Assembly (NCBI GenBank): GCA_035717985.1
Contig: DASTHW010000014.1
Span: 17,691 to 81,690, forward strand
Direction of reading: 5' to 3'
Origin: Candidatus Saccharimonadales bacterium
Lineage (GTDB): Bacteria > Patescibacteriota > Saccharimonadia > Saccharimonadales > UBA10212
Length of the DNA stretch: 64,000 bases
The notes under the pieces are model-generated. The model was not told the DNA's origin, did not search any database, and saw nothing but the letters and a program-made list of their open reading frames with translations. Numbering within the stretch: the stretch's first letter is position 1; every line of letters starts with the position of its first letter. The position numbers and the translations under genes were made by a program. Below, piece by piece: positions 1-64,000 of this stretch.

Positions 1-1
1 A

Positions 2-724
2 ATTGCCAACTATCCGTTCACTACTCTGCGGCCAAACCTAGGTATGGCCGACATTGACAGCGCTAGCCTTCTGATTGCCGACATCCCCGGATTGATAGAG
101 GGCGCCCACAAAGGCAAGGGTCTAGGCGACGATTTTTTGCGCCATATAGAGCGCACCAGTGTACTCCTGCATCTAATTGATATCTATAATGACGACCCGG
201 TAAAGGCCTACCAGACCATTACCGGCGAGCTCAAAAATTACAAGATTGACCTATCTAAAAAACCGCAAATCGTGGCTCTAACTAAAATCGAGGGTATAGC
301 TAAAGATGATTTATCAGCCAAAGTTAAAGAGTTAAAAAAAGCCGCCGGCCGAGGTACGCCGGTGTTGGCATTGTCCAGCCAGAGCGGCCAAGGTATAAAA
401 CCAGCCCTGCGTGAGCTTAAAAAACAGGCCGATAAGTCTAGGGCGGCTAGGTCTAAGGCGGCTGATGCCAGTCTGCCGGTGATTGGCCTAAAGCCGGACA
501 TAAATACCTGGAAGCTAGAGAGGCAAGGCGATAACTTCTTAGTCACTGGCTCCAAAATCGAGCGTTTTGCCCGGCGGACTGATTTTGCTGACTTTCACGG
601 CCAGGAGCGCCTGCGCGACATTATGCGTAAAATGGGTATCTTTAAGGAGTTAAATCGGCAGGGCGCCAAGTCCGATCAAGCGTTAATTATCGGCCAGCCG
701 GAAATCGGCCGGCTAACCTACTAA
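2..724 (+). CDS. obg: GTPase Obg/CgtA, C-terminal part (5' end lies upstream of the window)
   Basis: Frame is open from nt 2 (IANYPFTTLRPNLG precedes the listed Met). Obg G-domain strings DIPGLIEGAHKGKGLG and LLHLID are followed by an Obg-type C-terminal domain. Confidence 0.9.
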   Translation: MANYPFTTLRPNLGMADIDSASLLIADIPGLIEGAHKGKGLGDDFLRHIERTSVLLHLIDIYNDDPVKAYQTITGELKNYKIDLSKKPQIVALTKIEGIAKDDLSAKVKELKKAAGRGTPVLALSSQSGQGIKPALRELKKQADKSRAARSKAADASLPVIGLKPDINTWKLERQGDNFLVTGSKIERFARRTDFADFHGQERLRDIMRKMGIFKELNRQGAKSDQALIIGQPEIGRLTY

Positions 725-788
725 AAAATATTGACGTTACCTTAAAAAAGGTTAAGCTTAAAGAAGGTAATTTAAAAAGAAAAACAAA

Positions 789-2576
789 ATGGATATCAAT
801 TTAAAAGATTGGTCTTATGTCGGGACCGACCCGCACGGCAATTTTATTTATCGAAATGGAGCTTTAGGTAACCCCAGCACTCGTCAGTTTTACATGAATC
901 CCAAAACCGGCACGGGGCCAGTTTATCAAGGCAGTAATAACGTTATTGGTCAGGGCAAGGCAGAGGGTTTTTCAGCCGCTGGTTCGGGCGGTAGCGACCC
1001 TCAAGACGGCGCGGCGATAGCCGCGGTAAAGAAAAAGCGCTCACTGGTTGATAGGGTTTTAGGCCGGAGGAAAGATGACGGGCCCAAGCTAGCCGTATCT
1101 GCCGGCAATGATTTTACGGATATTGGTAACCCAAAAACCTATTACGGTTCTGACGGCAAGGCTCACCAAGGCCAAGTGGTTTTAATAAACTCAGGTCCGG
1201 ATTCTGGCAAATTCGGTGTTATACCGCAGAGCGGCGGCAGTACTGTACTGTTTGCTGGTGACTCTAGAGAAGCCGCCGATAATTGGCTATCTGCCCGGTC
1301 TCACCCCGATGGCTATAATCCAGGCGCCAACTCGATCCGCCCCATTGGTACGACTACGCAAAGCGGCAATCAATCGTCATCTTTGCCGCAAACCGAGCGC
1401 GATAATCATCGCCCTGGTTTAGGTGCCGGGGCTGAAGCCACCCAAAGGCGCCAAGATGAGGGTCCCGCCCCGCAGACCCCCCCTACCCCTGCGACAGTAG
1501 CTACTGCACCACAGAGCGCACCAACGCCATCTGCGCCAGCTAAGCCGGCCAGCCCGCCAGAGTTTAAGTATGGTAAGAACGGTGATTTACTAGAAAAATC
1601 TTCTGGCGGCGGTAATTGGTACGTGGCCAAGTCAGCCGAAAAAGTAGCGGCCAGCGGATTAGTGTCTGAGCACGGCGGCGGCATGGGGTCAAGTGCGCCC
1701 CCAGCTCCGGATAAACCTACGCCGGTGGCGCCGTTTTATACTGATACCAGTTCTTCAGCTCAATCGTCTCACCAGACAGCCCCAGCGGCGCTTGCCGCTA
1801 CCCCGGAGTGGAAGTCTTCCGGTTTTGATCCTAGCCTCGGTGGCTTGGGCGGCTCCGATTTGTCGAGTCACGGTACAGCTTTAGCGGTCAGAGACAGTAA
1901 GGACGGCTCCAGCATAATTGCCCAGATGAGTGATGGCTCTTATGAGTCTATAAATAAAGTAACCGGTTCTGTCTCTGGCGCCGGCACCTGGGGCGATAGT
2001 AAAGGCGGCGGTACGGCACCGAACGGTATTGGCCCCGGGTCTGTGCCGGCTAGCGGCTCACTAACCGACCAAACTCAGGGCAGTACACCTACACCGCCGG
2101 TTCAAACCGCACCAACACCGGCCGCGCCGGCGGATCAGACACCTACTACTCCATCTGTCACTATGCCGGCCGTCCCGGCTGGCCAAGCTCTGGCTCCGCC
2201 GGTAGTGCCCTCTGTTTCCGCACCGGCTCCTGCCCCTGCTCCGGCTCCTGCTCCGCCAGCCCCGTCTCAACCCGCACCCACCACCCCGTCTTTCTATACA
2301 GATACCAGCTCTTCAGCCCAACCAGCTAAACCGGCACCGGCCTATACTGGCGGCGCCGCACCTGTCAAAGTAGAACACCTTAAAAACGGTGCCACCCTTA
2401 CCACCACAGCCTCCGGTGCCGAGATCGAGCAGATGCCCGGCCATAGTGCCTACCAGGTAAAGGCGCCGGTCATAATTGGCCCGCGGGCCCTGGATGACTC
2501 CAGCTCAGCTAACGCCGGTGCTGTAGTAGCGCCGCCCCGTCAAATACACTACGGCGGCCGAATGTTAGAAGAATAA
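789..2576 (+). CDS. Hypothetical low-complexity Pro/Ala/Ser/Gly/Thr-rich protein (595 aa)
   Basis: Long uninterrupted ORF with an (AP)n run and a duplicated FYTDTSSSAQ block. No catalytic motif recognised. Confidence 0.6.
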   Translation: MDINLKDWSYVGTDPHGNFIYRNGALGNPSTRQFYMNPKTGTGPVYQGSNNVIGQGKAEGFSAAGSGGSDPQDGAAIAAVKKKRSLVDRVLGRRKDDGPKLAVSAGNDFTDIGNPKTYYGSDGKAHQGQVVLINSGPDSGKFGVIPQSGGSTVLFAGDSREAADNWLSARSHPDGYNPGANSIRPIGTTTQSGNQSSSLPQTERDNHRPGLGAGAEATQRRQDEGPAPQTPPTPATVATAPQSAPTPSAPAKPASPPEFKYGKNGDLLEKSSGGGNWYVAKSAEKVAASGLVSEHGGGMGSSAPPAPDKPTPVAPFYTDTSSSAQSSHQTAPAALAATPEWKSSGFDPSLGGLGGSDLSSHGTALAVRDSKDGSSIIAQMSDGSYESINKVTGSVSGAGTWGDSKGGGTAPNGIGPGSVPASGSLTDQTQGSTPTPPVQTAPTPAAPADQTPTTPSVTMPAVPAGQALAPPVVPSVSAPAPAPAPAPAPPAPSQPAPTTPSFYTDTSSSAQPAKPAPAYTGGAAPVKVEHLKNGATLTTTASGAEIEQMPGHSAYQVKAPVIIGPRALDDSSSANAGAVVAPPRQIHYGGRMLEE

Positions 2577-2580
2577 AAAT

Positions 2581-4644
2581 CTAGTGATTGATGTAAACGG
2601 TGCCGTCTTCGGCCGGCTTGCTAGATTTTAGGGATTGTTCCAGCCGGGCGTTCTCGGTTTCTAGTTGAGCCAGCCTTTGTTTCTGGCGGGCCAGCAGTTC
2701 TTCTTCGGCCTGCTGGGCTTGTTTTTTAGCGCTGTTTAACGCCGCATCCTCGCCGCTATTGATGGTGGCCAGGTAGGCGTCTATGCCGCCCAAGGAGTTA
2801 ACATCAATCAAATGGCCGCCGTCGAGTACATAAATGACATCCATCAAGCTAAGCAGGGCTTTGCGGTGCGTCACCATCAGCACGGTTTTGCCGGCAATCA
2901 GCTGACCGATTGAGTCTCTGATAAAGTTCTCGCTTTTACTATCCAGCGCGGCGGTTGGCTCGTCCATGCAGATAATCTTGGAATTTTTAATCAGCCCGCG
3001 GGCGATGGCAATCCGCTGGCGCTGGCCGCCGGATAGGGCGCTACCGCCTTCGCCTACACCGGTTTGCAGGCCTAGCGGTAATCGATCGGTAAACTCTTTA
3101 ACGTTGGCTACAGCAATAACCGATTCGATTTCCGGCATGGTAATTTGCCTATAAACGTCGCCGTCCAGCAGATTATCCAGCACTGTGCCGGAGAATAACT
3201 GCGGCGTTTGGCTTATCCAAGCGATATTTTGCCTTAGCTCCTTTAGAGATACCGACTGAACATCAACATTATCAATTAATACCCGCCCGGCCGTAGGCTC
3301 TATGAATAAAGGCAGTAGCTCTAAAATTGTGCTTTTGCCGGCGCCGCTGGGGCCAATGATGGCCGCTTTTTGGCCGGGCTCGATAACTAGGTTTACATTG
3401 CTCAACACCATGGTGTCACCATAGCTATAGCTGACATTTTGAAATTCTATCCGGCCAGAGGTTATCGGCAGATGATTTTCGCCGCGCAGTTCTTCCACAC
3501 CCTCGTGGTCGCTTAAAACTTCGTAAACCCGGCTGACGTCAACCAGTTTTTGATTGCGGGCGGCGATTTCGGTAGCCAGTGTCTCTACGGGCCCTAGAAG
3601 GTAGCCCATATAAGTCATAAAAATTAGTAGCTGGCCCAAGGTCATTTCAGCGTTTAAGGCCGCTGAACCGCCCAGGTACATAACGGCTGAAGTGCCTAAG
3701 ATAATCAGTAGGCTGTTGGTAGATTGGTAAAAATGGCTCAGCACCATACCTTTGCGCGTTAGCCAATAGCTTTTCCACCACAGCTGGTTAACCTTCTCCA
3801 TCTGTTTCTCTTCCAGATTAAAAGACTGTACGGTTTCAGCGTTATCAACCGACTCGGTGATGCTAGCCGAGGTTTTGGTATTAACCTGCGAAATCTGTTG
3901 GGCTAGCCGGCCCAGCGGCGGGCCAAAGACCCTTATCAAAAGAAATAAAAACGGAATGACAATGACGCTGATAATAGTCAGACCAAAATTAAAGGTCATC
4001 ATTATAGCTATAATTCCCAAAATCATGACTATTGATTGGATGATGCTGGAAGTGGTATCCAGCACCAGGCCGCCCAGGCTGTTAGTTAAGATATTCTGGC
4101 GGTAAATGTAGTCGCCCTTAGCCAACCGCTCTTGGTGGTGGAGCGGCAAATGCAGGATGTGCCGAAATGACTCGGCTTTGATGTCCCGGTTTAGCCAAAA
4201 GCTGAGCCTAAGAACCACGAAGTCGTGAAGTAGGCCAAAAACGGCACTCAAAATGAAGATTAAAATCGTCAGCAGGGATGTGATTAAGATTAGCTTGGGG
4301 GTGTGAGTATACTGCGCTAACGGCCCTGGAGCCTTGATATTGCCGAAGGCAGAGTCCACCATGATTTTAGTCGGCCAAGGTTTAAGCAGGGTAGTGGCTG
4401 ATAAAACTACGCCCATCGCCGAGACGGCCACTACCGCCGGCAATGCTTTATGGCGGTAACGGGCCAGCCACTGTTTAAAATCGGTTTTCTTTTGCAGGCG
4501 GCCGTGGGCGTTTAGCCAGGCGTTTAAGGCCTCGTTGACTAAAGTTTCCGGCCAGCCGGCCCGTTGGAGGGAAGCCGCAATATACTGCGGCGGCGTGCCG
4601 CTGGCGATAGCACGCTCAATGGCCTCGTAGATTTGGGGCATCAT
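2581..4644 (-). CDS. ABC exporter, fused permease/ATPase, with extra N-terminal soluble region and C-terminal coiled-coil tail
   Basis: Walker A GPSGAGKST, signature LSGGQRQR, Walker B IICMDEPTAALD, multi-TM N-half. Tail reads QQAEEELLARQKQRLAQLETENARLEQ. Confidence 0.9.
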   Translation of the reverse strand: MMPQIYEAIERAIASGTPPQYIAASLQRAGWPETLVNEALNAWLNAHGRLQKKTDFKQWLARYRHKALPAVVAVSAMGVVLSATTLLKPWPTKIMVDSAFGNIKAPGPLAQYTHTPKLILITSLLTILIFILSAVFGLLHDFVVLRLSFWLNRDIKAESFRHILHLPLHHQERLAKGDYIYRQNILTNSLGGLVLDTTSSIIQSIVMILGIIAIMMTFNFGLTIISVIVIPFLFLLIRVFGPPLGRLAQQISQVNTKTSASITESVDNAETVQSFNLEEKQMEKVNQLWWKSYWLTRKGMVLSHFYQSTNSLLIILGTSAVMYLGGSAALNAEMTLGQLLIFMTYMGYLLGPVETLATEIAARNQKLVDVSRVYEVLSDHEGVEELRGENHLPITSGRIEFQNVSYSYGDTMVLSNVNLVIEPGQKAAIIGPSGAGKSTILELLPLFIEPTAGRVLIDNVDVQSVSLKELRQNIAWISQTPQLFSGTVLDNLLDGDVYRQITMPEIESVIAVANVKEFTDRLPLGLQTGVGEGGSALSGGQRQRIAIARGLIKNSKIICMDEPTAALDSKSENFIRDSIGQLIAGKTVLMVTHRKALLSLMDVIYVLDGGHLIDVNSLGGIDAYLATINSGEDAALNSAKKQAQQAEEELLARQKQRLAQLETENARLEQSLKSSKPAEDGTVYINH

Positions 4645-4730
4645 GGGCGGAAGGTCCCTCTTAGCATTAGCGTTATTATATCTGAAGACAGGCCGCTAAA
4701 GAATGCCCAAATTAGCTAGTAGTGCGGAGA

Positions 4731-5468
4731 CTAAATCTCAAATTCAGCCAAAATCGGCAAATGGTCGGAAAATTTGGTCGAAATAATCTGGCTGGATAAA
4801 ACTTTGATATCCGGCGTAGTGAAAATATAGTCGACCCGCCAATCCAGCCCCTTAACGTCGAAACCGAGAAATGAAAACGGGATGGTGCTAAAGCTGGGCT
4901 CGGTCTCATCCGGTCCGGCCGAGACAAAACGGCTCTTCAGCTCTTTTATAATTTTGGTGTCTTTGGTGGAGTTAAAATCGCCGGTTATGACGAAGCGGGA
5001 CTTCTGGGTGCCTACGGCGGTCATTAACTTTTGCAGTTGGGCCAGCCTATCGGGCGTGTCGGCAAAATTAGGCGCGAAGGATAGGTGCGTAGTGCCGACG
5101 GTAAGCGGCCGGCCTTCAATGTTAACTACTGCTTCTACGTAGATTCGCTGTTCGCTCTTATTATTGGACGTTGGGTTAGGGCCGCTCCATAATTCAACTT
5201 TTTTCTTGGCCGTCATGGGGAAGTTAGAAAATATGCCGTTACCTAGGTTTAGTTCCTCGCCGGAGGCGCCCAGTATGTTAGCCGGCTCAAAATAATGCTC
5301 AGCAAACATTTGCGCCAATTGGGTAAGTGCATGATTGGAGTGCGCGCCCTCACCGCCAAGCTCTTGAACGCAGAGGATGTCGGGCTTAATTTCTTTAACT
5401 AGCGAGGCAATATTCTCGGCCTTTTCTTCGTACAAAATGTTCCAGTGTAGTAAGCTTACAGTTTTCAT
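4731..5468 (-). CDS. Endonuclease/exonuclease/phosphatase (EEP) family protein
   Basis: N-terminal WNILYE...LCVQE and C-terminal SDHLPI strings are typical of the EEP fold. Confidence 0.8.
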   Translation of the reverse strand: MKTVSLLHWNILYEEKAENIASLVKEIKPDILCVQELGGEGAHSNHALTQLAQMFAEHYFEPANILGASGEELNLGNGIFSNFPMTAKKKVELWSGPNPTSNNKSEQRIYVEAVVNIEGRPLTVGTTHLSFAPNFADTPDRLAQLQKLMTAVGTQKSRFVITGDFNSTKDTKIIKELKSRFVSAGPDETEPSFSTIPFSFLGFDVKGLDWRVDYIFTTPDIKVLSSQIISTKFSDHLPILAEFEI

Positions 5469-5490
5469 AGCTGGTATTATAACCTTTGAT

Positions 5491-6954
5491 GTGAGCAGTT
5501 TTTATTTTTATGATTTAGAGACTAGCGGTGTGAGTCCGCGCCGCGACCGCGTTATGCAGTTTGCCGGCCAGCGCACCAACCGCGACTTAAAGCCCATCGG
5601 CCAGCCGGATAATTTCTTAATTAAGCTGACGGCGGATATTTTGCCGGACCCGTACGCTGTTTTAATTACCGGTATAACACCTCAGCAAACTTTGGCTAGC
5701 GGCATAACCGAGGCCCAATTTCTCCGCCACTTTACAGATAAAATTGCCACGTCCGACACTATCATCCTGGGCTTTAACAATGTGCGGTTTGATGATGAGT
5801 TTATGCGCTTTATGCTGTGGCGCAATTTTTACGATGCCTACGAGTGGCAATGGAAAGATGGCTGTTCGCGCTGGGACTTGCTGGATTTAGTGCGCATGAC
5901 GCGGGCCCTACGCCCCGACGGCATCAAGTGGCCGTACGCGCCCGATGGCAAGCCTACCAACCGCCTGGAATTTCTAAGCGCCGTCAATAAACTGACGCAC
6001 ATCAACCCGCATGACGCACTTAGCGATGTGATGGCCGCCATTGATGTGGCCCGGCTGATTAAAGCTAAACAGCCTAAACTGTTTGATTACCTGCTTAATG
6101 TAAGAGGCAAACAAAAAGCCGCGGCCCTAGTGGGCCGCGGCGAGCCATTAATCTATACCAGCGGCAAATATTCTTCTGAACATGCACACACCACGCTGGC
6201 CGTAAAGATAGCCGACCACCCGGACCGGAGCGCGGCCATTGTCTACGACCTTCGCATTGATCCGAAAGACTTTGCTGAATTATCGCCAAAAGAGCTAGCC
6301 GAAAAATGGAGCGCCTACGGCAAAGACGCACCGTACTTCCCAGCCAAGGTCCTAGCTTATAATAGGTGTCCGGCTGTGGCGCCGGCTAACGTGCTGGATG
6401 CTAAAAGCGCCAAACGCCTGGATTTGTCAGAGGCTAAAATCGCCAAACACTTAAAGGCCTTGCCGGAGGATTTTGGTGATAAATTAGTGCGGGCGTTGGA
6501 ACTTATAAATAAAGAGCGCCAGACCGAGATGGTGGTTGACCCGGCCAAAGTCGATGAACAGCTGTATGACGGTTTTGTGAATGGTGCTGACAAGCTAAAA
6601 ATGAGTGCCGTCCGGGCGGCTAGTGCCGAAGCGATTGACGGTCTTCACATTGATTTTAATGATGATAGGTTAAATGCGCTTCTGCCGCTCTATAAAGCCA
6701 GAAACTTCCCAGCCAGTCTTCAGCCGGATGAAAAGGCGGCCTGGGATAAATTTAAAACACAAAAACTAACTGGCGGTAAAGTTGACTTGCTGGCGCAATA
6801 TTTCAAAAAACTGGATGAACTTAGTAGTAGGCCCGCTCTAGCGGACGCCGAAAAATTCGTTCTTGAGGAACTTCGGCAATACGGGGGGTCGGTGAAACCA
6901 GCCAGCTGGCGCCCAGCCGCCCCAGCCGCCACCAAGCGCGGTGGCGCAAAATAA
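5491..6954 (+). CDS. sbcB: Exodeoxyribonuclease I
   Basis: DEDDh exonuclease motifs FYFYDLETSG, GFNNVRFDDEF and HDALSDV with an ExoI-like length. The listed start 5377 overlaps the divergent EEP gene. An in-frame GTG at 5491 sits just before the conserved N-terminus; start uncertain. Confidence 0.85.
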   Translation: MSSFYFYDLETSGVSPRRDRVMQFAGQRTNRDLKPIGQPDNFLIKLTADILPDPYAVLITGITPQQTLASGITEAQFLRHFTDKIATSDTIILGFNNVRFDDEFMRFMLWRNFYDAYEWQWKDGCSRWDLLDLVRMTRALRPDGIKWPYAPDGKPTNRLEFLSAVNKLTHINPHDALSDVMAAIDVARLIKAKQPKLFDYLLNVRGKQKAAALVGRGEPLIYTSGKYSSEHAHTTLAVKIADHPDRSAAIVYDLRIDPKDFAELSPKELAEKWSAYGKDAPYFPAKVLAYNRCPAVAPANVLDAKSAKRLDLSEAKIAKHLKALPEDFGDKLVRALELINKERQTEMVVDPAKVDEQLYDGFVNGADKLKMSAVRAASAEAIDGLHIDFNDDRLNALLPLYKARNFPASLQPDEKAAWDKFKTQKLTGGKVDLLAQYFKKLDELSSRPALADAEKFVLEELRQYGGSVKPASWRPAAPAATKRGGAK

Positions 6955-7108
6955 TCAGCCCATATGGTGCGTGAGTTATCCTAAAAACCAGGTGCCGGCG
7001 CCGAATAATTATCAGGCAAAAAGCTAGCAGGACCAGCAAAATTTCCGAGAAACTTAAGGTTAGATTAGTGTCCGGAACCTGACCTAAAACCAGCAAATAC
7101 TCCAGCAC
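6821..7108 (-). CDS. Small membrane-anchored protein, N-terminal paralog of the upstream Arg-rich protein
   Basis: GTG start at 7108 with GGGAGG 5 nt upstream. N-terminus MLEYLLVLGQVPDTNLTLSFSEILLVLLAF aligns with MLDFLLILGRVPGTGFYLTFDELMLVFLAI of 7065..7649. The 3' part is antisense to the sbcB end. Confidence 0.5.
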   Translation of the reverse strand: MLEYLLVLGQVPDTNLTLSFSEILLVLLAFCLIIIRRRHLVFRITHAPYGLIILRHRAWWRLGRLGASWLVSPTPRIAEVPQERIFRRPLERAYY

Positions 7109-7649
7109 GGAGGCCTCCCAGGCTGACGCCCAGCCGTTTATTGAGCCGATTTAATTTACGATTAGCCCGTCGCCTGGCCCGCAGAATATTCTCCTGGCGG
7201 CGTCTGACACTGCGGCGGATAAGCATCTTAGCTCGGCGGTATTTACGCCTCGGCAAGATATAGACAGCGAATATGACTGCCCGCCGGGCACGGCGGATTC
7301 GAAATAGGGTTCGGCGCTTAAACCGCCTAAGCGCCAGGCAGGCGGCAATGACTGTGCCCCGGTAAGCCCTCTTTATAGCCATACGGATGTGGCGTTTTTG
7401 GCGGCGCTCCCAGACGGCCAGGCGGTAACGGCGAAGTTTGATAAAGGTGCGGGTTATCCGGCGGTACCGGCGGTAGTTGACACCGGCCCGGCGGCGGGCC
7501 CACTTTAGCCAGCGTACAATCTGGCGGTGACGGATTTTCTCTTCTTGGTACAAAGCAATGGCCAGAAAAACCAGCATTAACTCATCAAAGGTGAGGTAAA
7601 AACCGGTGCCGGGTACCCGGCCCAATATCAATAGAAAGTCCAGCATCAC
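7065..7649 (-). CDS. Membrane-anchored, extremely Arg/Lys-rich protein (194 aa)
   Basis: One N-terminal hydrophobic helix followed by about 150 aa dominated by R/K (RRRAGVNYRRYRR..., RRARR..., RRSVRRRQ...). No known family recognised. Confidence 0.6.
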   Translation of the reverse strand: MMLDFLLILGRVPGTGFYLTFDELMLVFLAIALYQEEKIRHRQIVRWLKWARRRAGVNYRRYRRITRTFIKLRRYRLAVWERRQKRHIRMAIKRAYRGTVIAACLALRRFKRRTLFRIRRARRAVIFAVYILPRRKYRRAKMLIRRSVRRRQENILRARRRANRKLNRLNKRLGVSLGGLRAGVFAGFRSGSGH

Positions 7650-7805
7650 TCCTCCTTTATCCGCTTAGATTATTTGACGGATAAGCTGGCTATTACTTTT
7701 TAGCGCCCATGCTTTAATAGGATTTTAACACTTAGTTGCTCTTTTTTCAATATTAATATCTGGCTAAGACGCTTATTGTTTTTGATTTCACTTGTGGATA
7801 AAGCT

Positions 7806-7834
7806 TTGACAGGGGTGGTTAAGTTAGAGATAAT
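7806..7834 (+). promoter_or_regulatory. Sigma70-type promoter TTGACA-N17-GATAAT
   Basis: TTGACA at 7806-7811, a 17-nt spacer, GATAAT at 7829-7834. It implies the downstream gene starts at 7872, not 7776. Confidence 0.6.
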
Positions 7835-7871
7835 CATGCTAAAGCTAAAAAAACAAAAAGAGGAAAACAAA

Positions 7872-9650
7872 ATGGCCGATGAAAAAGATCCTAACCAAGC
7901 TCCGCCACCTAACGAACTGTTAACACCGGCCGAACCCCCACAGGCTCAGCCAGGGGAGGTTGTTGGCCCCCAGCAGTATGCTGGCGAAGATGAGGTTCAA
8001 GCCGCCCAGCCCGATCCTTACCAGGGCAACGATGAGCATTCTATGCAGGCCGCCCGAGACGGCATGCCCGGCTTCGAGGCTGTACCAGGGGATATGGGCA
8101 CCACAGCCCAAGGTCTGGGTAATGTTGCCGCCAGTGGCGCCACCAAGATTCCCGTCACAGACGGAAATGTCTTGCCGCCCCAGCCTACAGCCGAGCAACA
8201 ACAGACTTGGGATGAAGGACGCGCCCAAAACCAGCAGGAATGGGAAAAAATCGCCGAAGAGCGTAATAAATCCAGGGGCCTAATTGGTAGGCATCGCGAC
8301 GGTGCGCCCACGGCCATGGACGTAGCACATGAAGAGGCGCTGAAGCTAGATGATGGTATAGATTCAAGACTGATGACCGGGCGTGAGCAGAAGTTCGACA
8401 CTGATGTGCCTTACGATGAACGAGAGCCTATCACCACCAGGCAAGAAATGGTCAATACCCTTGAATCTGAAAAGAGGCTGGGCTCTGTATTCAATCCAAA
8501 AAGGAATTACGATATTTGGGACAAAAATCGAAACTGGGCCAGAAACCAAGAGAGACTTGATACTAAAATGGCACCCATCATTCAAGAAATAAGCTCGGCG
8601 CTTGCGAACGGAGAATTTGATGCGGCAGGGGAGGCTTACTTGCCTTACACATTCGAACTGAGAGATTATATCGAGCGAAAAATCAGCCCACAGTTATCTG
8701 AACTGGCCAGCCGGCTAATAATAGAAGGTAATTCACCTAAACTTGCAGAATTGCTACAGACACCTTTCGGATTAATGCTGTTTCGAGAAAATCTAAAGGT
8801 AAGTGACGAGCAGTTAAGGGCTCCGGAGATAATTAAAGTTGTAACTAATAGAGCCGCGGAGTTCATTAAAAACACGTTTGATCGTAATGACCCCGAGCGC
8901 GCCGGTGGGACAGGCATGATATTCAGATTGGAAAATCGGCTTAAAGCTTTATCTAATATCGGCGCGATGAATCTGGGCGAGATCCTGGAAGCGCCGCAGA
9001 CCAGGTTAGCTGCGGTCGATGCCGTCGTGGACTGGGGCATATTATACGACCGAGGCAAGCCAGCTCCCCCTGAAGGCTGGTGGCCGGTGGAACAGTTTGC
9101 CAAGTTAGGGCTTACATCACCAGAGGAAATTGCAAACTCTCACCAATACAAAGAAGTCGTAAAACAGGAAGTCCTAAAGCAGGTAAGCAGCGCTAACCCA
9201 CAGAATGAAAGATATGGACGCGAGCCAAGCGTCCATAAATTCAAAAGTGTTTTTGTCAAAATAGATAAGTGGGGGGTAAACGCCAAGGAGGTGGCAAGCT
9301 GGTCGGAAACCAAAGAGGCGGTAGAAAAGTTTTTTGCCTCTGCTACCGAAGAGATGGCTGGCATTAGGGAGAACTGGGGAATTGAATACAGTGAAAATGC
9401 CTTTAACGGATACTTAGAGAAACTCAAGACGTTAGAACAGGCGGGATTGGTAACCCAAGAAGACATATTGGCGCACAGTGAATTCGTAAAAGCAATGCAA
9501 GCCAGGCTCACTGCGATAAGAGAAAATGCCGAAGCCAGGAAAGAAGCCTCACTTGAACAGAGCAGGCGGCTTAGAGAAAACGCGGACAAGCCCGTCAAGA
9601 AATACGAAATGATGGCTGAAGCCGGCAGAGAGATTGGCCTAGCCGCCTAG
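7872..9650 (+). CDS. Hypothetical protein (acidic/Pro-rich N-terminus, helical C-terminal two-thirds)
   Basis: ATG at 7872 is preceded by AAAGAGGAAAACAAA and lies downstream of the predicted promoter. Long ORF with no recognisable family. Confidence 0.65.
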   Translation: MADEKDPNQAPPPNELLTPAEPPQAQPGEVVGPQQYAGEDEVQAAQPDPYQGNDEHSMQAARDGMPGFEAVPGDMGTTAQGLGNVAASGATKIPVTDGNVLPPQPTAEQQQTWDEGRAQNQQEWEKIAEERNKSRGLIGRHRDGAPTAMDVAHEEALKLDDGIDSRLMTGREQKFDTDVPYDEREPITTRQEMVNTLESEKRLGSVFNPKRNYDIWDKNRNWARNQERLDTKMAPIIQEISSALANGEFDAAGEAYLPYTFELRDYIERKISPQLSELASRLIIEGNSPKLAELLQTPFGLMLFRENLKVSDEQLRAPEIIKVVTNRAAEFIKNTFDRNDPERAGGTGMIFRLENRLKALSNIGAMNLGEILEAPQTRLAAVDAVVDWGILYDRGKPAPPEGWWPVEQFAKLGLTSPEEIANSHQYKEVVKQEVLKQVSSANPQNERYGREPSVHKFKSVFVKIDKWGVNAKEVASWSETKEAVEKFFASATEEMAGIRENWGIEYSENAFNGYLEKLKTLEQAGLVTQEDILAHSEFVKAMQARLTAIRENAEARKEASLEQSRRLRENADKPVKKYEMMAEAGREIGLAA

Positions 9651-9814
9651 GTCTTCAAAAAGTCTTTATTTTCAGGTATAATAATTGGCCGCAGTGGCTG
9701 AGTTTATATCTATTAAAGGTGCGCGTGAGCACCCCGACACCAAGAGCTTGAAACTCTGTAATCTGGTTGCAGACTACTGCGCTCAGGTTTTGGTGTGGGG
9801 CAGGTAACCATAAG

Positions 9815-12655
9815 ATGAATGATTTCATATCTATTCGCGGGGCCCGCGAACACAACTTGAAGAATATTGACGTGGAGATTCCGCGCGGCAAGCTGGTGGT
9901 CATTACCGGCCTGTCCGGCTCGGGCAAATCTTCTCTTGCTTTCGACACCATTTATGCCGAGGGCCAGCGCCGCTATGTAGAATCTCTCTCCGCTTATGCC
10001 CGGCAGTTTTTGGGCTTGATGGAAAAGCCGGATGTAGACCAGATAGATGGTCTTAGCCCGGCCATCAGCATTGATCAAAAATCTACCAGCCGTAACCCGC
10101 GTAGTACCGTAGCTACCGTGACTGAAATCTATGATTACCTGCGCCTACTGTTTGCCAGAACCGGCACACCGCATTGCCCGGTCTGCGGCAAACCGGTTAC
10201 CCGCCAAACCTCTCAGGGTGTAATCGATGTGATAGGACAGTCCTCTCACAAAGGGGGCAGGATGATGATTTTGGCGCCGGTGGTTATCGACAAAAAAGGC
10301 GAATTTCAGCACATCCCCGAGCAGTATATGCGGGCCGGCTTTGCGCGTGCCCGGGTGGACGGCGTAATTTATGCGCTAGATGAATTCCCGGTCCTGGATA
10401 AAAAATATAAGCACAACATCGAGATAGTGGTAGACCGGCTGGTAAATGATGAGGATAGCCGGAGCCGGCTGGCCCAAAGCATTGAGCAGGCTTTTGATAT
10501 CAGCGACGGCCTTCTGATAATCAATGACGCCGATCAAAAGAGTGATGCACTTTATTCACTAAAGTACGCCTGTGTTGATCACCCTGACGTAGCCATTCCC
10601 GAACTCGAACCCAGAACCTTTAGCTTTAACAATCCGCACGGCGCTTGCCCGGTCTGCACTGGCCTAGGTAGCCGGCTAGAAGTTGACCCAGAGCTGGTGA
10701 TACCAAATGGGCGATTAACCATTGCCGAGGGCGCCATCCGCCCCTTTAACCGCATAACCGTGGATGCTTGGTATATGAAAAAACTGCAGGCGGTAGCGGA
10801 GCGCTATGGCTTTTCTTTGCACGAGCCAACGGCTGAATTATCAGAGGAGCAAATGCGGATAATAATGTACGGCAGTGGCAATGAGACTTACCGCATAAAG
10901 CTAGCACCGGGGCGGAGTTTTGAAACTACTTATGAGGGTGTGGTGCCCAGCCTGGAGCGTCGGCACCGTGAGACCGAGAGCGATTTTGTCCGCCGCGACA
11001 TAGAGCGATTTATGCAGGAAAAGCCCTGCCATGCTTGCCTTGGCCGGCGGCTTAAGCCGGAAGTTCTGGCCGTAACTATAGGGAAGCAAGGCGGCGCCGG
11101 GCAAAGGGGCTGGTCGATTATGGATATTTGTGAACTTAGCATCGATGAAGCTCTGGAATTTTTCAAAAACTTAAAACTAAATCCAGCTCAGGAATCTATC
11201 GCCAAACAAATCTTAAAAGAGATAAATGCCCGGCTTAAATTTATGGTAGATGTGGGGCTCAATTATTTAACGCTAGCCCGGAGCGCCGTTAGCCTGTCCG
11301 GCGGCGAGGCCCAACGCATCCGTCTGGCTACCCAAATCGGCTCCGGCCTGCAGGGTGTTTTATATGTGCTGGACGAGCCCAGTATTGGTCTGCACCAGCG
11401 TGATAACGACCGCCTGCTTAAAACGCTGGAGCGCCTGCGCGATATCGGGAACAGCGTGGTAGTGGTAGAGCACGATGAAGAAACAATCCGCCGGGCCGAC
11501 TATGTAATAGATGTGGGTCCCGGAGCCGGCATCCACGGCGGAAAGGTAGTGGCTACTGGCACGCCGGCGGCGCTGGCTAAAGCCAAAGCCAGTGTGACGG
11601 CTGAGTTTATAAGCGGCAAGCGGGCGATTGCACACCCTAAAAAACGCCGGACAGGTAACGGCAAACAGCTGGTTATTAAAGGCGCCCGCGAAAATAATCT
11701 GAAAAATATTAATGTCGCTATTCCGCTTGGCATGCTGGTGGCGGTCAGTGGTGTGTCTGGCTCCGGCAAATCCAGCCTAATAAATGACATCTTAGCTAAA
11801 GAACTATCGGCTAGACTAATGCGGGCGCAGACGGTGCCCGGCCGGCACGATGATATTGAGGGCATTAAACAATTAGATAAAGCTATAGTCATAGACCAAT
11901 CACCGATCGGCCGCACACCGCGGTCTAACCCGGCCACCTACACGGGCGTATTTACGCCTATCCGCGAACTGTTTGCCGGCATGCCGGAAGCTCGTCTGCG
12001 CGGCTATAGCCCAGGGCGCTTTAGCTTCAATGTCAAGGGCGGACGATGTGAAAACTGCGCCGGTGACGGTGTGATTAAAATTGAAATGCACTTTTTGCCG
12101 GATGTCTATGTGCCGTGCGAGGTCTGCCACGGCCAGCGCTATAACCGCGAGGCGCTGGAGATTCACTATAAAGGCAAAACCATTGCCGATGTGCTGGCTA
12201 TGACCTGCGAGCAAGCCCTCCAGTTTTTTGAAAACATCCCGGCTATCGCCAGAAAACTGCAAACGCTGGTGGATGTTGGCCTTGGCTATATTACTCTCGG
12301 CCAGCCAGCCACAACTTTGTCCGGCGGCGAGGCTCAAAGGATTAAGCTAGCCAGTGAGCTGTCTCGCCGGCCCACCGGGCGGACACTTTATATCTTAGAC
12401 GAGCCGACCACCGGCCTGCATATGGCTGATGTTGAGAAGCTCCTGCATGTTTTGCATGCTCTGGCTGATGCGGGCAATAGCTTAATTGTCATCGAGCATA
12501 ACCTAGATGTGCTGAAAAATGCCGACCATATTATAGATATGGGCCCGGAAGGCGGCGAGGCCGGCGGCCAGGTGGTAGCCGAGGGCACACCGGAACAAGT
12601 CGCCAAAAATCCAAAGAGCTTTACCGGCCAGTTCCTTGGGCGCTTGCTAAATTAA
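9815..12655 (+). CDS. uvrA: Excinuclease ABC subunit A
   Basis: [19 protein letters not shown]-terminus, two ABC ATPase modules ([27 protein letters not shown]), LSGGEAQR twice, zinc-finger CxxC pairs. Confidence 0.97.
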
Positions 12656-12662
12656 GCAAAAT

Positions 12663-12869
12663 CTACATATTTTTTTTCAGGGAACGGGTTAAAGATAGAA
12701 GATATTCTTCTAGTTGTTCCTCGGTCACCCTATGGGCTTTTTTCAGACGTCTCTTCGCATATTTGCTCTGGCACTGACTGCACATGGCGAAACTACCATC
12801 TTGGTGTACTGAGCATTTCGCACATAATTTCACCGCAAAACGAAAATTTTCAATTTCTAGTGGACTCAT
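12663..12869 (-). CDS. Small zinc-ribbon-like protein (68 aa)
   Basis: CAKC-x12-CSQC cysteine pairs and AAGGAG 7 nt upstream of the ATG. Confidence 0.6.
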   Translation of the reverse strand: MSPLEIENFRFAVKLCAKCSVHQDGSFAMCSQCQSKYAKRRLKKAHRVTEEQLEEYLLSLTRSLKKNM

Positions 12870-12894
12870 TTCTTCTCCTTATTTAAGTTCCATC

Positions 12895-12924
12895 CAACAA
12901 AAAAGCCCTTGCTTTCGCAAGGAC
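12895..12924 (-). terminator. Rho-independent terminator downstream of the DedA gene
   Basis: Minus strand reads CCTTGC-GAAA-GCAAGG followed by GCTTTTTTG. Confidence 0.6.
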
Positions 12925-12971
12925 TGATTAGTCGCTGAATTATATTATACACCAACGCTAACAAGAATCCG

Positions 12972-13631
12972 TTAAGAACGATCTTTGCTTTTGCGTCTAA
13001 ATAGAATGCTTAACTCTTCTTTTAGGGCGGCGCCGATCTCAGCCCGGTGAGAACGATTTTTAACAAGCTCAAAAATTACACTGCCAAAAGTCAGTACCAG
13101 CGCTATCAGCACCAAATATTTTATATAAGAATCCAAGCTGGGTACTTTCTGGCCAATCCAATAGCTAAGCAAAACTAGGCCGGCGCCCCACAGCACCCCG
13201 CCAATAATATTGAAAAACATAAAGGTGCGGGCCTGCATTTTGCCAATGCCGGCAATTAGCGGCACTACGGTACGGACCACGGCGATAAAGCGGGCAAACA
13301 GTACCGTGCGCCAGCCGTGTTTTTTAAAGAAACCCTCGGTTTTAAACATATAATCTTCCCGGAATAAAAGGCCCTTTTTCTGCTTAAAAATGCGCGGGCC
13401 GGCAGTGCGGCCAATATAATAGCCAACTTGATAACCCAGCAAGGTGGCGATAATTACAGAGAAAATCAGCCAGCCCAAGGGCAGTTTATGCTGGCTGGCA
13501 AAAACGCCTCCGGCTATCAGCAGAGTGTCACCAGGCAGAAGCAGACCAAGCAGAAAGGCACTTTCAGCAAAAATAACTAAAGCAATAATAATTAAACTGC
13601 CGGCTTCAAGAATGCTGTGTACGTCTAACAC
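12972..13631 (-). CDS. DedA/SNARE-associated family membrane protein
   Basis: LLPGDTLLIAGGVFA motif, multi-TM, typical length. Confidence 0.85.
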   Translation of the reverse strand: MLDVHSILEAGSLIIIALVIFAESAFLLGLLLPGDTLLIAGGVFASQHKLPLGWLIFSVIIATLLGYQVGYYIGRTAGPRIFKQKKGLLFREDYMFKTEGFFKKHGWRTVLFARFIAVVRTVVPLIAGIGKMQARTFMFFNIIGGVLWGAGLVLLSYWIGQKVPSLDSYIKYLVLIALVLTFGSVIFELVKNRSHRAEIGAALKEELSILFRRKSKDRS

Positions 13632-13704
13632 TTAATTAATTGTAAAATAAACACCTAAAATCTGATATAATATCATCAGATTAAGAACAGAGGTTCATTT
13701 TTTT

Positions 13705-14415
13705 ATGCCCAGTGTTGACGATCCGGTAAAGCTCAAAGAGCGCGAAATTTTAGGCAAGGGCCTGGCTAAAGTCCGTAAAGAAGGCCTGGTGCCAGCGGTT
13801 ATTCATAACCACGGCCAAGAGTCAGTTCACGTTATGGCGCCGGAGACCGAGCTAACCAAAATCTACCTAGCCGCCGGTAAGCACCACCCCCTGGAACTGC
13901 ATGTGGGCTCAAAGCACTTTTTGGCCCTAATTAAAGATGCCCATTTTCATCCTGTAAAGCGGCGTCTTCAGCATGTTGTTTTTCAGGCAATCCGGCGTGA
14001 CGAAAAGGTTGAAGCTGAGGTGCCGATTCGCTTAGACGGCGAAATCCCGGCCGAGAAGATTGGCCTAATGATTCTGCATCAGTTAGATAGCGTACAAGTG
14101 GAGGCTTTGCCGCAAGACTTGCCGGATGTATTAACAGTTAATGCCGAGGCACTGGCCGAACTGCACGATAAAATCACTGTAGCCGATCTTAAAGTGCCAT
14201 CAGGGGTAACTATTTTAACGGAAACAGATTATCCTATTGCCACCGTCGTTGAAACCAAGGCTCAAATTTCTGAAGAAGCTGAAGAGGGTGAACTGACACC
14301 TGAAGAAGCCGCCGCTGAAGCCGAGAAGGCTGAAGGCGGGCAAGGCGACACCGGCAACGCTCCGGCGGGGGCTGAAAAAGAAGCCGCCGGCCAGCAAGCG
14401 CCTGACAGTAAATAG
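13705..14415 (+). CDS. rplY: 50S ribosomal protein L25/general stress protein Ctc, with acidic C-terminal tail
   Basis: KGLAKVRKEGLVPAVIHNHG...HPLEL...LALIKDAHFHPVKRRLQHVVF pattern of the long-form L25/Ctc. Confidence 0.85.
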   Translation: MPSVDDPVKLKEREILGKGLAKVRKEGLVPAVIHNHGQESVHVMAPETELTKIYLAAGKHHPLELHVGSKHFLALIKDAHFHPVKRRLQHVVFQAIRRDEKVEAEVPIRLDGEIPAEKIGLMILHQLDSVQVEALPQDLPDVLTVNAEALAELHDKITVADLKVPSGVTILTETDYPIATVVETKAQISEEAEEGELTPEEAAAEAEKAEGGQGDTGNAPAGAEKEAAGQQAPDSK

Positions 14416-14442
14416 TTCTTTTGCTAAGAACCAAAACCTATT

Positions 14443-14898
14443 GTTACTTTGGGCCGCCAAAGTAACCAAAGCTCTCGGCCTGCTTCAAAAACTTGATGCT
14501 CACTAAAGCTAGAAAATAGCTTGCCTAAAGAGCGCCTCCTAAAGATTGCCACCGGCAATCTTTAGTCGTTAAACATGCTTTATGCACCCAAGGGCGCTAT
14601 TTTCTTAGCCTAGCTCACTTCAGGTATTTGAAGGTGGCCGACCTTGACTCAAAATGCCGACATAAAACATATTCGACCTTTCGATTTTCGTTGTGTTCAA
14701 AAGTCGGGCATGCGAAGCTGACTTGACCGGATGAGTGTAAAACAGTCTGGGCTTGGCCTCCTGAAGATGTTTGACGAATAAATTAGCCAGCGGCTAATTT
14801 ATGAGGAGTTCTTCAGGCGAAGACTGCTTTTACTATCAGCCGCAAGTTCAGCGGAGCCCGCCCGAGAGCTTTACCCAACTTTGGCGGTCCAAAGTTGG
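14443..14898. repeat. 455-nt structured intergenic element (E1) bounded by about 36-nt inverted repeats
   Basis: GTTACTTTGGGCCGCCAAAGTAACCAAAGCTCTCGG (14443-14478) is an imperfect inverted copy of CCGAGAGCTTTACCCAACTTTGGCGGTCCAAAGTTGG (14862-14898). Interior contains perfect hairpins at 14539-14565 and 14780-14800. No ORF. Confidence 0.65.
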
Positions 14899-14907
14899 AA
14901 GTGATAT

Positions 14908-16692
14908 CTACTCTTCCAGGAAGCCGCCGGACTGGTGGCTCCATAGGCGGGCGTAAACACCTTTTTTAGCGAGTAGCTCTTTGTGGCTACCCTGCTCGGC
15001 GATCTCGCCATCCTCTAAAACGATAATCCTATCCATTTTTTGGATAGTGCTTAGCCGGTGGGCAATGATGATGGTAGTTTTATCTTCCATCAATTTCCAA
15101 AGAGCGTCTTGAATCAGTAGCTCGCTCTCACTGTCCAGCTGGCTAGTAGCCTCATCCAGCACTAAAATCGGTGCGTTTTTAAGCATGGCCCGGGCAATGG
15201 CAACGCGCTGTCTTTGGCCGCCGGACAGTTTTACGCCGCGCTCGCCAACCAACGTGCCGTAACCGTTGGTCAAGATACGGATAAACTCGTCGGCGTGCGC
15301 CAGGCTAGCCGCTTTTTCAATTTCAGATTGGTTGGCGCCAGGCTTACCATAGGCAATGTTTTCAGCTAAAGAGCGGTGAAACAGCAAAGGTTCCTGCGGC
15401 ACATAGGCTACTTCCCGGCGTAAATCATCCTGCGTAATTTCAGCTATATTTTGGCCATCTATTAATATTTGGCCGCTGTCAATGTCGGAAAATCTTAGTA
15501 GAATTCTAGTTAGCGTAGTTTTGCCGGAGCCGGAATGGCCGACTAAGCCAACTTTCTCGCCGCCGGCGATTGCCAGATTAAAGTTGGCAAAAATAGCATC
15601 ACCGGCGCCCTCATGAGTAAAGCTAACATTTTTAAATTCAATCCTGCCTTTTTTAACACGTAGCGGCTTAGGCTCGGCCGGGTCTTTGACTTCCGCTGGT
15701 ATGTCTAGGATAGCTACCATGTCGCGGGCGTCGCCCAGGGAGCGGTTGTAGTTACGCAGGGCGCTGTTACTGAATTGAAACAGTTGTGAGGTAATGCCGG
15801 CGGTGTAGTTCAAGATTAGAAAAACGGTACCGATATTGGCGCCAAAATTTACTACGCCAATTACCGCTACGGCAAAAGACAGAGCTGAAATCACACTAAC
15901 TACAGCCGAAAAGTAGCTTTGTTGTTTTTGGTGACCGCGCATCAGCGCCAGCAGGCCGTCGTGGGTGGTGGACGTAATTTTGGCAAAAGCCTTATTTTCG
16001 TATCCTTGGCCGGCAAAGCTTTTAACGTTCATGACATTGGTTACAACGTCGGCCAGGTAGCCGGTTTGGGCGCTCTCATCGGCGGCGTGCTTAGCACTCA
16101 ATCGTCGTACGGCGCGGGTTACAAAAATAGCGCTAATCACATACAAAATTGAAAAGAATAGCAGAAGCACCACAAACAGCGGTGCTCGGCCGGCTAAAAT
16201 TATGGCCGCAAAAATTAGGCTAACAGCTAGAGGCAAAACCTGAAAGATAGTAGTATCGGCCAGGCGGATGTAGGAGCCCATCAATTTGTTAGTCTGGCTC
16301 ACCAGCGAGCCGGAAAAGCGGTTAGCATGGAAGCCCATGCTCATACTCATTAGGTGATCAAATACCCGCCGGGCAATATCCTGCTCAACTTTACCCTCCA
16401 GCGTCCAGGCAAAGCGGTCAACAATCCGCCAGGCCACCACACCGCCAAACAGTACCAGAGCGGCATAAGCGATAATGTCGCCGCCAAAACTGCTCCAAAC
16501 ATGGTTACGAACATAGTCGTGCGTGCTTAGGCGGTTTAAAACCTCAGCCAAAATCAGTGGAGGCAAGAACTGGTTAACCAACACCGTCAGCGGCACAGTA
16601 ACTAGCAAGCCCACCAGCTGACGGCGCCAGCGGGTTACACAGTGCCAGTAAAAGGACACAATACGGCTTGTCTCGTTTTTGTCGACTTGCAA
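14908..16692 (-). CDS. ABC exporter, fused permease/ATPase
   Basis: GHSGSGKTT Walker A, LSGGQRQR, LVLDEATSQLD. TTG start with AGGAGG 9 nt upstream. Confidence 0.9.
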   Translation of the reverse strand: MQVDKNETSRIVSFYWHCVTRWRRQLVGLLVTVPLTVLVNQFLPPLILAEVLNRLSTHDYVRNHVWSSFGGDIIAYAALVLFGGVVAWRIVDRFAWTLEGKVEQDIARRVFDHLMSMSMGFHANRFSGSLVSQTNKLMGSYIRLADTTIFQVLPLAVSLIFAAIILAGRAPLFVVLLLFFSILYVISAIFVTRAVRRLSAKHAADESAQTGYLADVVTNVMNVKSFAGQGYENKAFAKITSTTHDGLLALMRGHQKQQSYFSAVVSVISALSFAVAVIGVVNFGANIGTVFLILNYTAGITSQLFQFSNSALRNYNRSLGDARDMVAILDIPAEVKDPAEPKPLRVKKGRIEFKNVSFTHEGAGDAIFANFNLAIAGGEKVGLVGHSGSGKTTLTRILLRFSDIDSGQILIDGQNIAEITQDDLRREVAYVPQEPLLFHRSLAENIAYGKPGANQSEIEKAASLAHADEFIRILTNGYGTLVGERGVKLSGGQRQRVAIARAMLKNAPILVLDEATSQLDSESELLIQDALWKLMEDKTTIIIAHRLSTIQKMDRIIVLEDGEIAEQGSHKELLAKKGVYARLWSHQSGGFLEE

Positions 16693-16934
16693 GGATAGCG
16701 GCCTCCTGCCGCGTTCATTATCGGCTAATTTTTAAATTAATTTTTTAGGGAAGAGTTAAAGGCCAGCTTTAGAGCGGCCTATAAAATTTGAGATTGTGTT
16801 TAACATTTGGCCGCTCCTTTCTAGCGCTTGATTAGTAATTATCAAAAAGTATAACAGCTTATTGTTAAAAGAAAAAGCGGATGATTAGAATACTTAACAA
16901 GTCAAGTATTTGCCGGTAGCGCTATAATATAAGA

Positions 16935-18446
16935 GTGAACAAACTCGAGGAAAAGTTAAAGACGCTTCCCGTTGGACCGGGGGTCTATTTTCATAAGGAC
17001 ACCGGCGGCGAGATTATTTATATTGGCAAGGCCGCCAGTCTTAGAAATAGAGTTCGCCAATATTTTCAGGCTAGCCGCGCCCGCGACCCTAAAACTGACA
17101 TTCTGATTAGCGAAATCGCCGATACGGAGTGGCGCGAGGTGGCTACCGAGGCCGACGCTCTATTTTTGGAAGCCGAGCTGGTGCGGCGCTACCAGCCAAG
17201 ATTTAACATTTTACTCAGGGATGATAAAAGCCTGCAGTTCATCAGGATTGATTATAAAAGTGACTATCCCACGGTCAGGCTGGTGCGCCGGCCATTGGAT
17301 GATGGGGCTGAGTATTTTGGCCCCTATGTCAACGGCCTGGCGGTAAAAAAGGCCCTGCGTTATCTAAGGCGGGCCTTTCCGTATGCCATCAGCCGGCCAA
17401 ACGGTCAAAAAAGAGCTAACCTTTATTATCACTTGGGCCTAGACCCGGGACTAGAAGAAGGCAAGACCAGCCTAGCAGATTACCGGGCGGACCTGCGTAA
17501 ATTAATGCAGTACCTGCGGGGCGAGCGGGTGGCGCTGACCCGCCAAATTGAGCGCGATATGAAAAAGGCCGCCCGGGCCCGCGACTTTGAAGCGGCCGTA
17601 GGCCTGCGCAACCGCCTGTTCTGTCTGCAGGCCCTGAACCGGCAAATTTTATTTAGCGACAAAGAAAATGCTGAGCTGGAGCGCGACCATGCCCTCATCC
17701 AGCTGGCACAGCTTTTAGGTAGCGAGGGTCCGCTGAGGCGAGTGGAGGGTTTTGATATAAGCCACATGCAGGGGTCTGATACGGTAGCCAGTATGGTGGT
17801 ATTTATTGGCGGCGTGCCGGATAAGGCCAGTTACCGCAAGTTTAAAATGCGCCTGCCTGGTAATGATGATTTTGCTCACATGGCCGAGACTATCCGCCGC
17901 CGCCTGCGTGAAGAAAATGTTAAAAAATGGCCCCTGCCGGATCTAGTTTTAATTGACGGCGGTAAAGGCCAGCTGTCAGCGGCCATAGCCACCCGCGACG
18001 AGGCGGAACTAGCTAAACTGCCGTTTATTGGGCTGGCTAAAAGGGAAGAAGAAATAATTATTAACCGCCAGGCCAGCCTGCCGGAACTCGACGTTGAGCA
18101 AATTCAAAAACAGACTCAGTCGCTAGGCGGCTGGTGTCAGGTAGAGCCGGATTACCTAACCATCTCTTTGCCAGTCAACTCGCCGGTGGTTAAACTGCTC
18201 CAGCGCATCCGCGATGAAAGCCACCGCTTTGCCGTTAGTTACCACAGCACGCTTAAGCGCGGCCGGATGACCACCAGTCTGCTGGAAGAAATCCCCGGCA
18301 TCGGCCCGGCCAGCCGCAAAAAATTGATAAGAAAATTTGGCTCAATGCGTGGTGTCAGCACAGCCAGTCCGGCCGAGATTGGTGCAGTTATCGGCCCGGC
18401 CAAGGCTAAGACTGTAGCCAGTTGGCTATCAGCCCGAAAAGTTTAA
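16935..18446 (+). CDS. uvrC: Excinuclease ABC subunit C (short form)
   Basis: GIY-YIG N-terminus (GVYFHKD...IIYIGKA), central UvrBC/endonuclease region, C-terminal (HhH)2 GIGPASRKKLIRKFGS. GTG start lies 6 nt after a TATAAT box. Confidence 0.92.
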   Translation: MNKLEEKLKTLPVGPGVYFHKDTGGEIIYIGKAASLRNRVRQYFQASRARDPKTDILISEIADTEWREVATEADALFLEAELVRRYQPRFNILLRDDKSLQFIRIDYKSDYPTVRLVRRPLDDGAEYFGPYVNGLAVKKALRYLRRAFPYAISRPNGQKRANLYYHLGLDPGLEEGKTSLADYRADLRKLMQYLRGERVALTRQIERDMKKAARARDFEAAVGLRNRLFCLQALNRQILFSDKENAELERDHALIQLAQLLGSEGPLRRVEGFDISHMQGSDTVASMVVFIGGVPDKASYRKFKMRLPGNDDFAHMAETIRRRLREENVKKWPLPDLVLIDGGKGQLSAAIATRDEAELAKLPFIGLAKREEEIIINRQASLPELDVEQIQKQTQSLGGWCQVEPDYLTISLPVNSPVVKLLQRIRDESHRFAVSYHSTLKRGRMTTSLLEEIPGIGPASRKKLIRKFGSMRGVSTASPAEIGAVIGPAKAKTVASWLSARKV

Positions 18447-18469
18447 AACCAAGCTGTTAAAATAAGCAT

Positions 18470-18826
18470 ATGCTGTTTCGTTTTTTAGTGCGCTGGCTGG
18501 TTTGCATTTTAGGTTTATATATTGCCGCCGGCCTGCTGGGCCATAATCATTTGAGTCTAGGCGACAGCTGGCTAGACGCCGTGGGCGCCGGTTTTGTGCT
18601 GGCCATAGTTAACATGGTGGTGAAGCCGGTTTTAGTTATCTTGTCCATTCCGGCACTGGTGCTGAGCCTGGGTCTGTTTCTAATTATCATTAACGGCGTG
18701 GTGATATTAATTGCCAGCTGGCTGGACCAGGCCCTGTTTGTTGAAAATTTTGGTGTGGCGATTCTAGCCGGTCTAATCATGGGCTTAGTAAATTTCTTAG
18801 CAGGCCTTATACTGGAGAGTATATAA
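18470..18826 (+). CDS. Phage-holin-4/DUF360 family membrane protein
   Basis: 118 aa, 4 TM, with the IVNMVVKPVLVILSIPALVLSLGLFLIIINGVVI pattern typical of this family. Confidence 0.7.
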   Translation: MLFRFLVRWLVCILGLYIAAGLLGHNHLSLGDSWLDAVGAGFVLAIVNMVVKPVLVILSIPALVLSLGLFLIIINGVVILIASWLDQALFVENFGVAILAGLIMGLVNFLAGLILESI

Positions 18827-19042
18827 ATGAGTATTTGGAACTACATTACAATCGTTAGCTCTGTCCTGCTGGCTATTTTGATTTTGATTCAGACCAGGGG
18901 CGCTAGCCTGGGCGCCGGCCTGGGCGGCTCCGGCGAGATTAATACTGTCCGCCGCGGTTCTGACAAAAGCCTGCATCAATTAACCATTATTTTGGTGCTA
19001 ATTTTTGCGGCCAGCATCATTGTGGGTATAAAGGTTCAATAA
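18827..19042 (+). CDS. secG: Preprotein translocase subunit SecG
   Basis: 71 aa, two TM helices with a Gly-rich linker QTRGASLGAGLGGSGE. Confidence 0.75.
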   Translation: MSIWNYITIVSSVLLAILILIQTRGASLGAGLGGSGEINTVRRGSDKSLHQLTIILVLIFAASIIVGIKVQ

Positions 19043-19054
19043 TTTTAAGAGACA

Positions 19055-20854
19055 TTGGCGGTGGTTGATAGTCAAACAAGGCGGCGCCTGACCAGAAAGT
19101 TCCGACGGCGCCAAAAAACAGCTACCGAGGCGGCTCAGCAGATGGGCCAGCAGGCCGATGACAGCATCGAGCGCCTGCTGATTAGGCGGTTTGGCCGGCT
19201 GGCGGCCGTGCGGCGGTTTGTGACCTTATGGATTTTACTTTTTGTACTTCTAGCTTTTGCTACTTATTTTCAAATGAGGAGCCTGACCGGCTATTACCAG
19301 GTGCTAAAGCCCACGCCGGGCGGGATTTATAACGAGGGTTTAATCGGTACTTTCACTAACGCCGACCCGCTTTATGCTACCGGCACGGCCGATGCCGCCG
19401 TTAGCCGGCTGGTTTTCTCCGGCCTATTTAAATATGACGACCACAACCAGCTAACCGGCGATTTGGCGCAGAGTTGGAGTACCAGCGCCAATGCTGATCA
19501 ATACACTGTTAAGCTACGCCCCGGCGTCCGCTGGCAAGACGGCAAGCCGTTTACGGCCGATGACGTGGTGTTTACCTATAAAACCATTCAGGATATTAAT
19601 GCTCAGTCGCCACTGTTCTCCAGCTGGCAGGGAATTACCGTTAGCAAAATAGATAATTTCACCGTTAAATTTGTTTTGCCCAACCCCTTAAGCTCTTTTC
19701 CGTACTCGCTGACTAACGGTATTGTGCCCCAGCATTTGCTGGCTAAAATTCCGCCGGAAGAACTGCGCAGTGCTGGTTTTAACTCGGCGCCAATTGGCAC
19801 TGGGCCGTTTGAGTGGAAATTTGTAGATGTTAGCGGCACCAGCTCAACCGACCGCGAGCAACGCATAACCCTGGCGGCTTACCGTAACTATTATGCTGGA
19901 CCGCCCAAGCTGGACGGCTTTAACTTGATAACTTTTAGTGACGATAAACAAATGCTTTCGGCTTTTGAGAAAAAGCAGTTGAACGCTATGAGCGGGCTAG
20001 AATCTCTGCCGGCAGATTTGTCTGGTGATAATTCGGTAGAGACGTACGTAACGCCGCTAACCAGCGCTGTGATGGCCTTTTTCAATAACTCGCAAACTGC
20101 GCTTAGCGACCCGGCCGTCCGCCAGGCGCTGGTCAGCGGCGTCAACCGCTCCCAGATTTCCCAGCTGGGCACTTATCCGCTGAGACTAGTCAATAGTCCA
20201 TTACTAAAAAACCAATTGGGCTATGACTCATCTATTACCGAACTGCCATTTAATGCGGCTTATGCCAATCAGCAGTTAGATAAAGCCGGCTGGGCCCGCG
20301 GCGCCGGCGGTATTCGCTATAAAAACGGCCAGCCGCTGGCGCTGTCTATGGTCACGCAGGATACGGCCGAGTATTCAAGGATAGCCGGTTATCTGCAAAA
20401 GCAATGGCAAGCGCTGGGGGTTAAAGTATCGGTACAGTATTACAGCAGTGACGATTTGCAGAGCCAGGCCATTGCCGGCCACAACTATGACATTTTGCTT
20501 TACGGCATCAGTATTGGTGTAGATCCGGACGTTTATGCTTACTGGGACAGCTCGCAGGCCAGCCTTACCAGCCAGGGACACTTAAACCTTAGCGAGTATA
20601 AATCCTCGGCGGCTGACCAAGCGCTGGAGTTTGGCCGCACTAAAGCTGACCCAGCCCTTAGAGCCGCAAAGTATAAAGCTTTTCTTACCGCCTGGAAAAA
20701 TGACGCGCCGGCACTAGCGCTTTACCAGCCCAATTACCTTTATATAACCCGTGGGCCGGTCTTTAATTTTCAGCGCCAAGCGGATAATGCCTCAACCGAT
20801 AGATTTTATAACGTCAACGAGTGGATGGTCCGCCAAAAACTCCAAGACATCTAG
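19055..20854 (+). CDS. ABC transporter substrate-binding protein, family 5 (peptide/nickel type), membrane-anchored
   Basis: N-terminal TM anchor then an SBP_bac_5-like sequence (LVFSGLFKYD..., VKLRPGVRWQDGKPFTADDVVFTY). TTG start is uncertain. Confidence 0.8.
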   Translation: MAVVDSQTRRRLTRKFRRRQKTATEAAQQMGQQADDSIERLLIRRFGRLAAVRRFVTLWILLFVLLAFATYFQMRSLTGYYQVLKPTPGGIYNEGLIGTFTNADPLYATGTADAAVSRLVFSGLFKYDDHNQLTGDLAQSWSTSANADQYTVKLRPGVRWQDGKPFTADDVVFTYKTIQDINAQSPLFSSWQGITVSKIDNFTVKFVLPNPLSSFPYSLTNGIVPQHLLAKIPPEELRSAGFNSAPIGTGPFEWKFVDVSGTSSTDREQRITLAAYRNYYAGPPKLDGFNLITFSDDKQMLSAFEKKQLNAMSGLESLPADLSGDNSVETYVTPLTSAVMAFFNNSQTALSDPAVRQALVSGVNRSQISQLGTYPLRLVNSPLLKNQLGYDSSITELPFNAAYANQQLDKAGWARGAGGIRYKNGQPLALSMVTQDTAEYSRIAGYLQKQWQALGVKVSVQYYSSDDLQSQAIAGHNYDILLYGISIGVDPDVYAYWDSSQASLTSQGHLNLSEYKSSAADQALEFGRTKADPALRAAKYKAFLTAWKNDAPALALYQPNYLYITRGPVFNFQRQADNASTDRFYNVNEWMVRQKLQDI

Positions 20855-20869
20855 TTAACTCAGTATATT

Positions 20870-20957
20870 TGGTGGGCGAAAGAGGACTTGAACCTCCACG
20901 AGCTTAAAGCTCACTAGCTCCTGAAGCTAGCGCGTCTACCAATTCCGCCACTCGCCC
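20870..20957 (-). tRNA. tRNA-Leu (CAG)
   Basis: Reverse complement folds as a type II cloverleaf. Anticodon loop TTCAGGA, long variable arm, encoded CCA. Confidence 0.9.
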
Positions 20958-21056
20958 TGATTACCAAATAATTGTACTGATAGAGAGGTGCCTCCGGCAA
21001 GCCCGCCGGCTTAAATACCGAAAGCATAAATGCTATGATTAGACCGACGATAAAAT

Positions 21057-22688
21057 ATGTCTAAAATAGCCCAATACTTGCAGGAACATCTGATGGGGGA
21101 GGTGTCCGCCAGCCCGGAAGTACGCCGGCACTTTGCCCATGACGCCAGTATTTTAAGCCTGGCGCCGCAGGTAGTGGTTTACCCCAGAAACGAGAGTGAT
21201 GTGCGCAAAACCGCCAGCTTTTGCTGGCAGTTGGCTGAGCGTGGCCGGCCCGTACCGCTAACTGCCCGCGGCGGCGGTAGTGACACCTCCGGTGCGGCGC
21301 TAAGCGCCGGCATAATGCTGGTCTTTCCGGCCCACATGAACAAAATCCTAGAGCTAGATCCTAAAAAAGAGCAGATTATCGTTGAGCCGGGCGCTACTTA
21401 TGACAAGCTAGAGCAAACGCTTTTTACCCATGGTCTGTTTTTGCCGCCGTACCCGGCCAGCCAGCTGTACGCTACGGTTGGCGGCGGCATTGCCAATAAT
21501 GCTATCGGCGAGAAGTCGGTCAAATACGGTGCCACCGGCGACTACGTAGAGCGGCTCCGTGTAGTGCTGGCTAACGGCGAGATTATCGAGACCGGCAAGC
21601 TAAGCAAGCGGGAGCTAAATAAAAAGCTTGGCTTATCTAGTTTTGAGGGCGAAGTTTACCGCGGCGTTGATAAGCTGATTGAAGAGAATGCTGAGCTAAT
21701 CCGCCAGCAGGCCGGCCTAAGCCGGGCCGCCCACAACTCTATTGGTTATAATCTCTCGTCCGTAAAAACCAAACACGGCTTTGACCTGACACCGCTGTTT
21801 GTTGGCTCCCAGGGTACGCTGGGCATTGTTACGGAGGCTACGTTAAAAGTAGTTGTCCATAATCCGCTGACTAAATTGATTTTAGTTAGCTTTGAAAGAC
21901 TGGAAGACATGCAGGACGCCCTGCCTAAAATCCTGGCTCTCAAGCCCAGCGTTTGCGATATGATTACCAATTCCGCCATTAAGGAGGTTCTGCGTATCAA
22001 CCCGCATCAGCTGGATAATTTACTTCCCATGCCCAACGCCGAAATTCACCTGCTGGTAGAATTTGACGATTTTAAAAACTCCGATCAAAAAGGCTCGCTG
22101 AAGAAACTGGGTAAGATTACTGACCGGGCCGGCGCCTACAGCCTGGTGGCAGAGGCGCTAGATGACCAAGAAAAGCTAAGAAAAGTCCGTGAAAGTGTGG
22201 CCACGATTCTAAACGAGCCCAGCGGCCAGACTAAAGCCGTGCCGGTGGCCGAAGATATAGCCGTGCCGATAGAAAACTTGGCTGATTTTCTAAAGCAGGC
22301 CGCCAAAATTTATGAATCGCTAAATATCCGGCCGGCGGCCTGGGGGCAGGCCGGTGAGGGCGTGGTGCGCATGCACCCAATGTTTGATTTAGCACAAACC
22401 GGCGACCGCCAGCGCCTTTTCAAACTGTCCGATGCGCTTTATGCCACAGCCCTAAAACTGGGCGGCACCCTCTCAGCCGCTCACGGCGAGGGCCGGGTGC
22501 GGGCGCCATACTCTATATATATGTACGGCGAGGAACTTCAAAAGCTTATGCGGCAAGTTAAACAAGTATTTGACCCGCGCGGTATCTTAAACCCAGGCGT
22601 CAAGACGGCGACGGCCGATGATGTTAAAGCTATAATGCGCGGCGCCTATGATCAGGCCCACCGGCATGAGCACTTACCTCGTAGCTAA
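21057..22688 (+). CDS. FAD-binding oxidoreductase (GlcD/FAD_binding_4 family)
   Basis: VVYPRNESDV...RGGGSDTSG FAD-binding signature and a C-terminal FAD-oxidase domain (HGEGRVRAP). Confidence 0.8.
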   Translation: MSKIAQYLQEHLMGEVSASPEVRRHFAHDASILSLAPQVVVYPRNESDVRKTASFCWQLAERGRPVPLTARGGGSDTSGAALSAGIMLVFPAHMNKILELDPKKEQIIVEPGATYDKLEQTLFTHGLFLPPYPASQLYATVGGGIANNAIGEKSVKYGATGDYVERLRVVLANGEIIETGKLSKRELNKKLGLSSFEGEVYRGVDKLIEENAELIRQQAGLSRAAHNSIGYNLSSVKTKHGFDLTPLFVGSQGTLGIVTEATLKVVVHNPLTKLILVSFERLEDMQDALPKILALKPSVCDMITNSAIKEVLRINPHQLDNLLPMPNAEIHLLVEFDDFKNSDQKGSLKKLGKITDRAGAYSLVAEALDDQEKLRKVRESVATILNEPSGQTKAVPVAEDIAVPIENLADFLKQAAKIYESLNIRPAAWGQAGEGVVRMHPMFDLAQTGDRQRLFKLSDALYATALKLGGTLSAAHGEGRVRAPYSIYMYGEELQKLMRQVKQVFDPRGILNPGVKTATADDVKAIMRGAYDQAHRHEHLPRS

Positions 22689-22738
22689 CGCAGTAATTAT
22701 AAGTTTATATGAACCGCTAGCGTATAATTACTCGAGTA

Positions 22739-23650
22739 GTGATTAAAGCTCAAAATCTCACCAAAAAATACCGCGACAAAACGGCCGTTGATAACTTATC
22801 TTTTGAAGTTGATACCGGCAAAGTGACTGGCTTTTTGGGGCCCAACGGTGCCGGCAAGTCTACCACCATGCGCCTAATGCTGGGCCTCGATAGCGGCCAC
22901 GGGCATACCAGCTGGGACGGCAAGCCGCTGAAACATTATGAGCATCCATCGCGGGTAGTTGGCGTTTTGCTGGAGGCAAAAGCTTTTCATCCCACCCGCA
23001 CAGCCCGCCGGCACTTAATAGTCTTAGCCGCCGCCGGCAATATCCCCAAAAGCCGGGTAGACGAGGTTTTATCACTTGTTGGTTTGAGCGATGTAGCCGG
23101 CGACAAGCCCGGCAAATTTTCTCTAGGCATGAGCCAGCGCCTGGGCATTGCCGCCGCTATTTTGGGTGAACCCAAGTATCTAATTTTAGACGAGCCGGCC
23201 AACGGTCTAGACCCGGAGGGTATTGCCTGGCTGAGACAATTTTTGCGTGATTATGCAGGCAGAGACCGCGGCGTGCTGGTGTCTAGCCACCTCTTAAGTG
23301 AAATGAGCTTAATGGCTGACAACGTAGTGGTTATCGGCAAAGGTAAATTAATAGCCGACACTTCTATGAAGAAATTAGTCACAGGCGCCGGAAGTCGGGT
23401 GTTCGTCCGCGCAAGCGACCTGCCGGCTTTTCAAAAGGCCTTAACTGCCGCCGGCTTTAAATACCAAAAAGAGGATGGCGGCTTAATGATAGACTCAGCC
23501 GGCACAGATGAAATTGGCAAGCTGGCCCACGCCGCTAAGGTTACTTTACTAGAGCTGACTGCCCGCACTGCCTCACTAGAGCAGGCCTTCTTAGAACTGA
23601 CTGAGGGCGCCGCCGAGTATGAGGCCTATGCCAAAAAGGAGAAACAATGA
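22739..23650 (+). CDS. ABC transporter ATP-binding protein (ABC-2 type)
   Basis: GPNGAGKSTT, FSLGMSQRLGIA, LILDEPANGLD. GTG start. 4-nt overlap with the downstream permease gene. Confidence 0.9.
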   Translation: MIKAQNLTKKYRDKTAVDNLSFEVDTGKVTGFLGPNGAGKSTTMRLMLGLDSGHGHTSWDGKPLKHYEHPSRVVGVLLEAKAFHPTRTARRHLIVLAAAGNIPKSRVDEVLSLVGLSDVAGDKPGKFSLGMSQRLGIAAAILGEPKYLILDEPANGLDPEGIAWLRQFLRDYAGRDRGVLVSSHLLSEMSLMADNVVVIGKGKLIADTSMKKLVTGAGSRVFVRASDLPAFQKALTAAGFKYQKEDGGLMIDSAGTDEIGKLAHAAKVTLLELTARTASLEQAFLELTEGAAEYEAYAKKEKQ

Positions 23651-24468
23651 CCTCTGCGCTCAAAGCCGAATTCAAAAAACTGCTAAGCGTGCGCTCCACC
23701 TATGTGCTAATGCTGGTATTTTTGCTATTAAGTGCTTTCTTTGCCTTTTACGTTCATGGCTATAAAGATTCGCAGGCCCAGCACTTGATTCTTACCGGAC
23801 AATCACCAAAGGATCTGGCCGGCGCGGCTTTATTTGCGTCTTCTTCTATCACCCAAGTAGCCAACGTTATATCTGTCGCCGGAGCCATAATTGCCTTACT
23901 CTTGTTGGCCCATGAATATCGTTATAACACCATTATTTATACGCTAACCGCCAGCAATAGCCGCAGTAGGGTTCTGGCCGCCAAAATTGTGGCCGTACTT
24001 TGTGTAATCTTTGTTTACTGCCTGGTAGCCACAGCTATTTCGCTGGCTCTGGTCTGGGCCGGCGCCTCAGCGGCCGGCTACCCCCTGCCTCACCAGGACA
24101 TCAATTTTGTGACCTTTTTTGCCAAATGTCTCTTTTACTGCGAGGCTTTTGCCATGGCCGGGCTGGTTTTTATAACCGTTATCCGAAATCAAATCGGAGC
24201 CATAGTCGCCCTGCTGGTTTTACCCAACACTCTAGAAGGCCTGCTGAGTTTATTGCTTAAGCAAAATTCCGTCTATATGCCGTTTACCGCTTTGTCTCAA
24301 GTCATCCAAGGCCCCACCATAAGGATTGCGCATGCGCCGGCCCACCCGGCTAGGGATATGGCTACCGGTAGTCTGACGCCTGGCAAGGGCGCCCTGGTTT
24401 ACATGGCCTATTTAGTAGCCGCTTGGATTATCGCTTGGTATTTATTCCTGCGCCGCGACGCCACCTAG
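23647..24468 (+). CDS. ABC-2 type transporter permease
   Basis: Six predicted TM segments and translational coupling (ATGA) to the ATPase gene. Confidence 0.8.
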   Translation: MTSALKAEFKKLLSVRSTYVLMLVFLLLSAFFAFYVHGYKDSQAQHLILTGQSPKDLAGAALFASSSITQVANVISVAGAIIALLLLAHEYRYNTIIYTLTASNSRSRVLAAKIVAVLCVIFVYCLVATAISLALVWAGASAAGYPLPHQDINFVTFFAKCLFYCEAFAMAGLVFITVIRNQIGAIVALLVLPNTLEGLLSLLLKQNSVYMPFTALSQVIQGPTIRIAHAPAHPARDMATGSLTPGKGALVYMAYLVAAWIIAWYLFLRRDAT

Positions 24469-24525
24469 CTAGTTTGGCAGTTAGACATGCTAATGTAGTT
24501 CAGTAATAATATTACCAGCGTAAGT

Positions 24526-24599
24526 GGCGCGTTGGCCGAGGAGTTAGGCAAGGGTCTGCAAAACCCTGTACACGAGTGCGAATCTCGTACGCGCCTCCA
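24526..24599 (+). tRNA. tRNA-Cys (GCA)
   Basis: Cloverleaf with anticodon loop CTGCAAA, 3-bp D stem, encoded CCA. Confidence 0.85.
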
Positions 24600-24611
24600 G
24601 AACACAATGAA

Positions 24612-24697
24612 GGGCGAGTGGCGGAACTGGTATACGCGACGGACTTAAAATCCGTTGCCGATAAGGCTTGAGGGTTCGAGTCCCTCCTCGCCCACCA
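24612..24697 (+). tRNA. tRNA-Leu (UAA)
   Basis: Type II cloverleaf with anticodon loop CTTAAAA, long variable arm, encoded CCA. Confidence 0.9.
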
Positions 24698-24698
24698 T

Positions 24699-24730
24699 AA
24701 AAAGACCAACTCTTGCAGTTAGGTCTTTTT
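24699..24730 (+). terminator. Rho-independent terminator after the tRNA pair
   Basis: AAAAGACC...GGTCTTTTT hairpin with a T-run. Confidence 0.7.
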
Positions 24731-24786
24731 ATGTCGGCTTCTCTTTAGGAATATATTTAGGGCTGATATATAGTTAGAACTAAGTC

Positions 24787-25647
24787 ATGCTTACGCTTAT
24801 AAGTGTGTTTTTATTTGTGGCGTCCAGCGGCCTTTTGGTCTGGTATTTTTTAAAGAAAGACGGCGGCGCCAAAGAGCCAAAGGGAGCCCTGCTGGCGGCT
24901 GTCGGGTTTGGCGTTTTAGCCTCGGCGGCGGCGGCCTGGGCCGAGCTGTTTCTGCCTAAAACCAACGGCCCAGCCATAACTTTAGCCAGTCTGGCTCTAG
25001 TCAGTCTTGGTGTTGGCATAATTGAAGAGTGCGCTAAAAGTGTGCCGCTAGCACTTTTTACCAGAGGTAAAAGCTACTTCAACGAGCATACCGACGGAGT
25101 AATTTATTTTGGCATTGCCGGCTTGACCTTTGGCTTGATAGAAAATCTAGTTTACGTTTTTTTGTACCGAAACCGGCTAGGTGCCAGCGAAATGCTAGGC
25201 ATTTTGCGCCTGGTCATTTTATTTTTCTTTCATGCGGCCTCAGCCGGAATAGTGGGGTACTACTTTGCTAAGGCTAAAATCCAAAAGCAAACTCTGCTAA
25301 AACCAATTACCGCCCTGGGGATTATGGCTATAGTGCATGGGCTTTATGACTTTTTGTTTTTGTACGGCGCCTTTGCCTATCAAAAAGGCGGTTTAACATC
25401 AGATACAAGCTCGGCCTTAGTGGTCTTAGCGCTGGTGGGCGGCCTGATAATTTCGGCCCTGCTTAATACATTTTTGTTTCTATATTTTATGCGGGCTCGG
25501 CAGTGGGATGCCAGCATTGGGTTGGCGGTTGATCCTAAGCTACCGGCTCTCCAGTCTCCGCAGGCAATGCTTACTGCCCAGCCGCCAGCAGTGCAGGCTG
25601 GCTGGGCCGGCTCGGCGCCGGTGATTGTCAGTCCGGATAGGCGATAG
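24787..25647 (+). CDS. PrsW-family intramembrane protease-like protein
   Basis: Multi-TM with GIIEECAKSVPL (EExxK) and HGLYDF motifs. Confidence 0.7.
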   Translation: MLTLISVFLFVASSGLLVWYFLKKDGGAKEPKGALLAAVGFGVLASAAAAWAELFLPKTNGPAITLASLALVSLGVGIIEECAKSVPLALFTRGKSYFNEHTDGVIYFGIAGLTFGLIENLVYVFLYRNRLGASEMLGILRLVILFFFHAASAGIVGYYFAKAKIQKQTLLKPITALGIMAIVHGLYDFLFLYGAFAYQKGGLTSDTSSALVVLALVGGLIISALLNTFLFLYFMRARQWDASIGLAVDPKLPALQSPQAMLTAQPPAVQAGWAGSAPVIVSPDRR

Positions 25648-25715
25648 TGCAAAAGTCTTGGTAAAAAAAGAAATTTCGCTGATAATAAGCTTAAGCTAAA
25701 TAGAAAAGAGTTAAT

Positions 25716-26651
25716 ATGCCTCCTCAGACTCCGCCAATTTATCCCTCGGCTCAAGCGCCGCAGGTTGGTCCCCAGCCCGCCCCGGCTATGCCGCCGCCCT
25801 CGCCTGTTCCGTCACCGGCTCCGCCCGGACCAGAGCCAAGCCCAACCCCGCCTGGAGCCGCTCCAACACCAGCCCAGCCTGGACTGCCGGGCAGTCAGCC
25901 TATGCAGTTAAATCCGGCTTACGGCCACACCGGCCTAGCTACCGCCAGCCTGGTATTGGGAATTGTATCTTTGCCAGCTTCTATTTTAAGCCTGTTCACC
26001 TTGCCGATTCCGGTAACTGCTATCGTCCTGGGTTGCATTAGTTTAAAACGCAAAAAAGGTTTTGCGCTGGCCGGAATTATTTTAGGCGTAATCGGCATAA
26101 TTTTGTCCGGCGTGGTGCTGGCTGTTGGCCTTAATCTGGAAAAACAAAAGACCAATCGAACTTCGCTGAATTCTAGTACTACCGCAAACGTTAGCAGTGC
26201 CGGCATTAGCTCTACTTGCTATAGTTTTGCGCTACCGGCAGGGTTCACAAGCGGCGACGTTACCAAAAACAGCGACTGCGTCACCGTCCTGCAAAAGCAA
26301 GACGGCACCAACGACCTGGCCATTACCTCTACTAACTTGACCCAAAATGTATCTACGGCCGATCAAGACGCCTATCTTAAAGCTGTAATTGACAGCCTGC
26401 AGTCTCAAGAGCAGGGCAAACTTACCCTTAGTAATAGAAAGTACATTAATCTAGATGGCGTGCGGGCCTACGAGGCTACCGGCGCCGAAAGTCAGGGTAA
26501 ATATACTTACGGCGGGATCATTGCCGCCCTAGCGCCTAAAGACTACATGTCTGTTTCCGGTTTAAAGTTACGGGCCTTTCTAATTGCTTTTGATTCATCT
26601 ACCAACCAAGATACACTTGATAAAGTTGCCAGCTCATGGCATTGGCAGTAG
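25716..26651 (+). CDS. Hypothetical membrane protein (Pro-rich N-terminus, DUF4190-like TM pair, extracytoplasmic domain)
   Basis: PPxP-rich first 70 aa, two TM helices with a GIILGVIGIILSG pattern, about 170-aa C-terminal domain. Confidence 0.6.
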   Translation: MPPQTPPIYPSAQAPQVGPQPAPAMPPPSPVPSPAPPGPEPSPTPPGAAPTPAQPGLPGSQPMQLNPAYGHTGLATASLVLGIVSLPASILSLFTLPIPVTAIVLGCISLKRKKGFALAGIILGVIGIILSGVVLAVGLNLEKQKTNRTSLNSSTTANVSSAGISSTCYSFALPAGFTSGDVTKNSDCVTVLQKQDGTNDLAITSTNLTQNVSTADQDAYLKAVIDSLQSQEQGKLTLSNRKYINLDGVRAYEATGAESQGKYTYGGIIAALAPKDYMSVSGLKLRAFLIAFDSSTNQDTLDKVASSWHWQ

Positions 26652-26660
26652 AGTAGCAAT

Positions 26661-26954
26661 ATGGACGATTCCCACCCGCATGTAGTTCAGGCCCACCATC
26701 ACGGGCTAGTGGCCGGTACAATTATTGGCTCGGTAGCCGTAACTCTTTTTTTGGCTGTTGCCGCCGTGGTAGCCAGACCAAATTTGCTGACTCATCCGCT
26801 CGATTTAACCTCTGATATTTCAGTTAAATCATCGAGTAATTCAAACCAGGCTTTAGGGTCGGCCGCCAGTGCCAGCCAGAGCCAATTTACTGGCGGACGA
26901 GGTCTGGCCGCCGGCTCTGCCGCTCAAAGCGCCGTGGTATTTTCCGGCCGCTAA
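26661..26954 (+). CDS. Hypothetical small membrane protein
   Basis: 97 aa with one TM helix. Immediately follows the previous gene. Confidence 0.45.
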   Translation: MDDSHPHVVQAHHHGLVAGTIIGSVAVTLFLAVAAVVARPNLLTHPLDLTSDISVKSSSNSNQALGSAASASQSQFTGGRGLAAGSAAQSAVVFSGR

Positions 26955-26968
26955 TTAATCTCTGTATT

Positions 26969-27706
26969 TTAAGCCGCCAGAGTTTGCTTGGCGGTAACTG
27001 GGTCGTCGGTAAAGATACGGTCTACGCCGATTTCGGCCATCCGGCGGACATCTTCCGGCGCGTTGACCGTATAAACATTAACTTCAAAACCATTATCATG
27101 AGCCGATTTAACCAATTCTGGCGAGGCAAATTTTAGATCAGGATTAATGGCCACGGCGCCCAGGCGGCGGCCTAGATCTACGGCCGGCTGAGGGCCGCCT
27201 AGCTCTTGCCACTGCTGGCCGTCCAGCAAAACGGCAATGTCAAGTTCAGGCATTATCTGCTTAAACTTCTCAAGCTCATCGTGCCTAAAAGAAGAAACTA
27301 TAAAATCAGCTGGCCGCCAGCCGCTAGCTAGGTATCTTTTAACAATTGTGCTTACCGGCTCAGCTGTATTGGCGCCTTTTAACTCAATATTTACTTTGGT
27401 GCGCTGGCCGTCTTTACTGTGTCGATCTACTAAATCTAAAACTTCTTCCAGCGTCGGGATTTGGTAAAACTTGCCGTCAGTAAAGCCGTCGTGAACGTTA
27501 AAGGTGAAACTATTGACCAAGCCGTGGGCCGCCCCGCGGGTAATTTGATCTAGCTCATCATCATGAAAAATTATTACTTCGCCGGTTTTAGCAAGCTCAG
27601 TATCAAACTCAATCATCGGCACCTTATTATTTAGCGCCAACTCAAAAGAAGGTAGTGTGTTCTGGGGTAGTAAGGCTCTAGCGCCGCGGTGGCCGATTAT
27701 TTCCAT
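26969..27706 (-). CDS. Glycerophosphodiester phosphodiesterase
   Basis: IIGHRGA...PQNTLPSFE...EFD GDPD motifs. ATG at 27706 is preferred over the upstream TTG at 27730. Confidence 0.85.
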   Translation of the reverse strand: MEIIGHRGARALLPQNTLPSFELALNNKVPMIEFDTELAKTGEVIIFHDDELDQITRGAAHGLVNSFTFNVHDGFTDGKFYQIPTLEEVLDLVDRHSKDGQRTKVNIELKGANTAEPVSTIVKRYLASGWRPADFIVSSFRHDELEKFKQIMPELDIAVLLDGQQWQELGGPQPAVDLGRRLGAVAINPDLKFASPELVKSAHDNGFEVNVYTVNAPEDVRRMAEIGVDRIFTDDPVTAKQTLAA

Positions 27707-27793
27707 AAAATTTGCTTTTTTAACTTGCAAGCATATTGTATAAAAGCTACTCTATAAAAGTAAAATAAAAGCGGTGGGCTATAGGAGGGACCA

Positions 27794-27949
27794 ATGAGTT
27801 GGAGCTGGAGCTCACCAATTGCTTTGGGGTTATTCTTACTGATGTGCGGAGGTACGGCAGTGCTAGTCGGAATTGGTATTTCGGCCGCCGCTTCCAGCGC
27901 AAGATGGGTAGCTGAACTGCCGGTTGTCGGTAGCCGCCGCCGGCGCTAA
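27794..27949 (+). CDS. Small membrane protein (51 aa), absent from the ORF track
   Basis: ATG preceded by ATAGGAGGGACCA (strong SD), one TM helix, RRRR C-terminus. Followed by a clean terminator. Confidence 0.55.
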   Translation: MSWSWSSPIALGLFLLMCGGTAVLVGIGISAAASSARWVAELPVVGSRRRR

Positions 27950-27973
27950 GCCTTAAAATCAAAATAAAAATTT

Positions 27974-28001
27974 CCCCGGCCCATGAGCCGGGGATTTTTT
28001 T
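27974..28001 (+). terminator. Rho-independent terminator
   Basis: CCCCGGC-CCATGA-GCCGGGG followed by ATTTTTTT. Confidence 0.75.
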
Positions 28002-28088
28002 ATTGCATATCAGATGGTGGTGTAAAACATCTAACTGCTCTTATCTTGCCGCCGAATATAAATTATTTAAACAAAGGGGGATTTTGAA

Positions 28089-28961
28089 ATGGTAAAACAG
28101 GCAATGGGTAGAACCGAGATAAAGCAGTCTGAGCAGTTAAGTACTAGGCCGGGTAAGCAGGTAGAGATGAACTCTAAGCCGGCCTCAAAAGGTAAAAATT
28201 ATAAACCAGCCGGCAAGCTGAAGGGCAAAGTGGCCATAATCACCGGCGGCGATAGCGGCATTGGCCGGGCGGTGGCCATAGCCTTTGCTCAAGAAGGCGC
28301 CGATGTGACGATTATTTTTCTAAATGAAGAAAAAGATGCCGCCATTGCTAAAAGCATGGTGGAGAATGAGGGCGCTAGGTGCCTTGCCATAAAAGGCGAT
28401 ATCGGCGATAAAGATTTTTGCCAAATAGCCGTCAATAAAACAGTTAATGAATTTGGCAGGCTGGATATTTTGGTCAATAACGCCGGCGAACAGCACCCCA
28501 AAGGCAAGCCGGAAGATATCAGTGCCGAGCAGTTAGAACGGACTTTTAGAACTAATGTTTTTGGTATGTTTTATCTGACGCAGGCGGCCCTAAAGCATAT
28601 CGGCAAGGGCGGCGCGGTTATTAACACCACATCCGTGACTGCTTATAAGGGCCACCCCACTTTGCTAGATTACTCTTCAAGTAAAGGCGCGATTTTAGCC
28701 TATAGCCGCACACTGTCGCAAATGCTGGCTGAGCGGGGGATAAGGGTCAACGCTGTGGCGCCTGGGCCCATTTGGACACCGCTAATCCCGTCAACCTTTC
28801 CTAAAGACGAGGTAAAAGATTTTGGTAAAAACACGGCCCTTGGCCGGCCCGGCCAACCGGAAGAGCTGGCGCCGGCTTATGTCTTTTTGGCTAGTGATGA
28901 TTCCAGCTATATGACCGGCCAAACTATGCATATAAACGGCGGCACGATAGTCAACGGCTAG
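28089..28961 (+). CDS. SDR-family oxidoreductase (YghA/YdaD general-stress type)
   Basis: TGGDSGIGRA cofactor motif, NNAG, and YxxxK (YSSSKGA). Confidence 0.85.
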   Translation: MVKQAMGRTEIKQSEQLSTRPGKQVEMNSKPASKGKNYKPAGKLKGKVAIITGGDSGIGRAVAIAFAQEGADVTIIFLNEEKDAAIAKSMVENEGARCLAIKGDIGDKDFCQIAVNKTVNEFGRLDILVNNAGEQHPKGKPEDISAEQLERTFRTNVFGMFYLTQAALKHIGKGGAVINTTSVTAYKGHPTLLDYSSSKGAILAYSRTLSQMLAERGIRVNAVAPGPIWTPLIPSTFPKDEVKDFGKNTALGRPGQPEELAPAYVFLASDDSSYMTGQTMHINGGTIVNG

Positions 28962-28970
28962 ATATAAAAA

Positions 28971-29047
28971 TGGTGGGATTGGAGGGACTCGAACCCCCGA
29001 CTTTCTCGGTGTAAACGAGACGCTCTAGCCAACTGAGCTACAATCCC
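28971..29047 (-). tRNA. tRNA-Val (UAC)
   Basis: Reverse complement gives a cloverleaf with anticodon loop TTTACAC and encoded CCA. Confidence 0.9.
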
Positions 29048-29073
29048 GACAGAGGGAAATTATACCATAATAA

Positions 29074-29775
29074 ATGGTATACTATATACGCATGAGGTAT
29101 AAAACGGCAAATCACAAACCCATAGTCTGGTCACCGGAATTTTCATACTGTATCGGTCTCATTGCTACAGACGGCTGTCTGTCCAGCGACAATCGTCACA
29201 TAGACTTTACTTCGAAGGACTATGAGCTTGCTGAAATATTCCGGAATATCATTAAGCCGAGTGCGATTATCGGCAAAAAAAGAAATGGCCAGGGCGCCTT
29301 TGCATATCGAGTGCAATTTAGTGATGTTTCTCTGTACGATTTTCTTTTAAAGTTGGGTTTGACCCCCAGAAAGAGTAAAACCTTGGGGCGCTTGTTGGTT
29401 CCCGATGAATTTTATGCTGATTTTTTACGAGGATGCTGGGACGGTGACGGGTCAAGTAATGGTTACTGGGATAGGCGTTGGCGATCAAGCTTTATGTATT
29501 ATATGTCCCTAGCTTCAGCTAGCACCGCTTTTCTTGAGTGGATTAGATATAAAAATACTGAATTAATTGAAATTTCTGCCCCCGCCATCAAGGAGTATCT
29601 TAAGAACGATAGAACGTATTATGTTTTAAGTTACGCCAAGAAAGATTCTCGAAAACTTTTTGAGTTTATTTATTATGCCGAGGGATTACCATTTTTAAAG
29701 AGAAAGCATAATAAAATGCTAAAATTTTTTATGACAGATCCAGCTTCTGCGAGGGTGAGTGGTGAAATTAGGTAA
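29074..29775 (+). CDS. LAGLIDADG-family homing endonuclease (double-motif)
   Basis: Two LAGLIDADG-type motifs: YCIGLIATDGCL and DFLRGCWDGDGSS. AT-rich. The last 23 nt overlap tRNA-Leu(GAG). Confidence 0.8.
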   Translation: MVYYIRMRYKTANHKPIVWSPEFSYCIGLIATDGCLSSDNRHIDFTSKDYELAEIFRNIIKPSAIIGKKRNGQGAFAYRVQFSDVSLYDFLLKLGLTPRKSKTLGRLLVPDEFYADFLRGCWDGDGSSNGYWDRRWRSSFMYYMSLASASTAFLEWIRYKNTELIEISAPAIKEYLKNDRTYYVLSYAKKDSRKLFEFIYYAEGLPFLKRKHNKMLKFFMTDPASARVSGEIR

Positions 29776-29838
29776 ACACGCCAGATTGAGGTTCTGGTGC
29801 CGCAAGGCTTGGAGGTTCAAGTCCTCTCTCACCCACCA
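29753..29838 (+). tRNA. tRNA-Leu (GAG)
   Basis: Type II cloverleaf with acceptor GGGTGAG/CTCACCC, anticodon loop TTGAGGT, encoded CCA. Confidence 0.85.
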
Positions 29839-29844
29839 ATTAAT

Positions 29845-30279
29845 ATGAATTTGTCTGAATTAAAAGATTTGCCCAGCCCGTTTTACCGGGTTACCGCCAA
29901 GGCGGTTATTTTTGACGATCAAGACCAGCTGTTGGTCGGCAAGGGCGAAGAGGCTGATGATAGCTGGGAAATGCCGGGCGGCGGCCTGGAGCACGATGAG
30001 TCAATTGAGGACTGCATTAGGCGCGAGCTGGCCGAGGAGTTGGGTGCGCAGGTAGCCGAAGTGGGTGAGCTTATGTTTGTTTACCGCGGCCGGAGCGTGC
30101 ATGGCTGGATGATTTGCCGGCTGGCCTTTGCGGTAAAGCTCAAAAATTTTGATTTTAAGTTCGGCGACATGAAAGAAGCCAAGTTTGTAACACGCGAAGA
30201 ATTTATGGCTCTAGATTTTGCCGCCGACGAAGGCACTGTCAAAACCAAAGTCGACCAGCTTTGGCCCGCCACAGCTTGA
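29845..30279 (+). CDS. NUDIX hydrolase
   Basis: Nudix box GGGLEHDESIEDCIRRELAEELG. The listed start 29797 lies inside the tRNA, so ATG 29845 is used. Confidence 0.85.
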   Translation: MNLSELKDLPSPFYRVTAKAVIFDDQDQLLVGKGEEADDSWEMPGGGLEHDESIEDCIRRELAEELGAQVAEVGELMFVYRGRSVHGWMICRLAFAVKLKNFDFKFGDMKEAKFVTREEFMALDFAADEGTVKTKVDQLWPATA

Positions 30280-30318
30280 ACAAACAGATGTAATCTCGTA
30301 AAATAAGAGACTGCTGTT

Positions 30319-30394
30319 GGCGCTTTAGCTCAGCTGGTAGAGCAGAGGCCTGAAGAGCCTTGTGTCCCCAGTTCGAGTCTGGGAGGCGCCACCA
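30319..30394 (+). tRNA. tRNA-Phe (GAA)
   Basis: Canonical cloverleaf with anticodon loop CTGAAGA and encoded CCA. Confidence 0.92.
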
Positions 30395-30593
30395 CGCAAG
30401 ACCTAATTTCGGCCCCGCCCGAAATTTCGGCAATCAAGTGGCCAAACTTTTGCAGGGCCTAGCATTGTTCTTGCTTACCAATTTTATAAAAATCCGCTTT
30501 GCAAATTTTTGTAAAATTGAGAGGAGGAGCATAGCATCAAGGTGAAGCTTTTGCTGACGAGGCAAAACGAACTAGATGCGTAGGCTCCGACGA

Positions 30594-30619
30594 GCGGGTG
30601 TAGCTCAGTTGTTTAGAGT
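30594..30619 (+). pseudogene. Orphan 5' fragment of tRNA-Gly (acceptor 5' strand plus D arm)
   Basis: 25 of 26 nt identical to 30771-30796 of the intact tRNA-Gly. No matching 3' half follows. Confidence 0.7.
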
Positions 30620-30770
30620 GAAAAATGCCGGTGGCATTTTGCAAGGGAATCTTCCGATGGCAACTGGTTGCCAGTCGTGAAGTTCCGGGGTCGCGGAACG
30701 TGACCTTACTTGCCAGGCCAAGGAAGCGCTACCCAAAATTGAAAGGTAACCTTTACAATCAGAATATTAT

Positions 30771-30847
30771 GCGGGTGTAGCTCAGTTGTTTAGAGCGCTT
30801 CCTTGCCAAGGAAGAGGCCGTGAGTTAGAGTCTCATCACCCGCACCA
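30771..30847 (+). tRNA. tRNA-Gly (GCC) with atypical D and T loops
   Basis: Cloverleaf with anticodon loop TTGCCAA and encoded CCA. D loop AGTTGTTTA lacks GG; T loop is TTAGAGT (A instead of C56). Confidence 0.8.
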
Positions 30848-30899
30848 ACCAAAGAGTCCGGCTTGCCCGGGCTTTTTGGTTGGTATGTTGAATGACTAG

Positions 30900-30988
30900 T
30901 AACTCACGGCCTCTTCAAAATAAAACAATCTGGCCATGCGCCCATGACCCGCCAGGGTCATGGGCTTTGAGTCTCATCACCCGCACCA
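30900..30988. repeat. Rearranged shards of the tRNA-Gly 3' half
   Basis: 30900-30916 is the exact reverse complement of tRNA positions 30811-30827 (17 nt). 30969-30988 is an exact direct copy of the last 20 nt (30828-30847). Confidence 0.75.
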
Positions 30989-31005
30989 AGATGACACCAA
31001 TGATT

Positions 31006-31033
31006 GCTCCCTATCAAGGGAGCTTTTATTTTT
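31006..31033 (+). terminator. Rho-independent terminator
   Basis: GCTCCCT-ATCA-AGGGAGC followed by TTTTATTTTT. Confidence 0.7.
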
Positions 31034-31166
31034 CTTGATTGAGCCGTCGGTTTCCAACCTGCGTCCCGTGAAGTTGACCTCACGAGACAAAATCTCCCAT
31101 TTTACAGATTGAAAATACGGTTTCAACTCTCAAAAATTTGACTCAGCAAATGCTATAGTACAAAAG

Positions 31167-32537
31167 ATGATTCCTTATGTTGATTTCAGTTTTAATAAGC
31201 GACCGTTTGCCTCAAAAAATCCTTTTGAAATGCATGACGAGCCACTGACTATATTCATTGACCGTGCAAGCTTTAAGGGCACGCCTAAAAAATTAAAGGT
31301 GCTTTTAATGCAGGCTAGCGAAAATCTTAATATCGTCAGTCCGAAGAAAGAAGGAAGTGCACACCTAGAATACATGGACAGAGATGATGATGTGCTGGGG
31401 TTTACAGTAACCCAGCTTGACAGCACAAGTATAGGCCACCACGGCATACCTTCTATAAGCCAGTACGATAGACTGTCTAAAGTACCTGACTTTACCAGGT
31501 GGGCTACAAGCGGTGAAATTTACAGAGCCTTTATTGCCGCCCGTACAGCCGAAGCACTAGGCGCAATATTAATAACCCAAGATAAGTTCCTTCTGGAGCA
31601 TAAGGCCATTGGCATAATCGGCGATGCCTATCCTCTAACAATTGATGAGGGCATGGCCTTAATTGGCCTGGTGCAACGCCGCCGTAATAACTTTGAAATA
31701 GTCACTAGGGTTGGTGTGCCCAAGTATACCTATAACTACTCTCGCTGGCTATATTTTTGGTATGCCTCACGTGATTTATTACCCTCGGGCTGGCGTCTGG
31801 TTACTGGCAGCGCCCAAGTGCCCGATGACTATAAATGTCGTGACCTAAGCCTTACGGTTATAGCCAGGCTTTCCAGTGTGCTAAAGTGCCGTGACCATAT
31901 ACACGAGCAGCTATACCTTGAGCAAACTAACAGCAGTACCGAAGACGCAATATTTTACCTAGACTATTACATGGTGTCATTGGTCGCTGCTTTTGATGTG
32001 CTAGCAAGGGTAGCACACGCCATATATCAACCCAGTACACGGGCTACGGTAACTTGGCGAGGAAGTGCCCATGGCCGTAGCTGGTTGTCAGCACTGACCA
32101 CCCAAGATGCTAGCCTGGCAAGCTTGATGCAGCCCACTGCGTTTTGCAGAGATGTACTAGATTTTGTAGCTATTCTTAGGAACTTTATACATGCCGAAGG
32201 TTTGCAAGGAGCTACGCATACCAAAAATGGTAAACGTGCACCTACCTTGTTACATGTACCAGAGGGTGAAGTTACTAGGATATTTGACATCATACAACGG
32301 CTTGGCCCCACTAATTGGAACATAGACAGGCCCCGACCAAACGTTATGTTCCTAGAGATCGGTAACCTAGTAGAAAACATAACGCCACTGGCGGCAGAAG
32401 CTTTGGAAACGATTATGAAGAATATTGACGTTACCAGGGTGCCAGGGTACGACCCTACCAAGGTGCAAACTAGACCGCCTTCGAAGTGGGCCACTAAAGA
32501 CGACCTGGCAATGATACGTGCTTTTCTAGGCCTTTAG
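31167..32537 (+). CDS. Hypothetical protein (456 aa), possible PIN-like N-terminal region; AT-rich island gene
   Basis: Long ORF with no SD; TATAGT lies 7 nt upstream of the ATG. IFIDRASF and AARTAEALGAILITQDKFL resemble PIN-domain strands by eye only. C-terminal LRNFIHAEG is near but not equal to the HEPN Rx4-6H motif. Confidence 0.6.
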   Translation: MIPYVDFSFNKRPFASKNPFEMHDEPLTIFIDRASFKGTPKKLKVLLMQASENLNIVSPKKEGSAHLEYMDRDDDVLGFTVTQLDSTSIGHHGIPSISQYDRLSKVPDFTRWATSGEIYRAFIAARTAEALGAILITQDKFLLEHKAIGIIGDAYPLTIDEGMALIGLVQRRRNNFEIVTRVGVPKYTYNYSRWLYFWYASRDLLPSGWRLVTGSAQVPDDYKCRDLSLTVIARLSSVLKCRDHIHEQLYLEQTNSSTEDAIFYLDYYMVSLVAAFDVLARVAHAIYQPSTRATVTWRGSAHGRSWLSALTTQDASLASLMQPTAFCRDVLDFVAILRNFIHAEGLQGATHTKNGKRAPTLLHVPEGEVTRIFDIIQRLGPTNWNIDRPRPNVMFLEIGNLVENITPLAAEALETIMKNIDVTRVPGYDPTKVQTRPPSKWATKDDLAMIRAFLGL

Positions 32538-34138
32538 TTAGGATCGCTTTCAAACTCTTTAACGACTTTTACGATTTTTTCGTAGTTCTTCTTGGTGTTG
32601 TTTATATAAATATTAATCAGCTTGGCCAGGTCTTCTTTTTTCAGCACACCCTTGGCATACATGAGCCTTTTAAGCTCATTGGTTCGCTTATGGTCCTTAA
32701 AGGCCTGCTTGGTATATTCAATTTTCTTGGCACGGCTAGCCGTGTAGTATGGCTTGTTAGCCATAGCTACGCCGTAGTCAAAGTCAAACATGATTTTTAT
32801 GGCACGCAGCGTAAGCCGCCGTATGGTAGCCACATCATCTTCCTTAACGTTTTCCAGCTGGGTCTTGATAGCCTCAAGCCTTTCGATGTAGCCCTCATTA
32901 AGCAATATGCATAGAGCAGACCCTGGCCTAGGAAAATCCTTTTCCTTTAAGTCCAGTGCCTTTCCGTGTATCAGCACGCCGTCTGACCAACAAATAAATC
33001 GATCTTTCTTGTGCCTTTTCGACATAAAAGCCTCTTCGTCTATTGCTATTACTTGAAGCGGGAATTCGTTCATTTCCCATTCAATCTTGCGGTGTGTGAT
33101 CAGGTAAAAGTTAAAATCGGAAATGCCAGGCTCAAACTCACCACGGGGCAAGCTACCAACCAGGTAAACGGCTACGAGCTCACCCGATATATCTTTATTA
33201 GCCAGGGACATGTCAATCAGCTGCTGTACGGCTTTCTTTTGCGGATCGTCTAGTTTATCCAGACTAGCCTCGTTTTTAACCTTGAAAGAACCCAGGAAGT
33301 CAGAGTAATCTGCAAACACCTTGGCTATTTCAGCCATATCAGTGGGAACTGAAAAGCCTTCAATAAGGTGGCTAGCTATAGATTCAACCGATTTATTAAT
33401 CTCTTCAAGCACCTGGCCGTGATTTTCCAGAACTTCGCTCTTAAACTTTTCAAATGACTTGGTTCCTAGATCTTCCATATACTGTTTCCCGTAGGGGGAT
33501 AGCTGCTGAAAAGCCGTGGGGCTAAGCATTAACCTCGAAGTTTTTATATCTTGGAATTCTTTTTTCAGCTCCAGTTTTGCCAGATAGTGGTGGTGCATGG
33601 TCCGCCGTTTTAGCGTCTTACCAATCGGGCCGTCAACTTCCTCCGTCCATCGTTGGAACTCCTCGGTTAAGCCCAGCTGCTCTAATTTTGCTTTGTTTTC
33701 CTCTCTTCTAAAAAACGCTTTAAGAGCCCTAGGCCCTGGATCCCTGTTTGGGTTTGGTGGGGTTTCTTCAAGCATCATAAGCCTGGTAAGCTGACGTATT
33801 TTATCTTTTAGTTGGTGCACTAAGTCAAAGAAAGCACCAAGGTGATAATTGATTAGTTGCTCAGGGGTAAATTCGCTGTCAGACGCTTCAAACTCAACCT
33901 TACTAATTAGCTGGCTATTAATCCGCAGCTCACGCAGTAACCGCTCAATATCACCGCTATAACTTCGTCTGCGGTTTACCAGCACCAGGTCGAAGCTTTC
34001 TCGATCAATAACATAGTAATGCGGCTCGTCTATTTGCCGCTGAAAGCTAAGAGCTAGCAAACCTTGCACTAGCTGCTCAAGCTGGCTTTTACTGTCGGGG
34101 CTTTTCTCTTTTGCCATGCGCTTATTATAGGGGAGCAA
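32534..34138 (-). CDS. Nucleotidyltransferase-fold (Pol-beta/MNT-like) domain protein with about 300-aa unknown N-terminal region
   Basis: VYLVGSLPRGEFEPGISDFNFYLI fits hG[GS]x9-13Dh[DE]h except that the second carboxylate is Asn. Helical C-terminal domain, AT-rich. Its stop overlaps the stop of 31167..32537. Confidence 0.65.
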   Translation of the reverse strand: MLPYNKRMAKEKSPDSKSQLEQLVQGLLALSFQRQIDEPHYYVIDRESFDLVLVNRRRSYSGDIERLLRELRINSQLISKVEFEASDSEFTPEQLINYHLGAFFDLVHQLKDKIRQLTRLMMLEETPPNPNRDPGPRALKAFFRREENKAKLEQLGLTEEFQRWTEEVDGPIGKTLKRRTMHHHYLAKLELKKEFQDIKTSRLMLSPTAFQQLSPYGKQYMEDLGTKSFEKFKSEVLENHGQVLEEINKSVESIASHLIEGFSVPTDMAEIAKVFADYSDFLGSFKVKNEASLDKLDDPQKKAVQQLIDMSLANKDISGELVAVYLVGSLPRGEFEPGISDFNFYLITHRKIEWEMNEFPLQVIAIDEEAFMSKRHKKDRFICWSDGVLIHGKALDLKEKDFPRPGSALCILLNEGYIERLEAIKTQLENVKEDDVATIRRLTLRAIKIMFDFDYGVAMANKPYYTASRAKKIEYTKQAFKDHKRTNELKRLMYAKGVLKKEDLAKLINIYINNTKKNYEKIVKVVKEFESDPN

Positions 34139-34337
34139 CAGCAGTTACGATACTAGTACGCTCTAGCTCGGCAGAAGAGTTCCAGATAGCTTCAACAAAA
34201 GCCCGGCAAACCGTTACAACTATATAAATATTGCCCAGCATTTGTCGGCTAAAACCTTATGCTGCACCTCTGAGAAAAGTTACACTTTCACAAATTGTGT
34301 TGCACCATATACATGTAACATTAAAGTCTAAGGGTAG

Positions 34338-34364
34338 TTAGCACTCTTGACATACGAGTGCCAA
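34338..34364 (+). promoter_or_regulatory. CIRCE operator (HrcA-binding inverted repeat)
   Basis: TTAGCACTC-N9-GAGTGCCAA versus consensus TTAGCACTC-N9-GAGTGCTAA. Located upstream of hsp20. Confidence 0.8.
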
Positions 34365-34535
34365 TTTTTTAAAATGAAATAGGTGGGGGTCCACCAAACC
34401 GGATTAACAATTTAATGTTTATCACTTCTCCGCTAGCCACACGTTAACGGGGTTGGGAGTTGCATTAATTATCAAACACCCAGAAGCAACACCCTTTTAG
34501 CAGCGGCACATGCGGCGAAGAAAAGGAGGTTAGCT

Positions 34536-35021
34536 ATGTTTGATTTAATCCGCCGACCAAACGACACGCTTGGCCTCTCTACATTTGAAGAGATGGACAA
34601 GCTATTCGACAATTTATGGCGTTCTGCTGGACTGCCAACAAGCCAGTTTGCTATGCCCTCGGTAGATATTTACAGTACTGACGACAGCCATATGGTTGTT
34701 GAGATGCAAGCTCCTGGCTTCGACACAGAGGACATTGAATTAAATGTTCGAAACGGCGTTCTCGAAATACGAGGCGAGAAACAAGAAAGGGACGAACAGA
34801 AAGAAGGTAAGCGTAGCTATCTAGTACGTGAACGCAACGCCAGCTTTGCCCGTCGTGTCGTGCTACCTGAAGGCGCAGACGCGGACAATATCTCGGCTGA
34901 ACTGGACAAAGGTTTGCTCAAAGTAACGGTTCCAGTACATCGACCTGAAGCAAAGCGCATACAGATTACAACTGGGTCAGGCGGCAAAGCCAAGAAGTTG
35001 TCATCAAGTGCTGAAAAGTAA
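34536..35021 (+). CDS. Hsp20/alpha-crystallin family small heat-shock protein
   Basis: ACD pattern PSVDIYSTDDSHMVVEMQAPGF...LEIRGEK...SFARRVVLPEG...GLLKVTVP, with SD AAGGAGG. Confidence 0.9.
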   Translation: MFDLIRRPNDTLGLSTFEEMDKLFDNLWRSAGLPTSQFAMPSVDIYSTDDSHMVVEMQAPGFDTEDIELNVRNGVLEIRGEKQERDEQKEGKRSYLVRERNASFARRVVLPEGADADNISAELDKGLLKVTVPVHRPEAKRIQITTGSGGKAKKLSSSAEK

Positions 35022-35036
35022 GTAGCTTGTAGTGAT

Positions 35037-35069
35037 AAAAGGCCCTGCATTAAAGCGGGGTCTTTTATT
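35037..35069 (+). terminator. Rho-independent terminator after hsp20
   Basis: AAAAGGCCCTGC-ATTAAA-GCGGGGTCTTTT hairpin (with G-U pairs) plus a T-rich tail. Confidence 0.6.
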
Positions 35070-35219
35070 TATGGTGTAAAAAGTTATAACCTTCTCGGCT
35101 CATGTTGTAGTCGATACTATAACAAAGCAGAATAACTTCTAAGCGCAGTTACACTTTCACGAATAATGCTACACCATATTTGTAAACTTCTTTAAGGAGT
35201 TTTTTGTTACGATAAATAT

Positions 35220-35765
35220 ATGAGAAAACTTATTATGTGGAATGTGATTTCGCTGGACGGCTACTTTGAGGGCGAAAAGGCGTGGGATTTGGACTTTCAC
35301 CAGACTGTTTGGGGCGACGATCTTGGGGAGTACACTATTAAACAGCTCAAAACTGCCGACATGCTGGTATTTGGCGGCAAAACATACAAAGGAATGGCCG
35401 AGTATTGGGCCACAGCAGATGGCGAAACGGCCAAGTTCATGAATAAACTGCCGAAAATTGCTTGCTCGACCACGCTAAAAACCGCTGACTGGAATAATTC
35501 GCAGGTTGTAAAAGACGCAGTAGCTAAAATACCTAAATTAAAACAAGATGGCGATGGTAACATGTTTGTTTTTGGGAGCGGTAATTTGAGCGCATCGCTT
35601 ATGAAAGCTGAGCTATTTGATGAATATCGTCTGTGCTTAGCGCCTGTATTTTTAGGCAAGGGAAAACGCTTGTTTCAGAGCGGCTTACCGTATCAAAAAC
35701 TAAAACTTTTGCAGGAACAGCGCTTGCAAAGCGGCGGCGTTATCTTAATGTACGCCGCAAAGTGA
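35220..35765 (+). CDS. Dihydrofolate reductase-like protein (RibD C-terminal domain family)
   Basis: ISLDGYFEG...LVFGGKTY...FVFGSGNL...LAPVFLGKGKRLF pattern. Confidence 0.75.
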   Translation: MRKLIMWNVISLDGYFEGEKAWDLDFHQTVWGDDLGEYTIKQLKTADMLVFGGKTYKGMAEYWATADGETAKFMNKLPKIACSTTLKTADWNNSQVVKDAVAKIPKLKQDGDGNMFVFGSGNLSASLMKAELFDEYRLCLAPVFLGKGKRLFQSGLPYQKLKLLQEQRLQSGGVILMYAAK

Positions 35766-35773
35766 CCCGGATT

Positions 35774-36229
35774 ATGTCAGATAAAATTGGTGCTAAGGCA
35801 CTTAAGCCCAACCCGGCTCTTCAGCTGTTTGAGCCTTTAGTCGGGGAGTGGCGAACCACCGGACATCATCCTTATTTTCCAGACACTGAACTGCATGGAC
35901 GGGCCGTCTTTGAGTGGATTTGCGGCGGCGCGTTTTTAATAATGCGCGCAGAACTTGATCACCCCAAATTCCCTGATGGTATTGCGATTTTTGGCAGTGA
36001 TGACCAAGCGGGAACATACTATGCGATTTATTTTGACGAGCGCGGTATTTCAAGAAAGCAAAACGTATCGATAACAAAGAGTCAGCTTAAATGGTGGCGC
36101 GACGACCCTCACTTTTCTCAGCGCTATGTTATAGACATAACTAAGAATAAGCTAGTCGCTTACGGCGAAATGTCTCGGGATGGCGGCGAGTGGGAAAAAG
36201 ACCTGTCGCTGACTTACGAAAAACTATAA
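35774..36229 (+). CDS. Hypothetical protein (151 aa)
   Basis: ATG 35774 lies just after the preceding stop. The listed start 35633 overlaps the upstream gene. No family assigned with confidence. Confidence 0.55.
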   Translation: MSDKIGAKALKPNPALQLFEPLVGEWRTTGHHPYFPDTELHGRAVFEWICGGAFLIMRAELDHPKFPDGIAIFGSDDQAGTYYAIYFDERGISRKQNVSITKSQLKWWRDDPHFSQRYVIDITKNKLVAYGEMSRDGGEWEKDLSLTYEKL

Positions 36230-36357
36230 CTTTAAGAGCAATTTGCTGATCATTTCTTGCAGTAGCTCAGGCGTACAGACCGCCAAAACATATCTGGCAA
36301 ATTATAAAACCCGTTTTTCTTACTGCTATTTTGTAAAATTGGTAGATAATTACTGCT

Positions 36358-36960
36358 ATGAGGAAAATAGTCGTTATATCGATGATTAGCCTGGACGGTG
36401 TGATGCAGGCGCCGGGCGGGCCGGGGGAAGATACATCGGGCGGCTTTAAATACGGCGGCTGGACTTGGCCGTACGCCGATGAATTTTCTAATAAAATCTA
36501 TGGCGAAGAATTCAGCGGCGAGTATGACCTTTTGATGGGTAGAAAGACCTACGATATATGGCGCGATTATTGGCCTAAGCAGGAAGGCGCAATAGCAAAT
36601 CCGTTTAATAAAGCCACAAAATACGTTGTTTCGCACCACGACCAAGACTTAACTTGGCAAAAAACAGTGCTGATTGATGGTGACGTGGCCGCCAAGCTAA
36701 AAGAGCTGAAACAGGCAGACGGGCCGATGTTATCCGTGCAGGGTAGCGGCAATATGATCCAGACTTTACTGAAGAATGATTTGGTTGACGAGTTCCACTT
36801 GCGAATATTCCCGGTAACGCTCGGCAAGGGCAAGAGCCTATTTGCTGAAGGCTCAATCCCGGCGGCATTTAAGCTGACGGACTCTAAAACATCGCCAAAA
36901 GGTGTTATTTTTGCTTACTACAAAAGGGCTGGCGAGGTTAAAACCGGCTCATTTGCTTAG
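36358..36960 (+). CDS. Dihydrofolate reductase-like protein (RibD C-terminal domain family), paralog of 35220..35765
   Basis: ISLDGVMQAPGG...LLMGRKTYD...SVQGSGNM...IFPVTLGKGKSLF. Confidence 0.75.
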   Translation: MRKIVVISMISLDGVMQAPGGPGEDTSGGFKYGGWTWPYADEFSNKIYGEEFSGEYDLLMGRKTYDIWRDYWPKQEGAIANPFNKATKYVVSHHDQDLTWQKTVLIDGDVAAKLKELKQADGPMLSVQGSGNMIQTLLKNDLVDEFHLRIFPVTLGKGKSLFAEGSIPAAFKLTDSKTSPKGVIFAYYKRAGEVKTGSFA

Positions 36961-37013
36961 CAATTGCTAATTTCTTCACAGAACTGAAGGCCATTGTTAG
37001 GTAGTCTAGCTAA

Positions 37014-37232
37014 ATGGCAAGAACAGAAACTATACCGGTTACTAGGGCAAGTAGTCCGTATGCGTCATTCATGCTGACGCTGGCGGTGATACTATTGGCG
37101 GCCATTTTGGCGCTAATGATTTATGGGGCGATCAGGGTTAGAAATGCCTCGCACACCGTGGATAATAAAATTGATAACCTAACTGCCCAAATTCAAAAGA
37201 TAAACAATAGCATAAACCGCTTCAACCCTTAG
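37014..37232 (+). CDS. Hypothetical small membrane protein
   Basis: 72 aa with a single TM helix. Confidence 0.45.
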   Translation: MARTETIPVTRASSPYASFMLTLAVILLAAILALMIYGAIRVRNASHTVDNKIDNLTAQIQKINNSINRFNP

Positions 37233-37271
37233 CTTTTATCGGTCGAACGACTCTTTTGTTATAGTTAGCTC

Positions 37272-37610
37272 ATGGTTGAGATTACCGATGAATTTATGAA
37301 TGATATGCGGGCTAAAGCCAAGAATTATACTGTCGCTATTCTTAAAAAAGGCCCTAATTACCAGCAGGATAGTGAAAAGAAAATTATTTTTGAGCACGGC
37401 CGGCGCAACTACCAGCTGAGGGCTGACGGTGTACTGTCGATTGTCTGCCCGATTTTAGATAACGGCGATTTTGCCGGTATAGGCGTGTTTAATTGCTCGG
37501 TAGATGAAGCCTCGAAAATATTGCAAGACGATCCTGCCATTAAAGCCGGAATACTATCCTACAGCGTCCACCCAAGCCGGAGCTTTCCCGGCGACTCCTT
37601 ACCAGGCTAG
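37272..37610 (+). CDS. Hypothetical protein, possibly YciI-like
   Basis: 112 aa. Size and the AILKKGPNY...HGRRNYQLRADGVL pattern loosely resemble YciI-like proteins; weak assignment. Confidence 0.45.
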   Translation: MVEITDEFMNDMRAKAKNYTVAILKKGPNYQQDSEKKIIFEHGRRNYQLRADGVLSIVCPILDNGDFAGIGVFNCSVDEASKILQDDPAIKAGILSYSVHPSRSFPGDSLPG

Positions 37611-37653
37611 GTTAACGATCTAGCCTATACAAAAGTAAGTATTTTATAGATTT

Positions 37654-39318
37654 TTATATAGCCGCAAATTCAAAAGAGCAAAGACGCATTGCTGATTTGC
37701 CGATTAAATATGCACTAGCGGCGGCCCGCTTAATATTATTGACAACTTTTAAAAGCTTTTTGATAAACTCGTGGGTGCCTTTGTCTTGCAGGCGGGTCAT
37801 CACTTCTTCCTTCGTTTTTGCTTTGCCGGCTGGACGGTTCAGCCGGCTATTAAAGGATAGGCGCACAAAGGATTCTAGTAGCTCAGGGGTATACTCGAGC
37901 TGAACTTCCTTGAAAAGCTGAATAAATAGTTCTTCCAGATTCTCTTGAGTCGCCTCTTGGCCGGTCAATGTTTCTGAATTATCGACTGGAAGCTTGACCG
38001 GAGCCTGCAGAGCCTCCTCCAGCAGTCGGCGTACAGAAGCATTGTCTTCTTCCATTGGTGGATTTTCTAGGGCGACAACTATTTGCTCAAGCGCCGACTC
38101 TACTTCCTCGATTGGTACGCCTAGCTCCACCAGGCTTTTGTCAAAACTTTGGTCTGCCGGGTCTAGGTTTTCCGGGCTGGCTAGCTCTTCGGCCGAGCCG
38201 GAAAACAAAGGCTCAGCCGGGTCTGGACCATCAATATTTTTGGCTTCATCATATACATCCAAATCCAAACCTTCTTGAAGTAAATCCGGACTCTCCTGAG
38301 AATCAGAAGCATAATCTACTTCAATCTCAACAGCCTTGTCTTCGGGGAATTCAGATATACCCTGCCCAAAAGCATCAGTATCCAGAGGGCTTAAGGCTGT
38401 AGGTTCTACTGACTCAAGGTGATTGTCTATTTTAGCCTTAGGCCTTGGTTTGATCTCCGTTGTCGCGGCGGGGAGATCTTCAATTAAAATATCAGGTTCA
38501 TATCTATCATCGAGAGTAGATATCTTTGGAGCTTCGATTTTATCTGTTTCTAAAGGGGCTGGCTTGTCTTTGGGTTTAAAGTCACCTTTCCGCGTATCTG
38601 CAGGAATCTTTGGTTTAAGTGCAGGGCTGGATGACTTTACGGGCGTGATGGGTTCTGGCGATTTTTTTATAGCTGGAGCCGAACTTTCCAGGGGGCGGGC
38701 CGATTCGGCGCGTGGAGAGGGGGCCGGGCTGTTTACATCTCTGACTATGTCAGAAACAGGGGGCGAAAAGGCCGTTTGCTCGATAGCCGGCGCTGGGTCT
38801 GGGGTCTTTTGAATTTCTACGGCACCTTTAGGCTTAGGCCTAGCCTCGGGCTTGGCGGCCTCGGCAGAAAGTAGCTCCGCCGGCTGATTGGCCTCTACGG
38901 CCGGCAGGCGTTTTTTGCTGGCGGCCGGAGCTAATTTCCCGGCCGGCTCTTTAGATTCGATTTCCGCTGGAGCCTGCTCATCACTTAAATCTTCAACTTC
39001 ATCTTCAACCTCAAGCTCCAGGTCACCATTTTTTTTCTCTTGGGCCTTTGCCTTAGCAAGTAATAACAGTGAGATGGCCTCTGCATAGAACCTATCAACA
39101 TTCTCCTCGGTAACGGCGCCGCCGCACATAGCCATCAAAGCGCCAAAAGGCATTTCCACACCCGGCAAGCGGGGGCTTTCAACTATTACATCGGCATTTT
39201 CAGCTACAAAAGACCAAAATTCGGCTACTCTATTGCCACTGGCGTCGCTTGCCTCTGGGCCGTCGTCTAAAACAGCCTGATCCTCTTCCGGCAAAAGAAC
39301 CGTAGTCTCCGCACCCAT
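37654..39318 (-). CDS. Hypothetical acidic, Pro/Glu/Ala-rich protein (554 aa)
   Basis: Long ORF. Its N-terminal about 90 aa shares a PFGxLM...C motif with the upstream 83-aa gene. Long disordered middle, helical C-terminus. Confidence 0.6.
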   Translation of the reverse strand: MGAETTVLLPEEDQAVLDDGPEASDASGNRVAEFWSFVAENADVIVESPRLPGVEMPFGALMAMCGGAVTEENVDRFYAEAISLLLLAKAKAQEKKNGDLELEVEDEVEDLSDEQAPAEIESKEPAGKLAPAASKKRLPAVEANQPAELLSAEAAKPEARPKPKGAVEIQKTPDPAPAIEQTAFSPPVSDIVRDVNSPAPSPRAESARPLESSAPAIKKSPEPITPVKSSSPALKPKIPADTRKGDFKPKDKPAPLETDKIEAPKISTLDDRYEPDILIEDLPAATTEIKPRPKAKIDNHLESVEPTALSPLDTDAFGQGISEFPEDKAVEIEVDYASDSQESPDLLQEGLDLDVYDEAKNIDGPDPAEPLFSGSAEELASPENLDPADQSFDKSLVELGVPIEEVESALEQIVVALENPPMEEDNASVRRLLEEALQAPVKLPVDNSETLTGQEATQENLEELFIQLFKEVQLEYTPELLESFVRLSFNSRLNRPAGKAKTKEEVMTRLQDKGTHEFIKKLLKVVNNIKRAAASAYLIGKSAMRLCSFEFAAI

Positions 39319-39362
39319 TCTCTAATAATAAACGTAAGCCGTTTAATAACCTAGTTTAAGAA

Positions 39363-39614
39363 CTAGGTAGATGATCTGCCGTGGCCCCTTCCGGATAAGA
39401 TATCCTCGGCGGTCTTTCTGTATTCGTCAGGCGGAATGGTGGCAGGGTCTTCGGGGCAAAAAGCCCGCATTAACTGACCAAATGGTAAAGTAGTAGTCTT
39501 TCTGCCATCAGGTGTATCGTATTCGTACTTTATAGGGATATTATCTATGCCGCCGTATTGGCGTATCAGCTCGTCTATATCTAGCGATTGCTCGCCGGTT
39601 TTCCTAGATTCCAA
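39363..39614 (-). CDS. Hypothetical small protein (83 aa) sharing a domain with 37654..39318
   Basis: LPFGQLMRAFCP...DEYRKTAEDIL parallels MPFGALMAMCGG...DRFYAEAISLL. Confidence 0.5.
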   Translation of the reverse strand: MESRKTGEQSLDIDELIRQYGGIDNIPIKYEYDTPDGRKTTTLPFGQLMRAFCPEDPATIPPDEYRKTAEDILSGRGHGRSST

Positions 39615-39719
39615 AACTGTACCTTCTAGTTACTACTTTATTATGACACGCCGTATTGCACTAACCAATTGACGCCGGAGTAGCGTAAGCATAAGCTAGA
39701 TATGTAAATAAAGGCTTTT

Positions 39720-40364
39720 ATGCTAGAACACCTATATAAATTTAAACTAGATTTTAAGCTACTAGCCCCAGCGCTTTTTGTACTAGCAATTAGTGGCTCT
39801 ACGGCCCTAGCTTTGCCGGCGCATGCTAGCACGCTAGCCCAAACTAACCCGCAAACAACAGCCAATAATTATCCGAGTCCGCCAGCTGGCCAAATGGGTG
39901 GCGGTACTGAAGGAAGAGCCAATGCTCAGACTCGCCTGGAGGCCGCCAAACTTAAGGCCTGCCAAAACCGTGAAAAGGCCATAGATAATATAATGGCGCG
40001 GATTTCTGACCGCGGCCAGAAACAGTTAAATCTTTTCACCACCATTGCCACTCGGGTAGAAAACTTCTATACCAAGCAAGGCAAAACCTTAAGTAACTAC
40101 GACACGCTTGTCTCGGCTGTTAACAACCAAAAAGCCGCCGCCCAAACCGAGGTAGATACAATTAAATCCGACAGCGTTAGCTTCAAGTGCGACGGCAGTG
40201 ACCCCAGAGGCGTCGCACAATCTTTTAAGGGTGACCTCAAATCAGTGATATCGGCTCTGCAGGCTTACCGCACAGCTGTAAAGAACTTAATCGTCGGGGT
40301 AGCTGGAGTTCAAAGTACAACCAGCCCGTCGAGCAATACTGGCACACAGGGGAGTCAACAATGA
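39720..40364 (+). CDS. Secreted helical protein (214 aa)
   Basis: Signal peptide LLAPALFVLAISGSTALALPAHAS. 4-nt overlap with the downstream pilin-like gene. Confidence 0.6.
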   Translation: MLEHLYKFKLDFKLLAPALFVLAISGSTALALPAHASTLAQTNPQTTANNYPSPPAGQMGGGTEGRANAQTRLEAAKLKACQNREKAIDNIMARISDRGQKQLNLFTTIATRVENFYTKQGKTLSNYDTLVSAVNNQKAAAQTEVDTIKSDSVSFKCDGSDPRGVAQSFKGDLKSVISALQAYRTAVKNLIVGVAGVQSTTSPSSNTGTQGSQQ

Positions 40365-40666
40365 CCATGAAGAACAATCAAAACGGTTTTTCGGCATTTG
40401 AGTTGATTATTGTAGTTTTGGTAATAGCTATCATCGGGGTAGCCGGCTACTGGGTCTATAACAAGGACCATACTGCCACACCTGGCACGCCGCAAACAGT
40501 GGCTAACACCAGTTCGCCAGCCAAAGCTACAGATGTATCTTCGGCCCCCGCCATAAATACACCCAGCGACCTGACCAAGGCTGAGCAGATCCTTGATCAA
40601 AACGATCCATCTACGGCAAATAACTCCGACAGCACCCAGTTGGACAGTCAGCTATCCGCCTTCTAA
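40361..40666 (+). CDS. Prepilin-type N-terminal cleavage/methylation domain protein (type IV pilin-like)
   Basis: QNG|FSAFELIIVVLVIAIIGV: Gly cleavage site, Phe+1, Glu+5, hydrophobic helix. Confidence 0.75.
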   Translation: MTMKNNQNGFSAFELIIVVLVIAIIGVAGYWVYNKDHTATPGTPQTVANTSSPAKATDVSSAPAINTPSDLTKAEQILDQNDPSTANNSDSTQLDSQLSAF

Positions 40667-40753
40667 CACAACTGTAGCCACGCTATTAGCTAATGGCATT
40701 GCTTGTTTATAAAACTTATGGTATAATTTGCCAAGGTTTATTTAGGAGCAAGA

Positions 40754-41350
40754 ATGGCTGGAGAGAAACTTTTAGGCGCTAAGAGCAGAGCCGAACAACG
40801 GACTCTAGAGATGGCTATGGATACCGCTAATCGGGCGGCCGCCGTTACCCGCGAAGTTGTGGACAGGCATGTTGATCTGCTTGGGGAAGATTTAGCAGAG
40901 TTAATGGTCCATAGAGATTATGAAGCCGCTTATCAAGAAATAGTTAGAAAGCGAGAAGCTGGCGAACTGAACAATGAGGCCAGCCAGGCCCCCGGCCTAA
41001 CTGCTTATTTGACAGAAGAGGGCGCATCGACCCTTAAAGATATTCCAGGGATAAGTGACTACGCCGAGGGACTGGAGATGGCACCAGGTATGTTGGGTAG
41101 CTGGCGCTTGCGCATTAATGAGGGGATATATTCTACCGGTTGGGGTAATATTCAATTTCACGGTAGGGGCGCAGTCGAGCCGGACGGAAACTTTAGCCTA
41201 CAAGAGGATCCATTTTTCTTAGGCTATGGCTATGTTGTTAGGGTTGAGGGCGATAATGGTGAACTTTGGCAGAACAGGAACTACAACCCAGACGGCTCGT
41301 CAAAAGAGGTGAAAGCGCAGGGTCTATGGCCGCACGCAAACCAGCTATAG
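40754..41350 (+). CDS. Hypothetical protein (198 aa)
   Basis: ORF with AGGAGCAAGA upstream. No family recognised. Confidence 0.5.
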   Translation: MAGEKLLGAKSRAEQRTLEMAMDTANRAAAVTREVVDRHVDLLGEDLAELMVHRDYEAAYQEIVRKREAGELNNEASQAPGLTAYLTEEGASTLKDIPGISDYAEGLEMAPGMLGSWRLRINEGIYSTGWGNIQFHGRGAVEPDGNFSLQEDPFFLGYGYVVRVEGDNGELWQNRNYNPDGSSKEVKAQGLWPHANQL

Positions 41351-41371
41351 CTGACACTTCAAGGAAAGACT

Positions 41372-42160
41372 CTAATATTTAGCGGTCTCAGCGCGTCTTT
41401 CGCCGCGATTGAACGACATATATAAGACGCATAAAATAATCAGGCTCGTTAGCACTATACTAACGCCCCCATCACCCAGCCCTAAACCGCCAACGCTGTG
41501 AGATTTGCCAAACCAGTCGGCAAATGAAGCCCCAAGTGGGCGCGTTATTATATAGGCGAACCAAAAACTTAAAATTTCATTGAGGCCAAACAGCCAGAAG
41601 CCGATGGCCGGAATCAAAATTACAGCAGTGAAAAGAAGTCCCGCAGAAAAATAGCCTAGGCCCAAGCTTATTGCCGCCCAATCTCCGGCGGCGGTACCCA
41701 GGGCAAAGGTGGCGAAAACTGCTACCCAATAAAAAATCTCCCTGCGTGGGTTATTGACGGTGTGAATAGACAGCGTTTTCTCGCTCCCTCGCCAAACTAT
41801 AAAAACCAAGGCTAAAATTACGGCAAAAAATATAGTCGACGCTATATACGGTACGCCCAGCTGAATGTGAAGCACATCAGCGGCCATCGTACCAAAAACC
41901 GCCACCATCGTAACCGCGAACCAATATATCCAGGGCACATATTTTTTAGCAGAAAATTGAATCTTTAGAGCTATGGCAAATACAATGCCCCCAAGAATGA
42001 CGGCGGCGTAGGGGTTGATTCTAAAAACGAAAAAATCAGAAGTTGACTCACCCATGGCAGTTGACAATAACTTTGCCAACCAGAAGATGGCCGTAATTTC
42101 CGGAACTTTTCGAGCAATTGGTCGCCGCTGGTTCAGGCTCACATATAAATTATAAAGCAC
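41372..42160 (-). CDS. Integral membrane protein (COG4705-like)
   Basis: 262 aa with about 7 TM segments. The ITAIFWLAKLLSTAMGESTSDF N-terminus resembles the uncharacterised membrane-anchored protein family; weak. Confidence 0.55.
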   Translation of the reverse strand: MLYNLYVSLNQRRPIARKVPEITAIFWLAKLLSTAMGESTSDFFVFRINPYAAVILGGIVFAIALKIQFSAKKYVPWIYWFAVTMVAVFGTMAADVLHIQLGVPYIASTIFFAVILALVFIVWRGSEKTLSIHTVNNPRREIFYWVAVFATFALGTAAGDWAAISLGLGYFSAGLLFTAVILIPAIGFWLFGLNEILSFWFAYIITRPLGASFADWFGKSHSVGGLGLGDGGVSIVLTSLIILCVLYMSFNRGERRAETAKY

Positions 42161-42264
42161 GCTTATTAGCGAAGTCGTAGCGTAACTAAATTAATACTGC
42201 AAATTTTTGCTAGAGTATATATAAGCGTTATGTAAATATAGCCGGCCAGGTATCTAGAACAAAG

Positions 42265-42564
42265 ATGTCGCTTAAAAGCCACCACAAACTTAAAAAACAT
42301 ACCACGGCTCCGAATAAACAGCTGGAGCGGCTAATACTGATTGTAGCCATCGTTGAACCGCTAACTACCATTCCGCAAATACTACAGATTTATGTTTCGC
42401 GTAGTACCGGTTCTTCTATCGTTACCTGGGCTCTCTACCTTGCCGCTTCGGTGGTCTGGCTAGTCTACGGTATAAAAACCCGCAATTTGCCGATTATTGT
42501 GACCGATATCTTATGGGTATTGGTTGAGGCCATGGTGGTGGTTGGCCTGCTGGTGGTCCGTTAG
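42265..42564 (+). CDS. PQ-loop/SemiSWEET-like 3-TM transporter
   Basis: 99 aa, three TM helices, PQ motif (TTIPQILQIY). Confidence 0.65.
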   Translation: MSLKSHHKLKKHTTAPNKQLERLILIVAIVEPLTTIPQILQIYVSRSTGSSIVTWALYLAASVVWLVYGIKTRNLPIIVTDILWVLVEAMVVVGLLVVR

Positions 42565-42571
42565 GCCAGCC

Positions 42572-43777
42572 TTATAGGTGGCGACGGTAAAGACGCCACT
42601 GCCAGGCCGGGCCGGGCACATTATCGTCCGCTACCACATCGACATTATTTTTTTTGCCCCAGACTACGGCTGAGATAGTACCGACCTTTTGGCCGCGCTT
42701 AACAGTTACCATTTTATTACTGATATCTAGCTTAGAGCTGACTTGGCGGGTCTGCCAGGTAACAACATTTACATCATTTTTAGCTACCAGATTTACCACC
42801 GAGCCCCAGCTGGCGGCGTAGATGCCTAAAATCTCATTCTTCTTAGCCACCGTTACCTTAGTAAAGCCGTTATCGACAGAAAGCAGTAAGTCACGGCTGT
42901 CACTCATGGCGGCCGTTAGGTTGTCTGCACCCATGACGGCGCCGACGACCAGTATTTTTTGACCGTCAATATCCCGGCTAGCCGAAAATAGATAACAGCC
43001 GCCGGCCTGCTCGGTATTACCGGTTTTAATGCCGTTAATGCCGTTTGAGCCTAACAGCCAATTGGTATTTTTCACCGTGCCTGCCACCGGCAAGTCAGCC
43101 GAAGACTGACCAACTATGCCGCTCAGTACCGGATTACTCATAACGATTAAACCAAGGCTAGTAAGATCGGAGGCGGTACTGACAGATTGCGGCGAAAAGC
43201 CGCTGGCATCGGCTACGTGAGTATTTTTCAGCCCCAGCTGGCCCAGGTATTTATTGGCGTAGTTAACGTAACTATTCATCGAGCCCCAGCCCCAGCGCGC
43301 CAGGGTAAAGGCCATGTTGTTGGCCGAGGGCAAAAGCATAGCCTGCAGGGCCTGGTACTCACTTAACTGCTCGCCGGCGCTGACCGCTACTACCGAGCCG
43401 TCTTGGGCTACGTAGTTGTTATAGGCTGATACATCATCACTGGTTATGGTAATAGTTGGGCCTTGGTTGCCGGCAGACAGGGGGTGCTTTTTAAGTACGG
43501 CAAGAGCCGTAATCATCTTGGTACAGCTGGCAATCGGCTGGGCCACTTGGGCGCCGTGGCTATCTAAAAGGCCGTAGCCCTCGGCACCAACGGCGGCCTC
43601 GCCGTAAGAGGGCCAGTCTAAATTAACGGGTTGGGGCCGGCTTTTATAACTATAGCTGGTCTGGGCTTTTAGCGCCGGCAGGGGCAAGATCCAGGCAATT
43701 ATCAATATGGCTAAAATCACTAGAACACTCACCGGTAAAGGTGACCGGCGCTCAGGCTTTTTTTCTACCGTATTCAT
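42572..43777 (-). CDS. D-alanyl-D-alanine carboxypeptidase (S11, PBP5-like)
   Basis: SxxK (ASCTKM), SxN (LPSANN) and KTG (IKTGNT) motifs with an N-terminal anchor. Confidence 0.88.
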   Translation of the reverse strand: MNTVEKKPERRSPLPVSVLVILAILIIAWILPLPALKAQTSYSYKSRPQPVNLDWPSYGEAAVGAEGYGLLDSHGAQVAQPIASCTKMITALAVLKKHPLSAGNQGPTITITSDDVSAYNNYVAQDGSVVAVSAGEQLSEYQALQAMLLPSANNMAFTLARWGWGSMNSYVNYANKYLGQLGLKNTHVADASGFSPQSVSTASDLTSLGLIVMSNPVLSGIVGQSSADLPVAGTVKNTNWLLGSNGINGIKTGNTEQAGGCYLFSASRDIDGQKILVVGAVMGADNLTAAMSDSRDLLLSVDNGFTKVTVAKKNEILGIYAASWGSVVNLVAKNDVNVVTWQTRQVSSKLDISNKMVTVKRGQKVGTISAVVWGKKNNVDVVADDNVPGPAWQWRLYRRHL

Positions 43778-43857
43778 CTTAAGCTTTATAATAGCACCTC
43801 ATTACAGTTTTACCCCTGCAGAACTCATGTATAATGGCATATGAATAAGGAGAAAAA

Positions 43858-44451
43858 ATGCTGTTAATAATCGTGGGCATTATCATCGTCATCGCGTTAA
43901 TTCTGGCTCTTATATATAACAGCCTAGTCCGGGCAAAGGTGCGCGCAGACGAAGCCTGGAGCGACATTACCGTCCAGCTAAAGCGCCGCTATGATTTAAT
44001 CCCTAACCTGGTTAATACTGTGCAGGGTTATGCCGCCCATGAAAAAACCGTTTTTGAAGAGGTGACCGAGGCCCGAGCCCAGGCGCTGAACGCCCAAACT
44101 GTTACCGAGGCCGCCAAAGCCGACAACCAATTTCAGTCAGCCCTAAAAAGCCTATTTGCTGTAGCTGAAGCCTATCCGGATTTAAAGGCCAACCAAGGCT
44201 TCCAGCAATTACAGGCGGAGCTGGTTGATACAGAGGATAAAATCCAGGCCGCCCGCCGCTTTTATAACGGCGCGGTGCGCGACTTTAATATCAAGATCCA
44301 GACTCTGCCGACCAGTATTTTTGCCCAAATGCTGGGCTTTAAAAAGCGCGATTTCTTTGGTGTAGACGGAGCTGAGGGCGAGGCTATTGCCGAGCCGGTA
44401 AAAGTTGATTTTAATTCTTCTTCATCCAGCACTGCTGGGGATAAAAAATAA
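43858..44451 (+). CDS. LemA family protein
   Basis: N-terminal TM plus YNSLVRAKVRADEAWSDITVQLKRRYDLIPNLV and RRFYNGAVRDFN motifs. Confidence 0.88.
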   Translation: MLLIIVGIIIVIALILALIYNSLVRAKVRADEAWSDITVQLKRRYDLIPNLVNTVQGYAAHEKTVFEEVTEARAQALNAQTVTEAAKADNQFQSALKSLFAVAEAYPDLKANQGFQQLQAELVDTEDKIQAARRFYNGAVRDFNIKIQTLPTSIFAQMLGFKKRDFFGVDGAEGEAIAEPVKVDFNSSSSSTAGDKK

Positions 44452-44466
44452 CCAGAAGAGGTTAAT

Positions 44467-45333
44467 TTGTACGAACAAATTTCTGCCAACAAGCGGCGCA
44501 CCTGGTTTTTGATGCTGGCATTCGTGGTGGTGGCCTGGGCGCTAGCCTTCATAATTGGCAAGGCTCTGGGTAGTATCGATTTTCTATTCATAGTTGGGAT
44601 TTTGTCTTTGGTTTACGCCGGCTATAGCTATTTTGCCGGGGCTAAGATGGCACTGGCACTAAACGGGGCCAAAGAGATTCAAAAAGCCGACGATCCGCGG
44701 CTATGGCGGACAGTTGAAAATCTATCAATCACCGACGGTCTACCTATGCCCAAGGTCTATATAATGGACGACCCGGCACCTAACGCTTTTGCTACCGGCC
44801 GTGACCAGAACCATTCCGCCGTCTGTGCTACCACCGGCCTGCTAAGAATAATGGATGATACCGAACTTCAGGGAGTGATTGCCCACGAACTGGGGCATGT
44901 CAAAAATTATGACATTAAAGTTAATACTCTCGCCTTTGCCCTGGTAGGCATTATTTCGCTAATTGCTGATTTCTTTTTGCGGTTTGCTTTCTTCGGCGGC
45001 GAGCGGGAGGAACGCAACCAGCAATTAGCTATTTTAGCCCTAGTGGCGGCCATTTTGGCGCCAATTGCCGCCAGCCTACTACAGCTGGCTATTAGCCGCC
45101 GGCGGGAATATCTGGCTGATGCTACAGGTGCTTTGACGACCCGCTACCCCGAAGGCCTAGCCAGTGCCCTGGAAAAGCTGGAAGATGTCAGCACGGCTAC
45201 TAGAAAGCAAAATACCTCAACGGCCCATATGTTTTTTGCCAGCCCACTTCGCGGCCACAGCCTGCTTAATTTATTTAGCACCCACCCGCCGCTGGAAGCC
45301 CGCGTCAAGGCCCTCCGAGAGATGAAACTATAA
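44467..45333 (+). CDS. htpX: Zinc metalloprotease HtpX (M48)
   Basis: HELGHV zinc motif, 4 TM topology, TTG start. Confidence 0.88.
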   Translation: MYEQISANKRRTWFLMLAFVVVAWALAFIIGKALGSIDFLFIVGILSLVYAGYSYFAGAKMALALNGAKEIQKADDPRLWRTVENLSITDGLPMPKVYIMDDPAPNAFATGRDQNHSAVCATTGLLRIMDDTELQGVIAHELGHVKNYDIKVNTLAFALVGIISLIADFFLRFAFFGGEREERNQQLAILALVAAILAPIAASLLQLAISRRREYLADATGALTTRYPEGLASALEKLEDVSTATRKQNTSTAHMFFASPLRGHSLLNLFSTHPPLEARVKALREMKL

Positions 45334-45394
45334 CCTTTCATACTTTTGTACGACAAAGCAATGCTTTTTTCTTTTCCAAAGAAACAAATTCTTT

Positions 45395-45523
45395 GCCACC
45401 TTTTGCCGAAAAGGTGGCGCCAAACTCTCAGCGGCTGAAAAACTAAGAGCATCATAGCTTACCCAAAAAGCGGGCCAAGCCGAACGCCCTCGCTGACGCT
45501 CGGTTAAACATGCGTTTGGCGTC
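45395..45523. repeat. Structured intergenic element (E2) of the GCGCCAAA/TTTGGCGC family
   Basis: GGCGCCAAAC (45416-45425) pairs with GTTTGGCGTC (45514-45523). There is a 10-bp hairpin GCCACCTTTT-GCCG-AAAAGGTGGC. It shares the 11-mer GTTAAACATGC with E1. Confidence 0.55.
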
Positions 45524-45601
45524 TGCTTTTTAAGTGTCGCTAGGCCTTCTGTTTTTCAGATGCTGAAGGTTAAAACGGATGATTTTCGATATAATATAGC
45601 T

Positions 45602-46555
45602 ATGGCAAATGCGGCGGTAAAAAAGCGGCCAGAACCGGTTTTTAGACCCGGTCGTACCCGCAGACTCAATAAAAAGCAGGCTAAGACCAAAGCTAAGGCC
45701 GAAGCTAGAGCCAATACTCCGGTGCCGAACAGCTTTCGGTTGACCGCTCAGGTGGCTGGTATTTTCAAGAAAAATTGGAAGATTCTGCTGGGCATCGTAG
45801 TTGTCTATCTGATTTTAAATATCATTTTTGCCAGCGGCCTATCGGGGCTAGGTAATGCTGTTTCAACCATCAAAGTTGATCTAAAAAATGCCAACGGCGG
45901 CGGCCAAGCCCTAGCTAAAGGCATCAGCGGCTTTGGCTCTTTGGTGGGTAGCGCCGGGGCTTCTGGATCGGCCAGCGCTGGGATTTTGCAAAGCGTGCTG
46001 TTTGTGTTGGAGAGTCTGGTGATTATTTGGTCACTGCGCCAACTGCTGGCCGGCAAGACAATTGGCGTTAAGGAGGCTTATTACCACTCAATGTTTCCGT
46101 TGATACCATTTCTTTTAGTGCTGGCTGTAATTATTATTCAGCTTTTGCCAATAACCATTGGCGCGGCTGTGCTTAGCGCCGTACTGACTAGTACGGTCTC
46201 CAGCCTGACGCTGGCTAGCTGGCTATCTTGGATTTTCTTTATTTTGCTGGCCGGCTGGTCTTTTTATATGGTCAGCGGTTCGATTTTTGCCGCCTATATT
46301 GTCACCCTGCCGGATATGGCACCGCGGGACGCTCTACGCTCTGCCCGCAACTTAGTTCGCTTTCGACGCTGGCAGATTTTGCCTAAAATCTTGTACCTGC
46401 CGGTTTTTATTTTGATCGTTATGGCCATTATCATCGTGCCGCTAATTATTTTTGCTTCCTTTTTGGTGGCGCCGGTTTTTTATGTGCTTAGCATGCTGGC
46501 GATTTTGTTTGTTCACTCCTATTTATATAGTCTGTATCGAGGCTTACTGGAATGA
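45602..46555 (+). CDS. Hypothetical polytopic membrane protein
   Basis: ATG 45602 lies 6 nt after TATAAT (45590-45595). Lys-rich N-terminus then about 6 TM helices. Confidence 0.6.
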   Translation: MANAAVKKRPEPVFRPGRTRRLNKKQAKTKAKAEARANTPVPNSFRLTAQVAGIFKKNWKILLGIVVVYLILNIIFASGLSGLGNAVSTIKVDLKNANGGGQALAKGISGFGSLVGSAGASGSASAGILQSVLFVLESLVIIWSLRQLLAGKTIGVKEAYYHSMFPLIPFLLVLAVIIIQLLPITIGAAVLSAVLTSTVSSLTLASWLSWIFFILLAGWSFYMVSGSIFAAYIVTLPDMAPRDALRSARNLVRFRRWQILPKILYLPVFILIVMAIIIVPLIIFASFLVAPVFYVLSMLAILFVHSYLYSLYRGLLE

Positions 46556-48564
46556 CCGATACGCCGGCTGAGCGGGCCGCGCGCTTGCGCGAGCTTATTA
46601 ACGATTACCGTTATAACTATCATGTCCTGAATAAATCAATCATGAGCGAGGCGGCGGCCGACAGCCTAAAGCACGAGCTTAGTCAGATTGAAGCCGAGTA
46701 CCCGGAGCTAATTACGCCGGATAGCCCCACCCAGCGGGTGGCCGGCGAGCCCCTGCCAGGTTTTAGCCAGATCCGCCACTCGGCTAGGATGCTGTCGCTT
46801 AACGACGTTTTTAATGAAGAAGAGTTTAGGGCCTGGGTGGCGCGCATAACTAAACTAGCCGGTACGGATAAGTTCGACTATTTTGTAGATTTAAAGATGG
46901 ACGGCCTAGCCTGTGCACTGGTTTATCAAGACGGCGTGCTGGCCCAAGGCATAACCCGGGGCGACGGCTTTACCGGCGAGGATGTGACCGCCAATATCCG
47001 GACTATTGAATCGGTGCCTCTCCGGCTACGCAGGGCTAAAGGCTATGAGGAATTTCTATCCGGCCGGACAGAAATTCGGGGTGAGATCATTATGTATAAA
47101 GACCAATTTGCCAGGCTGAATGAAGCGCGTGAGAAGCAGGGTCTACCCAAATTTGCCAACCCGCGTAATCTAGCGGCTGGCACCATCCGCCAGTTAGACC
47201 CCAGGCTGGTAGCCGCCCGGCCACTGCAGTTCCATGCCTATGATTTACTGCGGGAAGACCTGGCCGAGACGCCAACTAATGAATTTATATATAAAGCCCT
47301 GCGCGAGCTGGGTCTAATTGCTAATAGCCAAGCTAAAAGAATTGAAAGCGTAGCCGGTGTGCTGGATTTTGCCCGGCAATGGGAAGATAAGCGTAAAAAT
47401 CTAGCCTTTAATACGGACGGCCTGGTGGTAAAGGTAAATGACCGGCGAGCGCAGGCCCGGCTAGGCGTAGTCGGCAAAGCACCGCGCGGCGCCGTAGCTT
47501 ACAAATATCCGGCAGAGCAGGCTACAACTAAAGTTAAGGATATTTTTGTCAGCATTGGCCGCACCGGCTCGGCTACGCCAGTAGCTATGCTGGAACCGGT
47601 GGTTGTAGCCGGCAGTACCGTACAAATGGCCACGCTTCACAACGAGAGCGAAGTTCACCGCAAAGACATCCGCGTTGGCGATACGGTGATAGTCCAAAAA
47701 GCCGGCGATATTATCCCCGAGGTGGTTGAACCCCTGGTTAAGCTACGTGATGGCTCGGAAAAAAAATTTGTGATGCCGGCTCATTGTCCGGACTGCGGGA
47801 CTAAGTTAGTTAAAGCCAAAGCCGAAGAGGCGGTATGGAGGTGCCCGAATAATGCCTGCCCATCAAGGAGCTGGAAGCAAATCCAGCATTATGCCAGCAA
47901 GGAAGCACTGGATATAGACGGCTTGGGCGAAAAGAATGTCATTGCCTTACTAGCCGCCGGGCTAGTAAATGACAGCGCCGATTTATACAAACTTAAAAAA
48001 GAGGATGCGCTAAAGCTAGAGCGCTTTGCCGAAATTAGCGCCGGCAAATTAGTGGCGGCCATCCAGGCTAAGCGTCGGCCCACACTAGCTCGGTTCCTTT
48101 ATGGGCTGGGCATCCGGCATATCGGCGTACAGACGGCTATAGATTTAGCTAGTCATTTCCACTCTATAGATAAACTGGCGAAGGCTACCATTGACGAATT
48201 ATCAGAGGTAGAAGGCATTGGCGAGGTGGTGGCTGAGGCGGTGGTAGAATGGTTTGCCGAGCCGGCTAACCAAAAGTTGTTAGAAAAATTTGGCAGATAT
48301 GGTGTAGAGCCGGAGAAGGCGGAAGCTATTAGCGGGCCGCTGGCCGGCAAAAATTTTGTGGTTACCGGTTCACTGGAATCCATGAGCCGGGAGCAGGCGG
48401 CTGAGCGCATCCGGAATCGAGGCGGCACCTTTCAGTCCAGTGTCGGCAAAGAGACCGATTATTTAGTGGTGGGCGCTAACGTAGGTGCTGGTAAATTGGT
48501 CAAAGCCCAAAAGTTAGGCACCAAGCGGATTACAGAGGCAGAGCTGATAAAACTGCTGGATTAA
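46552..48564 (+). CDS. ligA: NAD-dependent DNA ligase
   Basis: Adenylation motif KMDGLA, OB fold, Cys4 zinc finger (CPDCGTKL...CPNNACP), HhH repeats, C-terminal BRCT. Confidence 0.97.
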   Translation: MTDTPAERAARLRELINDYRYNYHVLNKSIMSEAAADSLKHELSQIEAEYPELITPDSPTQRVAGEPLPGFSQIRHSARMLSLNDVFNEEEFRAWVARITKLAGTDKFDYFVDLKMDGLACALVYQDGVLAQGITRGDGFTGEDVTANIRTIESVPLRLRRAKGYEEFLSGRTEIRGEIIMYKDQFARLNEAREKQGLPKFANPRNLAAGTIRQLDPRLVAARPLQFHAYDLLREDLAETPTNEFIYKALRELGLIANSQAKRIESVAGVLDFARQWEDKRKNLAFNTDGLVVKVNDRRAQARLGVVGKAPRGAVAYKYPAEQATTKVKDIFVSIGRTGSATPVAMLEPVVVAGSTVQMATLHNESEVHRKDIRVGDTVIVQKAGDIIPEVVEPLVKLRDGSEKKFVMPAHCPDCGTKLVKAKAEEAVWRCPNNACPSRSWKQIQHYASKEALDIDGLGEKNVIALLAAGLVNDSADLYKLKKEDALKLERFAEISAGKLVAAIQAKRRPTLARFLYGLGIRHIGVQTAIDLASHFHSIDKLAKATIDELSEVEGIGEVVAEAVVEWFAEPANQKLLEKFGRYGVEPEKAEAISGPLAGKNFVVTGSLESMSREQAAERIRNRGGTFQSSVGKETDYLVVGANVGAGKLVKAQKLGTKRITEAELIKLLD

Positions 48565-48565
48565 T

Positions 48566-49222
48566 ATGAATAAGAAACAGATAATCGCAAAAACCAAAGA
48601 CTATGTGGAGCAAAAGTTTGCTAGCGACAGCAGTGGCCATGATTGGTGGCATATCTACCGGGTTTGGCGTCTGGCCAAGCATATTGCCGCTCAAGAAAAG
48701 AGCGCCGATCTTTTTATTGTCGAGCTAGCGGCTCTACTTCATGACATTGCGGACTGGAAATTTGCAGACGGAGATTTAGAAACCGGCCCAAAAGCGGCTA
48801 GGGCCTGGCTAGCTAGCCTTGAAGTAAACGAAAAAGTAATAACGGCCGTTGAAGATATCATCCGGAACGTGTCGTTTAAAGGTGCCAATGTTAAGAGCGA
48901 CTTGAAGACCATCGAAGGTCAAATTGTCCATGACGCCGACAAGCTGGACGCTATCGGCGCCATCGGTATCGCCAGATGTTTTGCCTTTGGCGGATCGGTG
49001 GGTAATAAAATGTATGACCCAGCCCAAAAACCGGTTCTTCATAGCTCCTTTGATGAATATAAAAAAATGGGATCTTCGTCTATAACCCACTTTTATGAAA
49101 AATTACTACTGCTAAAAGACCGGATGTTTACTGAAACCGGCCGGCAAATGGCCGTTAGCCGCCACGAATTTATGGAAAAATATCTGGAAGAATTCTACGG
49201 CGAGTGGGACGGCAAAATATGA
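48566..49222 (+). CDS. HD-domain phosphohydrolase
   Basis: H...HD (LLHDIADW) ... D (HDADKLDAIG) metal-binding pattern. Confidence 0.8.
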   Translation: MNKKQIIAKTKDYVEQKFASDSSGHDWWHIYRVWRLAKHIAAQEKSADLFIVELAALLHDIADWKFADGDLETGPKAARAWLASLEVNEKVITAVEDIIRNVSFKGANVKSDLKTIEGQIVHDADKLDAIGAIGIARCFAFGGSVGNKMYDPAQKPVLHSSFDEYKKMGSSSITHFYEKLLLLKDRMFTETGRQMAVSRHEFMEKYLEEFYGEWDGKI

Positions 49223-49300
49223 ATCCCGTTAGAACTAAGTATTTTATTAAAAATAAAATCTGCCGCTTTACTGTTTGCAGTAAAGCGGAGTTCTAACGGG

Positions 49301-49855
49301 ATGAACGTAACATTTATAACCGGTAATCCCAAGAAAGCAGAATTTTTGAAAAAGTATCTTGGCGTAGAGCTAAGTCATCAAAAGCTGGATTTGGATGAGC
49401 TCCAGTCATTATCTTTGCGCGAAATAACGGAGCATAAAGTTAAGCAAGCTTTTGAGCTTGTGCAGGGGCCAGTGCTGATAGAAGACATCGGCTTTTCAAT
49501 CATGGCCATGAGGAGGTTACCGGGACCGTTTATCAAATGGTTTATTGGCGAGATTGGCTTTGAGAAACTTTGCCGTCTAGCAGACGCCGACCCCTCGCGC
49601 CTGGCTGAAACATCAGTCTGCTATGCCTACTTTGACGGCGCTAGGCTGGAATTTTTTGAGGGAAGCCAAAAAGGCATCTTGCCAGACCACCCAAGAGGAG
49701 ACGATGGTTTTGGCTGGAATGGAATTTTTATACCAGAGGGTCAAGGGAAGACGATTGCCGAGATGGATGAGACGGAGATGGAGAAGTATTCTCTACGTAC
49801 CACCACAGTTTATCCGCAGATTAAAAAATTCCTGGCCACACTTGACAATAGCTGA
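49301..49855 (+). CDS. Non-canonical purine NTP pyrophosphatase (HAM1/RdgB family)
   Basis: FITGNPKKAEF N-terminus and DDGFGWNGIFIP near the C-terminus. Confidence 0.8.
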   Translation: MNVTFITGNPKKAEFLKKYLGVELSHQKLDLDELQSLSLREITEHKVKQAFELVQGPVLIEDIGFSIMAMRRLPGPFIKWFIGEIGFEKLCRLADADPSRLAETSVCYAYFDGARLEFFEGSQKGILPDHPRGDDGFGWNGIFIPEGQGKTIAEMDETEMEKYSLRTTTVYPQIKKFLATLDNS

Positions 49856-49879
49856 GCATAAGCGTGTAATAAGCATAAG

Positions 49880-50009
49880 CTTCGCGCACCAAGGAGCCCT
49901 TGAAATGCGCTAGCAAAAATAAAAACGCCCACCGTCTAAGGTTCGTCATATCGGATTTTGGATGCGAAAATAAAGCTTGCCCGGGCTCCTATGGGTGGGC
50001 TGCGCGAAG
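49880..50009. repeat. Structured intergenic element (E3) of the same inverted-repeat family
   Basis: CTTCGCGCACCAAGGAGCCC (49880-49899) pairs with GGGCTCCTATGGGTGGGCTGCGCGAAG (49983-50009). Confidence 0.55.
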
Positions 50010-50013
50010 AAGC

Positions 50014-50041
50014 AAAAGCTCGTCAAACTAGACGAGTTTTT
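50014..50041. terminator. Bidirectional rho-independent terminator
   Basis: AAAAGCTCGTC-AAACTA-GACGAGTTTTT has U-runs on both strands. It lies between a + strand gene and the - strand tRNA-Ala. Confidence 0.7.
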
Positions 50042-50074
50042 GTGATTTTAACGGGGCCGATATTAGTTCTGGAG

Positions 50075-50151
50075 TGGTGGAGATGGGGGGAGTTGAACCC
50101 CCGACCTCCGCAATGCGAATGCGGCGCTCTAGCCAACTGAGCTACATCCCC
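50075..50151 (-). tRNA. tRNA-Ala (CGC)
   Basis: Cloverleaf with anticodon loop TTCGCAT, G3:U70 identity pair, encoded CCA. Confidence 0.9.
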
Positions 50152-50198
50152 AACCTGTTAAATATATACCATGAACTTTATGTAGGATACCCTTACGT

Positions 50199-50215
50199 AT
50201 ACCCCACTGGGGTAT
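50199..50215 (+). promoter_or_regulatory. CsoR-type operator palindrome
   Basis: ATACCCC-ACT-GGGGTAT lies 15 nt upstream of the csoR-like start. Matches the GC-tract inverted repeats bound by CsoR-family repressors. Confidence 0.65.
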
Positions 50216-50229
50216 GTTAAAATATATTT

Positions 50230-50526
50230 ATGAATCAACGTTATGGGTACATAAAACATAAAAAGGATCTGCTAAGAAGGTTGGCCCGTATCGAGGGTCA
50301 GGTAAAGGGGGTAGCCCGAATGGTTGGTGAAGAACGCTACTGCATCGATATACTTACTCAAATTAGTGCTATCGAAATCGCGCTCCGGCCCGTAGGGCTT
50401 AAGGTTTTGGATGAACATATTAGAAGTTGTGTAACTGAAGCCCTTTCAGTCGACGATTCAAAAAAAGCCGAAATAAAAACAGAAGAACTGTTAAGGGCTG
50501 TTGAAAGGTTTGCCAAGATTAAGTGA
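50230..50526 (+). CDS. csoR: CsoR/RcnR-family metal-sensing transcriptional repressor
   Basis: RLARIEGQVKGVARMV...RYCIDILTQ...HIRSCV (x-C-H-C ligand pattern typical of Cu-sensing CsoR). Confidence 0.85.
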   Translation: MNQRYGYIKHKKDLLRRLARIEGQVKGVARMVGEERYCIDILTQISAIEIALRPVGLKVLDEHIRSCVTEALSVDDSKKAEIKTEELLRAVERFAKIK

Positions 50527-50960
50527 TTATGTTCAGCCTTGATACTCTTACCCGCCACGCCATAACCCATACTAGACATTGTCTGACGGGTTGCGGCATT
50601 GGCGAGGTTGCCGGTATGGCCATTGGTCAAAATTTATCAAACATCGTGCAAACTATCCTAGCTGTGGTATTGGCCTTTTTAGTTGGCTATGGCCTAACTT
50701 TTCGGGGTGCCAAGAAAAATCAAATGAGCACTAAAGATGCTGTGAAACTGGCTCTAGCCGTAGATACCGTCTCTATTGTCTCGATGGAAATTATTGATAA
50801 TGTTAGCGAGTGGCTAATCCCCGGTGCTATTAATGCCCGGCTTAGCCAAGCTTTATTTTGGTGGAGTTTGGCCGTTAGTCTGGCTATCGCCTTTATTGTT
50901 ACCGTGCCGGTTAACCGGTTTGTAATGAGTAAAGGGATTGGCCATCACGCCCACCACTAG
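50523..50960 (+). CDS. DUF4396-like membrane protein
   Basis: HCLTGCGIGEV N-terminal motif, 3-4 TM, His-rich C-terminus. 4-nt overlap with csoR. Confidence 0.7.
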   Translation: MIMFSLDTLTRHAITHTRHCLTGCGIGEVAGMAIGQNLSNIVQTILAVVLAFLVGYGLTFRGAKKNQMSTKDAVKLALAVDTVSIVSMEIIDNVSEWLIPGAINARLSQALFWWSLAVSLAIAFIVTVPVNRFVMSKGIGHHAHH

Positions 50961-51081
50961 ATTAACAGATGAAATTTGAGTATAATTTTTATCTGTCACT
51001 ATAACCAAACCTCAAAACTAGGCAGGTTGTTTGAAGTTTTGAGAGCTACGTCGTAGCCTTTAACAATTTTGATTCTGATAC

Positions 51082-51158
<77 letters not shown>

Positions 51159-51248
51159 TTTATTATTTTGACAACACTTTTAAACATATGATCTTTGTTT
51201 TTGCCTCGACAATTGTGCTATAGTCGACAGAGATCCTCTAACACATAC

Positions 51249-51446
51249 ATGCAGAATTTCATTTTAATCGGCTCGGCTATCTTTTGCTTCTTGCACAGTT
51301 ACCGTGATTGGCTTCATTCTAAGAAGAATTTTAATAGCTGGTTTACCAGAGTCGGCCACTATTGGGACGCGCCCCAGTATGAGATTCATGGTATGATTTT
51401 CTTTTTCATTGCCGGCTGTATCCTACTGGCCGTAGCTATTAGCTGA
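51249..51446 (+). CDS. Hypothetical small membrane protein
   Basis: Two hydrophobic helices. Start ambiguous (TTG 51195 or ATG 51249). Confidence 0.4.
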   Translation: MQNFILIGSAIFCFLHSYRDWLHSKKNFNSWFTRVGHYWDAPQYEIHGMIFFFIAGCILLAVAIS

Positions 51447-51460
51447 TATATTAATTTTAA

Positions 51461-52141
51461 ATGAGACTAAACGCCTATTTGGCCAGGGCGGGGTTGGCGT
51501 CGCGCCGCGGCGCCGACGCTTTAATTAAAGCCGGCAAGGTGACAGTTAATGGCCACCAAGGCCAACTTAACGATCAAGTAACCGACGATGATGAGATTAA
51601 GATAGACGGACGACTGGTTCAGGAGCAAAAGCCGCGCTATATACTGCTTTATAAACCGGCTGGCTATGTAAGCACGCTGGCCGATCCGCAGGGCAGGCCC
51701 AAGGTAACCGACTTAATTGATATATCTGAGCGGGTGGCGCCGGTAGGGCGGCTGGACTTTAATACCACCGGGGCACTGCTCTTAACTAACGACGGTCAGC
51801 TGGCCCACAAACTAGCGCACCCCAGCTTTGAAATTGACAAGGTTTATGAAGCCAAAGTGCGCGGTAAAATTACTCCAGAAATACTTAACAAGTTAAGTAT
51901 CGGTGTAGAGTTTGACGGCAGAGTGTCGGCGCCGGCCAAAGCTAAAGCCCTACCTGACAATGTAGTAGAGCTGACTATTCATGAAGGCAAAAAGCATCAG
52001 GTCAAAAAAATGCTAGCGGCTGTGGGTCTACCGGTAGTAAAACTGCGCCGCACCAAATACGGCCCGCTAACACTAGCTGGCTTAAAGCCGGGGCAGTGGC
52101 GAGAGCTGTCGCCCGGTGAAATCTCTAACCTGCTACAATAA
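51461..52141 (+). CDS. Pseudouridine synthase, RsuA/RluB family
   Basis: N-terminal S4 domain (RLNAYLARAGLASRRGAD) and catalytic GRLDFNTTG motif. Confidence 0.9.
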   Translation: MRLNAYLARAGLASRRGADALIKAGKVTVNGHQGQLNDQVTDDDEIKIDGRLVQEQKPRYILLYKPAGYVSTLADPQGRPKVTDLIDISERVAPVGRLDFNTTGALLLTNDGQLAHKLAHPSFEIDKVYEAKVRGKITPEILNKLSIGVEFDGRVSAPAKAKALPDNVVELTIHEGKKHQVKKMLAAVGLPVVKLRRTKYGPLTLAGLKPGQWRELSPGEISNLLQ

Positions 52142-52147
52142 CCGGTA

Positions 52148-53110
52148 ATGGCAAAAAAACCTAAAGCCGTCACGCCCAGCCGGAGGCCGGCTAGGGCCGG
52201 CAGTCTTACGCCGGCCTCGGAGAAACTACAGATAACTGTGCGTCAGCGGTTGTTAACCAAAAAGCTTTTTATGATCGGCGGAATCTTTGCGGCCGTATTG
52301 GTTATTTGTCTAGTCGCCGTCTTTTTATTCTATAAAGTTTATGCTGACCCGCAGACCGTCTTTTGGAGTATGATTAGGAATAACCTTACCACCAATGGGG
52401 TGACCAGAGAGTCAATCACCAAAAGCCAGGGAGTGACCACTGATGAGATCCTGCAAACCGTCTACTCACCGGATATTAAACTGCGCGATATCAAAACCGT
52501 CGCCAACAGCTCTCAGCACACTTCGCTAACGCTAGAGACTATCGGCACCGAAAATGGCGACTACCAGCACTACCGCCAAATTAAAAAGCCCGGCGGTGAC
52601 AATGCCAAATACCAAAAAATCTACAGCCTATGGTTAAAAAACGGCGGGGCGGGCGGTGTACCGCAGTCGGTTAATGACTCACTGTTCGGCGCTGTTTTAT
52701 TTGGCAATCTCGACGAGGCCCAGCGGACAAAGCTAATGCCGCTTTTAAAAAATTCTTACAAGGTTAACTTTGCCGGAGTAGATACGGCGCATGCCGGCTC
52801 AAGAAGAGTTTATATCTACCGCGCAGTCTTATCTTTGAAAAAATACGCACTCGCGGCCCAGGCCTATGCTAAAGCCGAAGGTCTAGGCGCCGCCAGCCTT
52901 ATCAACCCAGCTGACTACGGCGACAATGACCAGTTAAACATCACCTTGACCGTAGATGTGCTGAGCCGGCAGGTTAGACGGATAGATTATCCGGCACGAG
53001 GCTTGAGCCAAAAATATAGCGGCTATGGCCTTCAGGCCAATATCCAGCCGCCGGCTCATACCGTAAATGCTGGGCAGTTTGAAAACGTGGTTAACTCTGT
53101 CCTTCGGTAG
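52148..53110 (+). CDS. Hypothetical membrane-anchored protein
   Basis: Basic N-terminus, one TM helix, about 250-aa extracytoplasmic domain. Confidence 0.55.
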   Translation: MAKKPKAVTPSRRPARAGSLTPASEKLQITVRQRLLTKKLFMIGGIFAAVLVICLVAVFLFYKVYADPQTVFWSMIRNNLTTNGVTRESITKSQGVTTDEILQTVYSPDIKLRDIKTVANSSQHTSLTLETIGTENGDYQHYRQIKKPGGDNAKYQKIYSLWLKNGGAGGVPQSVNDSLFGAVLFGNLDEAQRTKLMPLLKNSYKVNFAGVDTAHAGSRRVYIYRAVLSLKKYALAAQAYAKAEGLGAASLINPADYGDNDQLNITLTVDVLSRQVRRIDYPARGLSQKYSGYGLQANIQPPAHTVNAGQFENVVNSVLR

Positions 53111-53135
53111 TTTTTCCTTGTATATTTAGCTATAA

Positions 53136-54410
53136 GTGAAGACTTTTGCTAAGCAATTTATAGCCGCTATCCTTGGTTGGCAGATACGCCGCTTACGGGC
53201 CCGCCATAATTTTAAAGTTGTGGCTGTAGCTGGCAGTGTGGGCAAGACCAGCACCAAGCTGGCCATAGCTAGCGTACTAGCTAAATCGCGGCCGGTCCGT
53301 TATCAATTCGGCAATTACAACGATATTGTCAGCGTACCCTTAATCTTTTTTGGTGAGCAATTACCTAATATTTTTAATCCTTTGGCCTGGCTGGCAATTT
53401 TCGCCAAAAACGAGATCAAAATCCGGCGACGCTATCCGTACGAAATTGTAGTTATCGAGGTTGGCACGGACGGCCCCGGCCAAATTGAGCAGTTTAAAAA
53501 ATATCTTCACATCGATATCGGTGTAATTACGGCCATTACGCCCGAGCACATGCAGTTTTTTGCCGACATGACAGCCGTAGCCCAAGAGGAACTGGCTTTA
53601 GCCGGCTTTGCCGGCCAGCTTCTCATTAATGCCGACCTAACAGACGGTAAATATTTAAAGCAGGTGCCAAAGGCGGTTACCTACGGCGTTAATCAGCCGG
53701 CTGATTATCGTTTAAATTCGGTCAGCTTCAAAGGCGATTCGGCTAGTTTTAGCATTTTGCGGCAGGGACGGCCCTTACTGCATTCGTCTCATCAAAAAAT
53801 TAGCGAGCCCCAGCTTTATTCAGTTTTAGCCGCCGCGGCCGTGGCTGATGAGCTTGGAGCTAACGCTGGCTCCATTGATGAGGGAATTAGAAATATCCCG
53901 CCGGTCAGCGGCCGCATGCAGTTTTTAGAAGGGCTGAATGATTCGACGATAATTGACGACACTTATAACGCCAGCCCCGAGGCTATGCGGGCGGCGCTGG
54001 ATAGCCTTTACCGTATGGACGCCAGCCAAAAAATTGCCATTTTGGGCAATATGAATGAGCTAGGTCACTTTTCCGTGCCAGAGCACCGGGCGGTTGGCGA
54101 ATACTGCGACCCGGGCAAGCTGGATCTGGTTATCACTATCGGGCCGGAGGCTAATAAATACTTGGCCTCGGCGGCCGGCGGCAAAGGCTGTGAGGTTAAA
54201 ACTTTCACCGACCCCTACTCAGCCGGTCAGTTTGTTAAAACCAAGCTTAAGCCCGGCACGTTAGTGCTGGCTAAAGGCTCGCAAAACAAAGTTTTTGCCG
54301 AGGAGGCCGTAAAACTTTTACTGAAAGACCCAGCCGACGCCGCTAAATTAGTCCGCCAAAGCCCCAGCTGGCTGAAAACCAAACGTCGGGCTTTCTCTGT
54401 TAAAATATAG
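53136..54410 (+). CDS. murF: UDP-N-acetylmuramoyl-tripeptide--D-alanyl-D-alanine ligase
   Basis: Mur ligase P-loop AGSVGKTSTK, DDTYNASP motif, MurF-like C-terminal domain. GTG start. Confidence 0.85.
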   Translation: MKTFAKQFIAAILGWQIRRLRARHNFKVVAVAGSVGKTSTKLAIASVLAKSRPVRYQFGNYNDIVSVPLIFFGEQLPNIFNPLAWLAIFAKNEIKIRRRYPYEIVVIEVGTDGPGQIEQFKKYLHIDIGVITAITPEHMQFFADMTAVAQEELALAGFAGQLLINADLTDGKYLKQVPKAVTYGVNQPADYRLNSVSFKGDSASFSILRQGRPLLHSSHQKISEPQLYSVLAAAAVADELGANAGSIDEGIRNIPPVSGRMQFLEGLNDSTIIDDTYNASPEAMRAALDSLYRMDASQKIAILGNMNELGHFSVPEHRAVGEYCDPGKLDLVITIGPEANKYLASAAGGKGCEVKTFTDPYSAGQFVKTKLKPGTLVLAKGSQNKVFAEEAVKLLLKDPADAAKLVRQSPSWLKTKRRAFSVKI

Positions 54411-54414
54411 TTTA

Positions 54415-57400
54415 ATGAAACGTTATAATCCGCAGGAGCTTGAGCCCAAGTGGCAAAAAATTTGGGCAGAGTCGGGCATTTATAAGACTGACATGAGCCG
54501 GGTATCAGATAAGTTTTATACCATCCCGATGCTACCGTACCCGTCTGGTGATCTGCATATCGGCCACTGGTATAACTATGTTGGCGCTGACAGTGTAGCC
54601 CGCTGGCGGCGCCTGCTAGGCCAAAATGTTTTTACGGCTTTAGGGTTTGATGCTTTTGGTCTGCCGGCAGAAAACGCCGCCATTAAGCGCGGCCTCCAGC
54701 CGGCTAAATGGACGAGAGGCAATATTAAATCAATGAAAGAGCAGATTGCTAAAATTGGCGCCAGCTATGACTGGGACCACAGCTTAATTACCTGCGACCC
54801 CGAATATTACCGCTGGAACCAATGGCTATTTTTAAAACTATATGAAAAAGGTCTGGCCTACCGCAAGAAGGCGATGGTCAACTGGTGCCCTAAAGACCAG
54901 ACTGTGCTGGCTAACGAGCAGGTGGTTGGCGAAAACAATGTTTGCGAGCGCTGCGGTACGCCGGTTATCCAAAAAACGCTACCGCAGTGGTTCTTCAAAA
55001 TTACCGACTATGCCGACCGCCTACTGGACGACCTGGATGAAGTTAATTGGCCTCAGCGGGTTAAGACCATGCAGGAGAACTGGATTGGGCGAAGCCGCGG
55101 GGCACTTATTAAATTTGCAGTAGAAGACTCAAAAGAGAATTTTATTGAGGTATTCACTACTCGGCCAGATACTATTTATGGTGCCACCTTCATGGTCGTA
55201 GCGCCTGAGCACAAAATACTTAACAAGTTAAGTATCTCCAAGGAAGTTGAAAAATATATTGAGCAGGCCAAGCGAAAAACCGAGCTGGAGCGCAAAGCCG
55301 GCGAGAAGGATAAAACTGGCGTCTTTAGCGGCCTTTATGCCATCAACCCGGCTAACAAAAAGAAAATTCCAATCTGGGTAGCCGATTATGTACTGATGAG
55401 CTACGGCACTGGCGCCATCATGGCCGTACCGGCCCACGACGAGCGTGATCACGAATTTGCTACGAAATTTGACCTGCCGATTGAGCCGGTTATCATTCAG
55501 GATTTTGGCGAACCTTTGCCCGATGAGCATTATGTTGAAGGAGTAGTGGTTATTCCTTATGACCCCAAGACCAAAAAATACCTGGCTCTGGGCGGCTGGA
55601 ATCAGGGTATTGGTTTGGTCGGCGGCGGCCGTGAGAGTGCGGAAAACCTAAAGCAGTGCGCCGCCCGTGAACTTGAAGAAGAGGCCGGCATTGCCAGCTA
55701 TGAGGCATTAATATCGCTGGGAGACCCAGTTTATTCTCATTACCATAACGATTTAAAGAAAATTAACCGCCGCTCGCTGGGGCAGGGTTACTTGGTAGTT
55801 ACCGATAGCCAAGCTAAAACTAAGAAACCGGCGCTGGAAGCCCACGAGAAGTTTAAGGCCGAGTGGATGGATATGGCCGATATCCGGGCCGGCATTACCA
55901 AACTTGGCGGCGGCACCCAGCACTGGTTAGAGATGACTGAGCGAGCTGAACGAGCCGCGGCCGATTATGAGGCAGGGCGTATTTACCAGCCGGCGCCCTA
56001 CAGCGGCGAGGGCGTTTTGATTAATTCTGATAAGTATGACGGCTTAAGTTCGGCAGAGGCTCGGGAAAAAATTGTCACTGATTTGTCCGGCGCTGGAGAT
56101 GATGAGCCGGTATTTGAACAGACCACTGGCTCCAGTGCGGTGAAAAAGGGTCAGCCGTTTGTGGAGCGCCAAGCTATTACAGCTATTGTTAAACACTGGT
56201 CCGAGGACAAGTACATCGGCCTGAAATGGAAAACGGTGGACTGGGAAACGTTGATTACCGGCGGTATCGAGAAAGGTCAAACGGCCGAGCAGGCGGCCAT
56301 TGCCGAAATTCGCGAGGAAACCGGCTACCAGAACCCTAAGCTGGTCAGAGTGCTTGGCAAAAACCATGCCAAATTCTTTCATGTGCCCAAAAATGAAAAT
56401 AGATTTGCGCACTTTACTTGCCTTTTGTTTGAGCTGGCTGACGGCGAGCGCGAGCAGGTAAGCGCTAAGGAACAAAAAAACCACGAGGTGGTCTGGCTGA
56501 CGCCGGCTCAGATGGAAAAGTTCGATTTGCCACAGTCGCACCGTCATATTTGGGACCAAATAAGGAAAGGCTCTGGCGGCCTGGCCCGCGCTCAAACCAA
56601 TTACCGTCTGCGCGACTGGCTGATTAGCCGCCAACGATATTGGGGTACACCTATCCCCATAATTTACTGCGATAAATGCGGCATCCAGCCGGTAAGCGAA
56701 AGCGACCTGCCGGTGATACTGCCTGAAGATGTGGAGTTTGAGCTATCTGGCCAGTCGCCGCTTGTCAACCGGCCGGATTTTGTTAATACTAAATGCCCCA
56801 ACTGTGGCGGGCCAGCAAAGCGCGAGACCGACACCATGGACACTTTCATGGATTCCAGCTGGTATTTCCTGCGCTATATCGACAATAAGAATGATAAAGC
56901 GGCTTTTGATACCAAGCTTATCAACCAGTGGGCGCCGGTCGATCACTATCTAGGCGGTATTGAGCACGCCATCTTGCATCTACTTTATGCCCGCTTTATG
57001 GTTAAGTTTCTGCATGATTATCACGGTCTAACTTTTACCGAGCCGTTTAAAAGACTGACCAACCAAGGCATTATTTTAGGCCCAGACGGCCAAAAGATGA
57101 GCAAGTCCCGCGGCAATGTTGTCAGCCCCGATGAGCAGGTAAAGAGCTACGGCGCTGACAGCTTGAGACTCTACATGCTGTTTATGGGTCCGTATGACCA
57201 AGGCGGTCCTTATAGTCTTGGCGGCATAGCCGGAACGCGCCGGTTTTTGGATAGAGTTTGGACACTTTTAGGGGAATACTTAGAGTCACCGGCGGAACCT
57301 ATAGCCGATATGGACGAGGTAGCTATAACGGCGGCGGTCCACCGGGCTATCAAGAAAGTGACCAATGATATCGAGGCACTTAACTTTAATACGGCTATTG

Positions 57401-57807
57401 CCGGCTTGATGAGCCTGACAAATGAGCTATACAAATTTAAAGTTAAACCAGGGCTGGCGCAGACACCGGCTTGGCGGTTTGCCTTTGACAGCCTGGTCCA
57501 GTTACTCGCGCCTATGGCGCCGCACATCACCGAGGAACTGTGGCAGGCCCTGGGCCATGAAAGCTCAGTCCATATCTCGGAGTGGCCGGCCTGGGATGAG
57601 GCGCTAGTAAGTGACGAGATGGTAACCATCGCCGTCCAGGTAAATGGCAAAGTCCGAGGCGAGATAGTGATTTCTAAATCTGCTGAAGCTGGTGAAGTGA
57701 TTGCTATGGCTAAAGAGGACGATAAAGTCGCCAAACAGCTGGCCGGTAAAAAAATCAAAAAAGAAATCTACGTTCCCGGACGGCTGGTTAGCCTAGTTGT
57801 TGGCTAA
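54415..57807 (+). CDS. leuS: Leucine--tRNA ligase with two inserted NUDIX domains (1130 aa)
   Basis: PSGDLHIGH, TTRPDTIYGATFMVVAPEH, GTGAIMAVPAHDERDHEF, YRLRDWLISRQRYWGTPIP and KMSKS in canonical order. Two extra blocks carry Nudix boxes (see findings). Confidence 0.95.
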   Translation: MKRYNPQELEPKWQKIWAESGIYKTDMSRVSDKFYTIPMLPYPSGDLHIGHWYNYVGADSVARWRRLLGQNVFTALGFDAFGLPAENAAIKRGLQPAKWTRGNIKSMKEQIAKIGASYDWDHSLITCDPEYYRWNQWLFLKLYEKGLAYRKKAMVNWCPKDQTVLANEQVVGENNVCERCGTPVIQKTLPQWFFKITDYADRLLDDLDEVNWPQRVKTMQENWIGRSRGALIKFAVEDSKENFIEVFTTRPDTIYGATFMVVAPEHKILNKLSISKEVEKYIEQAKRKTELERKAGEKDKTGVFSGLYAINPANKKKIPIWVADYVLMSYGTGAIMAVPAHDERDHEFATKFDLPIEPVIIQDFGEPLPDEHYVEGVVVIPYDPKTKKYLALGGWNQGIGLVGGGRESAENLKQCAARELEEEAGIASYEALISLGDPVYSHYHNDLKKINRRSLGQGYLVVTDSQAKTKKPALEAHEKFKAEWMDMADIRAGITKLGGGTQHWLEMTERAERAAADYEAGRIYQPAPYSGEGVLINSDKYDGLSSAEAREKIVTDLSGAGDDEPVFEQTTGSSAVKKGQPFVERQAITAIVKHWSEDKYIGLKWKTVDWETLITGGIEKGQTAEQAAIAEIREETGYQNPKLVRVLGKNHAKFFHVPKNENRFAHFTCLLFELADGEREQVSAKEQKNHEVVWLTPAQMEKFDLPQSHRHIWDQIRKGSGGLARAQTNYRLRDWLISRQRYWGTPIPIIYCDKCGIQPVSESDLPVILPEDVEFELSGQSPLVNRPDFVNTKCPNCGGPAKRETDTMDTFMDSSWYFLRYIDNKNDKAAFDTKLINQWAPVDHYLGGIEHAILHLLYARFMVKFLHDYHGLTFTEPFKRLTNQGIILGPDGQKMSKSRGNVVSPDEQVKSYGADSLRLYMLFMGPYDQGGPYSLGGIAGTRRFLDRVWTLLGEYLESPAEPIADMDEVAITAAVHRAIKKVTNDIEALNFNTAIAGLMSLTNELYKFKVKPGLAQTPAWRFAFDSLVQLLAPMAPHITEELWQALGHESSVHISEWPAWDEALVSDEMVTIAVQVNGKVRGEIVISKSAEAGEVIAMAKEDDKVAKQLAGKKIKKEIYVPGRLVSLVVG

Positions 57808-57892
57808 ACTTGTCTTTCAGAGGTGTTTTTTGCTAAAATTAAGCCAAGTTAGCAGGTATTAACTCTAGCAGTAAAAGGAGTAAATAAGCCAA

Positions 57893-58036
57893 GTGGGCAA
57901 GCCCAAGAAACGAACTAGTTCCCGGCGCAGTGGTATGCGCAGAAGTCACCAGCTAGCCAAGCTAGCCCGGCGTGTTAATGCATTGAGCCCGGTTAAGGTT
58001 GGCGCCAAAAAGGCTAAAACCGGCCCCAGCGCTTAA
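57893..58036 (+). CDS. rpmF: 50S ribosomal protein L32 (47 aa), absent from the ORF track
   Basis: GTG start with AAAGGAG 13 nt upstream. VGKPKKRTSSRRSGMRRSH matches the L32 PKxRxSxxRRxxRRxH signature. Confidence 0.8.
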   Translation: MGKPKKRTSSRRSGMRRSHQLAKLARRVNALSPVKVGAKKAKTGPSA

Positions 58037-58187
58037 ATTTTTAGTATCGTCCGCCTACTACCGGCGGAGTATACTTTAAAGCAGTAGCTAACCCTCAAAT
58101 ACAAAGGACTTAACAATATGGCTAAAGTTTGCGTTAGTAGATTAGCAAAACCGGCAAGCAGTAGCATGCCAGCCGGGAGGGAAGAAT

Positions 58188-58688
58188 ATGGCCAGTAACC
58201 GCCATCTTGGCCGGATTGTGGCCCTGCAGACGCTGTACGAGCAGGATTTTAGGCAGGAACTAGCCGATAACGGCTTTGATCTAGAGGAAGTTCTAGCCCG
58301 CAATATTGCCCGTTATGCCGACACCATCGACGATAAAGAGTTCATTACCAAGCTGGTGCACGGCGTCGACAGCCACACCAAAGAAGTTGACGATCTAATC
58401 CGGCCGGTCGCCCCAGAGTGGCCAATCGAGCAAATTGCCCGCATGGACCGCATTATCCTGCGCATTGGTGCTTACGAGCTAATTTGGGACAAAACGGTGC
58501 CGCCCAAAGTTGTCATCAACGAGGCGGTCGAGCTAGCAAAGGCTTTTGGCGGCGAGAATTCTTCTAAATTCATTAACGGCGTGCTTGGCACTATCTTGCG
58601 GGCCCAAGAAGCCTCGGCCGCCAAACCAGCTAAAGCCAAACCGTCCGCTAAAAGTGCCAAGAAGGCTAAAGATCTTAAGGAAGACTAG
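58188..58688 (+). CDS. nusB: Transcription antitermination factor NusB, with Lys/Ala-rich tail
   Basis: [13 protein letters not shown]...[25 protein letters not shown] pattern. Confidence 0.88.
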
Positions 58689-59195
58689 ATGAAACGACCC
58701 AAACCGATACGCGGTTTTAGAAAATTTGTCAGCGAGCACCGCCCGGCAATTGCCGAAGTGGTCCGCGAGCCAACTGCCGGCGGCATTATATTTAGGCGGG
58801 GTAAGGCCGGCGTTGAGATTTTACTTATAGCCGATTCCAAGCACCGCTGGACTATCCCTAAAGGTCACATCGAAGAGGGCGAGACACCCCGCCAAACCGC
58901 CCAGCGCGAAATTGAAGAGGAGACCGGCCTAGCCGAAATGAAAATGATGGATTGGCTGGGTAAAATTAATTTTCGCTACCGCCGCGACAACACCCTAGTG
59001 CTAATGACCACCGAGATTTTTTTGGTGGAGGCCCGTGGTGACACTAATAAAATCAAACCGCAGGAATGGATGGCCGACATTGCCTGGCTAGCCGCCAAAG
59101 ACGCCTTAGATAAAATTGAGTATGAAGACATTGGCAAACTAATCTTGCTGGCACTGAAGAAAATCAGAGAATCAGCTGTAGAAAAAAGAGGATAA
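58689..59195 (+). CDS. NUDIX hydrolase
   Basis: Nudix box KGHIEEGETPRQTAQREIEEETGL. Confidence 0.88.
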   Translation: MKRPKPIRGFRKFVSEHRPAIAEVVREPTAGGIIFRRGKAGVEILLIADSKHRWTIPKGHIEEGETPRQTAQREIEEETGLAEMKMMDWLGKINFRYRRDNTLVLMTTEIFLVEARGDTNKIKPQEWMADIAWLAAKDALDKIEYEDIGKLILLALKKIRESAVEKRG

Positions 59196-59208
59196 TTAGA
59201 AAAAATTT

Positions 59209-59916
59209 ATGGATGTATCAAAGTATCAGACTTTTGCTGACCAGCATTTTGGCGGCTTTAGTGATATTGGTCTTTTAATCACCGCCTTTACTCACCGAAG
59301 CTATATTAATGAGCATAAAAAAACGGCCTCTGAACATAATGAGCGCTTAGAATTTTTAGGCGACGCCGTTTTGGAGTTGGTGGTGACTGAGCATCTTTAT
59401 AACAACTATAAAGAGCCAGAAGGCGTTTTAACTAACTGGCGAAGTGCGCTGGTGCGGACGGAAAGCATCAGTGCCGCTGCCGATAGAGAAGGTTTTGAAT
59501 CTCTTCTTAGGCTGTCGCGTGGTGAGCGGCGGGCGGCCTCACCGCGGGCCCGCGAACAAATTTTAGCCAACTCTTACGAGGCGGTGATTGGCGCTCTTTA
59601 TTTAGACAAAGGTTATGAGGCCGCCCGGGAGTTTATTAGCCGGACGCTTCTGCCGGTCTTGCCGCAAATTTTAGAAACCGGAGCCTGGCTGGATCCTAAA
59701 TCCCGCCTGCAGGAGCTGGTTCAAAGCCATGAAGATGCTACACCGGTCTATAAAGTATTGAGCGAGGAAGGGCCGGACCATGACAAAACCTTTGTGGTCG
59801 GCGTTTTTGTAAGCAATGATTTGAAGGGGGAGGGGTCGGGGCCGAGTAAGCAGGCCGCGCAGGTCGCCGCCGCCTCTACCGCCCTCCAAGCTTACGTGAC
59901 GCACCAACCAAACTAA
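59209..59916 (+). CDS. rnc: Ribonuclease III
   Basis: Signature ERLEFLGDAVL and a C-terminal dsRBD (GPDHDKTFVVGV...GSGPSKQAAQVAAA). Confidence 0.95.
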   Translation: MDVSKYQTFADQHFGGFSDIGLLITAFTHRSYINEHKKTASEHNERLEFLGDAVLELVVTEHLYNNYKEPEGVLTNWRSALVRTESISAAADREGFESLLRLSRGERRAASPRAREQILANSYEAVIGALYLDKGYEAAREFISRTLLPVLPQILETGAWLDPKSRLQELVQSHEDATPVYKVLSEEGPDHDKTFVVGVFVSNDLKGEGSGPSKQAAQVAAASTALQAYVTHQPN

Positions 59917-60051
59917 GCAAAAGCTTAGCTTTGGGCTGGTGCTTTTGGGATATTACTGCGTCAGAACCTCAAGCTACTCGCTCCCAGTATTCCCATACAG
60001 CTCGCTCTTAGCTCGGCTCTTCCTGGTACTACCCTAAAACACGTAAGCTTG
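59887..60051. repeat. Structured intergenic element (E4), homologous to E5
   Basis: 12-bp perfect outer stem CAAGCTTACGTG (59887-59898) / CACGTAAGCTTG (60040-60051). Inner hairpin GCACCAACCAAA...TTTGGGCTGGTGC followed by TTTT. Core is about 70% identical to E5 by eye. Confidence 0.6.
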
Positions 60052-60164
60052 AAGTTAGAGATTGCTCGCTTTCTCCTTGCGCTACCTTCAAACGGTGTAT
60101 TTCGGGGACCCACACCTGCCTTAGTTGACAACAGGGGTGCTTATCTGTAAAATTACTTAGACCT

Positions 60165-60665
60165 ATGTTAGCTATCCGTATGCAAAGAACCGGCCGCAAG
60201 GGCCATGCCCAATACCGCTTGATAGTTCAAGACAGCCGCTTTAGCCCGACGAGCGGGCGAGTCGTGGCTTATGTGGGCAGTTATAATCCTCATACCAAAG
60301 CCGTAAATTTAGATAAATCTAAAATTGAGTCGTATTTAAGTAATGGTACTCAACCTTCTCTGGCCGCCGTTCGTTTATTGAAAAAAGAAGGCGTCAAACT
60401 ACCAGCTTGGGTTAACGAACCTTCTGATAAAAAACGCTCCATTAGGAATCCTGAAAAATTGCGCCGAAACCGACCTGCCGGCGAGACTGAGGCCGCCGCT
60501 GAATCCCCGGCCGCTGAAGAATCGGCTGAGACTCCTGAGTCCTCTACGCCTGCCGCCGAAGGCGACCAGCCAGCCGATGAGACTCCAGCTGAGCCGGCCA
60601 CCGAAGAGCCAGCTAGTAAAGAGGCGGCCGCTGAAGAACCGTCTAGCGGCGACCAAGCGGCTTAA
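60165..60665 (+). CDS. rpsP: 30S ribosomal protein S16 with acidic Ala/Glu/Pro-rich C-terminal extension
   Basis: MLAIRMQRTGRKGHAQYRLIVQDSR N-terminus typical of S16. About 80-aa low-complexity tail. Confidence 0.92.
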   Translation: MLAIRMQRTGRKGHAQYRLIVQDSRFSPTSGRVVAYVGSYNPHTKAVNLDKSKIESYLSNGTQPSLAAVRLLKKEGVKLPAWVNEPSDKKRSIRNPEKLRRNRPAGETEAAAESPAAEESAETPESSTPAAEGDQPADETPAEPATEEPASKEAAAEEPSSGDQAA

Positions 60666-60727
60666 TTAGCCGGACAACAAAGCTGATATACTAGAATCAG
60701 AAACTTGATTTTTAGGAGGTACGACCT

Positions 60728-61207
60728 ATGGCTGTCAGCATAGACCAGCAATTCATTGAATATATCGTAAAATCCCTCGTCAGTGAGCCCGACGCCGTCA
60801 AAATTGAGCGGCGCATAGATGAAAAAGGCGTGCTGTTAGAGCTAACGGTTGCGCCGGAAGACCTAGGTCGAGTAATCGGTAAGCGTGGTGCTACCGCTCA
60901 GAGCTTGCGCACTCTGCTTAGGGCATTAGGTACTAAAAACGACGCTAGGTACAACCTCAAGATTATAGACGTTGGCGGCCCCCGCCCAGCCCGCTCTACG
61001 GACAATTCTGCGCCGGCTCAGGCGGATGATTCAAAGCCAGCCAGCCAGCCAGAGCCGGCCGATGAGCCAGCCGACGATGACGCCAGCGAGCCCCAGGATG
61101 TTGGCCAGGCTACCAAAGACGACACACCTGCTAGCAGTGACGACAAAAAAACCCTAGCCGAAAAGACTAGGGCTGAACTGGCTGAGCTAGACGACTTAGA
61201 CGTCTGA
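60728..61207 (+). CDS. KH-domain RNA-binding protein (YlqC-like) with acidic C-terminal extension
   Basis: VKIERRIDEKGVLLELTVAPEDLGRVIGKRGATAQSLRTLL (GxxG KH motif), SD AGGAGG, usual position after rpsP. Confidence 0.85.
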   Translation: MAVSIDQQFIEYIVKSLVSEPDAVKIERRIDEKGVLLELTVAPEDLGRVIGKRGATAQSLRTLLRALGTKNDARYNLKIIDVGGPRPARSTDNSAPAQADDSKPASQPEPADEPADDDASEPQDVGQATKDDTPASSDDKKTLAEKTRAELAELDDLDV

Positions 61208-61210
61208 CAA

Positions 61211-61364
61211 CTTCAGGCCGCGCCAAAGTAAGCCAAGCAAAGCTCGTCTTGCTTTAGTGCTTCTGGCGCCTTACGGCGTCAGCGGCTCCAGTGCTCCCTC
61301 ACAGTATTTCGATACTGCTCAGTCCGCGCTTTGCCGCTTCCTTGTAATGCAATCAAACCTGAAG
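61211..61364. repeat. Structured intergenic element (E5), homologous to E4
   Basis: Outer stem CTTCAGG (61211-61217) / CCTGAAG (61358-61364). Inner stem GCGCCAAAG (61220-61228) / CTTCTGGCGC (61260-61269). It shares TTAC[TG]GCGTCAG and CAGTATT cores with E4. Confidence 0.6.
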
Positions 61365-61396
61365 CTGTCAGCTTGGAGGGCAGGGAGATTAAAATT

Positions 61397-61654
61397 TTAG
61401 TATTTCCAGCCGTTGGTAGATAACAGGCCGCGGGCCAGAGCTTTCTCATACTCGGGGAACCAGCGGTCCTGCAGTAAAGCTCTTAGGCCATCTACTACCA
61501 ATTTATTCTCCCAAGGCGATAGCTGAAACGGTACTTCGCGGCTATCTACATCTCTTGATAAATCAAATTTGCCCAACCGCCGAAGGGCAAACGAGCTTAA
61601 AGACAAAGCCGGCTCATCTTTAACTGTAATTTCGCTCTTTTCGGCACCAGCCAT
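61397..61654 (-). CDS. Hypothetical protein (85 aa)
   Basis: Only ORF in the KH-trmD gap. No SD or family recognised. Confidence 0.4.
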   Translation of the reverse strand: MAGAEKSEITVKDEPALSLSSFALRRLGKFDLSRDVDSREVPFQLSPWENKLVVDGLRALLQDRWFPEYEKALARGLLSTNGWKY

Positions 61655-61745
61655 AATAACTATATAATATCACCGTCAAGCATAAAAAGCGAATTTATGA
61701 TAAGGATAGTGCAGTATCGCCAGCTTTTGCTAAGATAGTACTTGA

Positions 61746-62387
61746 ATGAAGATTCAAATTATCACCTTATTTCCTGAGATGTTTGACGGCGTGCTGGGTT
61801 CAAGCATGCTCTGGAAGGCTCAAAAAGATAATTTGGTTGAATACGGCCTCATTAATCTGCGAGGCTACGGCATTGGCCCCAGAAAGCAGGTTGATGATAC
61901 GCCTTACGGCGGCGGCGACGGCATGGTGCTGAAGCCCGAGCCGCTATTTCTAGCCGTTGAGCAGGCTAAAAGAAATGACCCCAGCGCCCAGGTGCTATTA
62001 ATGACGCCGCGCGGCGACTTATTTACCCAAAAAGTGGCCCGTGAATTTGCGGCTACCGAGGCCGGCCTAGTAATTATCTGCGGCCGCTATGAGGGCTATG
62101 ACGAGCGAATTACAACAGTGGTCGATAAGCAAATTCGTGTCGGCGACTATATTCTGACTGGCGGCGAACTGCCGGCCATGATTATTACCGACAGCGTAAC
62201 CCGCCTAATCCCGGGGGTGCTGGGCGGCGAGACCAGTGCCGAGCTGGAAAGCTTTAGTACGCCGGGGGCGATTGAGCATCCGCACTATACTAGGCCGGAA
62301 GAATTTCGGGGCCTACGTGTGCCGGAAGTACTGCTGTCCGGCAATCATAGCGAAATTGAAGCTTGGCGCGCTAAAAATTCAAAGTGA
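61746..62387 (+). CDS. trmD: tRNA (guanine37-N1)-methyltransferase
   Basis: ITLFPEMF..., GRYEGYDERI and GGELPAM motifs. Confidence 0.95.
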   Translation: MKIQIITLFPEMFDGVLGSSMLWKAQKDNLVEYGLINLRGYGIGPRKQVDDTPYGGGDGMVLKPEPLFLAVEQAKRNDPSAQVLLMTPRGDLFTQKVAREFAATEAGLVIICGRYEGYDERITTVVDKQIRVGDYILTGGELPAMIITDSVTRLIPGVLGGETSAELESFSTPGAIEHPHYTRPEEFRGLRVPEVLLSGNHSEIEAWRAKNSK

Positions 62388-62458
62388 CAAGGGCGAGAAA
62401 TCTAACAGTAAAGCCGGCGTGCAGTGTATTATAAATTTAGATAGACAAAGGATAAAAA

Positions 62459-62992
62459 ATGGCGCGAACTAACGAAAAATTCTCTTGGCCGGTAAAAGCA
62501 GTTGACCCGCCAAACCTAAGCTACGGGCAGTGGCAGTGGATGGCTGTGATTGGTTGCCTATTTTTACTAATGGGCATTTTGCAGTTAATTAGCTTTGCCG
62601 ATTTTAGCAATAATTTCGCGGCTATAGGCACAGGTTCACATAAATGGTGGGGTGCTTTAGTGATCTTAGCCGAGCTTTGGGCCACGGCTAGCTTTTTTAA
62701 ACTGCGGCTTAGCCCAGGTTTTAGAGCGGTTAGCCGGTTTTGGGCACTAGCCGTGAGTCTTTTTTGGTTTTATAACGACGTACGCCAGCTTAGCGAGGGC
62801 AGTGACTTGCCTTATTTCGCCGGCGGCCAGGTTCACGCGGCTAGCGCTAATTATTTTGGCGGTTTTCTATCTCAACAGCCCGGCTGGTGGACGGTGATTG
62901 AAGCTATTTTGTTTTTATCGGCTGTTATTTATGGACTGAATATTTCGGTAAGTGGATTAAGGCTTAAAGTAACTAAACGATTGGAGGGATAA
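62459..62992 (+). CDS. Hypothetical integral membrane protein
   Basis: 177 aa with 4 TM helices. No secure family call. Confidence 0.5.
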
Positions 62993-62993
62993 A

Positions 62994-63587
62994 ATGTTTA
63001 AACTACCAGATTTGGGCTACGGCTTCACTGCCCTTGAGCCTTATATCGACGCACAAACTATGGAAATCCACCACGACAAGCACCACGGTACTTATGTGGA
63101 AAAATTAAATGCGGCTCTAGCTAACGCACCGGATTGGCAAAATAAAAGCATTGAAGAAATTCTTGGCAGTATTGATAAACTGCCGGAAGATATTCGCTCG
63201 GCTGTTCGTAATAACGGCGGCGGCCACGCCAATCACAGCCTGTTTTGGGTAATCATGAAGCCGGGTGGATCTCGCGAGCCGGCCGGCCAACTGGCTGAGA
63301 TTATAAATTCCCAGTTTGGCAATTTTGACCAGTTCAAGACTAAATTTGCTGAGGCGGCTACCGGCCGGTTTGGCTCCGGCTGGGCCTGGCTGGTACGCGC
63401 CGGTGATAAATATGAAATTTGTTCTACTGCCAACCAGGACAGCCCACTAATGGAGGGCAAGACGCCGATTCTGGGCTTAGACGTCTGGGAACACGCTTAC
63501 TACCTCAAGTATCAGAACAAACGTCCGGACTATATTGAGGCCTGGTGGAACGTAGTAAACTGGGACGAGGTAGCGAAAAAGGTTTAA
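62994..63587 (+). CDS. sodA: Superoxide dismutase (Fe/Mn family)
   Basis: LPDLGY...MEIHHDKHH...[11 protein letters not shown]...[16 protein letters not shown] metal-ligand pattern. Confidence 0.95.
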
Positions 63588-63592
63588 GGAAA

Positions 63593-63862
63593 ATGCCGAG
63601 CTTGGAACAATTGAGAGAAAATGCCGGTTTGCCGGGACTGTTAGCTGGTGCCGGTGCTCTTATCGCTGGTAACTTTATTACGCAGTTCACGGAAGATATG
63701 CCTCAGAGCAATCTTCATGAAGTAATTGGTGACGGCGTTTCGGCGCTGACAGCGCTAGTTGTAGTTGGCCTCGTAGGCGCCGTCCGGCTCCGCCGTCAAA
63801 ATCTATCGGTCCCGCTAGCCGAGAGTATTGACAGCGCGGATAGTAACCAGCGCGATTGTTAA
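63593..63862 (+). CDS. Hypothetical small membrane protein
   Basis: ATG 63593 lies after the sodA stop with AAGGAAA upstream. The listed start 63545 overlaps sodA. Two hydrophobic segments. Confidence 0.45.
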   Translation: MPSLEQLRENAGLPGLLAGAGALIAGNFITQFTEDMPQSNLHEVIGDGVSALTALVVVGLVGAVRLRRQNLSVPLAESIDSADSNQRDC

Positions 63863-64000
63863 AAGCTAAATCAAAGCTTGGAAGCTCCTAATAGCTTAGT
63901 GAAGTCGAGCATTGAAATATCACTAAAAAGTGATATAAAATTGTAAATTATGATAGGTGAAGGCTCCTGGGAACAGGCAGACACTACCGAGCAAGCCGCC

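Follow-up and report, generated by a model that had tools for sequence, protein, structure and literature searches.

The 492-nt sequence that separates the rplY stop codon from that of a convergent ABC exporter gene (14416-14907) almost certainly belongs to a family of repeats with dispersed copies, and the 455-nt region within it is, with near certainty, a head-to-head doublet of two diverged family units, each about 205 nt long. With pattern scans and a covariance model (R1), more than 60 copies were located across loci of Saccharibacteria and other Patescibacteria, three of them within the window, by which we mean the whole 64,000-nt stretch of DNA analysed here. In our best reading the family is new, a CPR-wide hairpin-plus-rod repeat that is found in no catalogued RNA family. 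We give about an even chance to the view that it is a selfish, structure-dependent repeat mobilized in trans, similar to REPINs, BIMEs and MITEs.

Two facing units between convergent genes

An earlier reading, made from the sequence alone, had placed a structured, non-coding element of 455 nt with terminal inverted repeats (TIRs) of about 36 nt between rplY and a convergent ABC exporter gene, and had seen no credible ORF there. Domain matches on both genes confirm the neighbours, and nothing longer than 51 aa is open in the 492-nt spacer. The doublet exactly occupies the gap between the two convergent stop codons in the window, and the same DNA was also found in a Logan assembly; the L25 protein is identical to that of a Candidatus Saccharimonadales MAG. 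The parts of the region, and a third copy in the window, are listed below.

13705-14415, + strand: rplY (L25), with Pfam Ribosomal_L25p and TL5_C matches
14415-14431, + strand: small accessory hairpin of the left unit (GTTCTT-TTGCT-AAGAAC), read from the sequence; its first base is the last of the rplY stop codon, and CAAAAC comes next
14443-14466, + strand: terminal hairpin of the left unit, GTTACTTTGG-GCCG-CCAAAGTAAC, the core of the left "TIR" of the sequence-only reading
14467-14474, + strand: linker of the left unit, CAAAGCTC (family consensus (G)CAAA(A/G)CTC)
14475-14641, + strand: rod of the left unit, an imperfect palindrome with an apex hairpin at 14539-14565 (self-palindrome and fold)
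14649-14696, no strand: spacer between the two units
14704-14865, - strand: rod of the right unit, with an apex hairpin at 14778-14802 (self-palindrome)
14866-14874, - strand: linker of the right unit, GTAAAGCTC on the - strand
14875-14898, - strand: terminal hairpin of the right unit, the core of the right "TIR", CCAACTTTGG-ACCG-CCAAAGTTGG on the - strand and CCAACTTTGG-CGGT-CCAAAGTTGG on the + strand; it stops 9 nt short of the ABC exporter stop codon
14908-16692, - strand: ABC exporter gene, with ABC_membrane and ABC_tran matches
45368-45575, + strand: third, solo copy of the family (covariance model, hairpin scan and fold)

The sequence features of 14416-14907 are real and highly non-random. 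Two pairs of inverted arms were found, one of 18 nt (14446-14463 and 14878-14895, 94% complementary) and one of 11 nt (14468-14478 and 14862-14872, 100% complementary). With up to three mismatches allowed, the 18-mer core occurs at just these two places in 64 kb, and two or more matches were obtained in 0 of 100 shuffles. Self-comparison gave nested palindromes, formed by the whole region, its left part (14475-14641) and its right part (14704-14865). The local hairpins at the two ends (14443-14466 and 14875-14898), the perfect 12-bp hairpin at 14539-14565 and the long imperfect rod had all been noticed before and were all recovered, the rod as the self-palindrome 14704-14865 with a perfect 11-bp apex hairpin at 14778-14802. 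Folding with RNA parameters yielded -188.4 kcal/mol for the + strand (z -9.9) and -194.3 kcal/mol for the - strand (z -8.8), folding with DNA parameters gave a z of -9.4, and in none of the three runs did a shuffle fold equally well. The predicted fold also allows the whole region to close through long-range pairing of both ends. A unique spacer or a chance palindrome is ruled out by the shuffles and by the existence of the repeat family.

The two halves are 68% identical to each other, and each aligns over about 150-200 nt with single units of other genomes at 67-74% identity (blastn). R1 matched them separately, the left unit at 14438-14648 (157 bits, E 2.5e-37) and the right unit at 14697-14903 (184.9 bits, E 2.6e-44). 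Because the halves match single units elsewhere as well as each other, what had been taken for one element bounded by TIRs is better described as two independent units with their hairpins pointing outward. The inverted ends of about 36 nt do exist; however, since each half is a diverged copy of a unit that is also found alone, they are the hairpin modules of two units and not the TIRs of one element. The alternative proposed at the same time, a single 455-nt structured RNA, is unsupported because the conserved, covarying structure belongs to each unit.

Facing doublets like that of the window are present in L038 (713-1134), L018 (1780-2105), L034 (1053-1418), L036, L059, L021 and L072, and one could envisage that the 455-nt doublet is itself the mobile unit, a MITE with TIRs of about 36 nt, and that solo units are half-elements left after deletion. 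The recurrence of doublets with the same hairpin-plus-linker bounds in at least seven other loci (326-555 nt), the occurrence of about one third of the units in doublets and the capacity of the two ends to pair over a long range would fit such an arrangement. We nevertheless consider it quite improbable: solo units, which outnumber paired ones about two to one, are complete and retain both arms of the rod; a doublet joins members of different subfamilies that are only about 68-70% identical; spacers and lengths differ among doublets, the inter-unit spacer being 19 nt or absent in L038 and L072; and no target-site duplication (TSD) was found. In addition, the three outermost base pairs are not the same in the two end hairpins (GTT/AAC versus CCA/TGG), yet each set is paired locally, so selection has acted on the local hairpins and not on end-to-end pairing.

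The solo copy was detected by R1 at 45390-45445 (34.7 bits, E 1.2e-6), and its limits, 45368-45575, are that match lengthened by eye. Its hairpin (45395-45418, GCCACCTTTT-GCCG-AAAAGGTGGC), followed by GCCAAACTCTC and a rod, has another stem (ACCTTTT/AAAAGGT) with the family loop and linker, and the copy folds with a z of -5.7 in the layout of the other units. It sits between same-strand ORFs (44467-45333 and 45560-46555), and the end of its rod overlaps the longest ORF downstream at the first ATG. At 47947-47968, a GCCG loop closes a 9-bp hairpin (TTACTAGCC-GCCG-GGCTAGTAA) that has neither the family linker nor a rod and is probably unrelated and terminator-like. The window also holds nine tRNA genes (20873-30844 and 50078-51155), six of them clustered at about 24.5-30.8 kb (Rfam scan).

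Copies, hosts and neighbours of the family

When one genome per species was scanned for the exact 18-mer ACTTTGGRCCGCCAAAGT, 52 genome loci were found, about 31 of them in Saccharibacteria or other CPR MAGs. At these CPR-type loci, the 18-mer is followed by CAAA(A/G)CTCYCGG and by about 190 nt more of similarity; eight are in UBA5145, four in PFEG01 and three in JACPKF01, and Buchananbacteria and AT-rich "Gammaproteobacteria" MAGs are also represented. A spread beyond CPR was rejected, as matches in non-CPR genomes were limited to the 18-mer and occurred at chance frequency. With a stricter pattern we obtained 35 metagenome loci, in which R1 gave 42 matches. Besides the two facing window units at 157-185 bits, the model recovered dozens more, some without the exact 18-mer (L015 7737-7944, L038 707-913 and 4384-4584, and L044 1877-2063). 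Blastn, the pattern scans and the covariance model show a dispersed family with many copies where the alternative had been a unique spacer.

Complete units are also held by MAGs labelled as uncultured Gammaproteobacteria (L016, L035 and L042, CAZILC01; L057, OZ246394.1). The named relatives of the DUF2298 protein of these MAGs are mostly CPR (Saccharimonadales, Levyibacteriota and Roizmanbacteria), with a few under other labels, and the Gammaproteobacteria label is probably wrong.

All copies are intergenic, and their neighbours are unrelated housekeeping genes, including those for tRNA synthetases, PGK, trigger factor, PriA, ParB and ATP synthase. Of the gene ends adjoining the units, 51 are 3' ends and 26 are 5' ends; most often, a stop codon precedes the hairpin end by 23-57 nt. 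A role as a cis-regulatory leader was rejected because the neighbours are unrelated and the units face either way. Inverted doublets recur, and the family has no associated gene. The searches for gene neighbours covered the 8-kb loci around the matches and the 64-kb window; Pfam found no transposase, TnpB/IscB, RT, Cas or RAYT on about 35 flanking ORFs, only housekeeping families, and a Y1_Tnp domain was likewise absent from the flanking ORFs checked. Literature searches on the sequence, on CPR or Saccharibacteria repeats and on structured RNAs returned nothing relevant.

In a Buchananbacteria MAG (L014 6550-7447, also L083 479-1376), facing units flank a 150-aa, very hydrophobic ORF for which no Pfam family was found; it could be there by coincidence or could be a small cargo gene. 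Blastn against phage and plasmid collections gave no match to the units, and a phage or plasmid origin was rejected. The G+C-rich viral contig L009 (IMGVR_UViG_3300023283_000182) shares the hairpin alone, within chance expectation: the 18 nt occur twice (613-630 and 950-967), in both cases in the loop region of a hairpin that is larger and itself repeated (AATCGCCCTTGCGTGACACCCCC...GGGGGTGTCACGTAAGGGCGAT); a third copy of this larger hairpin lacks the 18-mer. This pair is probably due to chance.

An almost invariant hairpin and a covarying rod

All units fold alike. Read hairpin-first, a unit consists of an optional small hairpin, a 10-bp hairpin, the unpaired linker (G)CAAA(A/G)CTC and a single long imperfect rod of about 165-190 nt. 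The 10-bp hairpin is almost invariant across units; its loop is NC(C/A)G and its inner 7 bp are usually ACTTTGG/CCAAAGT. This 7-bp core and an RCCG loop are common to the 31 CPR-type loci, where the outer three bases of the stem are variable yet complementary (gtt/aac, gac/gtc, ctt/aag, gcc/ggc and others), which completes a covarying 10-bp stem. Core variants also occur (ACCTTTT/AAAAGGT, ACTTTTGT/ACAAAAGT and TCTTTGG/CCAAAGA beside ACTTTGG), and the NC(C/A)G loop and the linker are kept in them. The rod is closed by the helix CYCGGGC...GCCCGRA. Units like those of the window have the apex TGCC-ACY-GGCA and conserve the internal-loop motifs GAACTCCTC and GTCAAACAG in the hairpin-first reading. 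In L018, L044, L040, L050, L021, L038 and L045, a small YTTT..AAAR hairpin whose stem covaries stands ahead of the main hairpin, and such an accessory hairpin is present in many units irrespective of the adjoining gene.

The alignments of homologous units show that the predicted base pairing has been maintained through compensatory changes, as had been suggested for checking by covariation. Among seven sequences aligned with MAFFT, 31 of the 56 consensus pairs carried compensatory changes. When 15 units were aligned with MAFFT only, 89.6% of the cells were paired (38-52% in slid controls), two-sided changes were seen in 31 of 46 pairs (8-14 in controls) and the covariation score was 0.49, as against about 0.1 in the slid controls. 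Fitting 24 units to the model gave 88.4% paired cells and two-sided changes in 47 of 56 pairs, in an alignment that leans towards the model structure. The covarying stems argue against small coding ORFs in the rod.

Known RNA families, strand and transcription

The sequence-only reading had found no RNase P, tmRNA, SRP or 6S signatures and had proposed an Rfam search. At the gathering threshold, Rfam 15 matched tRNAs and one RNase P elsewhere in the window and 18 loci, and nothing on the units; permissive searches of the window and related loci (E limits of 10 and 1) gave chance-level matches only. No match was thus found at any threshold tried, and RNase P, tmRNA, SRP, 6S, OLE, ROOL, GOLLD and raiA, as well as HEARO, IS605 motifs, group I/II introns and ribozymes, were rejected as identities of the units.

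The strand that carries the hairpin at its 3' end gave the better fold in 36 of 46 units; it is, however, the strand rich in G. Among 1x1 mismatches in Watson-Crick-only folds of all subfamilies, 29 were of the G-U type and 27 of the A-C type, and such equality is the expectation for decaying DNA copies. The model-fitted alignment held 66 G-U and 32 A-C mismatches, 28 of the 66 coming from two conserved positions. For window-like units, the strand with the hairpin at its 3' end showed 40 G-U against 11 A-C, a count that is biased because the structure was predicted on the same strand; it hints at strand-specific selection. A sigma-70-like sequence, TTGACT-18-CATATT, lies at 14644-14673 on the + strand and is directed into the right unit (one found, 0.3 expected from shuffles), and on the - strand the left hairpin, with AAUAGGUUUU after it, has a terminator-like score, being the sole hairpin that passed a simple scan. 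Neither of these window sites has a conserved equivalent in the other copies. No intrinsic terminator was found for either flanking gene, the hairpins being followed by CAAAGC or GTAAAG and not by U runs; across the family, U-rich sequence precedes the hairpin and A-rich sequence follows it, in the opposite order to an intrinsic terminator.

Amplification and occupancy of the rplY site

Copies at different loci of UBA5145 are 85-92% identical, showing that copy number has grown within at least one genome. The amplified block in UBA5145 (L024, L032, L037, L049, L059 and L061) is longer than the unit, reaching about 115 nt past the hairpin and about 45 nt past the rod, with extra hairpin modules on both sides (GTCATCCCAGCGCAGGCTGGGAT, GGTGCCGTTAGGCACC and GGTGACATCACC). 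Pairs of copies in PFEG01 and DATIJT01 are about 80% identical. The three copies in the window are nearer to copies of other genomes (72-79%) than to one another; several old subfamilies therefore coexist and are occasionally amplified within a genome. Most copies within a genome are just 65-80% identical, which is old for an active element and counts against mobility.

Relatives share the gene order uvrA, VTT protein, rplY, a variable slot and uvrC. Compared with 13705-16934 of the window, the slot between rplY and uvrC holds a rhodanese gene in L002 and L097, is empty in L098 and holds an opposite-strand ABC exporter in L008 and L099. The junction of the exporter-bearing L008 has 94 nt with a short AT-rich palindrome, and in L099, the stop codons of rplY and the ABC exporter overlap. 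A filter-free model scan detected no unit at the rplY site in seven syntenic relatives whose rplY is 70-79% identical. The window spacer is therefore extra DNA compared with its nearest sampled relatives, and occupancy of the syntenic site varies among genomes. Empty sites, which had been proposed as a check on mobility, were therefore found, in a comparison among distant genomes in which gain and loss are inseparable. The more distant L034 has rplY followed by a doublet and then an opposite-strand ABC ATPase gene; its L25 is just 58% identical to that of the window and its ABC protein is a different paralogue. The doublet in L034 could be an old shared insertion lost in intermediates, or the same type of site could have been used again. 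The other proposed check, for a TSD, came out negative: no direct repeat surrounds 14443-14898 or the whole spacer in the window, and the boundaries of the UBA5145 copies are too fuzzy to define one.

Comparison with known repeats and RNAs

We compared the family with known systems. In its behaviour it is closest to REP/REPIN/BIME sequences and to long palindromic, MITE-like repeats (Correia, ERIC and RPE), and since their defining features are lacking in part, we file it as similar in working and as a member of none.

The REP/REPIN/BIME repeats of proteobacteria are mobilized by RAYT, an IS200-like Y1 transposase. A REP is an imperfect palindrome of 20-40 nt with a GTAG or CGTC tetranucleotide at one end, and the RAYT gene is typically flanked by repeats. 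The family likewise is extragenic, non-coding and multi-copy, has hairpins with compensatory stem changes and no gene inside, is often arranged in inverted doublets and is concentrated downstream of genes. However, its unit is about 205 nt long (hairpin plus 165-nt rod), it carries no GTAG/CGTC tag, its hairpin being flanked by variable bases and then CAAA(A/G)CTC, and the halves of its doublets are diverged subfamily members, whereas REP halves are near-identical. No RAYT gene was found in the 8-kb loci or the 64-kb window, and the host group is Patescibacteria.

Correia/NEMIS, ERIC/IRU, RUP, BOX and Rickettsia RPE are intergenic repeats of 100-500 nt that form long imperfect stem-loops, and MITE-like or palindromic repeats are often co-transcribed with neighbouring genes. 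The family resembles them in being intergenic, folded, located beside unrelated genes and variable between relatives, and it has the small size, many dispersed copies and short ORFs alone that are typical of MITEs. Of the earlier description as MITE-like, then, the multi-copy, dispersed and non-coding nature and the presence or absence at syntenic sites stand, whereas no TSD and no autonomous parent with the same ends were found. No parent IS with matching ends was found in the loci and window searched, no transposase domain occurs in ORFs next to or between units, and there was no phage or plasmid match. Moreover, the conserved part is one asymmetric end module, the NCCG-loop hairpin with CAAAACTC, and not two TIRs: the inverted ends of the doublet are modules of separate units, and a solo unit has one module. 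The family also spans several CPR classes and not one genus.

HUH/Y1 enzymes read hairpins on folded single-stranded DNA, and IS200/IS605 elements need no TIR or TSD. The units resemble IS200/IS605 PATEs in that a single-stranded motif and the subterminal hairpin beside it are both conserved. PATEs, however, have similar hairpins at both ends on the same strand, whereas a solo unit has one NCCG-loop hairpin; and because the loops of the doublet read GCCG and CGGT on the same strand, its two hairpins are inverted, unlike those of PATEs. Neither tnpA/tnpB nearby nor an Rfam match to an IS605-type RNA motif was found. The family resembles rod-shaped small RNAs such as 6S RNA in its length of about 200 nt and its covariation, and in forming a long imperfect rod whose internal loops are conserved. 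It differs from them in its many copies per genome, recent amplification and additional invariant hairpin outside the rod, and in having no conserved promoter and no Rfam 6S match.

Selfish repeat, small RNA or cis element

Two facing copies of a non-coding interspersed repeat that depends on its structure occupy the spacer. If the family is a selfish repeat, its units would be, or would formerly have been, mobilized in trans as folded single strands. The invariant hairpin and linker may then be the recognition or cleavage module of a putative enzyme, comparable to that in REP/REPIN-RAYT and other hairpin-recognizing systems. Units would settle mostly just downstream of genes, where they may be tolerated and co-transcribed as 3' UTR structure; both genes flanking the window doublet read into its units hairpin-first, so this is the simplest expectation here. 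The doublet would be the product of two insertions or of the arrival of one copy next to another, and not of a recent inverted duplication. What speaks against mobility, apart from the age of most copies, is that no copy adjoins a transposase-like gene and that the 8-kb loci and the 64-kb window offer no candidate for the mobilizing enzyme; the conservation of the hairpin across CPR classes and of the unpaired rod motifs would also fit a functional RNA.

The main rival takes this last point further and regards the units as multi-copy genes for structured small RNAs of about 200 nt that act in trans or sponge a protein, with the invariant hairpin as a protein-binding or terminator module and the doublet as two divergently transcribed paralogues. 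Strong covariation, a hairpin kept across CPR classes, and conserved unpaired motifs with near-invariant tandem U-G pairs on the modelled strand argue for it, as do the better folding of that strand in 36 of 46 units, the 40 G-U to 11 A-C counted in units like those of the window, the promoter-like sequence at 14644-14673 that points into the right unit and the terminator-like left hairpin with AAUAGGUUUU on the - strand. Yet no promoter stands at a fixed distance, and doublet spacers of 19 nt or none leave no room for divergent promoters; a U tract does not generally follow the hairpin; G-U and A-C are equal across all subfamilies when the bias of structure prediction is removed; the better folding of the strand goes along with its surplus of G; RNA genes do not usually show this copy number, recent amplification, variable site occupancy or absence of any linked gene; and no Rfam family matches. 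On balance, we regard small-RNA genes as a doubtful explanation. A further possibility, compatible with a mobile origin but making mobility secondary, is that the units serve the host in cis as bidirectional transcription barriers or stabilizers of mRNA 3' ends, roles that have been proposed for REP/BIME sequences between genes. The enrichment of gene 3' ends on both sides of units (51 versus 26), the hairpin end 23-57 nt after a stop codon, the exact fit of the window doublet between convergent stops and the equally good folding of both strands are consistent with this. We think it unlikely, however, in that close relatives have 0-94 nt at the same junction or a short AT-rich palindrome, the U-rich and A-rich flanks are placed in reverse of an intrinsic terminator, one third of the flanking gene ends are 5' ends, and a mere barrier needs neither an invariant loop nor a linker.

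Beyond the choice among these accounts, the hairpin-plus-rod unit may represent an undescribed, Patescibacteria-wide class, either an ncRNA with an invariant protein-binding hairpin that has spread to many copies in these reduced genomes or a new type of single-strand mobile element guided by its hairpin; we entertain this as possible, while leaning against it. It would then be one of a small number of repeat or RNA families confined to the CPR radiation: if transcribed, the units would be the first CPR-specific multi-copy structured RNAs, and if mobile, they would point to an unrecognized mobilization system in obligate episymbionts. In either case, the invariant hairpin and linker offer a sequence handle towards the protein that reads them. 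CPR/Patescibacteria genomes, at about 1 Mb, are compact and considered poor in repeats and mobile DNA; about three copies per 64 kb here, and a higher density in some relatives, mean that they tolerate or use sizeable folded non-coding DNA.

Runs of N occur in or beside units at some loci, L036 has duplicated sequence on either side, and several UBA5145 copies adjoin N runs; the N runs are consistent with the repeats causing gaps in MAG assemblies. A separate, AT-rich perfect palindrome (AAATACTTGAC-TA-GTCAAGTATTT) recurs directly after genes in several Saccharimonadales (L006 3741-3770, L007 1805-1833 and L008 1239-1260, and approximately at L023 6455-6480, L045 2805-2825 and L051 6500-6530). 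It holds TTGACT on both strands and has the look of a bidirectional terminator typical of the lineage. The ends of two Logan contigs within it suggest that this palindrome breaks assemblies.

Follow-up and report, generated by a model that had tools for sequence, protein, structure and literature searches.

Direct and inverted copies of its own ends on both sides of an intact tRNA-Gly gene in a Saccharimonadales genome, with similar modules behind other tRNA genes

Introduction

Are short direct and inverted copies of a tRNA gene, lying next to the intact gene, the scars of an inserted element or something else? Partial tRNA copies are routinely read as the footprints of decaying islands, and they are used to delimit islands automatically. 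Such copies surround a tRNA-Gly(GCC) gene in a 64-kb stretch of DNA from a Candidatus Saccharimonadales bacterium (64,000 nt, hereafter the window). An earlier note on this locus interpreted them as attL/attR scars of an integrase-mediated insertion connected with the AT-rich module that begins downstream, the site being decayed or repeatedly used. Here the fragments are compared with the corresponding regions of related genomes (loci numbered with the prefix L) and with the surroundings of other tRNA genes.

Results

The tRNA-Gly locus and its four fragments

Its flanking proteins assign the window to the Saccharimonadales (CPR/Patescibacteria). The tRNA-Gly gene stands last in a cluster whose order here is tRNA-Val, a LAGLIDADG ORF, tRNA-Leu, a NUDIX gene, tRNA-Phe, and tRNA-Gly. 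A 100% identical gene is present in at least 10 other Saccharimonadales contigs, and its surroundings differ in each related lineage: the tRNA-Gly gene adjoins tRNA-Phe in one, lies 3.5 kb off in another, and is inverted in others. The locus is a rearrangement hot spot.

All four fragments listed in the earlier note are real and far beyond chance (Table 1). The upstream direct copy of tRNA positions 1-26 is identical at 25 of 26 nucleotides, including an exact run of 25 nt. The upstream inverted copy is exact over 12 nt corresponding to positions 24-35 (12/13 if counted from 30718), and, the anticodon stem being palindromic, it doubles as a direct match of 10 nt, GCCAAGGAAG. Downstream, an exact 17-nt reverse complement of 30811-30827 (positions 41-57) is followed by an exact 20-nt direct copy of positions 58-77 (30969-30988), so that the 3' half of the tRNA is tiled by one flipped and one direct piece; the direct copy extends further to cover positions 55-78, one base beyond CCA. 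The number of matches to the 20-mer and the 26-mer expected in shuffled sequence, with up to three mismatches allowed, is 0.00. No further copies of either were found in the 64-kb window, and no self-fragments were found near its other eight tRNAs (8/8 checked).

The intact gene thus lies between two "echo" modules made from its own ends. The order of elements is the same on both sides, namely the tRNA, an inverted copy, an unrelated hairpin core, and a direct copy of the gene end. In terms of tRNA positions, the resulting direct-inverted-direct series comprises 41-77, the reverse complement of 41-57, and 55-77 on the 3' side, and 1-26, the reverse complement of 4-47, and 1-77 on the 5' side.

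Table 1. Features of the tRNA-Gly locus, with coordinates counted from the first nucleotide of the window
Feature	Coordinates	Strand	Basis
Native tRNA-Gly 5' leader; hairpin GAAGCTTTTGC...GGCAAAACGAA, terminates in CTCCGACGA; joined to the 5' fragment instead of the intact gene	30513..30593	+	Homology to relatives' flanks
5' fragment, tRNA positions 1-26; original gene start, moved away by the insertion	30594..30619	+	25/26; native flank attached
Upstream core, 84 nt, hairpin-rich, only in this genome	30620..30703	+	No match in fetched loci or window
Degenerate inverted copy of tRNA positions 4-47, including the exact 12-mer 30719-30730	30704..30751	-	Local alignment score 30, 0/300 shuffles
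Spacer directly 5' of the intact gene; overlapping promoter-like match TTGAAA-18-AATATT at 30739-30768	30752..30770	+	Consensus match only
Intact tRNA-Gly(GCC), CCA encoded	30771..30847	+	ARAGORN and Rfam (70 bits)
Long imperfect palindrome: tRNA 3' half, trailer hairpin, mirror copy	30811..30916	.	About 106 bp; outer 17 nt and inner hairpin complementary, middle degenerate
First trailer hairpin, directly after the tRNA; 18-nt arms, 89% complementary; tRNA ACCA pairs with TGGT; T5 run	30844..30884	+	Inverted-repeat arms
Exact inverted copy of positions 41-57: anticodon-stem 3' strand, variable loop, T-stem 5' strand, first three T-loop bases	30900..30916	-	15/17 in L012, 16/17 in L014
Downstream core: A-rich stretch, motif ATCTGGCC(A/G)TG pairing with the inverted copy, 11-bp hairpin 30940-30965 with loop GCCA	30917..30965	+	43/50 in L012, 40/50 in L014
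Direct copy: T loop, T-stem 3' strand, acceptor 3' strand, CCA and one base	30966..30989	+	23/24, 20 exact; 17/19 in L012, 16/20 in L014
Second intrinsic-terminator-like hairpin and T run, closing the block	31006..31032	+	Terminator scan; weakly similar to first hairpin, p about 0.012
Convergent gene pair, 456 aa (+) and 534 aa (-); context only, outside the echo structure	31167..34138	.	No Pfam, NCBIfam or PADLOC match

The upstream side: a displaced gene start

The 60-80 nt that precede the 5' fragment are homologous to tRNA-Gly flanks of other genomes: this sequence is 79% identical over 85 nt to the one that abuts tRNA-Gly in L001/L003, it aligns to the tRNA-Gly-abutting flank of L112 with a score of 60 (0/500 shuffles), and the flanks of L012 and L022 match it as well. 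The junction of CTCCGACGA with GCGGGTG, read directly, is common to the 5' fragment of the window and the tRNA-Gly genes of relatives. The 60 nt immediately 5' of the intact gene show no similarity to relatives' tRNA-Gly 5' flanks, to the fetched loci, or to the rest of the window. Since the native leader is joined to the fragment and unmatched DNA precedes the intact gene, a 177-bp segment has been inserted between them. The 26-mer is the original start of the gene on its native leader, displaced by this segment, and not an att copy, as the scar interpretation would have it.

The insert supplies a new copy of positions 1-25 and the degenerate inverted copy of positions 4-47; its core matches neither the fetched loci nor other parts of the window, and the insertion is seen in this contig alone. 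An extension of the inverted copy to about position 72, suspected by eye, was not significant by itself. Comparison of flanks did not support the insert carrying the "short-promoter" flank of other tRNA-Gly alleles.

The downstream side: a palindrome centered on the trailer hairpin

The 17-nt inverted repeat is centered 16.5 nt beyond the tRNA end and the first trailer hairpin 17.0 nt beyond it, and because the two axes match, the inverted fragment is the outer end of a palindrome of approximately 106 bp. The hairpin itself is terminator-like and, judging from its resemblance to the trailer of L024 (0/300 shuffles), a locus without the block, is probably the native tRNA trailer; it was not among the terminators listed by the terminator scan.

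Beyond the hairpin extends a block of about 90 nt, which consists of the inverted piece, a 50-nt core, and the direct T-loop-to-CCA copy. The gap between the two copies of the tRNA 3' end measures 121 nt and is geneless. In the window alone, neither the arms of the core hairpin nor positions 30885-30899 were significant as degenerate tRNA copies. A 50-aa ORF at 30960-31112 was considered as a coding explanation of the block and rejected, as it hits a stop after two codons in L012.

Conservation of the downstream block

Two Saccharimonadales MAG contigs with an identical tRNA-Gly (L012 and L014) share the downstream layout of the window: a hairpin, the inverted copy, an A-rich stretch with ATCTGGCC(A/G)TG, an 11-bp hairpin with the loop GCCA, and a T-loop-to-acceptor copy. 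Identity of the block at 30900-30984, measured over 83-85 nt, is 89% and 86% in L012 and L014, respectively, the conservation of the Gly type being that of three sequences (window, L012, and L014). The first hairpin is identical to that of the window at only 41% (L012) and 46% (L014) of positions, and the sequence after the block at 43% and 34%. The adjoining orthologous RibD_C gene, which serves as calibration, shows 82% identity at the protein level and 54.5% at synonymous third positions. The flanking spacers and the synonymous sites are saturated. As the identity of the block far exceeds that of both, the block is constrained or was recently exchanged. It is not decaying, and with the block conserved in two other genomes the earlier idea of a decayed site does not hold for the downstream fragments.

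The three sequences carry compensatory changes in the 11-bp core hairpin. The direct copy stops at position 73 or 71 in L012 and L014, and therefore CCA is not conserved. Between L012 and L014 the first hairpin is 94% identical and the core 78%, a mosaic that may reflect recombination instead of uniform constraint.

The block is absent from several genomes with an identical tRNA (L013, L018, and L020-L025), among which L013 has a truncated or degenerate version and L018 a variant; the trailers of the block-less genomes do not align to the sequence 3' of the distal copy. Scans of genome and metagenome DNA with tRNA-Gly patterns returned 8 and 7 loci, respectively. No more Gly-type blocks were found by way of RibD_C homologues (L099, L100, and L106-L117). 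Searches of IMG/VR viral contigs with the Gly core-hairpin 15-mer, the Gly A-rich/CTGGCC motif, the Met and Phe core motifs, and the tRNA-Gly and tRNA-Phe 3' ends returned chance 15-18-mers or no match.

Recurrence behind other tRNA genes

The fetched loci gave 67 non-redundant tRNA-plus-flank sequences, and in six of these a direct copy of the tRNA's own 3' end was observed within 260 nt, namely tRNA-Gly in the window and L012, tRNA-Phe in L001 and L012, and two tRNA-Met genes in L104. Truncated or degenerate versions of the module are present in L014 and L013. The 3' layout thus occurs behind tRNA-Phe and two tRNA-Met genes, with every copy echoing its own tRNA, and the size of the unit is constant and small (about 140-175 nt). 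Inverted matches of at least 9 nt were found for 4 of the 67 tRNAs, all four of which also have the direct 3'-end copy; an inverted match alone was never observed.

The position of the mirror axis is shared. Six elements were compared (window, L012, and L014 for tRNA-Gly, the L001 tRNA-Phe, and both L104 tRNA-Met genes), and in 6/6 the tRNA and its inverted copy mirror each other about an axis 14-17 nt beyond the tRNA end; that of the trailer hairpin is at 17-18 nt, the offset between the two being 0-3 nt. The stem of the trailer hairpin takes in the CA, CCA, or ACCA end of the tRNA in every element. In each of the three tRNA types, the direct copies begin in or at the T arm (positions 49-59). 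Similarity between the first and the second trailer hairpin was observed in MetB (0/1000 shuffles), in the L001 Phe module (0.01), and in the window (0.012), and not in four others.

The cores are wholly different between tRNA types. The two Met modules of L104, on the other hand, share an 85-nt core that is 92% identical, while the inverted piece and the 29-nt direct copy of each match its own tRNA; L104 is the only genome with two core copies, both at tRNA-Met genes. In the Phe modules, which come from three lineages, the helices are kept via compensatory changes, and compensatory pair changes were observed in all three families (Gly, Phe, and Met). The variant in L018, at the equivalent position, is a 343-nt insertion that has a GIY-YIG ORF inside the hairpin and is bounded on both sides by 18 nt repeated from the tRNA-Gly 3' end.

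Structure of the modules

The modules fold better than shuffled sequences in 8/9 cases (z from -2.3 to -4.8), the remaining one being the Phe module of L012 (z -0.9), and folding energy shows no consistent strand preference. G-U pairs exceed C-A pairs on the plus strand, a count biased by the way in which the structure was derived. These data show that the modules are under structural constraint, acting on RNA or on DNA hairpins. At the gathering threshold, Rfam 15 detected tRNAs only in the window, L104, and L001, and permissive searches gave no credible match at E <=10 in the window or at E <=1 in L104 and L001.

Recombinases and the neighboring genes

The absence of an integrase, asserted from the first inspection, was borne out: no Pfam recombinase was detected in ORFs of at least 170 aa between 14.9 and 53.1 kb, and tblastn with the large serine recombinases (LSRs) of two relatives found no recombinase in the window. 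Wherever a recombinase is seen in relatives, it is of the serine and not of the tyrosine type. In L007-L010, a 522-aa Resolvase-domain gene ends within tRNA-Gly, and its stop codon is the T-loop TTA at positions 55-57, which coincides with the 57/58 boundary of the fragments in the window. The 3' ends of LSR genes overlap tRNA-Met in L104 and tRNA-Glu in L119. No LSR ORF whose 3' end runs over the tRNA 3' half is present in the window, and no displaced tRNA ends were found within 10-16 kb at the far side of the LSR islands in L008, L104, and L119.

The 456-aa ORF of the convergent pair (31167-32537) belongs to a family of about 20 proteins that sits in LSR islands in three of five other contexts (L104, L118, and L119), and its homologue in L101-L103 retains the convergent partner. 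In L012 the block leads straight into the RibD_C orthologue, and therefore 31.0-36.3 kb is extra in the window. Given this extra segment and the occurrence of the family as LSR-island cargo, the genes at 31-34 kb are probably what remains of a serine-recombinase island.

The proposal that the fragments are the attL/attR scars of the AT-rich module stood only in part. The T-loop-to-CCA extent of the direct copy, the hot spot, and the LSRs of relatives agree with it; the module, however, lies outside the repeat pair. The copies enclose 121 nt without genes, there is no repeat at the far side of the module, no third copy of the tRNA 3' end exists in the 64 kb, and a search for repeats bounding the 31-36 kb genes found none, only a 45-nt promoter-like repeat. 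The fragments are thus not supported as the boundaries of the 31-34 kb genes. Nor does simple integration predict inverted pieces that mirror each other through a hairpin axis. A derivation from a MITE or insertion sequence was rejected as well, the cores being single-copy in the window, the repeats tRNA-derived and 18-29 nt long, and a transposase missing.

Discussion

Origin of the fragments

The explanation that we adopt, tentatively and as somewhat short of probable, is fold-back duplication at hairpins belonging to the gene itself, after which the 3' block was kept as a structured element. Modules would start from breaks or strand switches at the trailer hairpin and at stem-loops of the gene, namely the T loop and the D/anticodon-stem junction. 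Copying would then fold back in direct-inverted-direct fashion, as in tandem inversion duplication and quasi-palindrome template switching, and leave one intact gene and displaced ends. Hairpin-templated copying would keep the echo segments matched to the invariant tRNA, and selection would keep the 3' block as a structured spacer, made of RNA or DNA hairpins, between the tRNA terminator and the hypervariable region.

The direct-inverted-direct order on both sides and the mirror axis at a pre-existing hairpin fit fold-back copying, and so do the coincidence of axes in all six elements and the constant company of a direct copy wherever there is an inverted piece. On the 5' side, this origin is favored by the degenerate inverted copy of positions 4-47 and by the leader being attached to the fragment and not to the intact gene. 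The likeness of the first and second hairpins and that of the window's trailer to the L024 trailer indicate a duplication reaching beyond the tRNA, and the signature of a mobile element is missing (no recombinase, no cargo between the repeats, constant small size). Retention of the 3' block, in turn, agrees with a core conserved against diverged spacers, with re-templating of modules on their own tRNA, with compensatory changes, and with stable folding.

Several observations fit fold-back copying less well. A plain event does not predict unrelated cores between the inverted and direct copies; the second turn, from inverted to direct, and both 5' junctions lie at no recognizable palindrome; and a near-identical core at two tRNA-Met genes speaks for movement or gene conversion, which a mobile mini-element would fit better. 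The direct copies start at the T arm, a classic crossover site of tRNA-targeting recombinases and the end of the L007-L010 gene. The conservation argument draws on three Gly-type sequences, two of which form a mosaic, and the folding energy has no strand preference that would point to a role as RNA.

It is possible, if on the whole doubtful, that the fragments are instead remnants of recombination sites (attL/attR-type half-sites) of elements that integrate at the tRNA T loop. The likely agents would be the LSRs of relatives, the 140-175-bp units being decayed islands or mini-elements mobilized in trans, and an inverted half-site would result from inversion or a wrong-orientation event at the symmetric TA crossover. 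The T-arm start of the direct copies, the recombinase stop codon at the 57/58 boundary, and the core shared by two different tRNA-Met genes keep an origin by site-specific recombination alive. The direct copy spans the T loop to CCA, as expected of such a site; the inverted (41-60) and direct (55-71) copies of L014 overlap in the T loop, like hybrid sites; and in L012 a 10-7-10 quasi-palindrome, GGGTCATGAG-CTAGAGT-CTCATCACCC, adjoins the direct copy. The same interpretation gains from the LSR genes over tRNA-Met (L104) and tRNA-Glu (L119) with the 456-aa family as cargo, from the GIY-YIG insertion between tRNA-Gly 3'-end repeats in L018, and from related genomes that have an identical tRNA and no block. 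Against it, none of the units contains a recombinase, and among the 67 tRNA loci no full-size element lies between such repeats. The LSR islands of L008, L104, and L119 are free of displaced tRNA ends over the range searched, block identity is far above neutral divergence, mirror symmetry about the trailer hairpin is left unexplained, the tRNA-proximal trailer looks native, and the cores and tRNA ends are absent from IMG/VR viral contigs. A circle of 141 bp, moreover, is a poor recombination substrate.

A wider proposal, which is likewise possible though on the whole doubtful, is that the modules form an undescribed Saccharimonadales family of "tRNA echo" elements, i.e., conserved hairpin modules of approximately 90-170 nt behind tRNA genes. 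Their outer segments, the inverted copy mirrored through the terminator and the direct copy from the T arm to the 3' end, would be continually re-templated on the adjoining tRNA, and their cores would be mobile between tRNA loci. Such elements might act as a structured RNA that engages the cognate tRNA or, as DNA, provide tRNA-targeting recombinases with a dedicated site.

We consider it unlikely that the 3' block functions as an RNA that is transcribed together with the tRNA, or just after it, and acts on the cognate tRNA. Its 17-nt antisense segment and sense T-arm/acceptor copy would pair with tRNA-Gly or its precursor, or would switch between self-pairing and tRNA pairing, and it might serve as a sponge, a processing guide, or a read-through control. 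Strong conservation of both the tRNA-derived and the non-tRNA parts, compensatory changes in the helices of the Gly, Phe, and Met families, the match of every module to its own tRNA, and the location of the block between two terminator-like hairpins on the tRNA strand are consistent with such a role. The absence of an Rfam family and of a folding strand preference, a G-U excess that is biased, and a direct copy whose CCA and last acceptor bases are not conserved count against it, as do the complete difference of cores between tRNA types and the failure to find a conserved promoter.

Less probable still is that the displaced ends arose by natural transformation, the tRNA providing homology for anchoring on one side and the other end being joined illegitimately within the resident gene (homology-facilitated illegitimate recombination). 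A tRNA that is 100% identical across many lineages would be an ideal anchor; the 5' fragment stops abruptly at position 25/26, giving way to sequence that has no relative in the fetched loci or the window, and gene order at the tRNA cluster differs in each lineage. Mirror copies on both sides, the recurrence of the layout at other tRNAs, and conservation of the 3' block would all go unexplained by this route. Chance matches or an assembly artefact can be practically discounted, even with the 5' module known from a single contig, in view of the zero matches expected in shuffles, the occurrence of the 3' block in two independent assemblies, and the length of the repeats, which at 17-26 nt could neither cause a misassembly nor arise from one.

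Implications

At this locus a scar-like signature is part of a short block, conserved between genomes and repeated behind several tRNA genes of a CPR lineage, whose mirror-image geometry points to hairpin-templated copying. If this is true, some tDNA fragments would be maintained elements and not scars, and fragment-based island calling would mislead in these genomes. For the Saccharimonadales, the survey also documents tRNA genes as the preferred sites of LSR islands, a rare 456-aa/534-aa gene pair that travels with such islands, and free-standing homing-endonuclease genes among the tRNA genes, all of which bear on DNA exchange in tiny genomes.

Comparison with known systems

Displaced tDNA fragments mark integrase-mediated islands, as in the Islander database (PMC4383910) and in the tycheposon remnants of Prochlorococcus (bioRxiv 10.1101/2020.12.28.424599). 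The recombinases that relatives of the window have near the tRNA are, in contrast, of the serine and not the tyrosine type. The window resembles such systems in having an intact tRNA gene whose 3' part, T loop to gene end, is duplicated in direct orientation, at a hot spot that adjoins variable genes and whose tRNA carries recombinase genes in relatives. It differs from them in having 121 nt between the copies with neither integrase nor cargo, mirror copies on both sides, a displaced 5' end, and a block conserved across genomes.

Tandem inversion duplications and quasi-palindrome template switching have reportedly been described by Kugelberg, Roth and co-workers in 2010, by Ripley in 1982, and by the Lovett laboratory. 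Tandem inversion duplications, studied in Salmonella and E. coli, are amplification intermediates that are large, unstable, and selected. The direct-inverted-direct order, the first junction at a pre-existing hairpin, arms kept complementary, and partial copies left by later remodeling are common to these systems and the modules considered here. The units described here, in contrast, are about 100-180 bp in size, fixed, conserved, and recurrent at tRNA genes, and they contain unrelated cores.

Cis-mobilizable elements (CIMEs) are recombinase-less, att-bounded elements, kilobases long and derived from identifiable ICEs or IMEs. The modules are similar to them as short geneless units at a tRNA-type site, flanked by an attachment sequence in direct repeat, but no parent element with the window, Met, or Phe cores was found in IMG/VR viral contigs. 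At LSR sites of the phiC31/Bxb1 type, symmetric central dinucleotides permit either orientation and could yield inverted half-sites; such sites normally have just 2 bp in common and do not leave long repeats behind. A quasi-palindromic site around TA in the T loop and the overlap of relatives' LSR genes with tRNA 3' halves recall this type, whereas the window has no LSR gene or remnant and has long repeats instead of 2 bp. Displaced tDNA ends as such are well known; what sets this case apart is the tiny geneless unit, its two-sided mirror copies, its conservation, and its recurrence in a form re-templated on each tRNA.

Large Serine Recombinases and the tRNA-Gly Site

In three lineages, the 3' halves of tRNA genes (Gly, Met, and Glu) are entered by large serine recombinase genes, each of which reads into the tRNA so that its last codons are encoded by the tRNA complement. 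The 10-16 kb examined around the recombinase genes of the related loci L007-L010, L104, and L119 contains no displaced tRNA end. At two further loci, L014 (1-55) and L017 (1-70), contigs CAYUXQ010000015 and CAYUXQ010000005 of the same MAG overlap by 55 nt, one ending and the other beginning inside tRNA-Gly. Such an overlap points to branching of the assembly graph at the tRNA-Gly 3' end, and therefore the site is possibly heterogeneous within that population.

The elbow of the window tRNA-Gly (30771-30847) is unusual, with U at the expected G19 of the D loop (AGTTGTTTA) and A at the expected C56 of the T loop (TTAGAGT); judging from the sequence, a U-A pair would stand in for the G19-C56 tertiary pair. 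The sequence carrying this odd elbow is 100% conserved in many relatives. At 21965-21978 in the window, ~1 kb from tRNA-Leu(cag), a 14-nt stretch of that gene (TACCAATTCCGCCA) recurs exactly, a match that may be due to chance.

tRNA Leaders and Homing-Endonuclease-Type ORFs

Several different tRNA genes of the clade are preceded by one conserved leader motif, laid out as TTGAGAGGAGGAGC ... GAAGCTTTTGC-loop-GGCAAAACGAA ... CTCCGACGA, which has no match in Rfam. The tRNA genes of the tRNA-Gly cluster, both in the window and in related loci, are interspersed with free-standing homing-endonuclease-type ORFs. The LAGLIDADG ORF of the window, which overlaps tRNA-Leu(gag) by 23 nt, is kept in the closest relatives sharing the RibD_C gene (L106 2809-3498, L107 5819-6508, and L109 1851-2540).

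Features in the window and in related loci (L-numbers, positions internal to each locus)
Feature	Locus	Position	Strand	Context
Serine recombinase	L007-L010	e.g., L008 10858-12423		into tRNA-Gly
Serine recombinase	L104	4705-6240		into tRNA-Met
Serine recombinase	L119	1223-2938		into tRNA-Glu
tRNA-Leu(cag)	window	20870-20957	-
Leader motif	window	30513-30593
Leader motif	L025	1332-1403
Leader motif	L014	5831-5876
Leader motif	L005	8907-8929
Leader motif	L007	10500-10519
Leader motif	L104			3' of MetB module (hairpin-rich, behind tRNA-Met)
LAGLIDADG ORF	window	29074-29775	+	between tRNA-Val and tRNA-Leu(gag)
HNH ORF	L014	6035-6526		separates tRNA-Cys from tRNA-Leu(taa)
GIY-YIG ORF	L018	238-540		3' of tRNA-Gly, flanked by 18-nt repeats of tRNA end
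Convergent 456-aa/534-aa pair	window	31167-32537; 32534-34138	+; -
45-nt direct repeat	window	34266-34310; 35135-35179		78% identical

Convergent Gene Pair and Nearby Repeat

The two copies of the 45-nt direct repeat, one upstream of the Hsp20 gene and the other upstream of the first RibD_C gene, look like a shared promoter or operator. Neither gene of the convergent pair has a match in Pfam, NCBIfam, or PADLOC. The 456-aa family, with ~20 members, is recurrent in serine-recombinase islands, often 3' of a 720-742-aa ORF, and a GS...RGE...D.D stretch in the 534-aa protein resembles, as judged by eye, a nucleotidyltransferase. The pair may form a module with a defence or accessory role.

Follow-up and report, generated by a model that had tools for sequence, protein, structure and literature searches.

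Small repeats conserved in structure and scattered between genes are familiar from several bacterial groups. ERIC/IRU in the enterobacteria and bcr1 in the Bacillus cereus group consist of imperfect palindromes without coding function, about 100-200 nt long, present in several copies in the intergenic space beside genes and variable in presence between relatives. Their structure is kept by compensatory changes, suggesting a role at the level of RNA. The Correia elements of Neisseria (NEMIS), the pneumococcal RUP (MITEs) and the Rickettsia palindromic elements are small, non-autonomous, dispersed, foldable and strain-variable, and can overlap the ends of coding sequences. Integron attC sites are likewise structure-conserved imperfect palindromes, which start at, or shortly past, the stop codon that ends the preceding ORF and whose functional folded strand is antisense to it; together with the palindromic elements derived from IS200/IS605, they are examples of systems in which hairpins are recognised.

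Here we analyse a window of 64,000 nt from a Candidatus Saccharimonadales contig, in which a sequence-only reading had picked out five intergenic regions (E1 to E5). Four of the five (E1, E2, E4 and E5) are two families of structured repeats, type A and type B. Both resemble ERIC/IRU and bcr1 in being non-coding, multi-copy and intergenic, in being present or absent between relatives, and in their compensatory changes. They differ in having no sequence similarity to those elements, with neither matched in Rfam searches; in their architecture, which is three-way in type B and hairpin-plus-arm in type A; in a closing helix that varies per locus and often holds the neighbour's stop codon; in the lack of target-site duplication and a selected strand antisense to the upstream gene; and in their host, a reduced-genome member of the Saccharibacteria. 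Like NEMIS, RUP and the Rickettsia elements they are small, dispersed, foldable and gained or lost, and E4 overlaps the coding end of rnc. Unlike MITEs, they have terminal inverted repeats that are not conserved in sequence, no target-site duplication and no partner transposase that we could see, and the compensatory changes by which their orthologous copies diverge point to structure being selected at each site.

Two families of elements in the window

Every string quoted earlier for E1 to E5 is present where it had been placed, and the regions fold beyond shuffled controls (z = -9.9 for the E1 intergenic region, -3.9 for E2 and -3.5 for E3; about -5 to -7 for the E4 and E5 elements). The proposal that one family is united by GCGCCAAAG/CTTTGGCGC arms fails, since the motif is not enriched: GCGCCAAAG with at most one mismatch has 43 matches, the majority inside coding regions, against 32.5±5.7 in shuffles. 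There are instead at least two families. Homology within the window is confined to two groups, E1-left with E1-right and E2, and E4 with E5; types A and B do not detect each other by profiles or covariance model, and neither matches any family in Rfam 15. The features are as follows.

14417..14643, minus strand: type A copy E1-left (family alignment with E1-right and E2; nhmmer matches)
14702..14917, plus strand: type A copy E1-right, inverted (134-nt inverted similarity to E1-left; family alignment)
45367..45570, unstranded: type A copy E2 (family alignment, profile matches, fold)
49880..50009, unstranded: E3, a stem-closed structure (CTTCGCGCA/TGCGCGAAG and AGGAGCCC/GGGCTCCT) after a Ham1-family gene
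50013..50042, unstranded: ordinary bidirectional terminator hairpin (CAAAAGCTCGTC...GACGAGTTTTTG), separating E3 from tRNA-Ala (minus strand, 50075-50151)
59883..60056, minus strand: type B copy E4, between rnc and rpsP (covariance-model match, 135.6 bits)
60057..60124, unstranded: extra sequence separating E4 from the rpsP promoter (empty-site comparison; relatives have no counterpart)
61150..61174, minus strand: strong terminator-like hairpin with T-run, within the KH coding sequence at its 3' end
61202..61374, minus strand: type B copy E5, between a KH-domain gene (khpA-like) and trmD (covariance-model match, 159.1 bits)

Type A elements are about 200-220 nt long and consist of a terminal hairpin and a long irregular arm built around the core GAACTCCTC-[variable hairpin]-TTCGTCAAACAT. 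The three window copies are homologous (nhmmer E = 5e-7 and 8e-3) and can be aligned, with compensatory hairpins. In E1, 134 nt of inverted similarity (14446-14576 versus 14895-14767) relate E1-left to E1-right, so that this region holds two convergent copies of one element. It had been described as a pair of arms enclosing a 400-nt cargo; each arm is in fact its own local 10-bp hairpin, ACTTTGG-GCCG-CCAAAGT at 14446-14463 and a near-twin on the minus strand at 14895-14878. Both copies adjoin the stop codon of their own gene, E1-left that of rplY (plus strand; stop at 14413-14415) and E1-right that of a minus-strand ABC transporter gene (14908-16692). The strand listed for each is the better-folding one and is antisense to that gene (fold energies of -92.7 on the minus strand versus -80.9 on the plus strand for E1-left, and -90.0 on the plus strand versus -82.1 on the minus strand for E1-right). 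E1-left comprises hairpin 1 (14443-14466), the long arm (about 14475-14641), a tip hairpin (14539-14565) and the core GTTAAACATGC (14568-14578); hairpin 1 is followed by AATAGGTTTT and was flagged as terminator-like on the minus strand. E1-right has hairpin 1 at 14875-14898 and its tip hairpin at 14778-14802, and just upstream of it lies a weak sigma-70-like match (9/12; 14644-14673, plus strand).

E2 begins 34 nt past the stop of an M48/HtpX peptidase gene (44467-45333, plus strand) and has the same parts: hairpin 1 with a GCCG loop (45395-45418), the long arm (45436-45559) and the core GTTAAACATGC (45503-45513). The differences between its hairpin 1 stem and that of E1 are compensatory changes. 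The idea of enclosing arms does not hold here either, as in the minimum-energy fold the 3' arm first noted, GTTTGGCG, pairs with CCCAAAAAGC inside the long arm and not with the quoted 5' arm. Strand asymmetry is absent from E2.

Type B elements, of about 170 nt, combine a closing helix P1 (12-15 bp), a side hairpin (P2) and a long arm (P3) whose GUAU/AUAC tip is invariant. The P1 sequence is different at every locus and often includes the neighbour's stop codon. E4 and E5 share 69% identity over 103 nt (blastn E ~1e-8 against the whole window), and the arms first noted in them are real, being the P2 hairpin of this larger element. In E4, P1 pairs 59887-59898 with 60040-60051, P2 spans 59901-59942 and P3 59943-60039; TTTTGG follows P2 on the plus strand. 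The element supplies the last six codons of rnc, whose 3' end (VTHQPN and the stop at 59914-59916) lies inside it. Its fold energy is -80.9 on the minus strand versus -61.2 on the plus strand. The rpsP promoter, TTGACA-17-TAAAAT, lies at 60125-60153, and judging from the empty sites of relatives the extra sequence before it may have arrived together with E4. In E5, the KH stop codon (TGA, 61205-61207) falls within P1 (61204-61217 paired with 61358-61371), P2 spans about 61220-61269, and P3 (61270-61357) carries the invariant tip as GTAT...ATAC; the fold energies are -75.4 (minus strand) versus -67.6 (plus strand). The hairpin at 61150..61174, found at this copy only, lies past the 3' end that E5 has in antisense orientation, at a distance of about 30 nt, and could end an antisense E5 transcript.

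E3 stands apart. Its closing inverted repeat is real (9+8 bp), no homologue was found in 1.7 Mb of related sequence fetched, and it has no detectable membership of type A or type B. Among the words said to be shared between regions, GTTAAACATGC proves to be the conserved type A core and AAGCAAA(A)GCT the P2 loop of E4 and E5; the 'AAGCAAAAGCT' credited to E3 belongs to the separate terminator hairpin at 50013..50042.

Conservation of structure and the folding strand

In both families shape is conserved rather than sequence. In the model-fitted type B alignment, 93.4% of cells pair versus 68.4% in shuffles, and double changes occur at 42 of 48 pairs. When 34 copies are aligned independently with MAFFT in antisense orientation, the values are nearly the same (93.2% versus 67.7% shuffled; 51 of 56 pairs with double changes), with slid controls at 29-44%. 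Orthologous copies also differ by compensatory changes, which indicates that selection keeps each copy folded: P1 is retained through double changes between E5 and its orthologue in L003 and again between L102 and L124, including G.U to U.G changes that can be read as such on the antisense strand alone.

Three lines of evidence, from wobble pairs, from the purine-rich loops and from folding energy, indicate that the folding strand is antisense to the abutting gene. On the gene-sense strand, type B shows 61 A.C or C.A mismatches versus 29 G.T. Conserved wobble pairs appear on the antisense strand only: one pair is U.G in 27 of 34 copies, and at another G.U outnumbers G-C by 20 to 13. The unpaired bases of P3 are 80% pyrimidine on the gene strand, that is, purine on the antisense strand, and 30 of 31 copies fold more stably as the antisense strand, the mean difference being 14.4 kcal/mol. 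For type A, where the evidence comes from about nine distinct copies, covariation is also found in hairpin and arm, and the antisense fold is more stable in seven of eight copies.

Gain and loss among relatives

The expectation that the repeats recur in related genomes was borne out for both families. A pattern scan of metagenomes yielded 43 loci with 48 type B copies, several also with type A; L112, L115 and L125 carry two type B copies each and L134 three. Density reaches three copies in 6 kb in these loci, compared with five in 64 kb here. On contigs also bearing type B, type A was detected with first-pass nhmmer E-values of 9e-19, 9e-8, 2e-7 and 5e-5, and one contig with both types belongs to the Saccharibacteria, since its MnmA protein is 80-82% identical to that of named members. 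Both families are those of soil-type Saccharibacteria. Copies from the same genome (L008a and L008b; E4 and E5) are more alike than copies across genomes.

At the corresponding sites close relatives have no element, so that, by these sequence comparisons, copies are gained and lost among them. Type B was present around rnc in 3 of 80 related loci fetched, and 76 of 80 rnc neighbourhoods, with the window's own counted, are without it. The rnc-rpsP gap in relatives is typically about 50-150 nt, and in five of the seven closest only 0-10 nt separate the rnc stop from the rpsP promoter. The KH-trmD gap is 10 nt in L004, and rplY is followed by a gap of 28 nt in the closest relative. At the mnmA site, three relatives have the stop, 0-4 nt and then a promoter (gap 18-23 nt), and L115 has an insertion of about 165-170 nt (gap 190 nt). 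We looked for target-site duplications and conserved terminal repeats and found neither; the element ends have no sequence conservation. No transposase, reverse transcriptase or integrase was seen near the elements in the loci examined, few decayed relics were found, and the genes on either side are not cassettes but housekeeping genes whose order is conserved.

Position relative to genes, promoters and terminators

The elements fill the space that separates the stop codon of one gene from the promoter of the next. A long same-strand ORF ends near P1 or inside the element in 23 of 40 type B copies (within -5 to +6 nt of P1 in 18, inside the element in 5), and seven of eight type A copies lie 0-60 nt after a stop codon. 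The 3' position claimed for the window copies thus stands, and extends to other genomes; that the preceding gene is always on the plus strand does not, as E1-right, one of six copies, follows a minus-strand gene. By crude gene calls, the elements tend to be antisense to both neighbours (19 cases versus 5), a preference that is unusual for expressed RNA genes. We found no consistent promoter for the antisense strand, and around E4 and E5 a promoter scan of the minus strand came out empty; the -10-like boxes at a distance of 31-44 nt most plausibly belong to the promoter of the next gene.

The elements share with intrinsic (Rho-independent) terminators their gene-end site and GC-rich hairpins, and some sub-hairpins are terminator-like (type A hairpin 1 on the antisense strand; P2 of E4, followed by TTTTGG on the plus strand). 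They are nevertheless 170-220 nt long and multi-helical, with conserved loop sequences, and type B has no consistent terminator on either side: 33 of 37 copies are without a hairpin and T-run on either side. Such a signal follows just 1 of 37 copies when the gene strand is read and 3 of 37 when the opposite strand is, so these are not terminator hairpins of the ordinary kind.

Discussion

Our best reading, held with middling confidence, is that types A and B are two related families of structure-selected interspersed non-coding repeats, kept in the slot between stop codon and promoter and acting as antisense folded RNA. Family membership, structure, covariation, strand asymmetry, insertion polymorphism and position are directly supported; transcription, RNA rather than single-stranded DNA, the mode of copy spread and function are what we infer. 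The elements probably act as RNA, and their wobble tolerance and purine loops would also fit folded single-stranded DNA.

A second reading, which we consider unlikely, takes its analogy from attC sites and the IS200/IS605-derived palindromic elements: the elements might be mobile DNA that does not move by itself, its folded single strand being recognised in trans by a recombinase or transposase, with structure kept for mobility and no RNA function. As in attC, structure counts over sequence, and an imperfect palindrome starts at or shortly past the preceding stop codon with its folding strand antisense to the upstream ORF. Presence varies between close relatives, several copies occur per contig, copies are most alike within a genome, and the absence of target-site duplications and of conserved ends fits single-strand hairpin systems; nor did we find a promoter or terminator for an RNA. 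Against mobility as the sole reason for the fold, orthologous copies keep their pairing by compensatory changes after speciation, which implies selection per locus and not only on mobile copies, and decayed relics are few. The conserved housekeeping neighbourhoods form no arrays, none of the loci examined has an integrase or transposase, the attC core consensus is not conserved (the family has GTCAAAC, not GTTRRRY), and type B is larger and three-way branched. It is somewhat less probable still that these are multi-copy genes for a trans-acting small RNA, for example one that titrates a protein through repeated GGA and GAG loops, with the stop-codon position a by-product of genome compaction. 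The very strong covariation and the purine-rich loop nucleotides conserved on one strand would suit such a gene, as would the promoter-like sites upstream of E1-right, the strong terminator beyond E5, and the antisense layout of type A, in two of three window copies a structured body and then a 3' hairpin whose tail is rich in U. The density of copies is unusual for trans-acting small RNAs, however, most relatives are empty at the same loci, consistent promoters and terminators were not found, and RNAs with a different P1 at each locus would not be identical.

The sequence-only reading implied a plus-strand 3' UTR, and gene-strand structures of the upstream mRNA, serving as terminators or as stabilisers against 3' exonucleases like REP and ERIC, might be expected exactly where the elements lie, from the same-strand stop codon to just before the next promoter. 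The gene strand is also what would be transcribed if upstream transcription passed the stop codon, it still takes the same shape (-45 to -90 kcal/mol), and in E4 it offers the TTTTGG after P2. Yet the conserved fold is carried by the antisense strand: A.C mismatches are twice as frequent as G.U pairs on the gene strand, which has no conserved wobble pairs, has pyrimidine-rich loops and folds 14 kcal/mol worse. A terminating ribosome would moreover open P1, and the near-absence of hairpin and T-run is a further objection. We regard this role as doubtful, on a par with the small RNA genes. Chance likeness among GC-rich hairpins, with no family at all, is very improbable. The lack of motif enrichment, the solitary E3 and the mutual blindness of types A and B all lean towards it, but homology within each family is highly significant and reaches independent assemblies and metagenomes, and covariation is far outside controls. 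Chance similarity is refuted for E1, E2, E4 and E5, and is the best account only of E3's supposed link to the others.

In our best reading, copies survive only in the one permissive slot of a packed genome, the few bases from a stop codon to the next promoter, which explains why they always follow a gene. Selection then keeps each copy folded at its own site. In the common layout, with both neighbours on the other strand, the RNA would be read leftward out of the neighbouring promoter region and form a stable structured module ending at the upstream gene's stop codon. Such a module may be a barrier, a processing site or a protein-binding site at the boundary of transcription units.

The view that an interspersed, non-coding structured repeat sits at gene 3' ends in this small genome is supported, as is the suspicion that no such family had been described: full-text literature searching gave no description, and Rfam 15 holds no counterpart. 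Type A and type B, without a match in that database or the searchable literature, are carried by some Saccharibacteria.

Results

Two families of elements

The statement best supported by our analysis is that the elements form two families of structure-selected interspersed repeats: type A (both halves of E1, and E2), in which a first hairpin is followed by a long arm, and type B (E4 and E5). The sequence-only reading had taken five intergenic regions, E1 to E5, as one family built on GCGCCAAAG arms. Every string it quoted is found in the window. The single family, however, is contradicted by motif counts and by profile and covariance models, which do not detect type A, type B and E3 across one another. 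The unifying word GCGCCAAAG is not enriched: with at most one mismatch allowed it has 43 occurrences, most of them inside genes, where shuffled sequence gives 32.5±5.7. Types A and B do have a GGAGUU(U)C motif in common. The features discussed here are:

14446-14463, left hairpin of E1 (E1-left, type A), ACTTTGG-GCCG-CCAAAGT
14895-14878, minus strand, right hairpin of E1 (E1-right, type A), ACTTTGG-ACCG-CCAAAGT
E2 (type A), after an htpX-like gene
E3, after a Ham1-family gene
E4 (type B), folding on the minus strand, between rnc and rpsP
E5 (type B), folding on the minus strand, between a KH-domain gene (khpA-like) and trmD
61150-61174, minus strand, strong hairpin and T-run in the KH-domain gene, within the coding sequence of its variable C-terminus, just beyond the antisense 3' end of E5

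Type B: copies and structure

E4 and E5 can be aligned over 103 nt with 69% identity (E ~1e-8 against the whole window). A profile of these two copies matched three of 80 related loci around rnc (L003, L038 and L008, the last with two copies), and a covariance model built from six copies found none beyond the profile matches in the same 1.36 Mb, so that type B appears sporadically among relatives. A 24-base pattern from the conserved core, for which we estimate less than one chance match, identified 43 loci in JGI metagenome contigs. The covariance model recognized 48 copies in them, 37 of them distinct, with two or three on some contigs; one of these contigs is assigned to Saccharibacteria by its MnmA protein. 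We also considered a viral origin, and the 15 matches in viral contigs consist of the pattern alone without extension and were judged to be chance.

In the type B consensus a closing helix of 12-15 bp (P1) is joined by a side hairpin (P2) and a long arm (P3); P3 has conserved internal loops at several places, and its tip, GUAU...AUAC, is invariant. The arms originally reported for E4 and E5 are real and form one hairpin, P2, within a larger unit. Covariation is very strong. In the model-fitted alignment 93.4% of cells are paired against 68.4% after shuffling, with double changes in 42 of 48 pairs; an independent MAFFT alignment of 34 copies gives 93.2% against 67.7%, with double changes in 51 of 56 pairs. 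None of 500 shuffles reaches the observed pairing, and slid controls of the MAFFT alignment are 29-44% paired.

On one metagenome sequence (L125 2070-3991, equal to L134 829-2750) murJ lies between two inverted type B copies, at its stop and its start, and a type A copy follows after about 150 nt, an arrangement that resembles a composite unit.

Type A and E3

E1 had been described as paired arms enclosing cargo. Each arm proves to be a self-contained 10-bp hairpin, and the left 130 nt of the gap are an inverted copy of the right 130 nt, which accounts for the extreme folding z-score of the gap (-9.9) and identifies E1 as two convergent copies of one element, one after rplY (+ strand) and the other after an ABC transporter gene (minus strand). 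E2 aligns to both over ~165 nt and has the same parts: a 10-bp hairpin, looped by RCCG and differing from that of E1 through compensatory changes in its stem; then the linker CCAAA-CTCTC; and, after another, variable hairpin, GTTAAACATGC. The core of the family, GAACTCCTC-[variable perfect hairpin]-TTCGTCAAACAT, lies within the long arm, and both hairpin 1 and the arm covary.

A profile from the three window copies alone, searched against the metagenome contigs fetched for type B, matched L123 (E = 9e-19), L128 (9e-8), L119 (2e-7) and L130 (5e-5), and a second iteration added L125/L134, L132 and L136. The two types occur on the same contigs, at times adjacent (L125/L134, L136), and the recurrence of these elements outside the window is confirmed for both families by the scans of related loci and metagenome contigs. 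As judged from sequence, type A looks like a small RNA gene, having promoter-like sites and, behind hairpin 1, a U-rich tail. A terminator scan of the window flagged hairpin 1 of E1-left (minus strand) and the site inside the KH-domain gene, and nothing else.

E3 resembles none of the other regions by window alignment, nhmmer or covariance model. We considered that it might be a degenerate type B copy; nhmmer finds nothing, and the covariance model with filters off aligns the adjacent terminator hairpin alone, which leaves the idea unsupported. The closing stem of E3, TTCGCGCA/TGCGCGAA, does resemble the inner P1 of type B (TTCGCA/TGCGAA), and E3 carries TTCGTCATATC at the place of the type A TTCGTCAAACATC. 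The fetched loci offer no orthologous site for comparison with E3, as synteny of its Ham1-family neighbour is not kept there. E3 is a separate stem-closed structure adjoining an ordinary two-way terminator.

The folding strand is antisense to the abutted gene

Four observations agree that the strand that folds is antisense to the gene that the element abuts. On the gene strand of type B, A.C and C.A mismatches (61, over many pairs) outnumber G.T (29); read on the opposite strand, the former become G.U pairs. The antisense reading also contains conserved wobble pairs that are impossible on the gene strand, one being U.G in 27 of 34 copies and another alternating between G.U (20 copies) and G-C (13 copies). 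The unpaired positions of P3 are 80% pyrimidine on the gene strand, hence 80% purine on the antisense strand, where they form GAG/UGA-type loops that could hold tandem G.A pairs. Finally, the antisense fold is the better one in 30 of 31 type B copies, by a mean of 14.4 kcal/mol, and in 7 of 8 type A copies. Deamination biases linked to transcription or replication would drive the mismatch asymmetry in the opposite direction, and we therefore read it as selection.

Position, gain and loss

The placement of copies at gene 3' ends, as first reported, holds in both families. A long gene-strand ORF ends close to or inside 23 of 40 distinct type B copies, its stop falling between -5 and +6 nt relative to the start of P1 in 18 and inside the element in 5; for type A, the stop codon of a same-strand gene lies 0-60 nt before the element in 7 of 8 copies. 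The TGA of the KH-domain gene forms part of P1 of E5. In E4, P1 and P2 take in the rnc stop and the six codons before it (VTHQPN), which is why the RNase III C-terminus (59887-59916) is unlike that of all relatives. The upstream ORFs in L038 and L131 likewise end within a type B copy.

Filled and empty sites were found among relatives at rnc-rpsP, KH-trmD, rplY and mnmA. The rnc-rpsP gap measures 248 nt in the window, against a typical ~50-150 nt in relatives; among the seven closest, five have the rpsP promoter 0-10 nt after the rnc stop. The KH-trmD gap of L004, without the element, is 10 nt, and the rplY gap of the closest relative is 28 nt. At mnmA, the stop is followed in three relatives by 0-4 nt and then by an extended -10 box and the start codon, and L115 has ~165-170 nt extra exactly between stop and promoter. 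Where a stop codon touches the next promoter, we think that their junction is the only slot in which an insertion survives; in our view this is why the elements always follow a gene, with no need for targeting. The flanking genes (rplY, htpX-like, rnc, rpsP, khpA-like, trmD, murJ, ftsA and mnmA) stand in an order common to relatives.

Target-site duplication was not detected: the longest direct repeats in 12-nt flanks are distributed as in flanks re-paired among copies (n=34). The outer P1 (at least 6 bp) differs at every locus, with complementarity alone kept, whereas the inner P1 is moderately conserved; outer pairing continues 1-3 bp past the model more often than chance. In orthologous copies (E5 and L003; L102 and L124) P1 has stayed paired: it has undergone double substitutions and, as read on the antisense strand, exchanges of G.U for U.G. 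This upkeep, seen in sequence comparison, argues for locus-by-locus selection on pairing.

Flanking signals and neighbourhood

It had been proposed that the copies might act as terminators. No consistent terminator flanks type B on either strand: a hairpin with a T-run follows the gene-strand end in 1 of 37 copies and the antisense end in 3 of 37. A conserved antisense promoter was also considered and is not supported, as the -10-like boxes enriched 31-44 nt away fall on the next gene's own promoter. The flanking genes are housekeeping genes; a scan of them, covering the 64 kb of the source genome and loci of up to 20 kb from others, revealed no transposase, integrase or reverse transcriptase.

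Two further observations concern the KH-trmD gap. An 85-aa minus-strand ORF between E5 and trmD (61397-61654) matches nothing in Pfam; it is overlapped by the trmD promoter, a good sigma-70-like site (61641-61668, +), and may not be a real gene. In many relatives (L005-L008, L011, L012, L014, L019) the gap holds a ~60-nt motif, AGCTCaTTGCGAGCC-loop-GGGAGCTTTATGTGA (for example L012 ~8985-9045), followed by a terminator. The motif is absent from the window, has no Rfam match and may be another undescribed small RNA.

Host and other features of the window

The 80 best relatives of the RNase III are almost all labelled Saccharibacteria or Patescibacteria, the closest being 76% identical, which places the host, as far as protein similarity indicates, in Saccharibacteria (TM7) without a close sequenced relative. 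The L25 protein of the window has an identical counterpart in an NCBI MAG labelled Candidatus Saccharimonadales. The window is 49.5% G+C with tightly packed genes, and an Rfam 15 scan of all of it at the gathering threshold returned 9 tRNAs and nothing else.

Several features lie apart from the elements. The initial 25 nt of tRNA-Gly(GCC) occur a second time exactly 177 nt upstream (30594-30618 and 30771-30795), in an unusually long gene-poor stretch (~30434-31166) that also contains the gene; this could be the scar of integration or excision at a tRNA. A 23-nt near-palindrome, AAATACTTAACAAGTTAAGTATC, occurs three times (51879-51901 and 55214-55236, identical; 16888-16910 at 87%), with two copies inside long ORFs by ORF coordinates, and could be a protein-binding site. 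A 45-nt direct repeat at 78% identity (34266-34310 and 35135-35179) has its two copies in separate intergenic regions, 869 nt from each other; a promoter or operator common to both is possible. The 380-nt gap at 57808-58187, ~1 kb upstream of rnc and after a 1130-aa gene, has no ORF of at least 60 aa and no Rfam match; it is conserved in 42 related loci (nhmmer E down to 7e-17) and could be an unannotated RNA or small gene.

Discussion

The elements resemble MITEs in being 170-220 nt long, free of ORFs and dispersed (three type A and two type B copies in the window, up to three type B copies within 6 kb on other contigs), with filled and empty sites between relatives. Unlike MITEs, they have terminal repeats that are not conserved in sequence and no target-site duplication. 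They are nearest in kind to ERIC, bcr1 and Correia-type repeats. REP and REPIN (RAYT) units are palindromes of 20-40 nt, often paired and with a conserved head, whereas these elements are longer and multi-helix. Nor are they canonical intrinsic terminators, in which a U-tract comes straight after a GC-rich hairpin. As in structured non-coding RNAs generally, compensatory changes support the structure beyond controls. Permissive Rfam 15 scans of E1, E2, E3 and E4-E5 gave nothing above chance. For the 490-nt E1 gap, RNase P, SRP, 6S RNA and tmRNA were rejected on gathering-threshold and permissive Rfam scans and ARAGORN. Analogies with retrons, guide RNAs (omega or bridge RNA) and group II introns were set aside because no reverse transcriptase, nuclease or recombinase gene is adjacent to any copy. 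In the literature covered by our search, neither interspersed repeats nor lineage-specific structured RNAs are described for Saccharibacteria or the Candidate Phyla Radiation.

We describe the elements as lacking MITE hallmarks and as having a putative functional strand antisense to the neighbouring gene, and we favour a candidate role at the RNA level, at the boundary between transcription units; type A looks like a small RNA gene, and E5 has a good terminator past its antisense 3' end. A serious rival is that they are a folded single-stranded DNA substrate. Their geometry is that of integron attC sites, structure-conserved palindromes after an ORF stop whose folded strand is antisense to the ORF. 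However, the attC core sites (RYYYAAC / GTTRRRY) and size (57-141 bp) are not matched: GTTAAAC occurs in E1-left and E2, the type A family consensus is GTCAAAC, and type B has no attC-type core sites. Nor do the examined loci contain cassette arrays or an integrase, and the neighbours are housekeeping genes in conserved order. A role in RNA could work as follows. Transcription from the downstream gene's symmetric promoter region would yield an antisense RNA that folds at once into a stable three-way structure. At each locus, the closing helix would be fitted to the sequence around the stop codon of the upstream gene. The module would then serve as an insulator or processing site that keeps antisense transcription out of the upstream gene. 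It is tempting to speculate that the elements are a hitherto unrecognised, Saccharibacteria-specific class of structured antisense RNA modules, or else a new ssDNA-folding recombination site spread through housekeeping operons; we consider so specific a claim rather unlikely.

The elements give rise to annotation errors, through spurious ORFs and altered C-termini such as that of rnc. Type B covariation rivals that of many accepted RNA families, yet type B is absent from Rfam, which makes it a ready candidate for a new RNA or repeat family. Saccharibacteria genomes, at ~1 Mb, contain hardly any spare DNA, and several non-coding copies of 170-220 nt in 64 kb are therefore a real cost. The odd combination of a locus-specific closing helix over a neighbour's stop codon, an apparently antisense functional strand and no transposon hallmarks raises the question of whether selection may have kept a selfish repeat folded for some benefit that it brings where transcription units meet.
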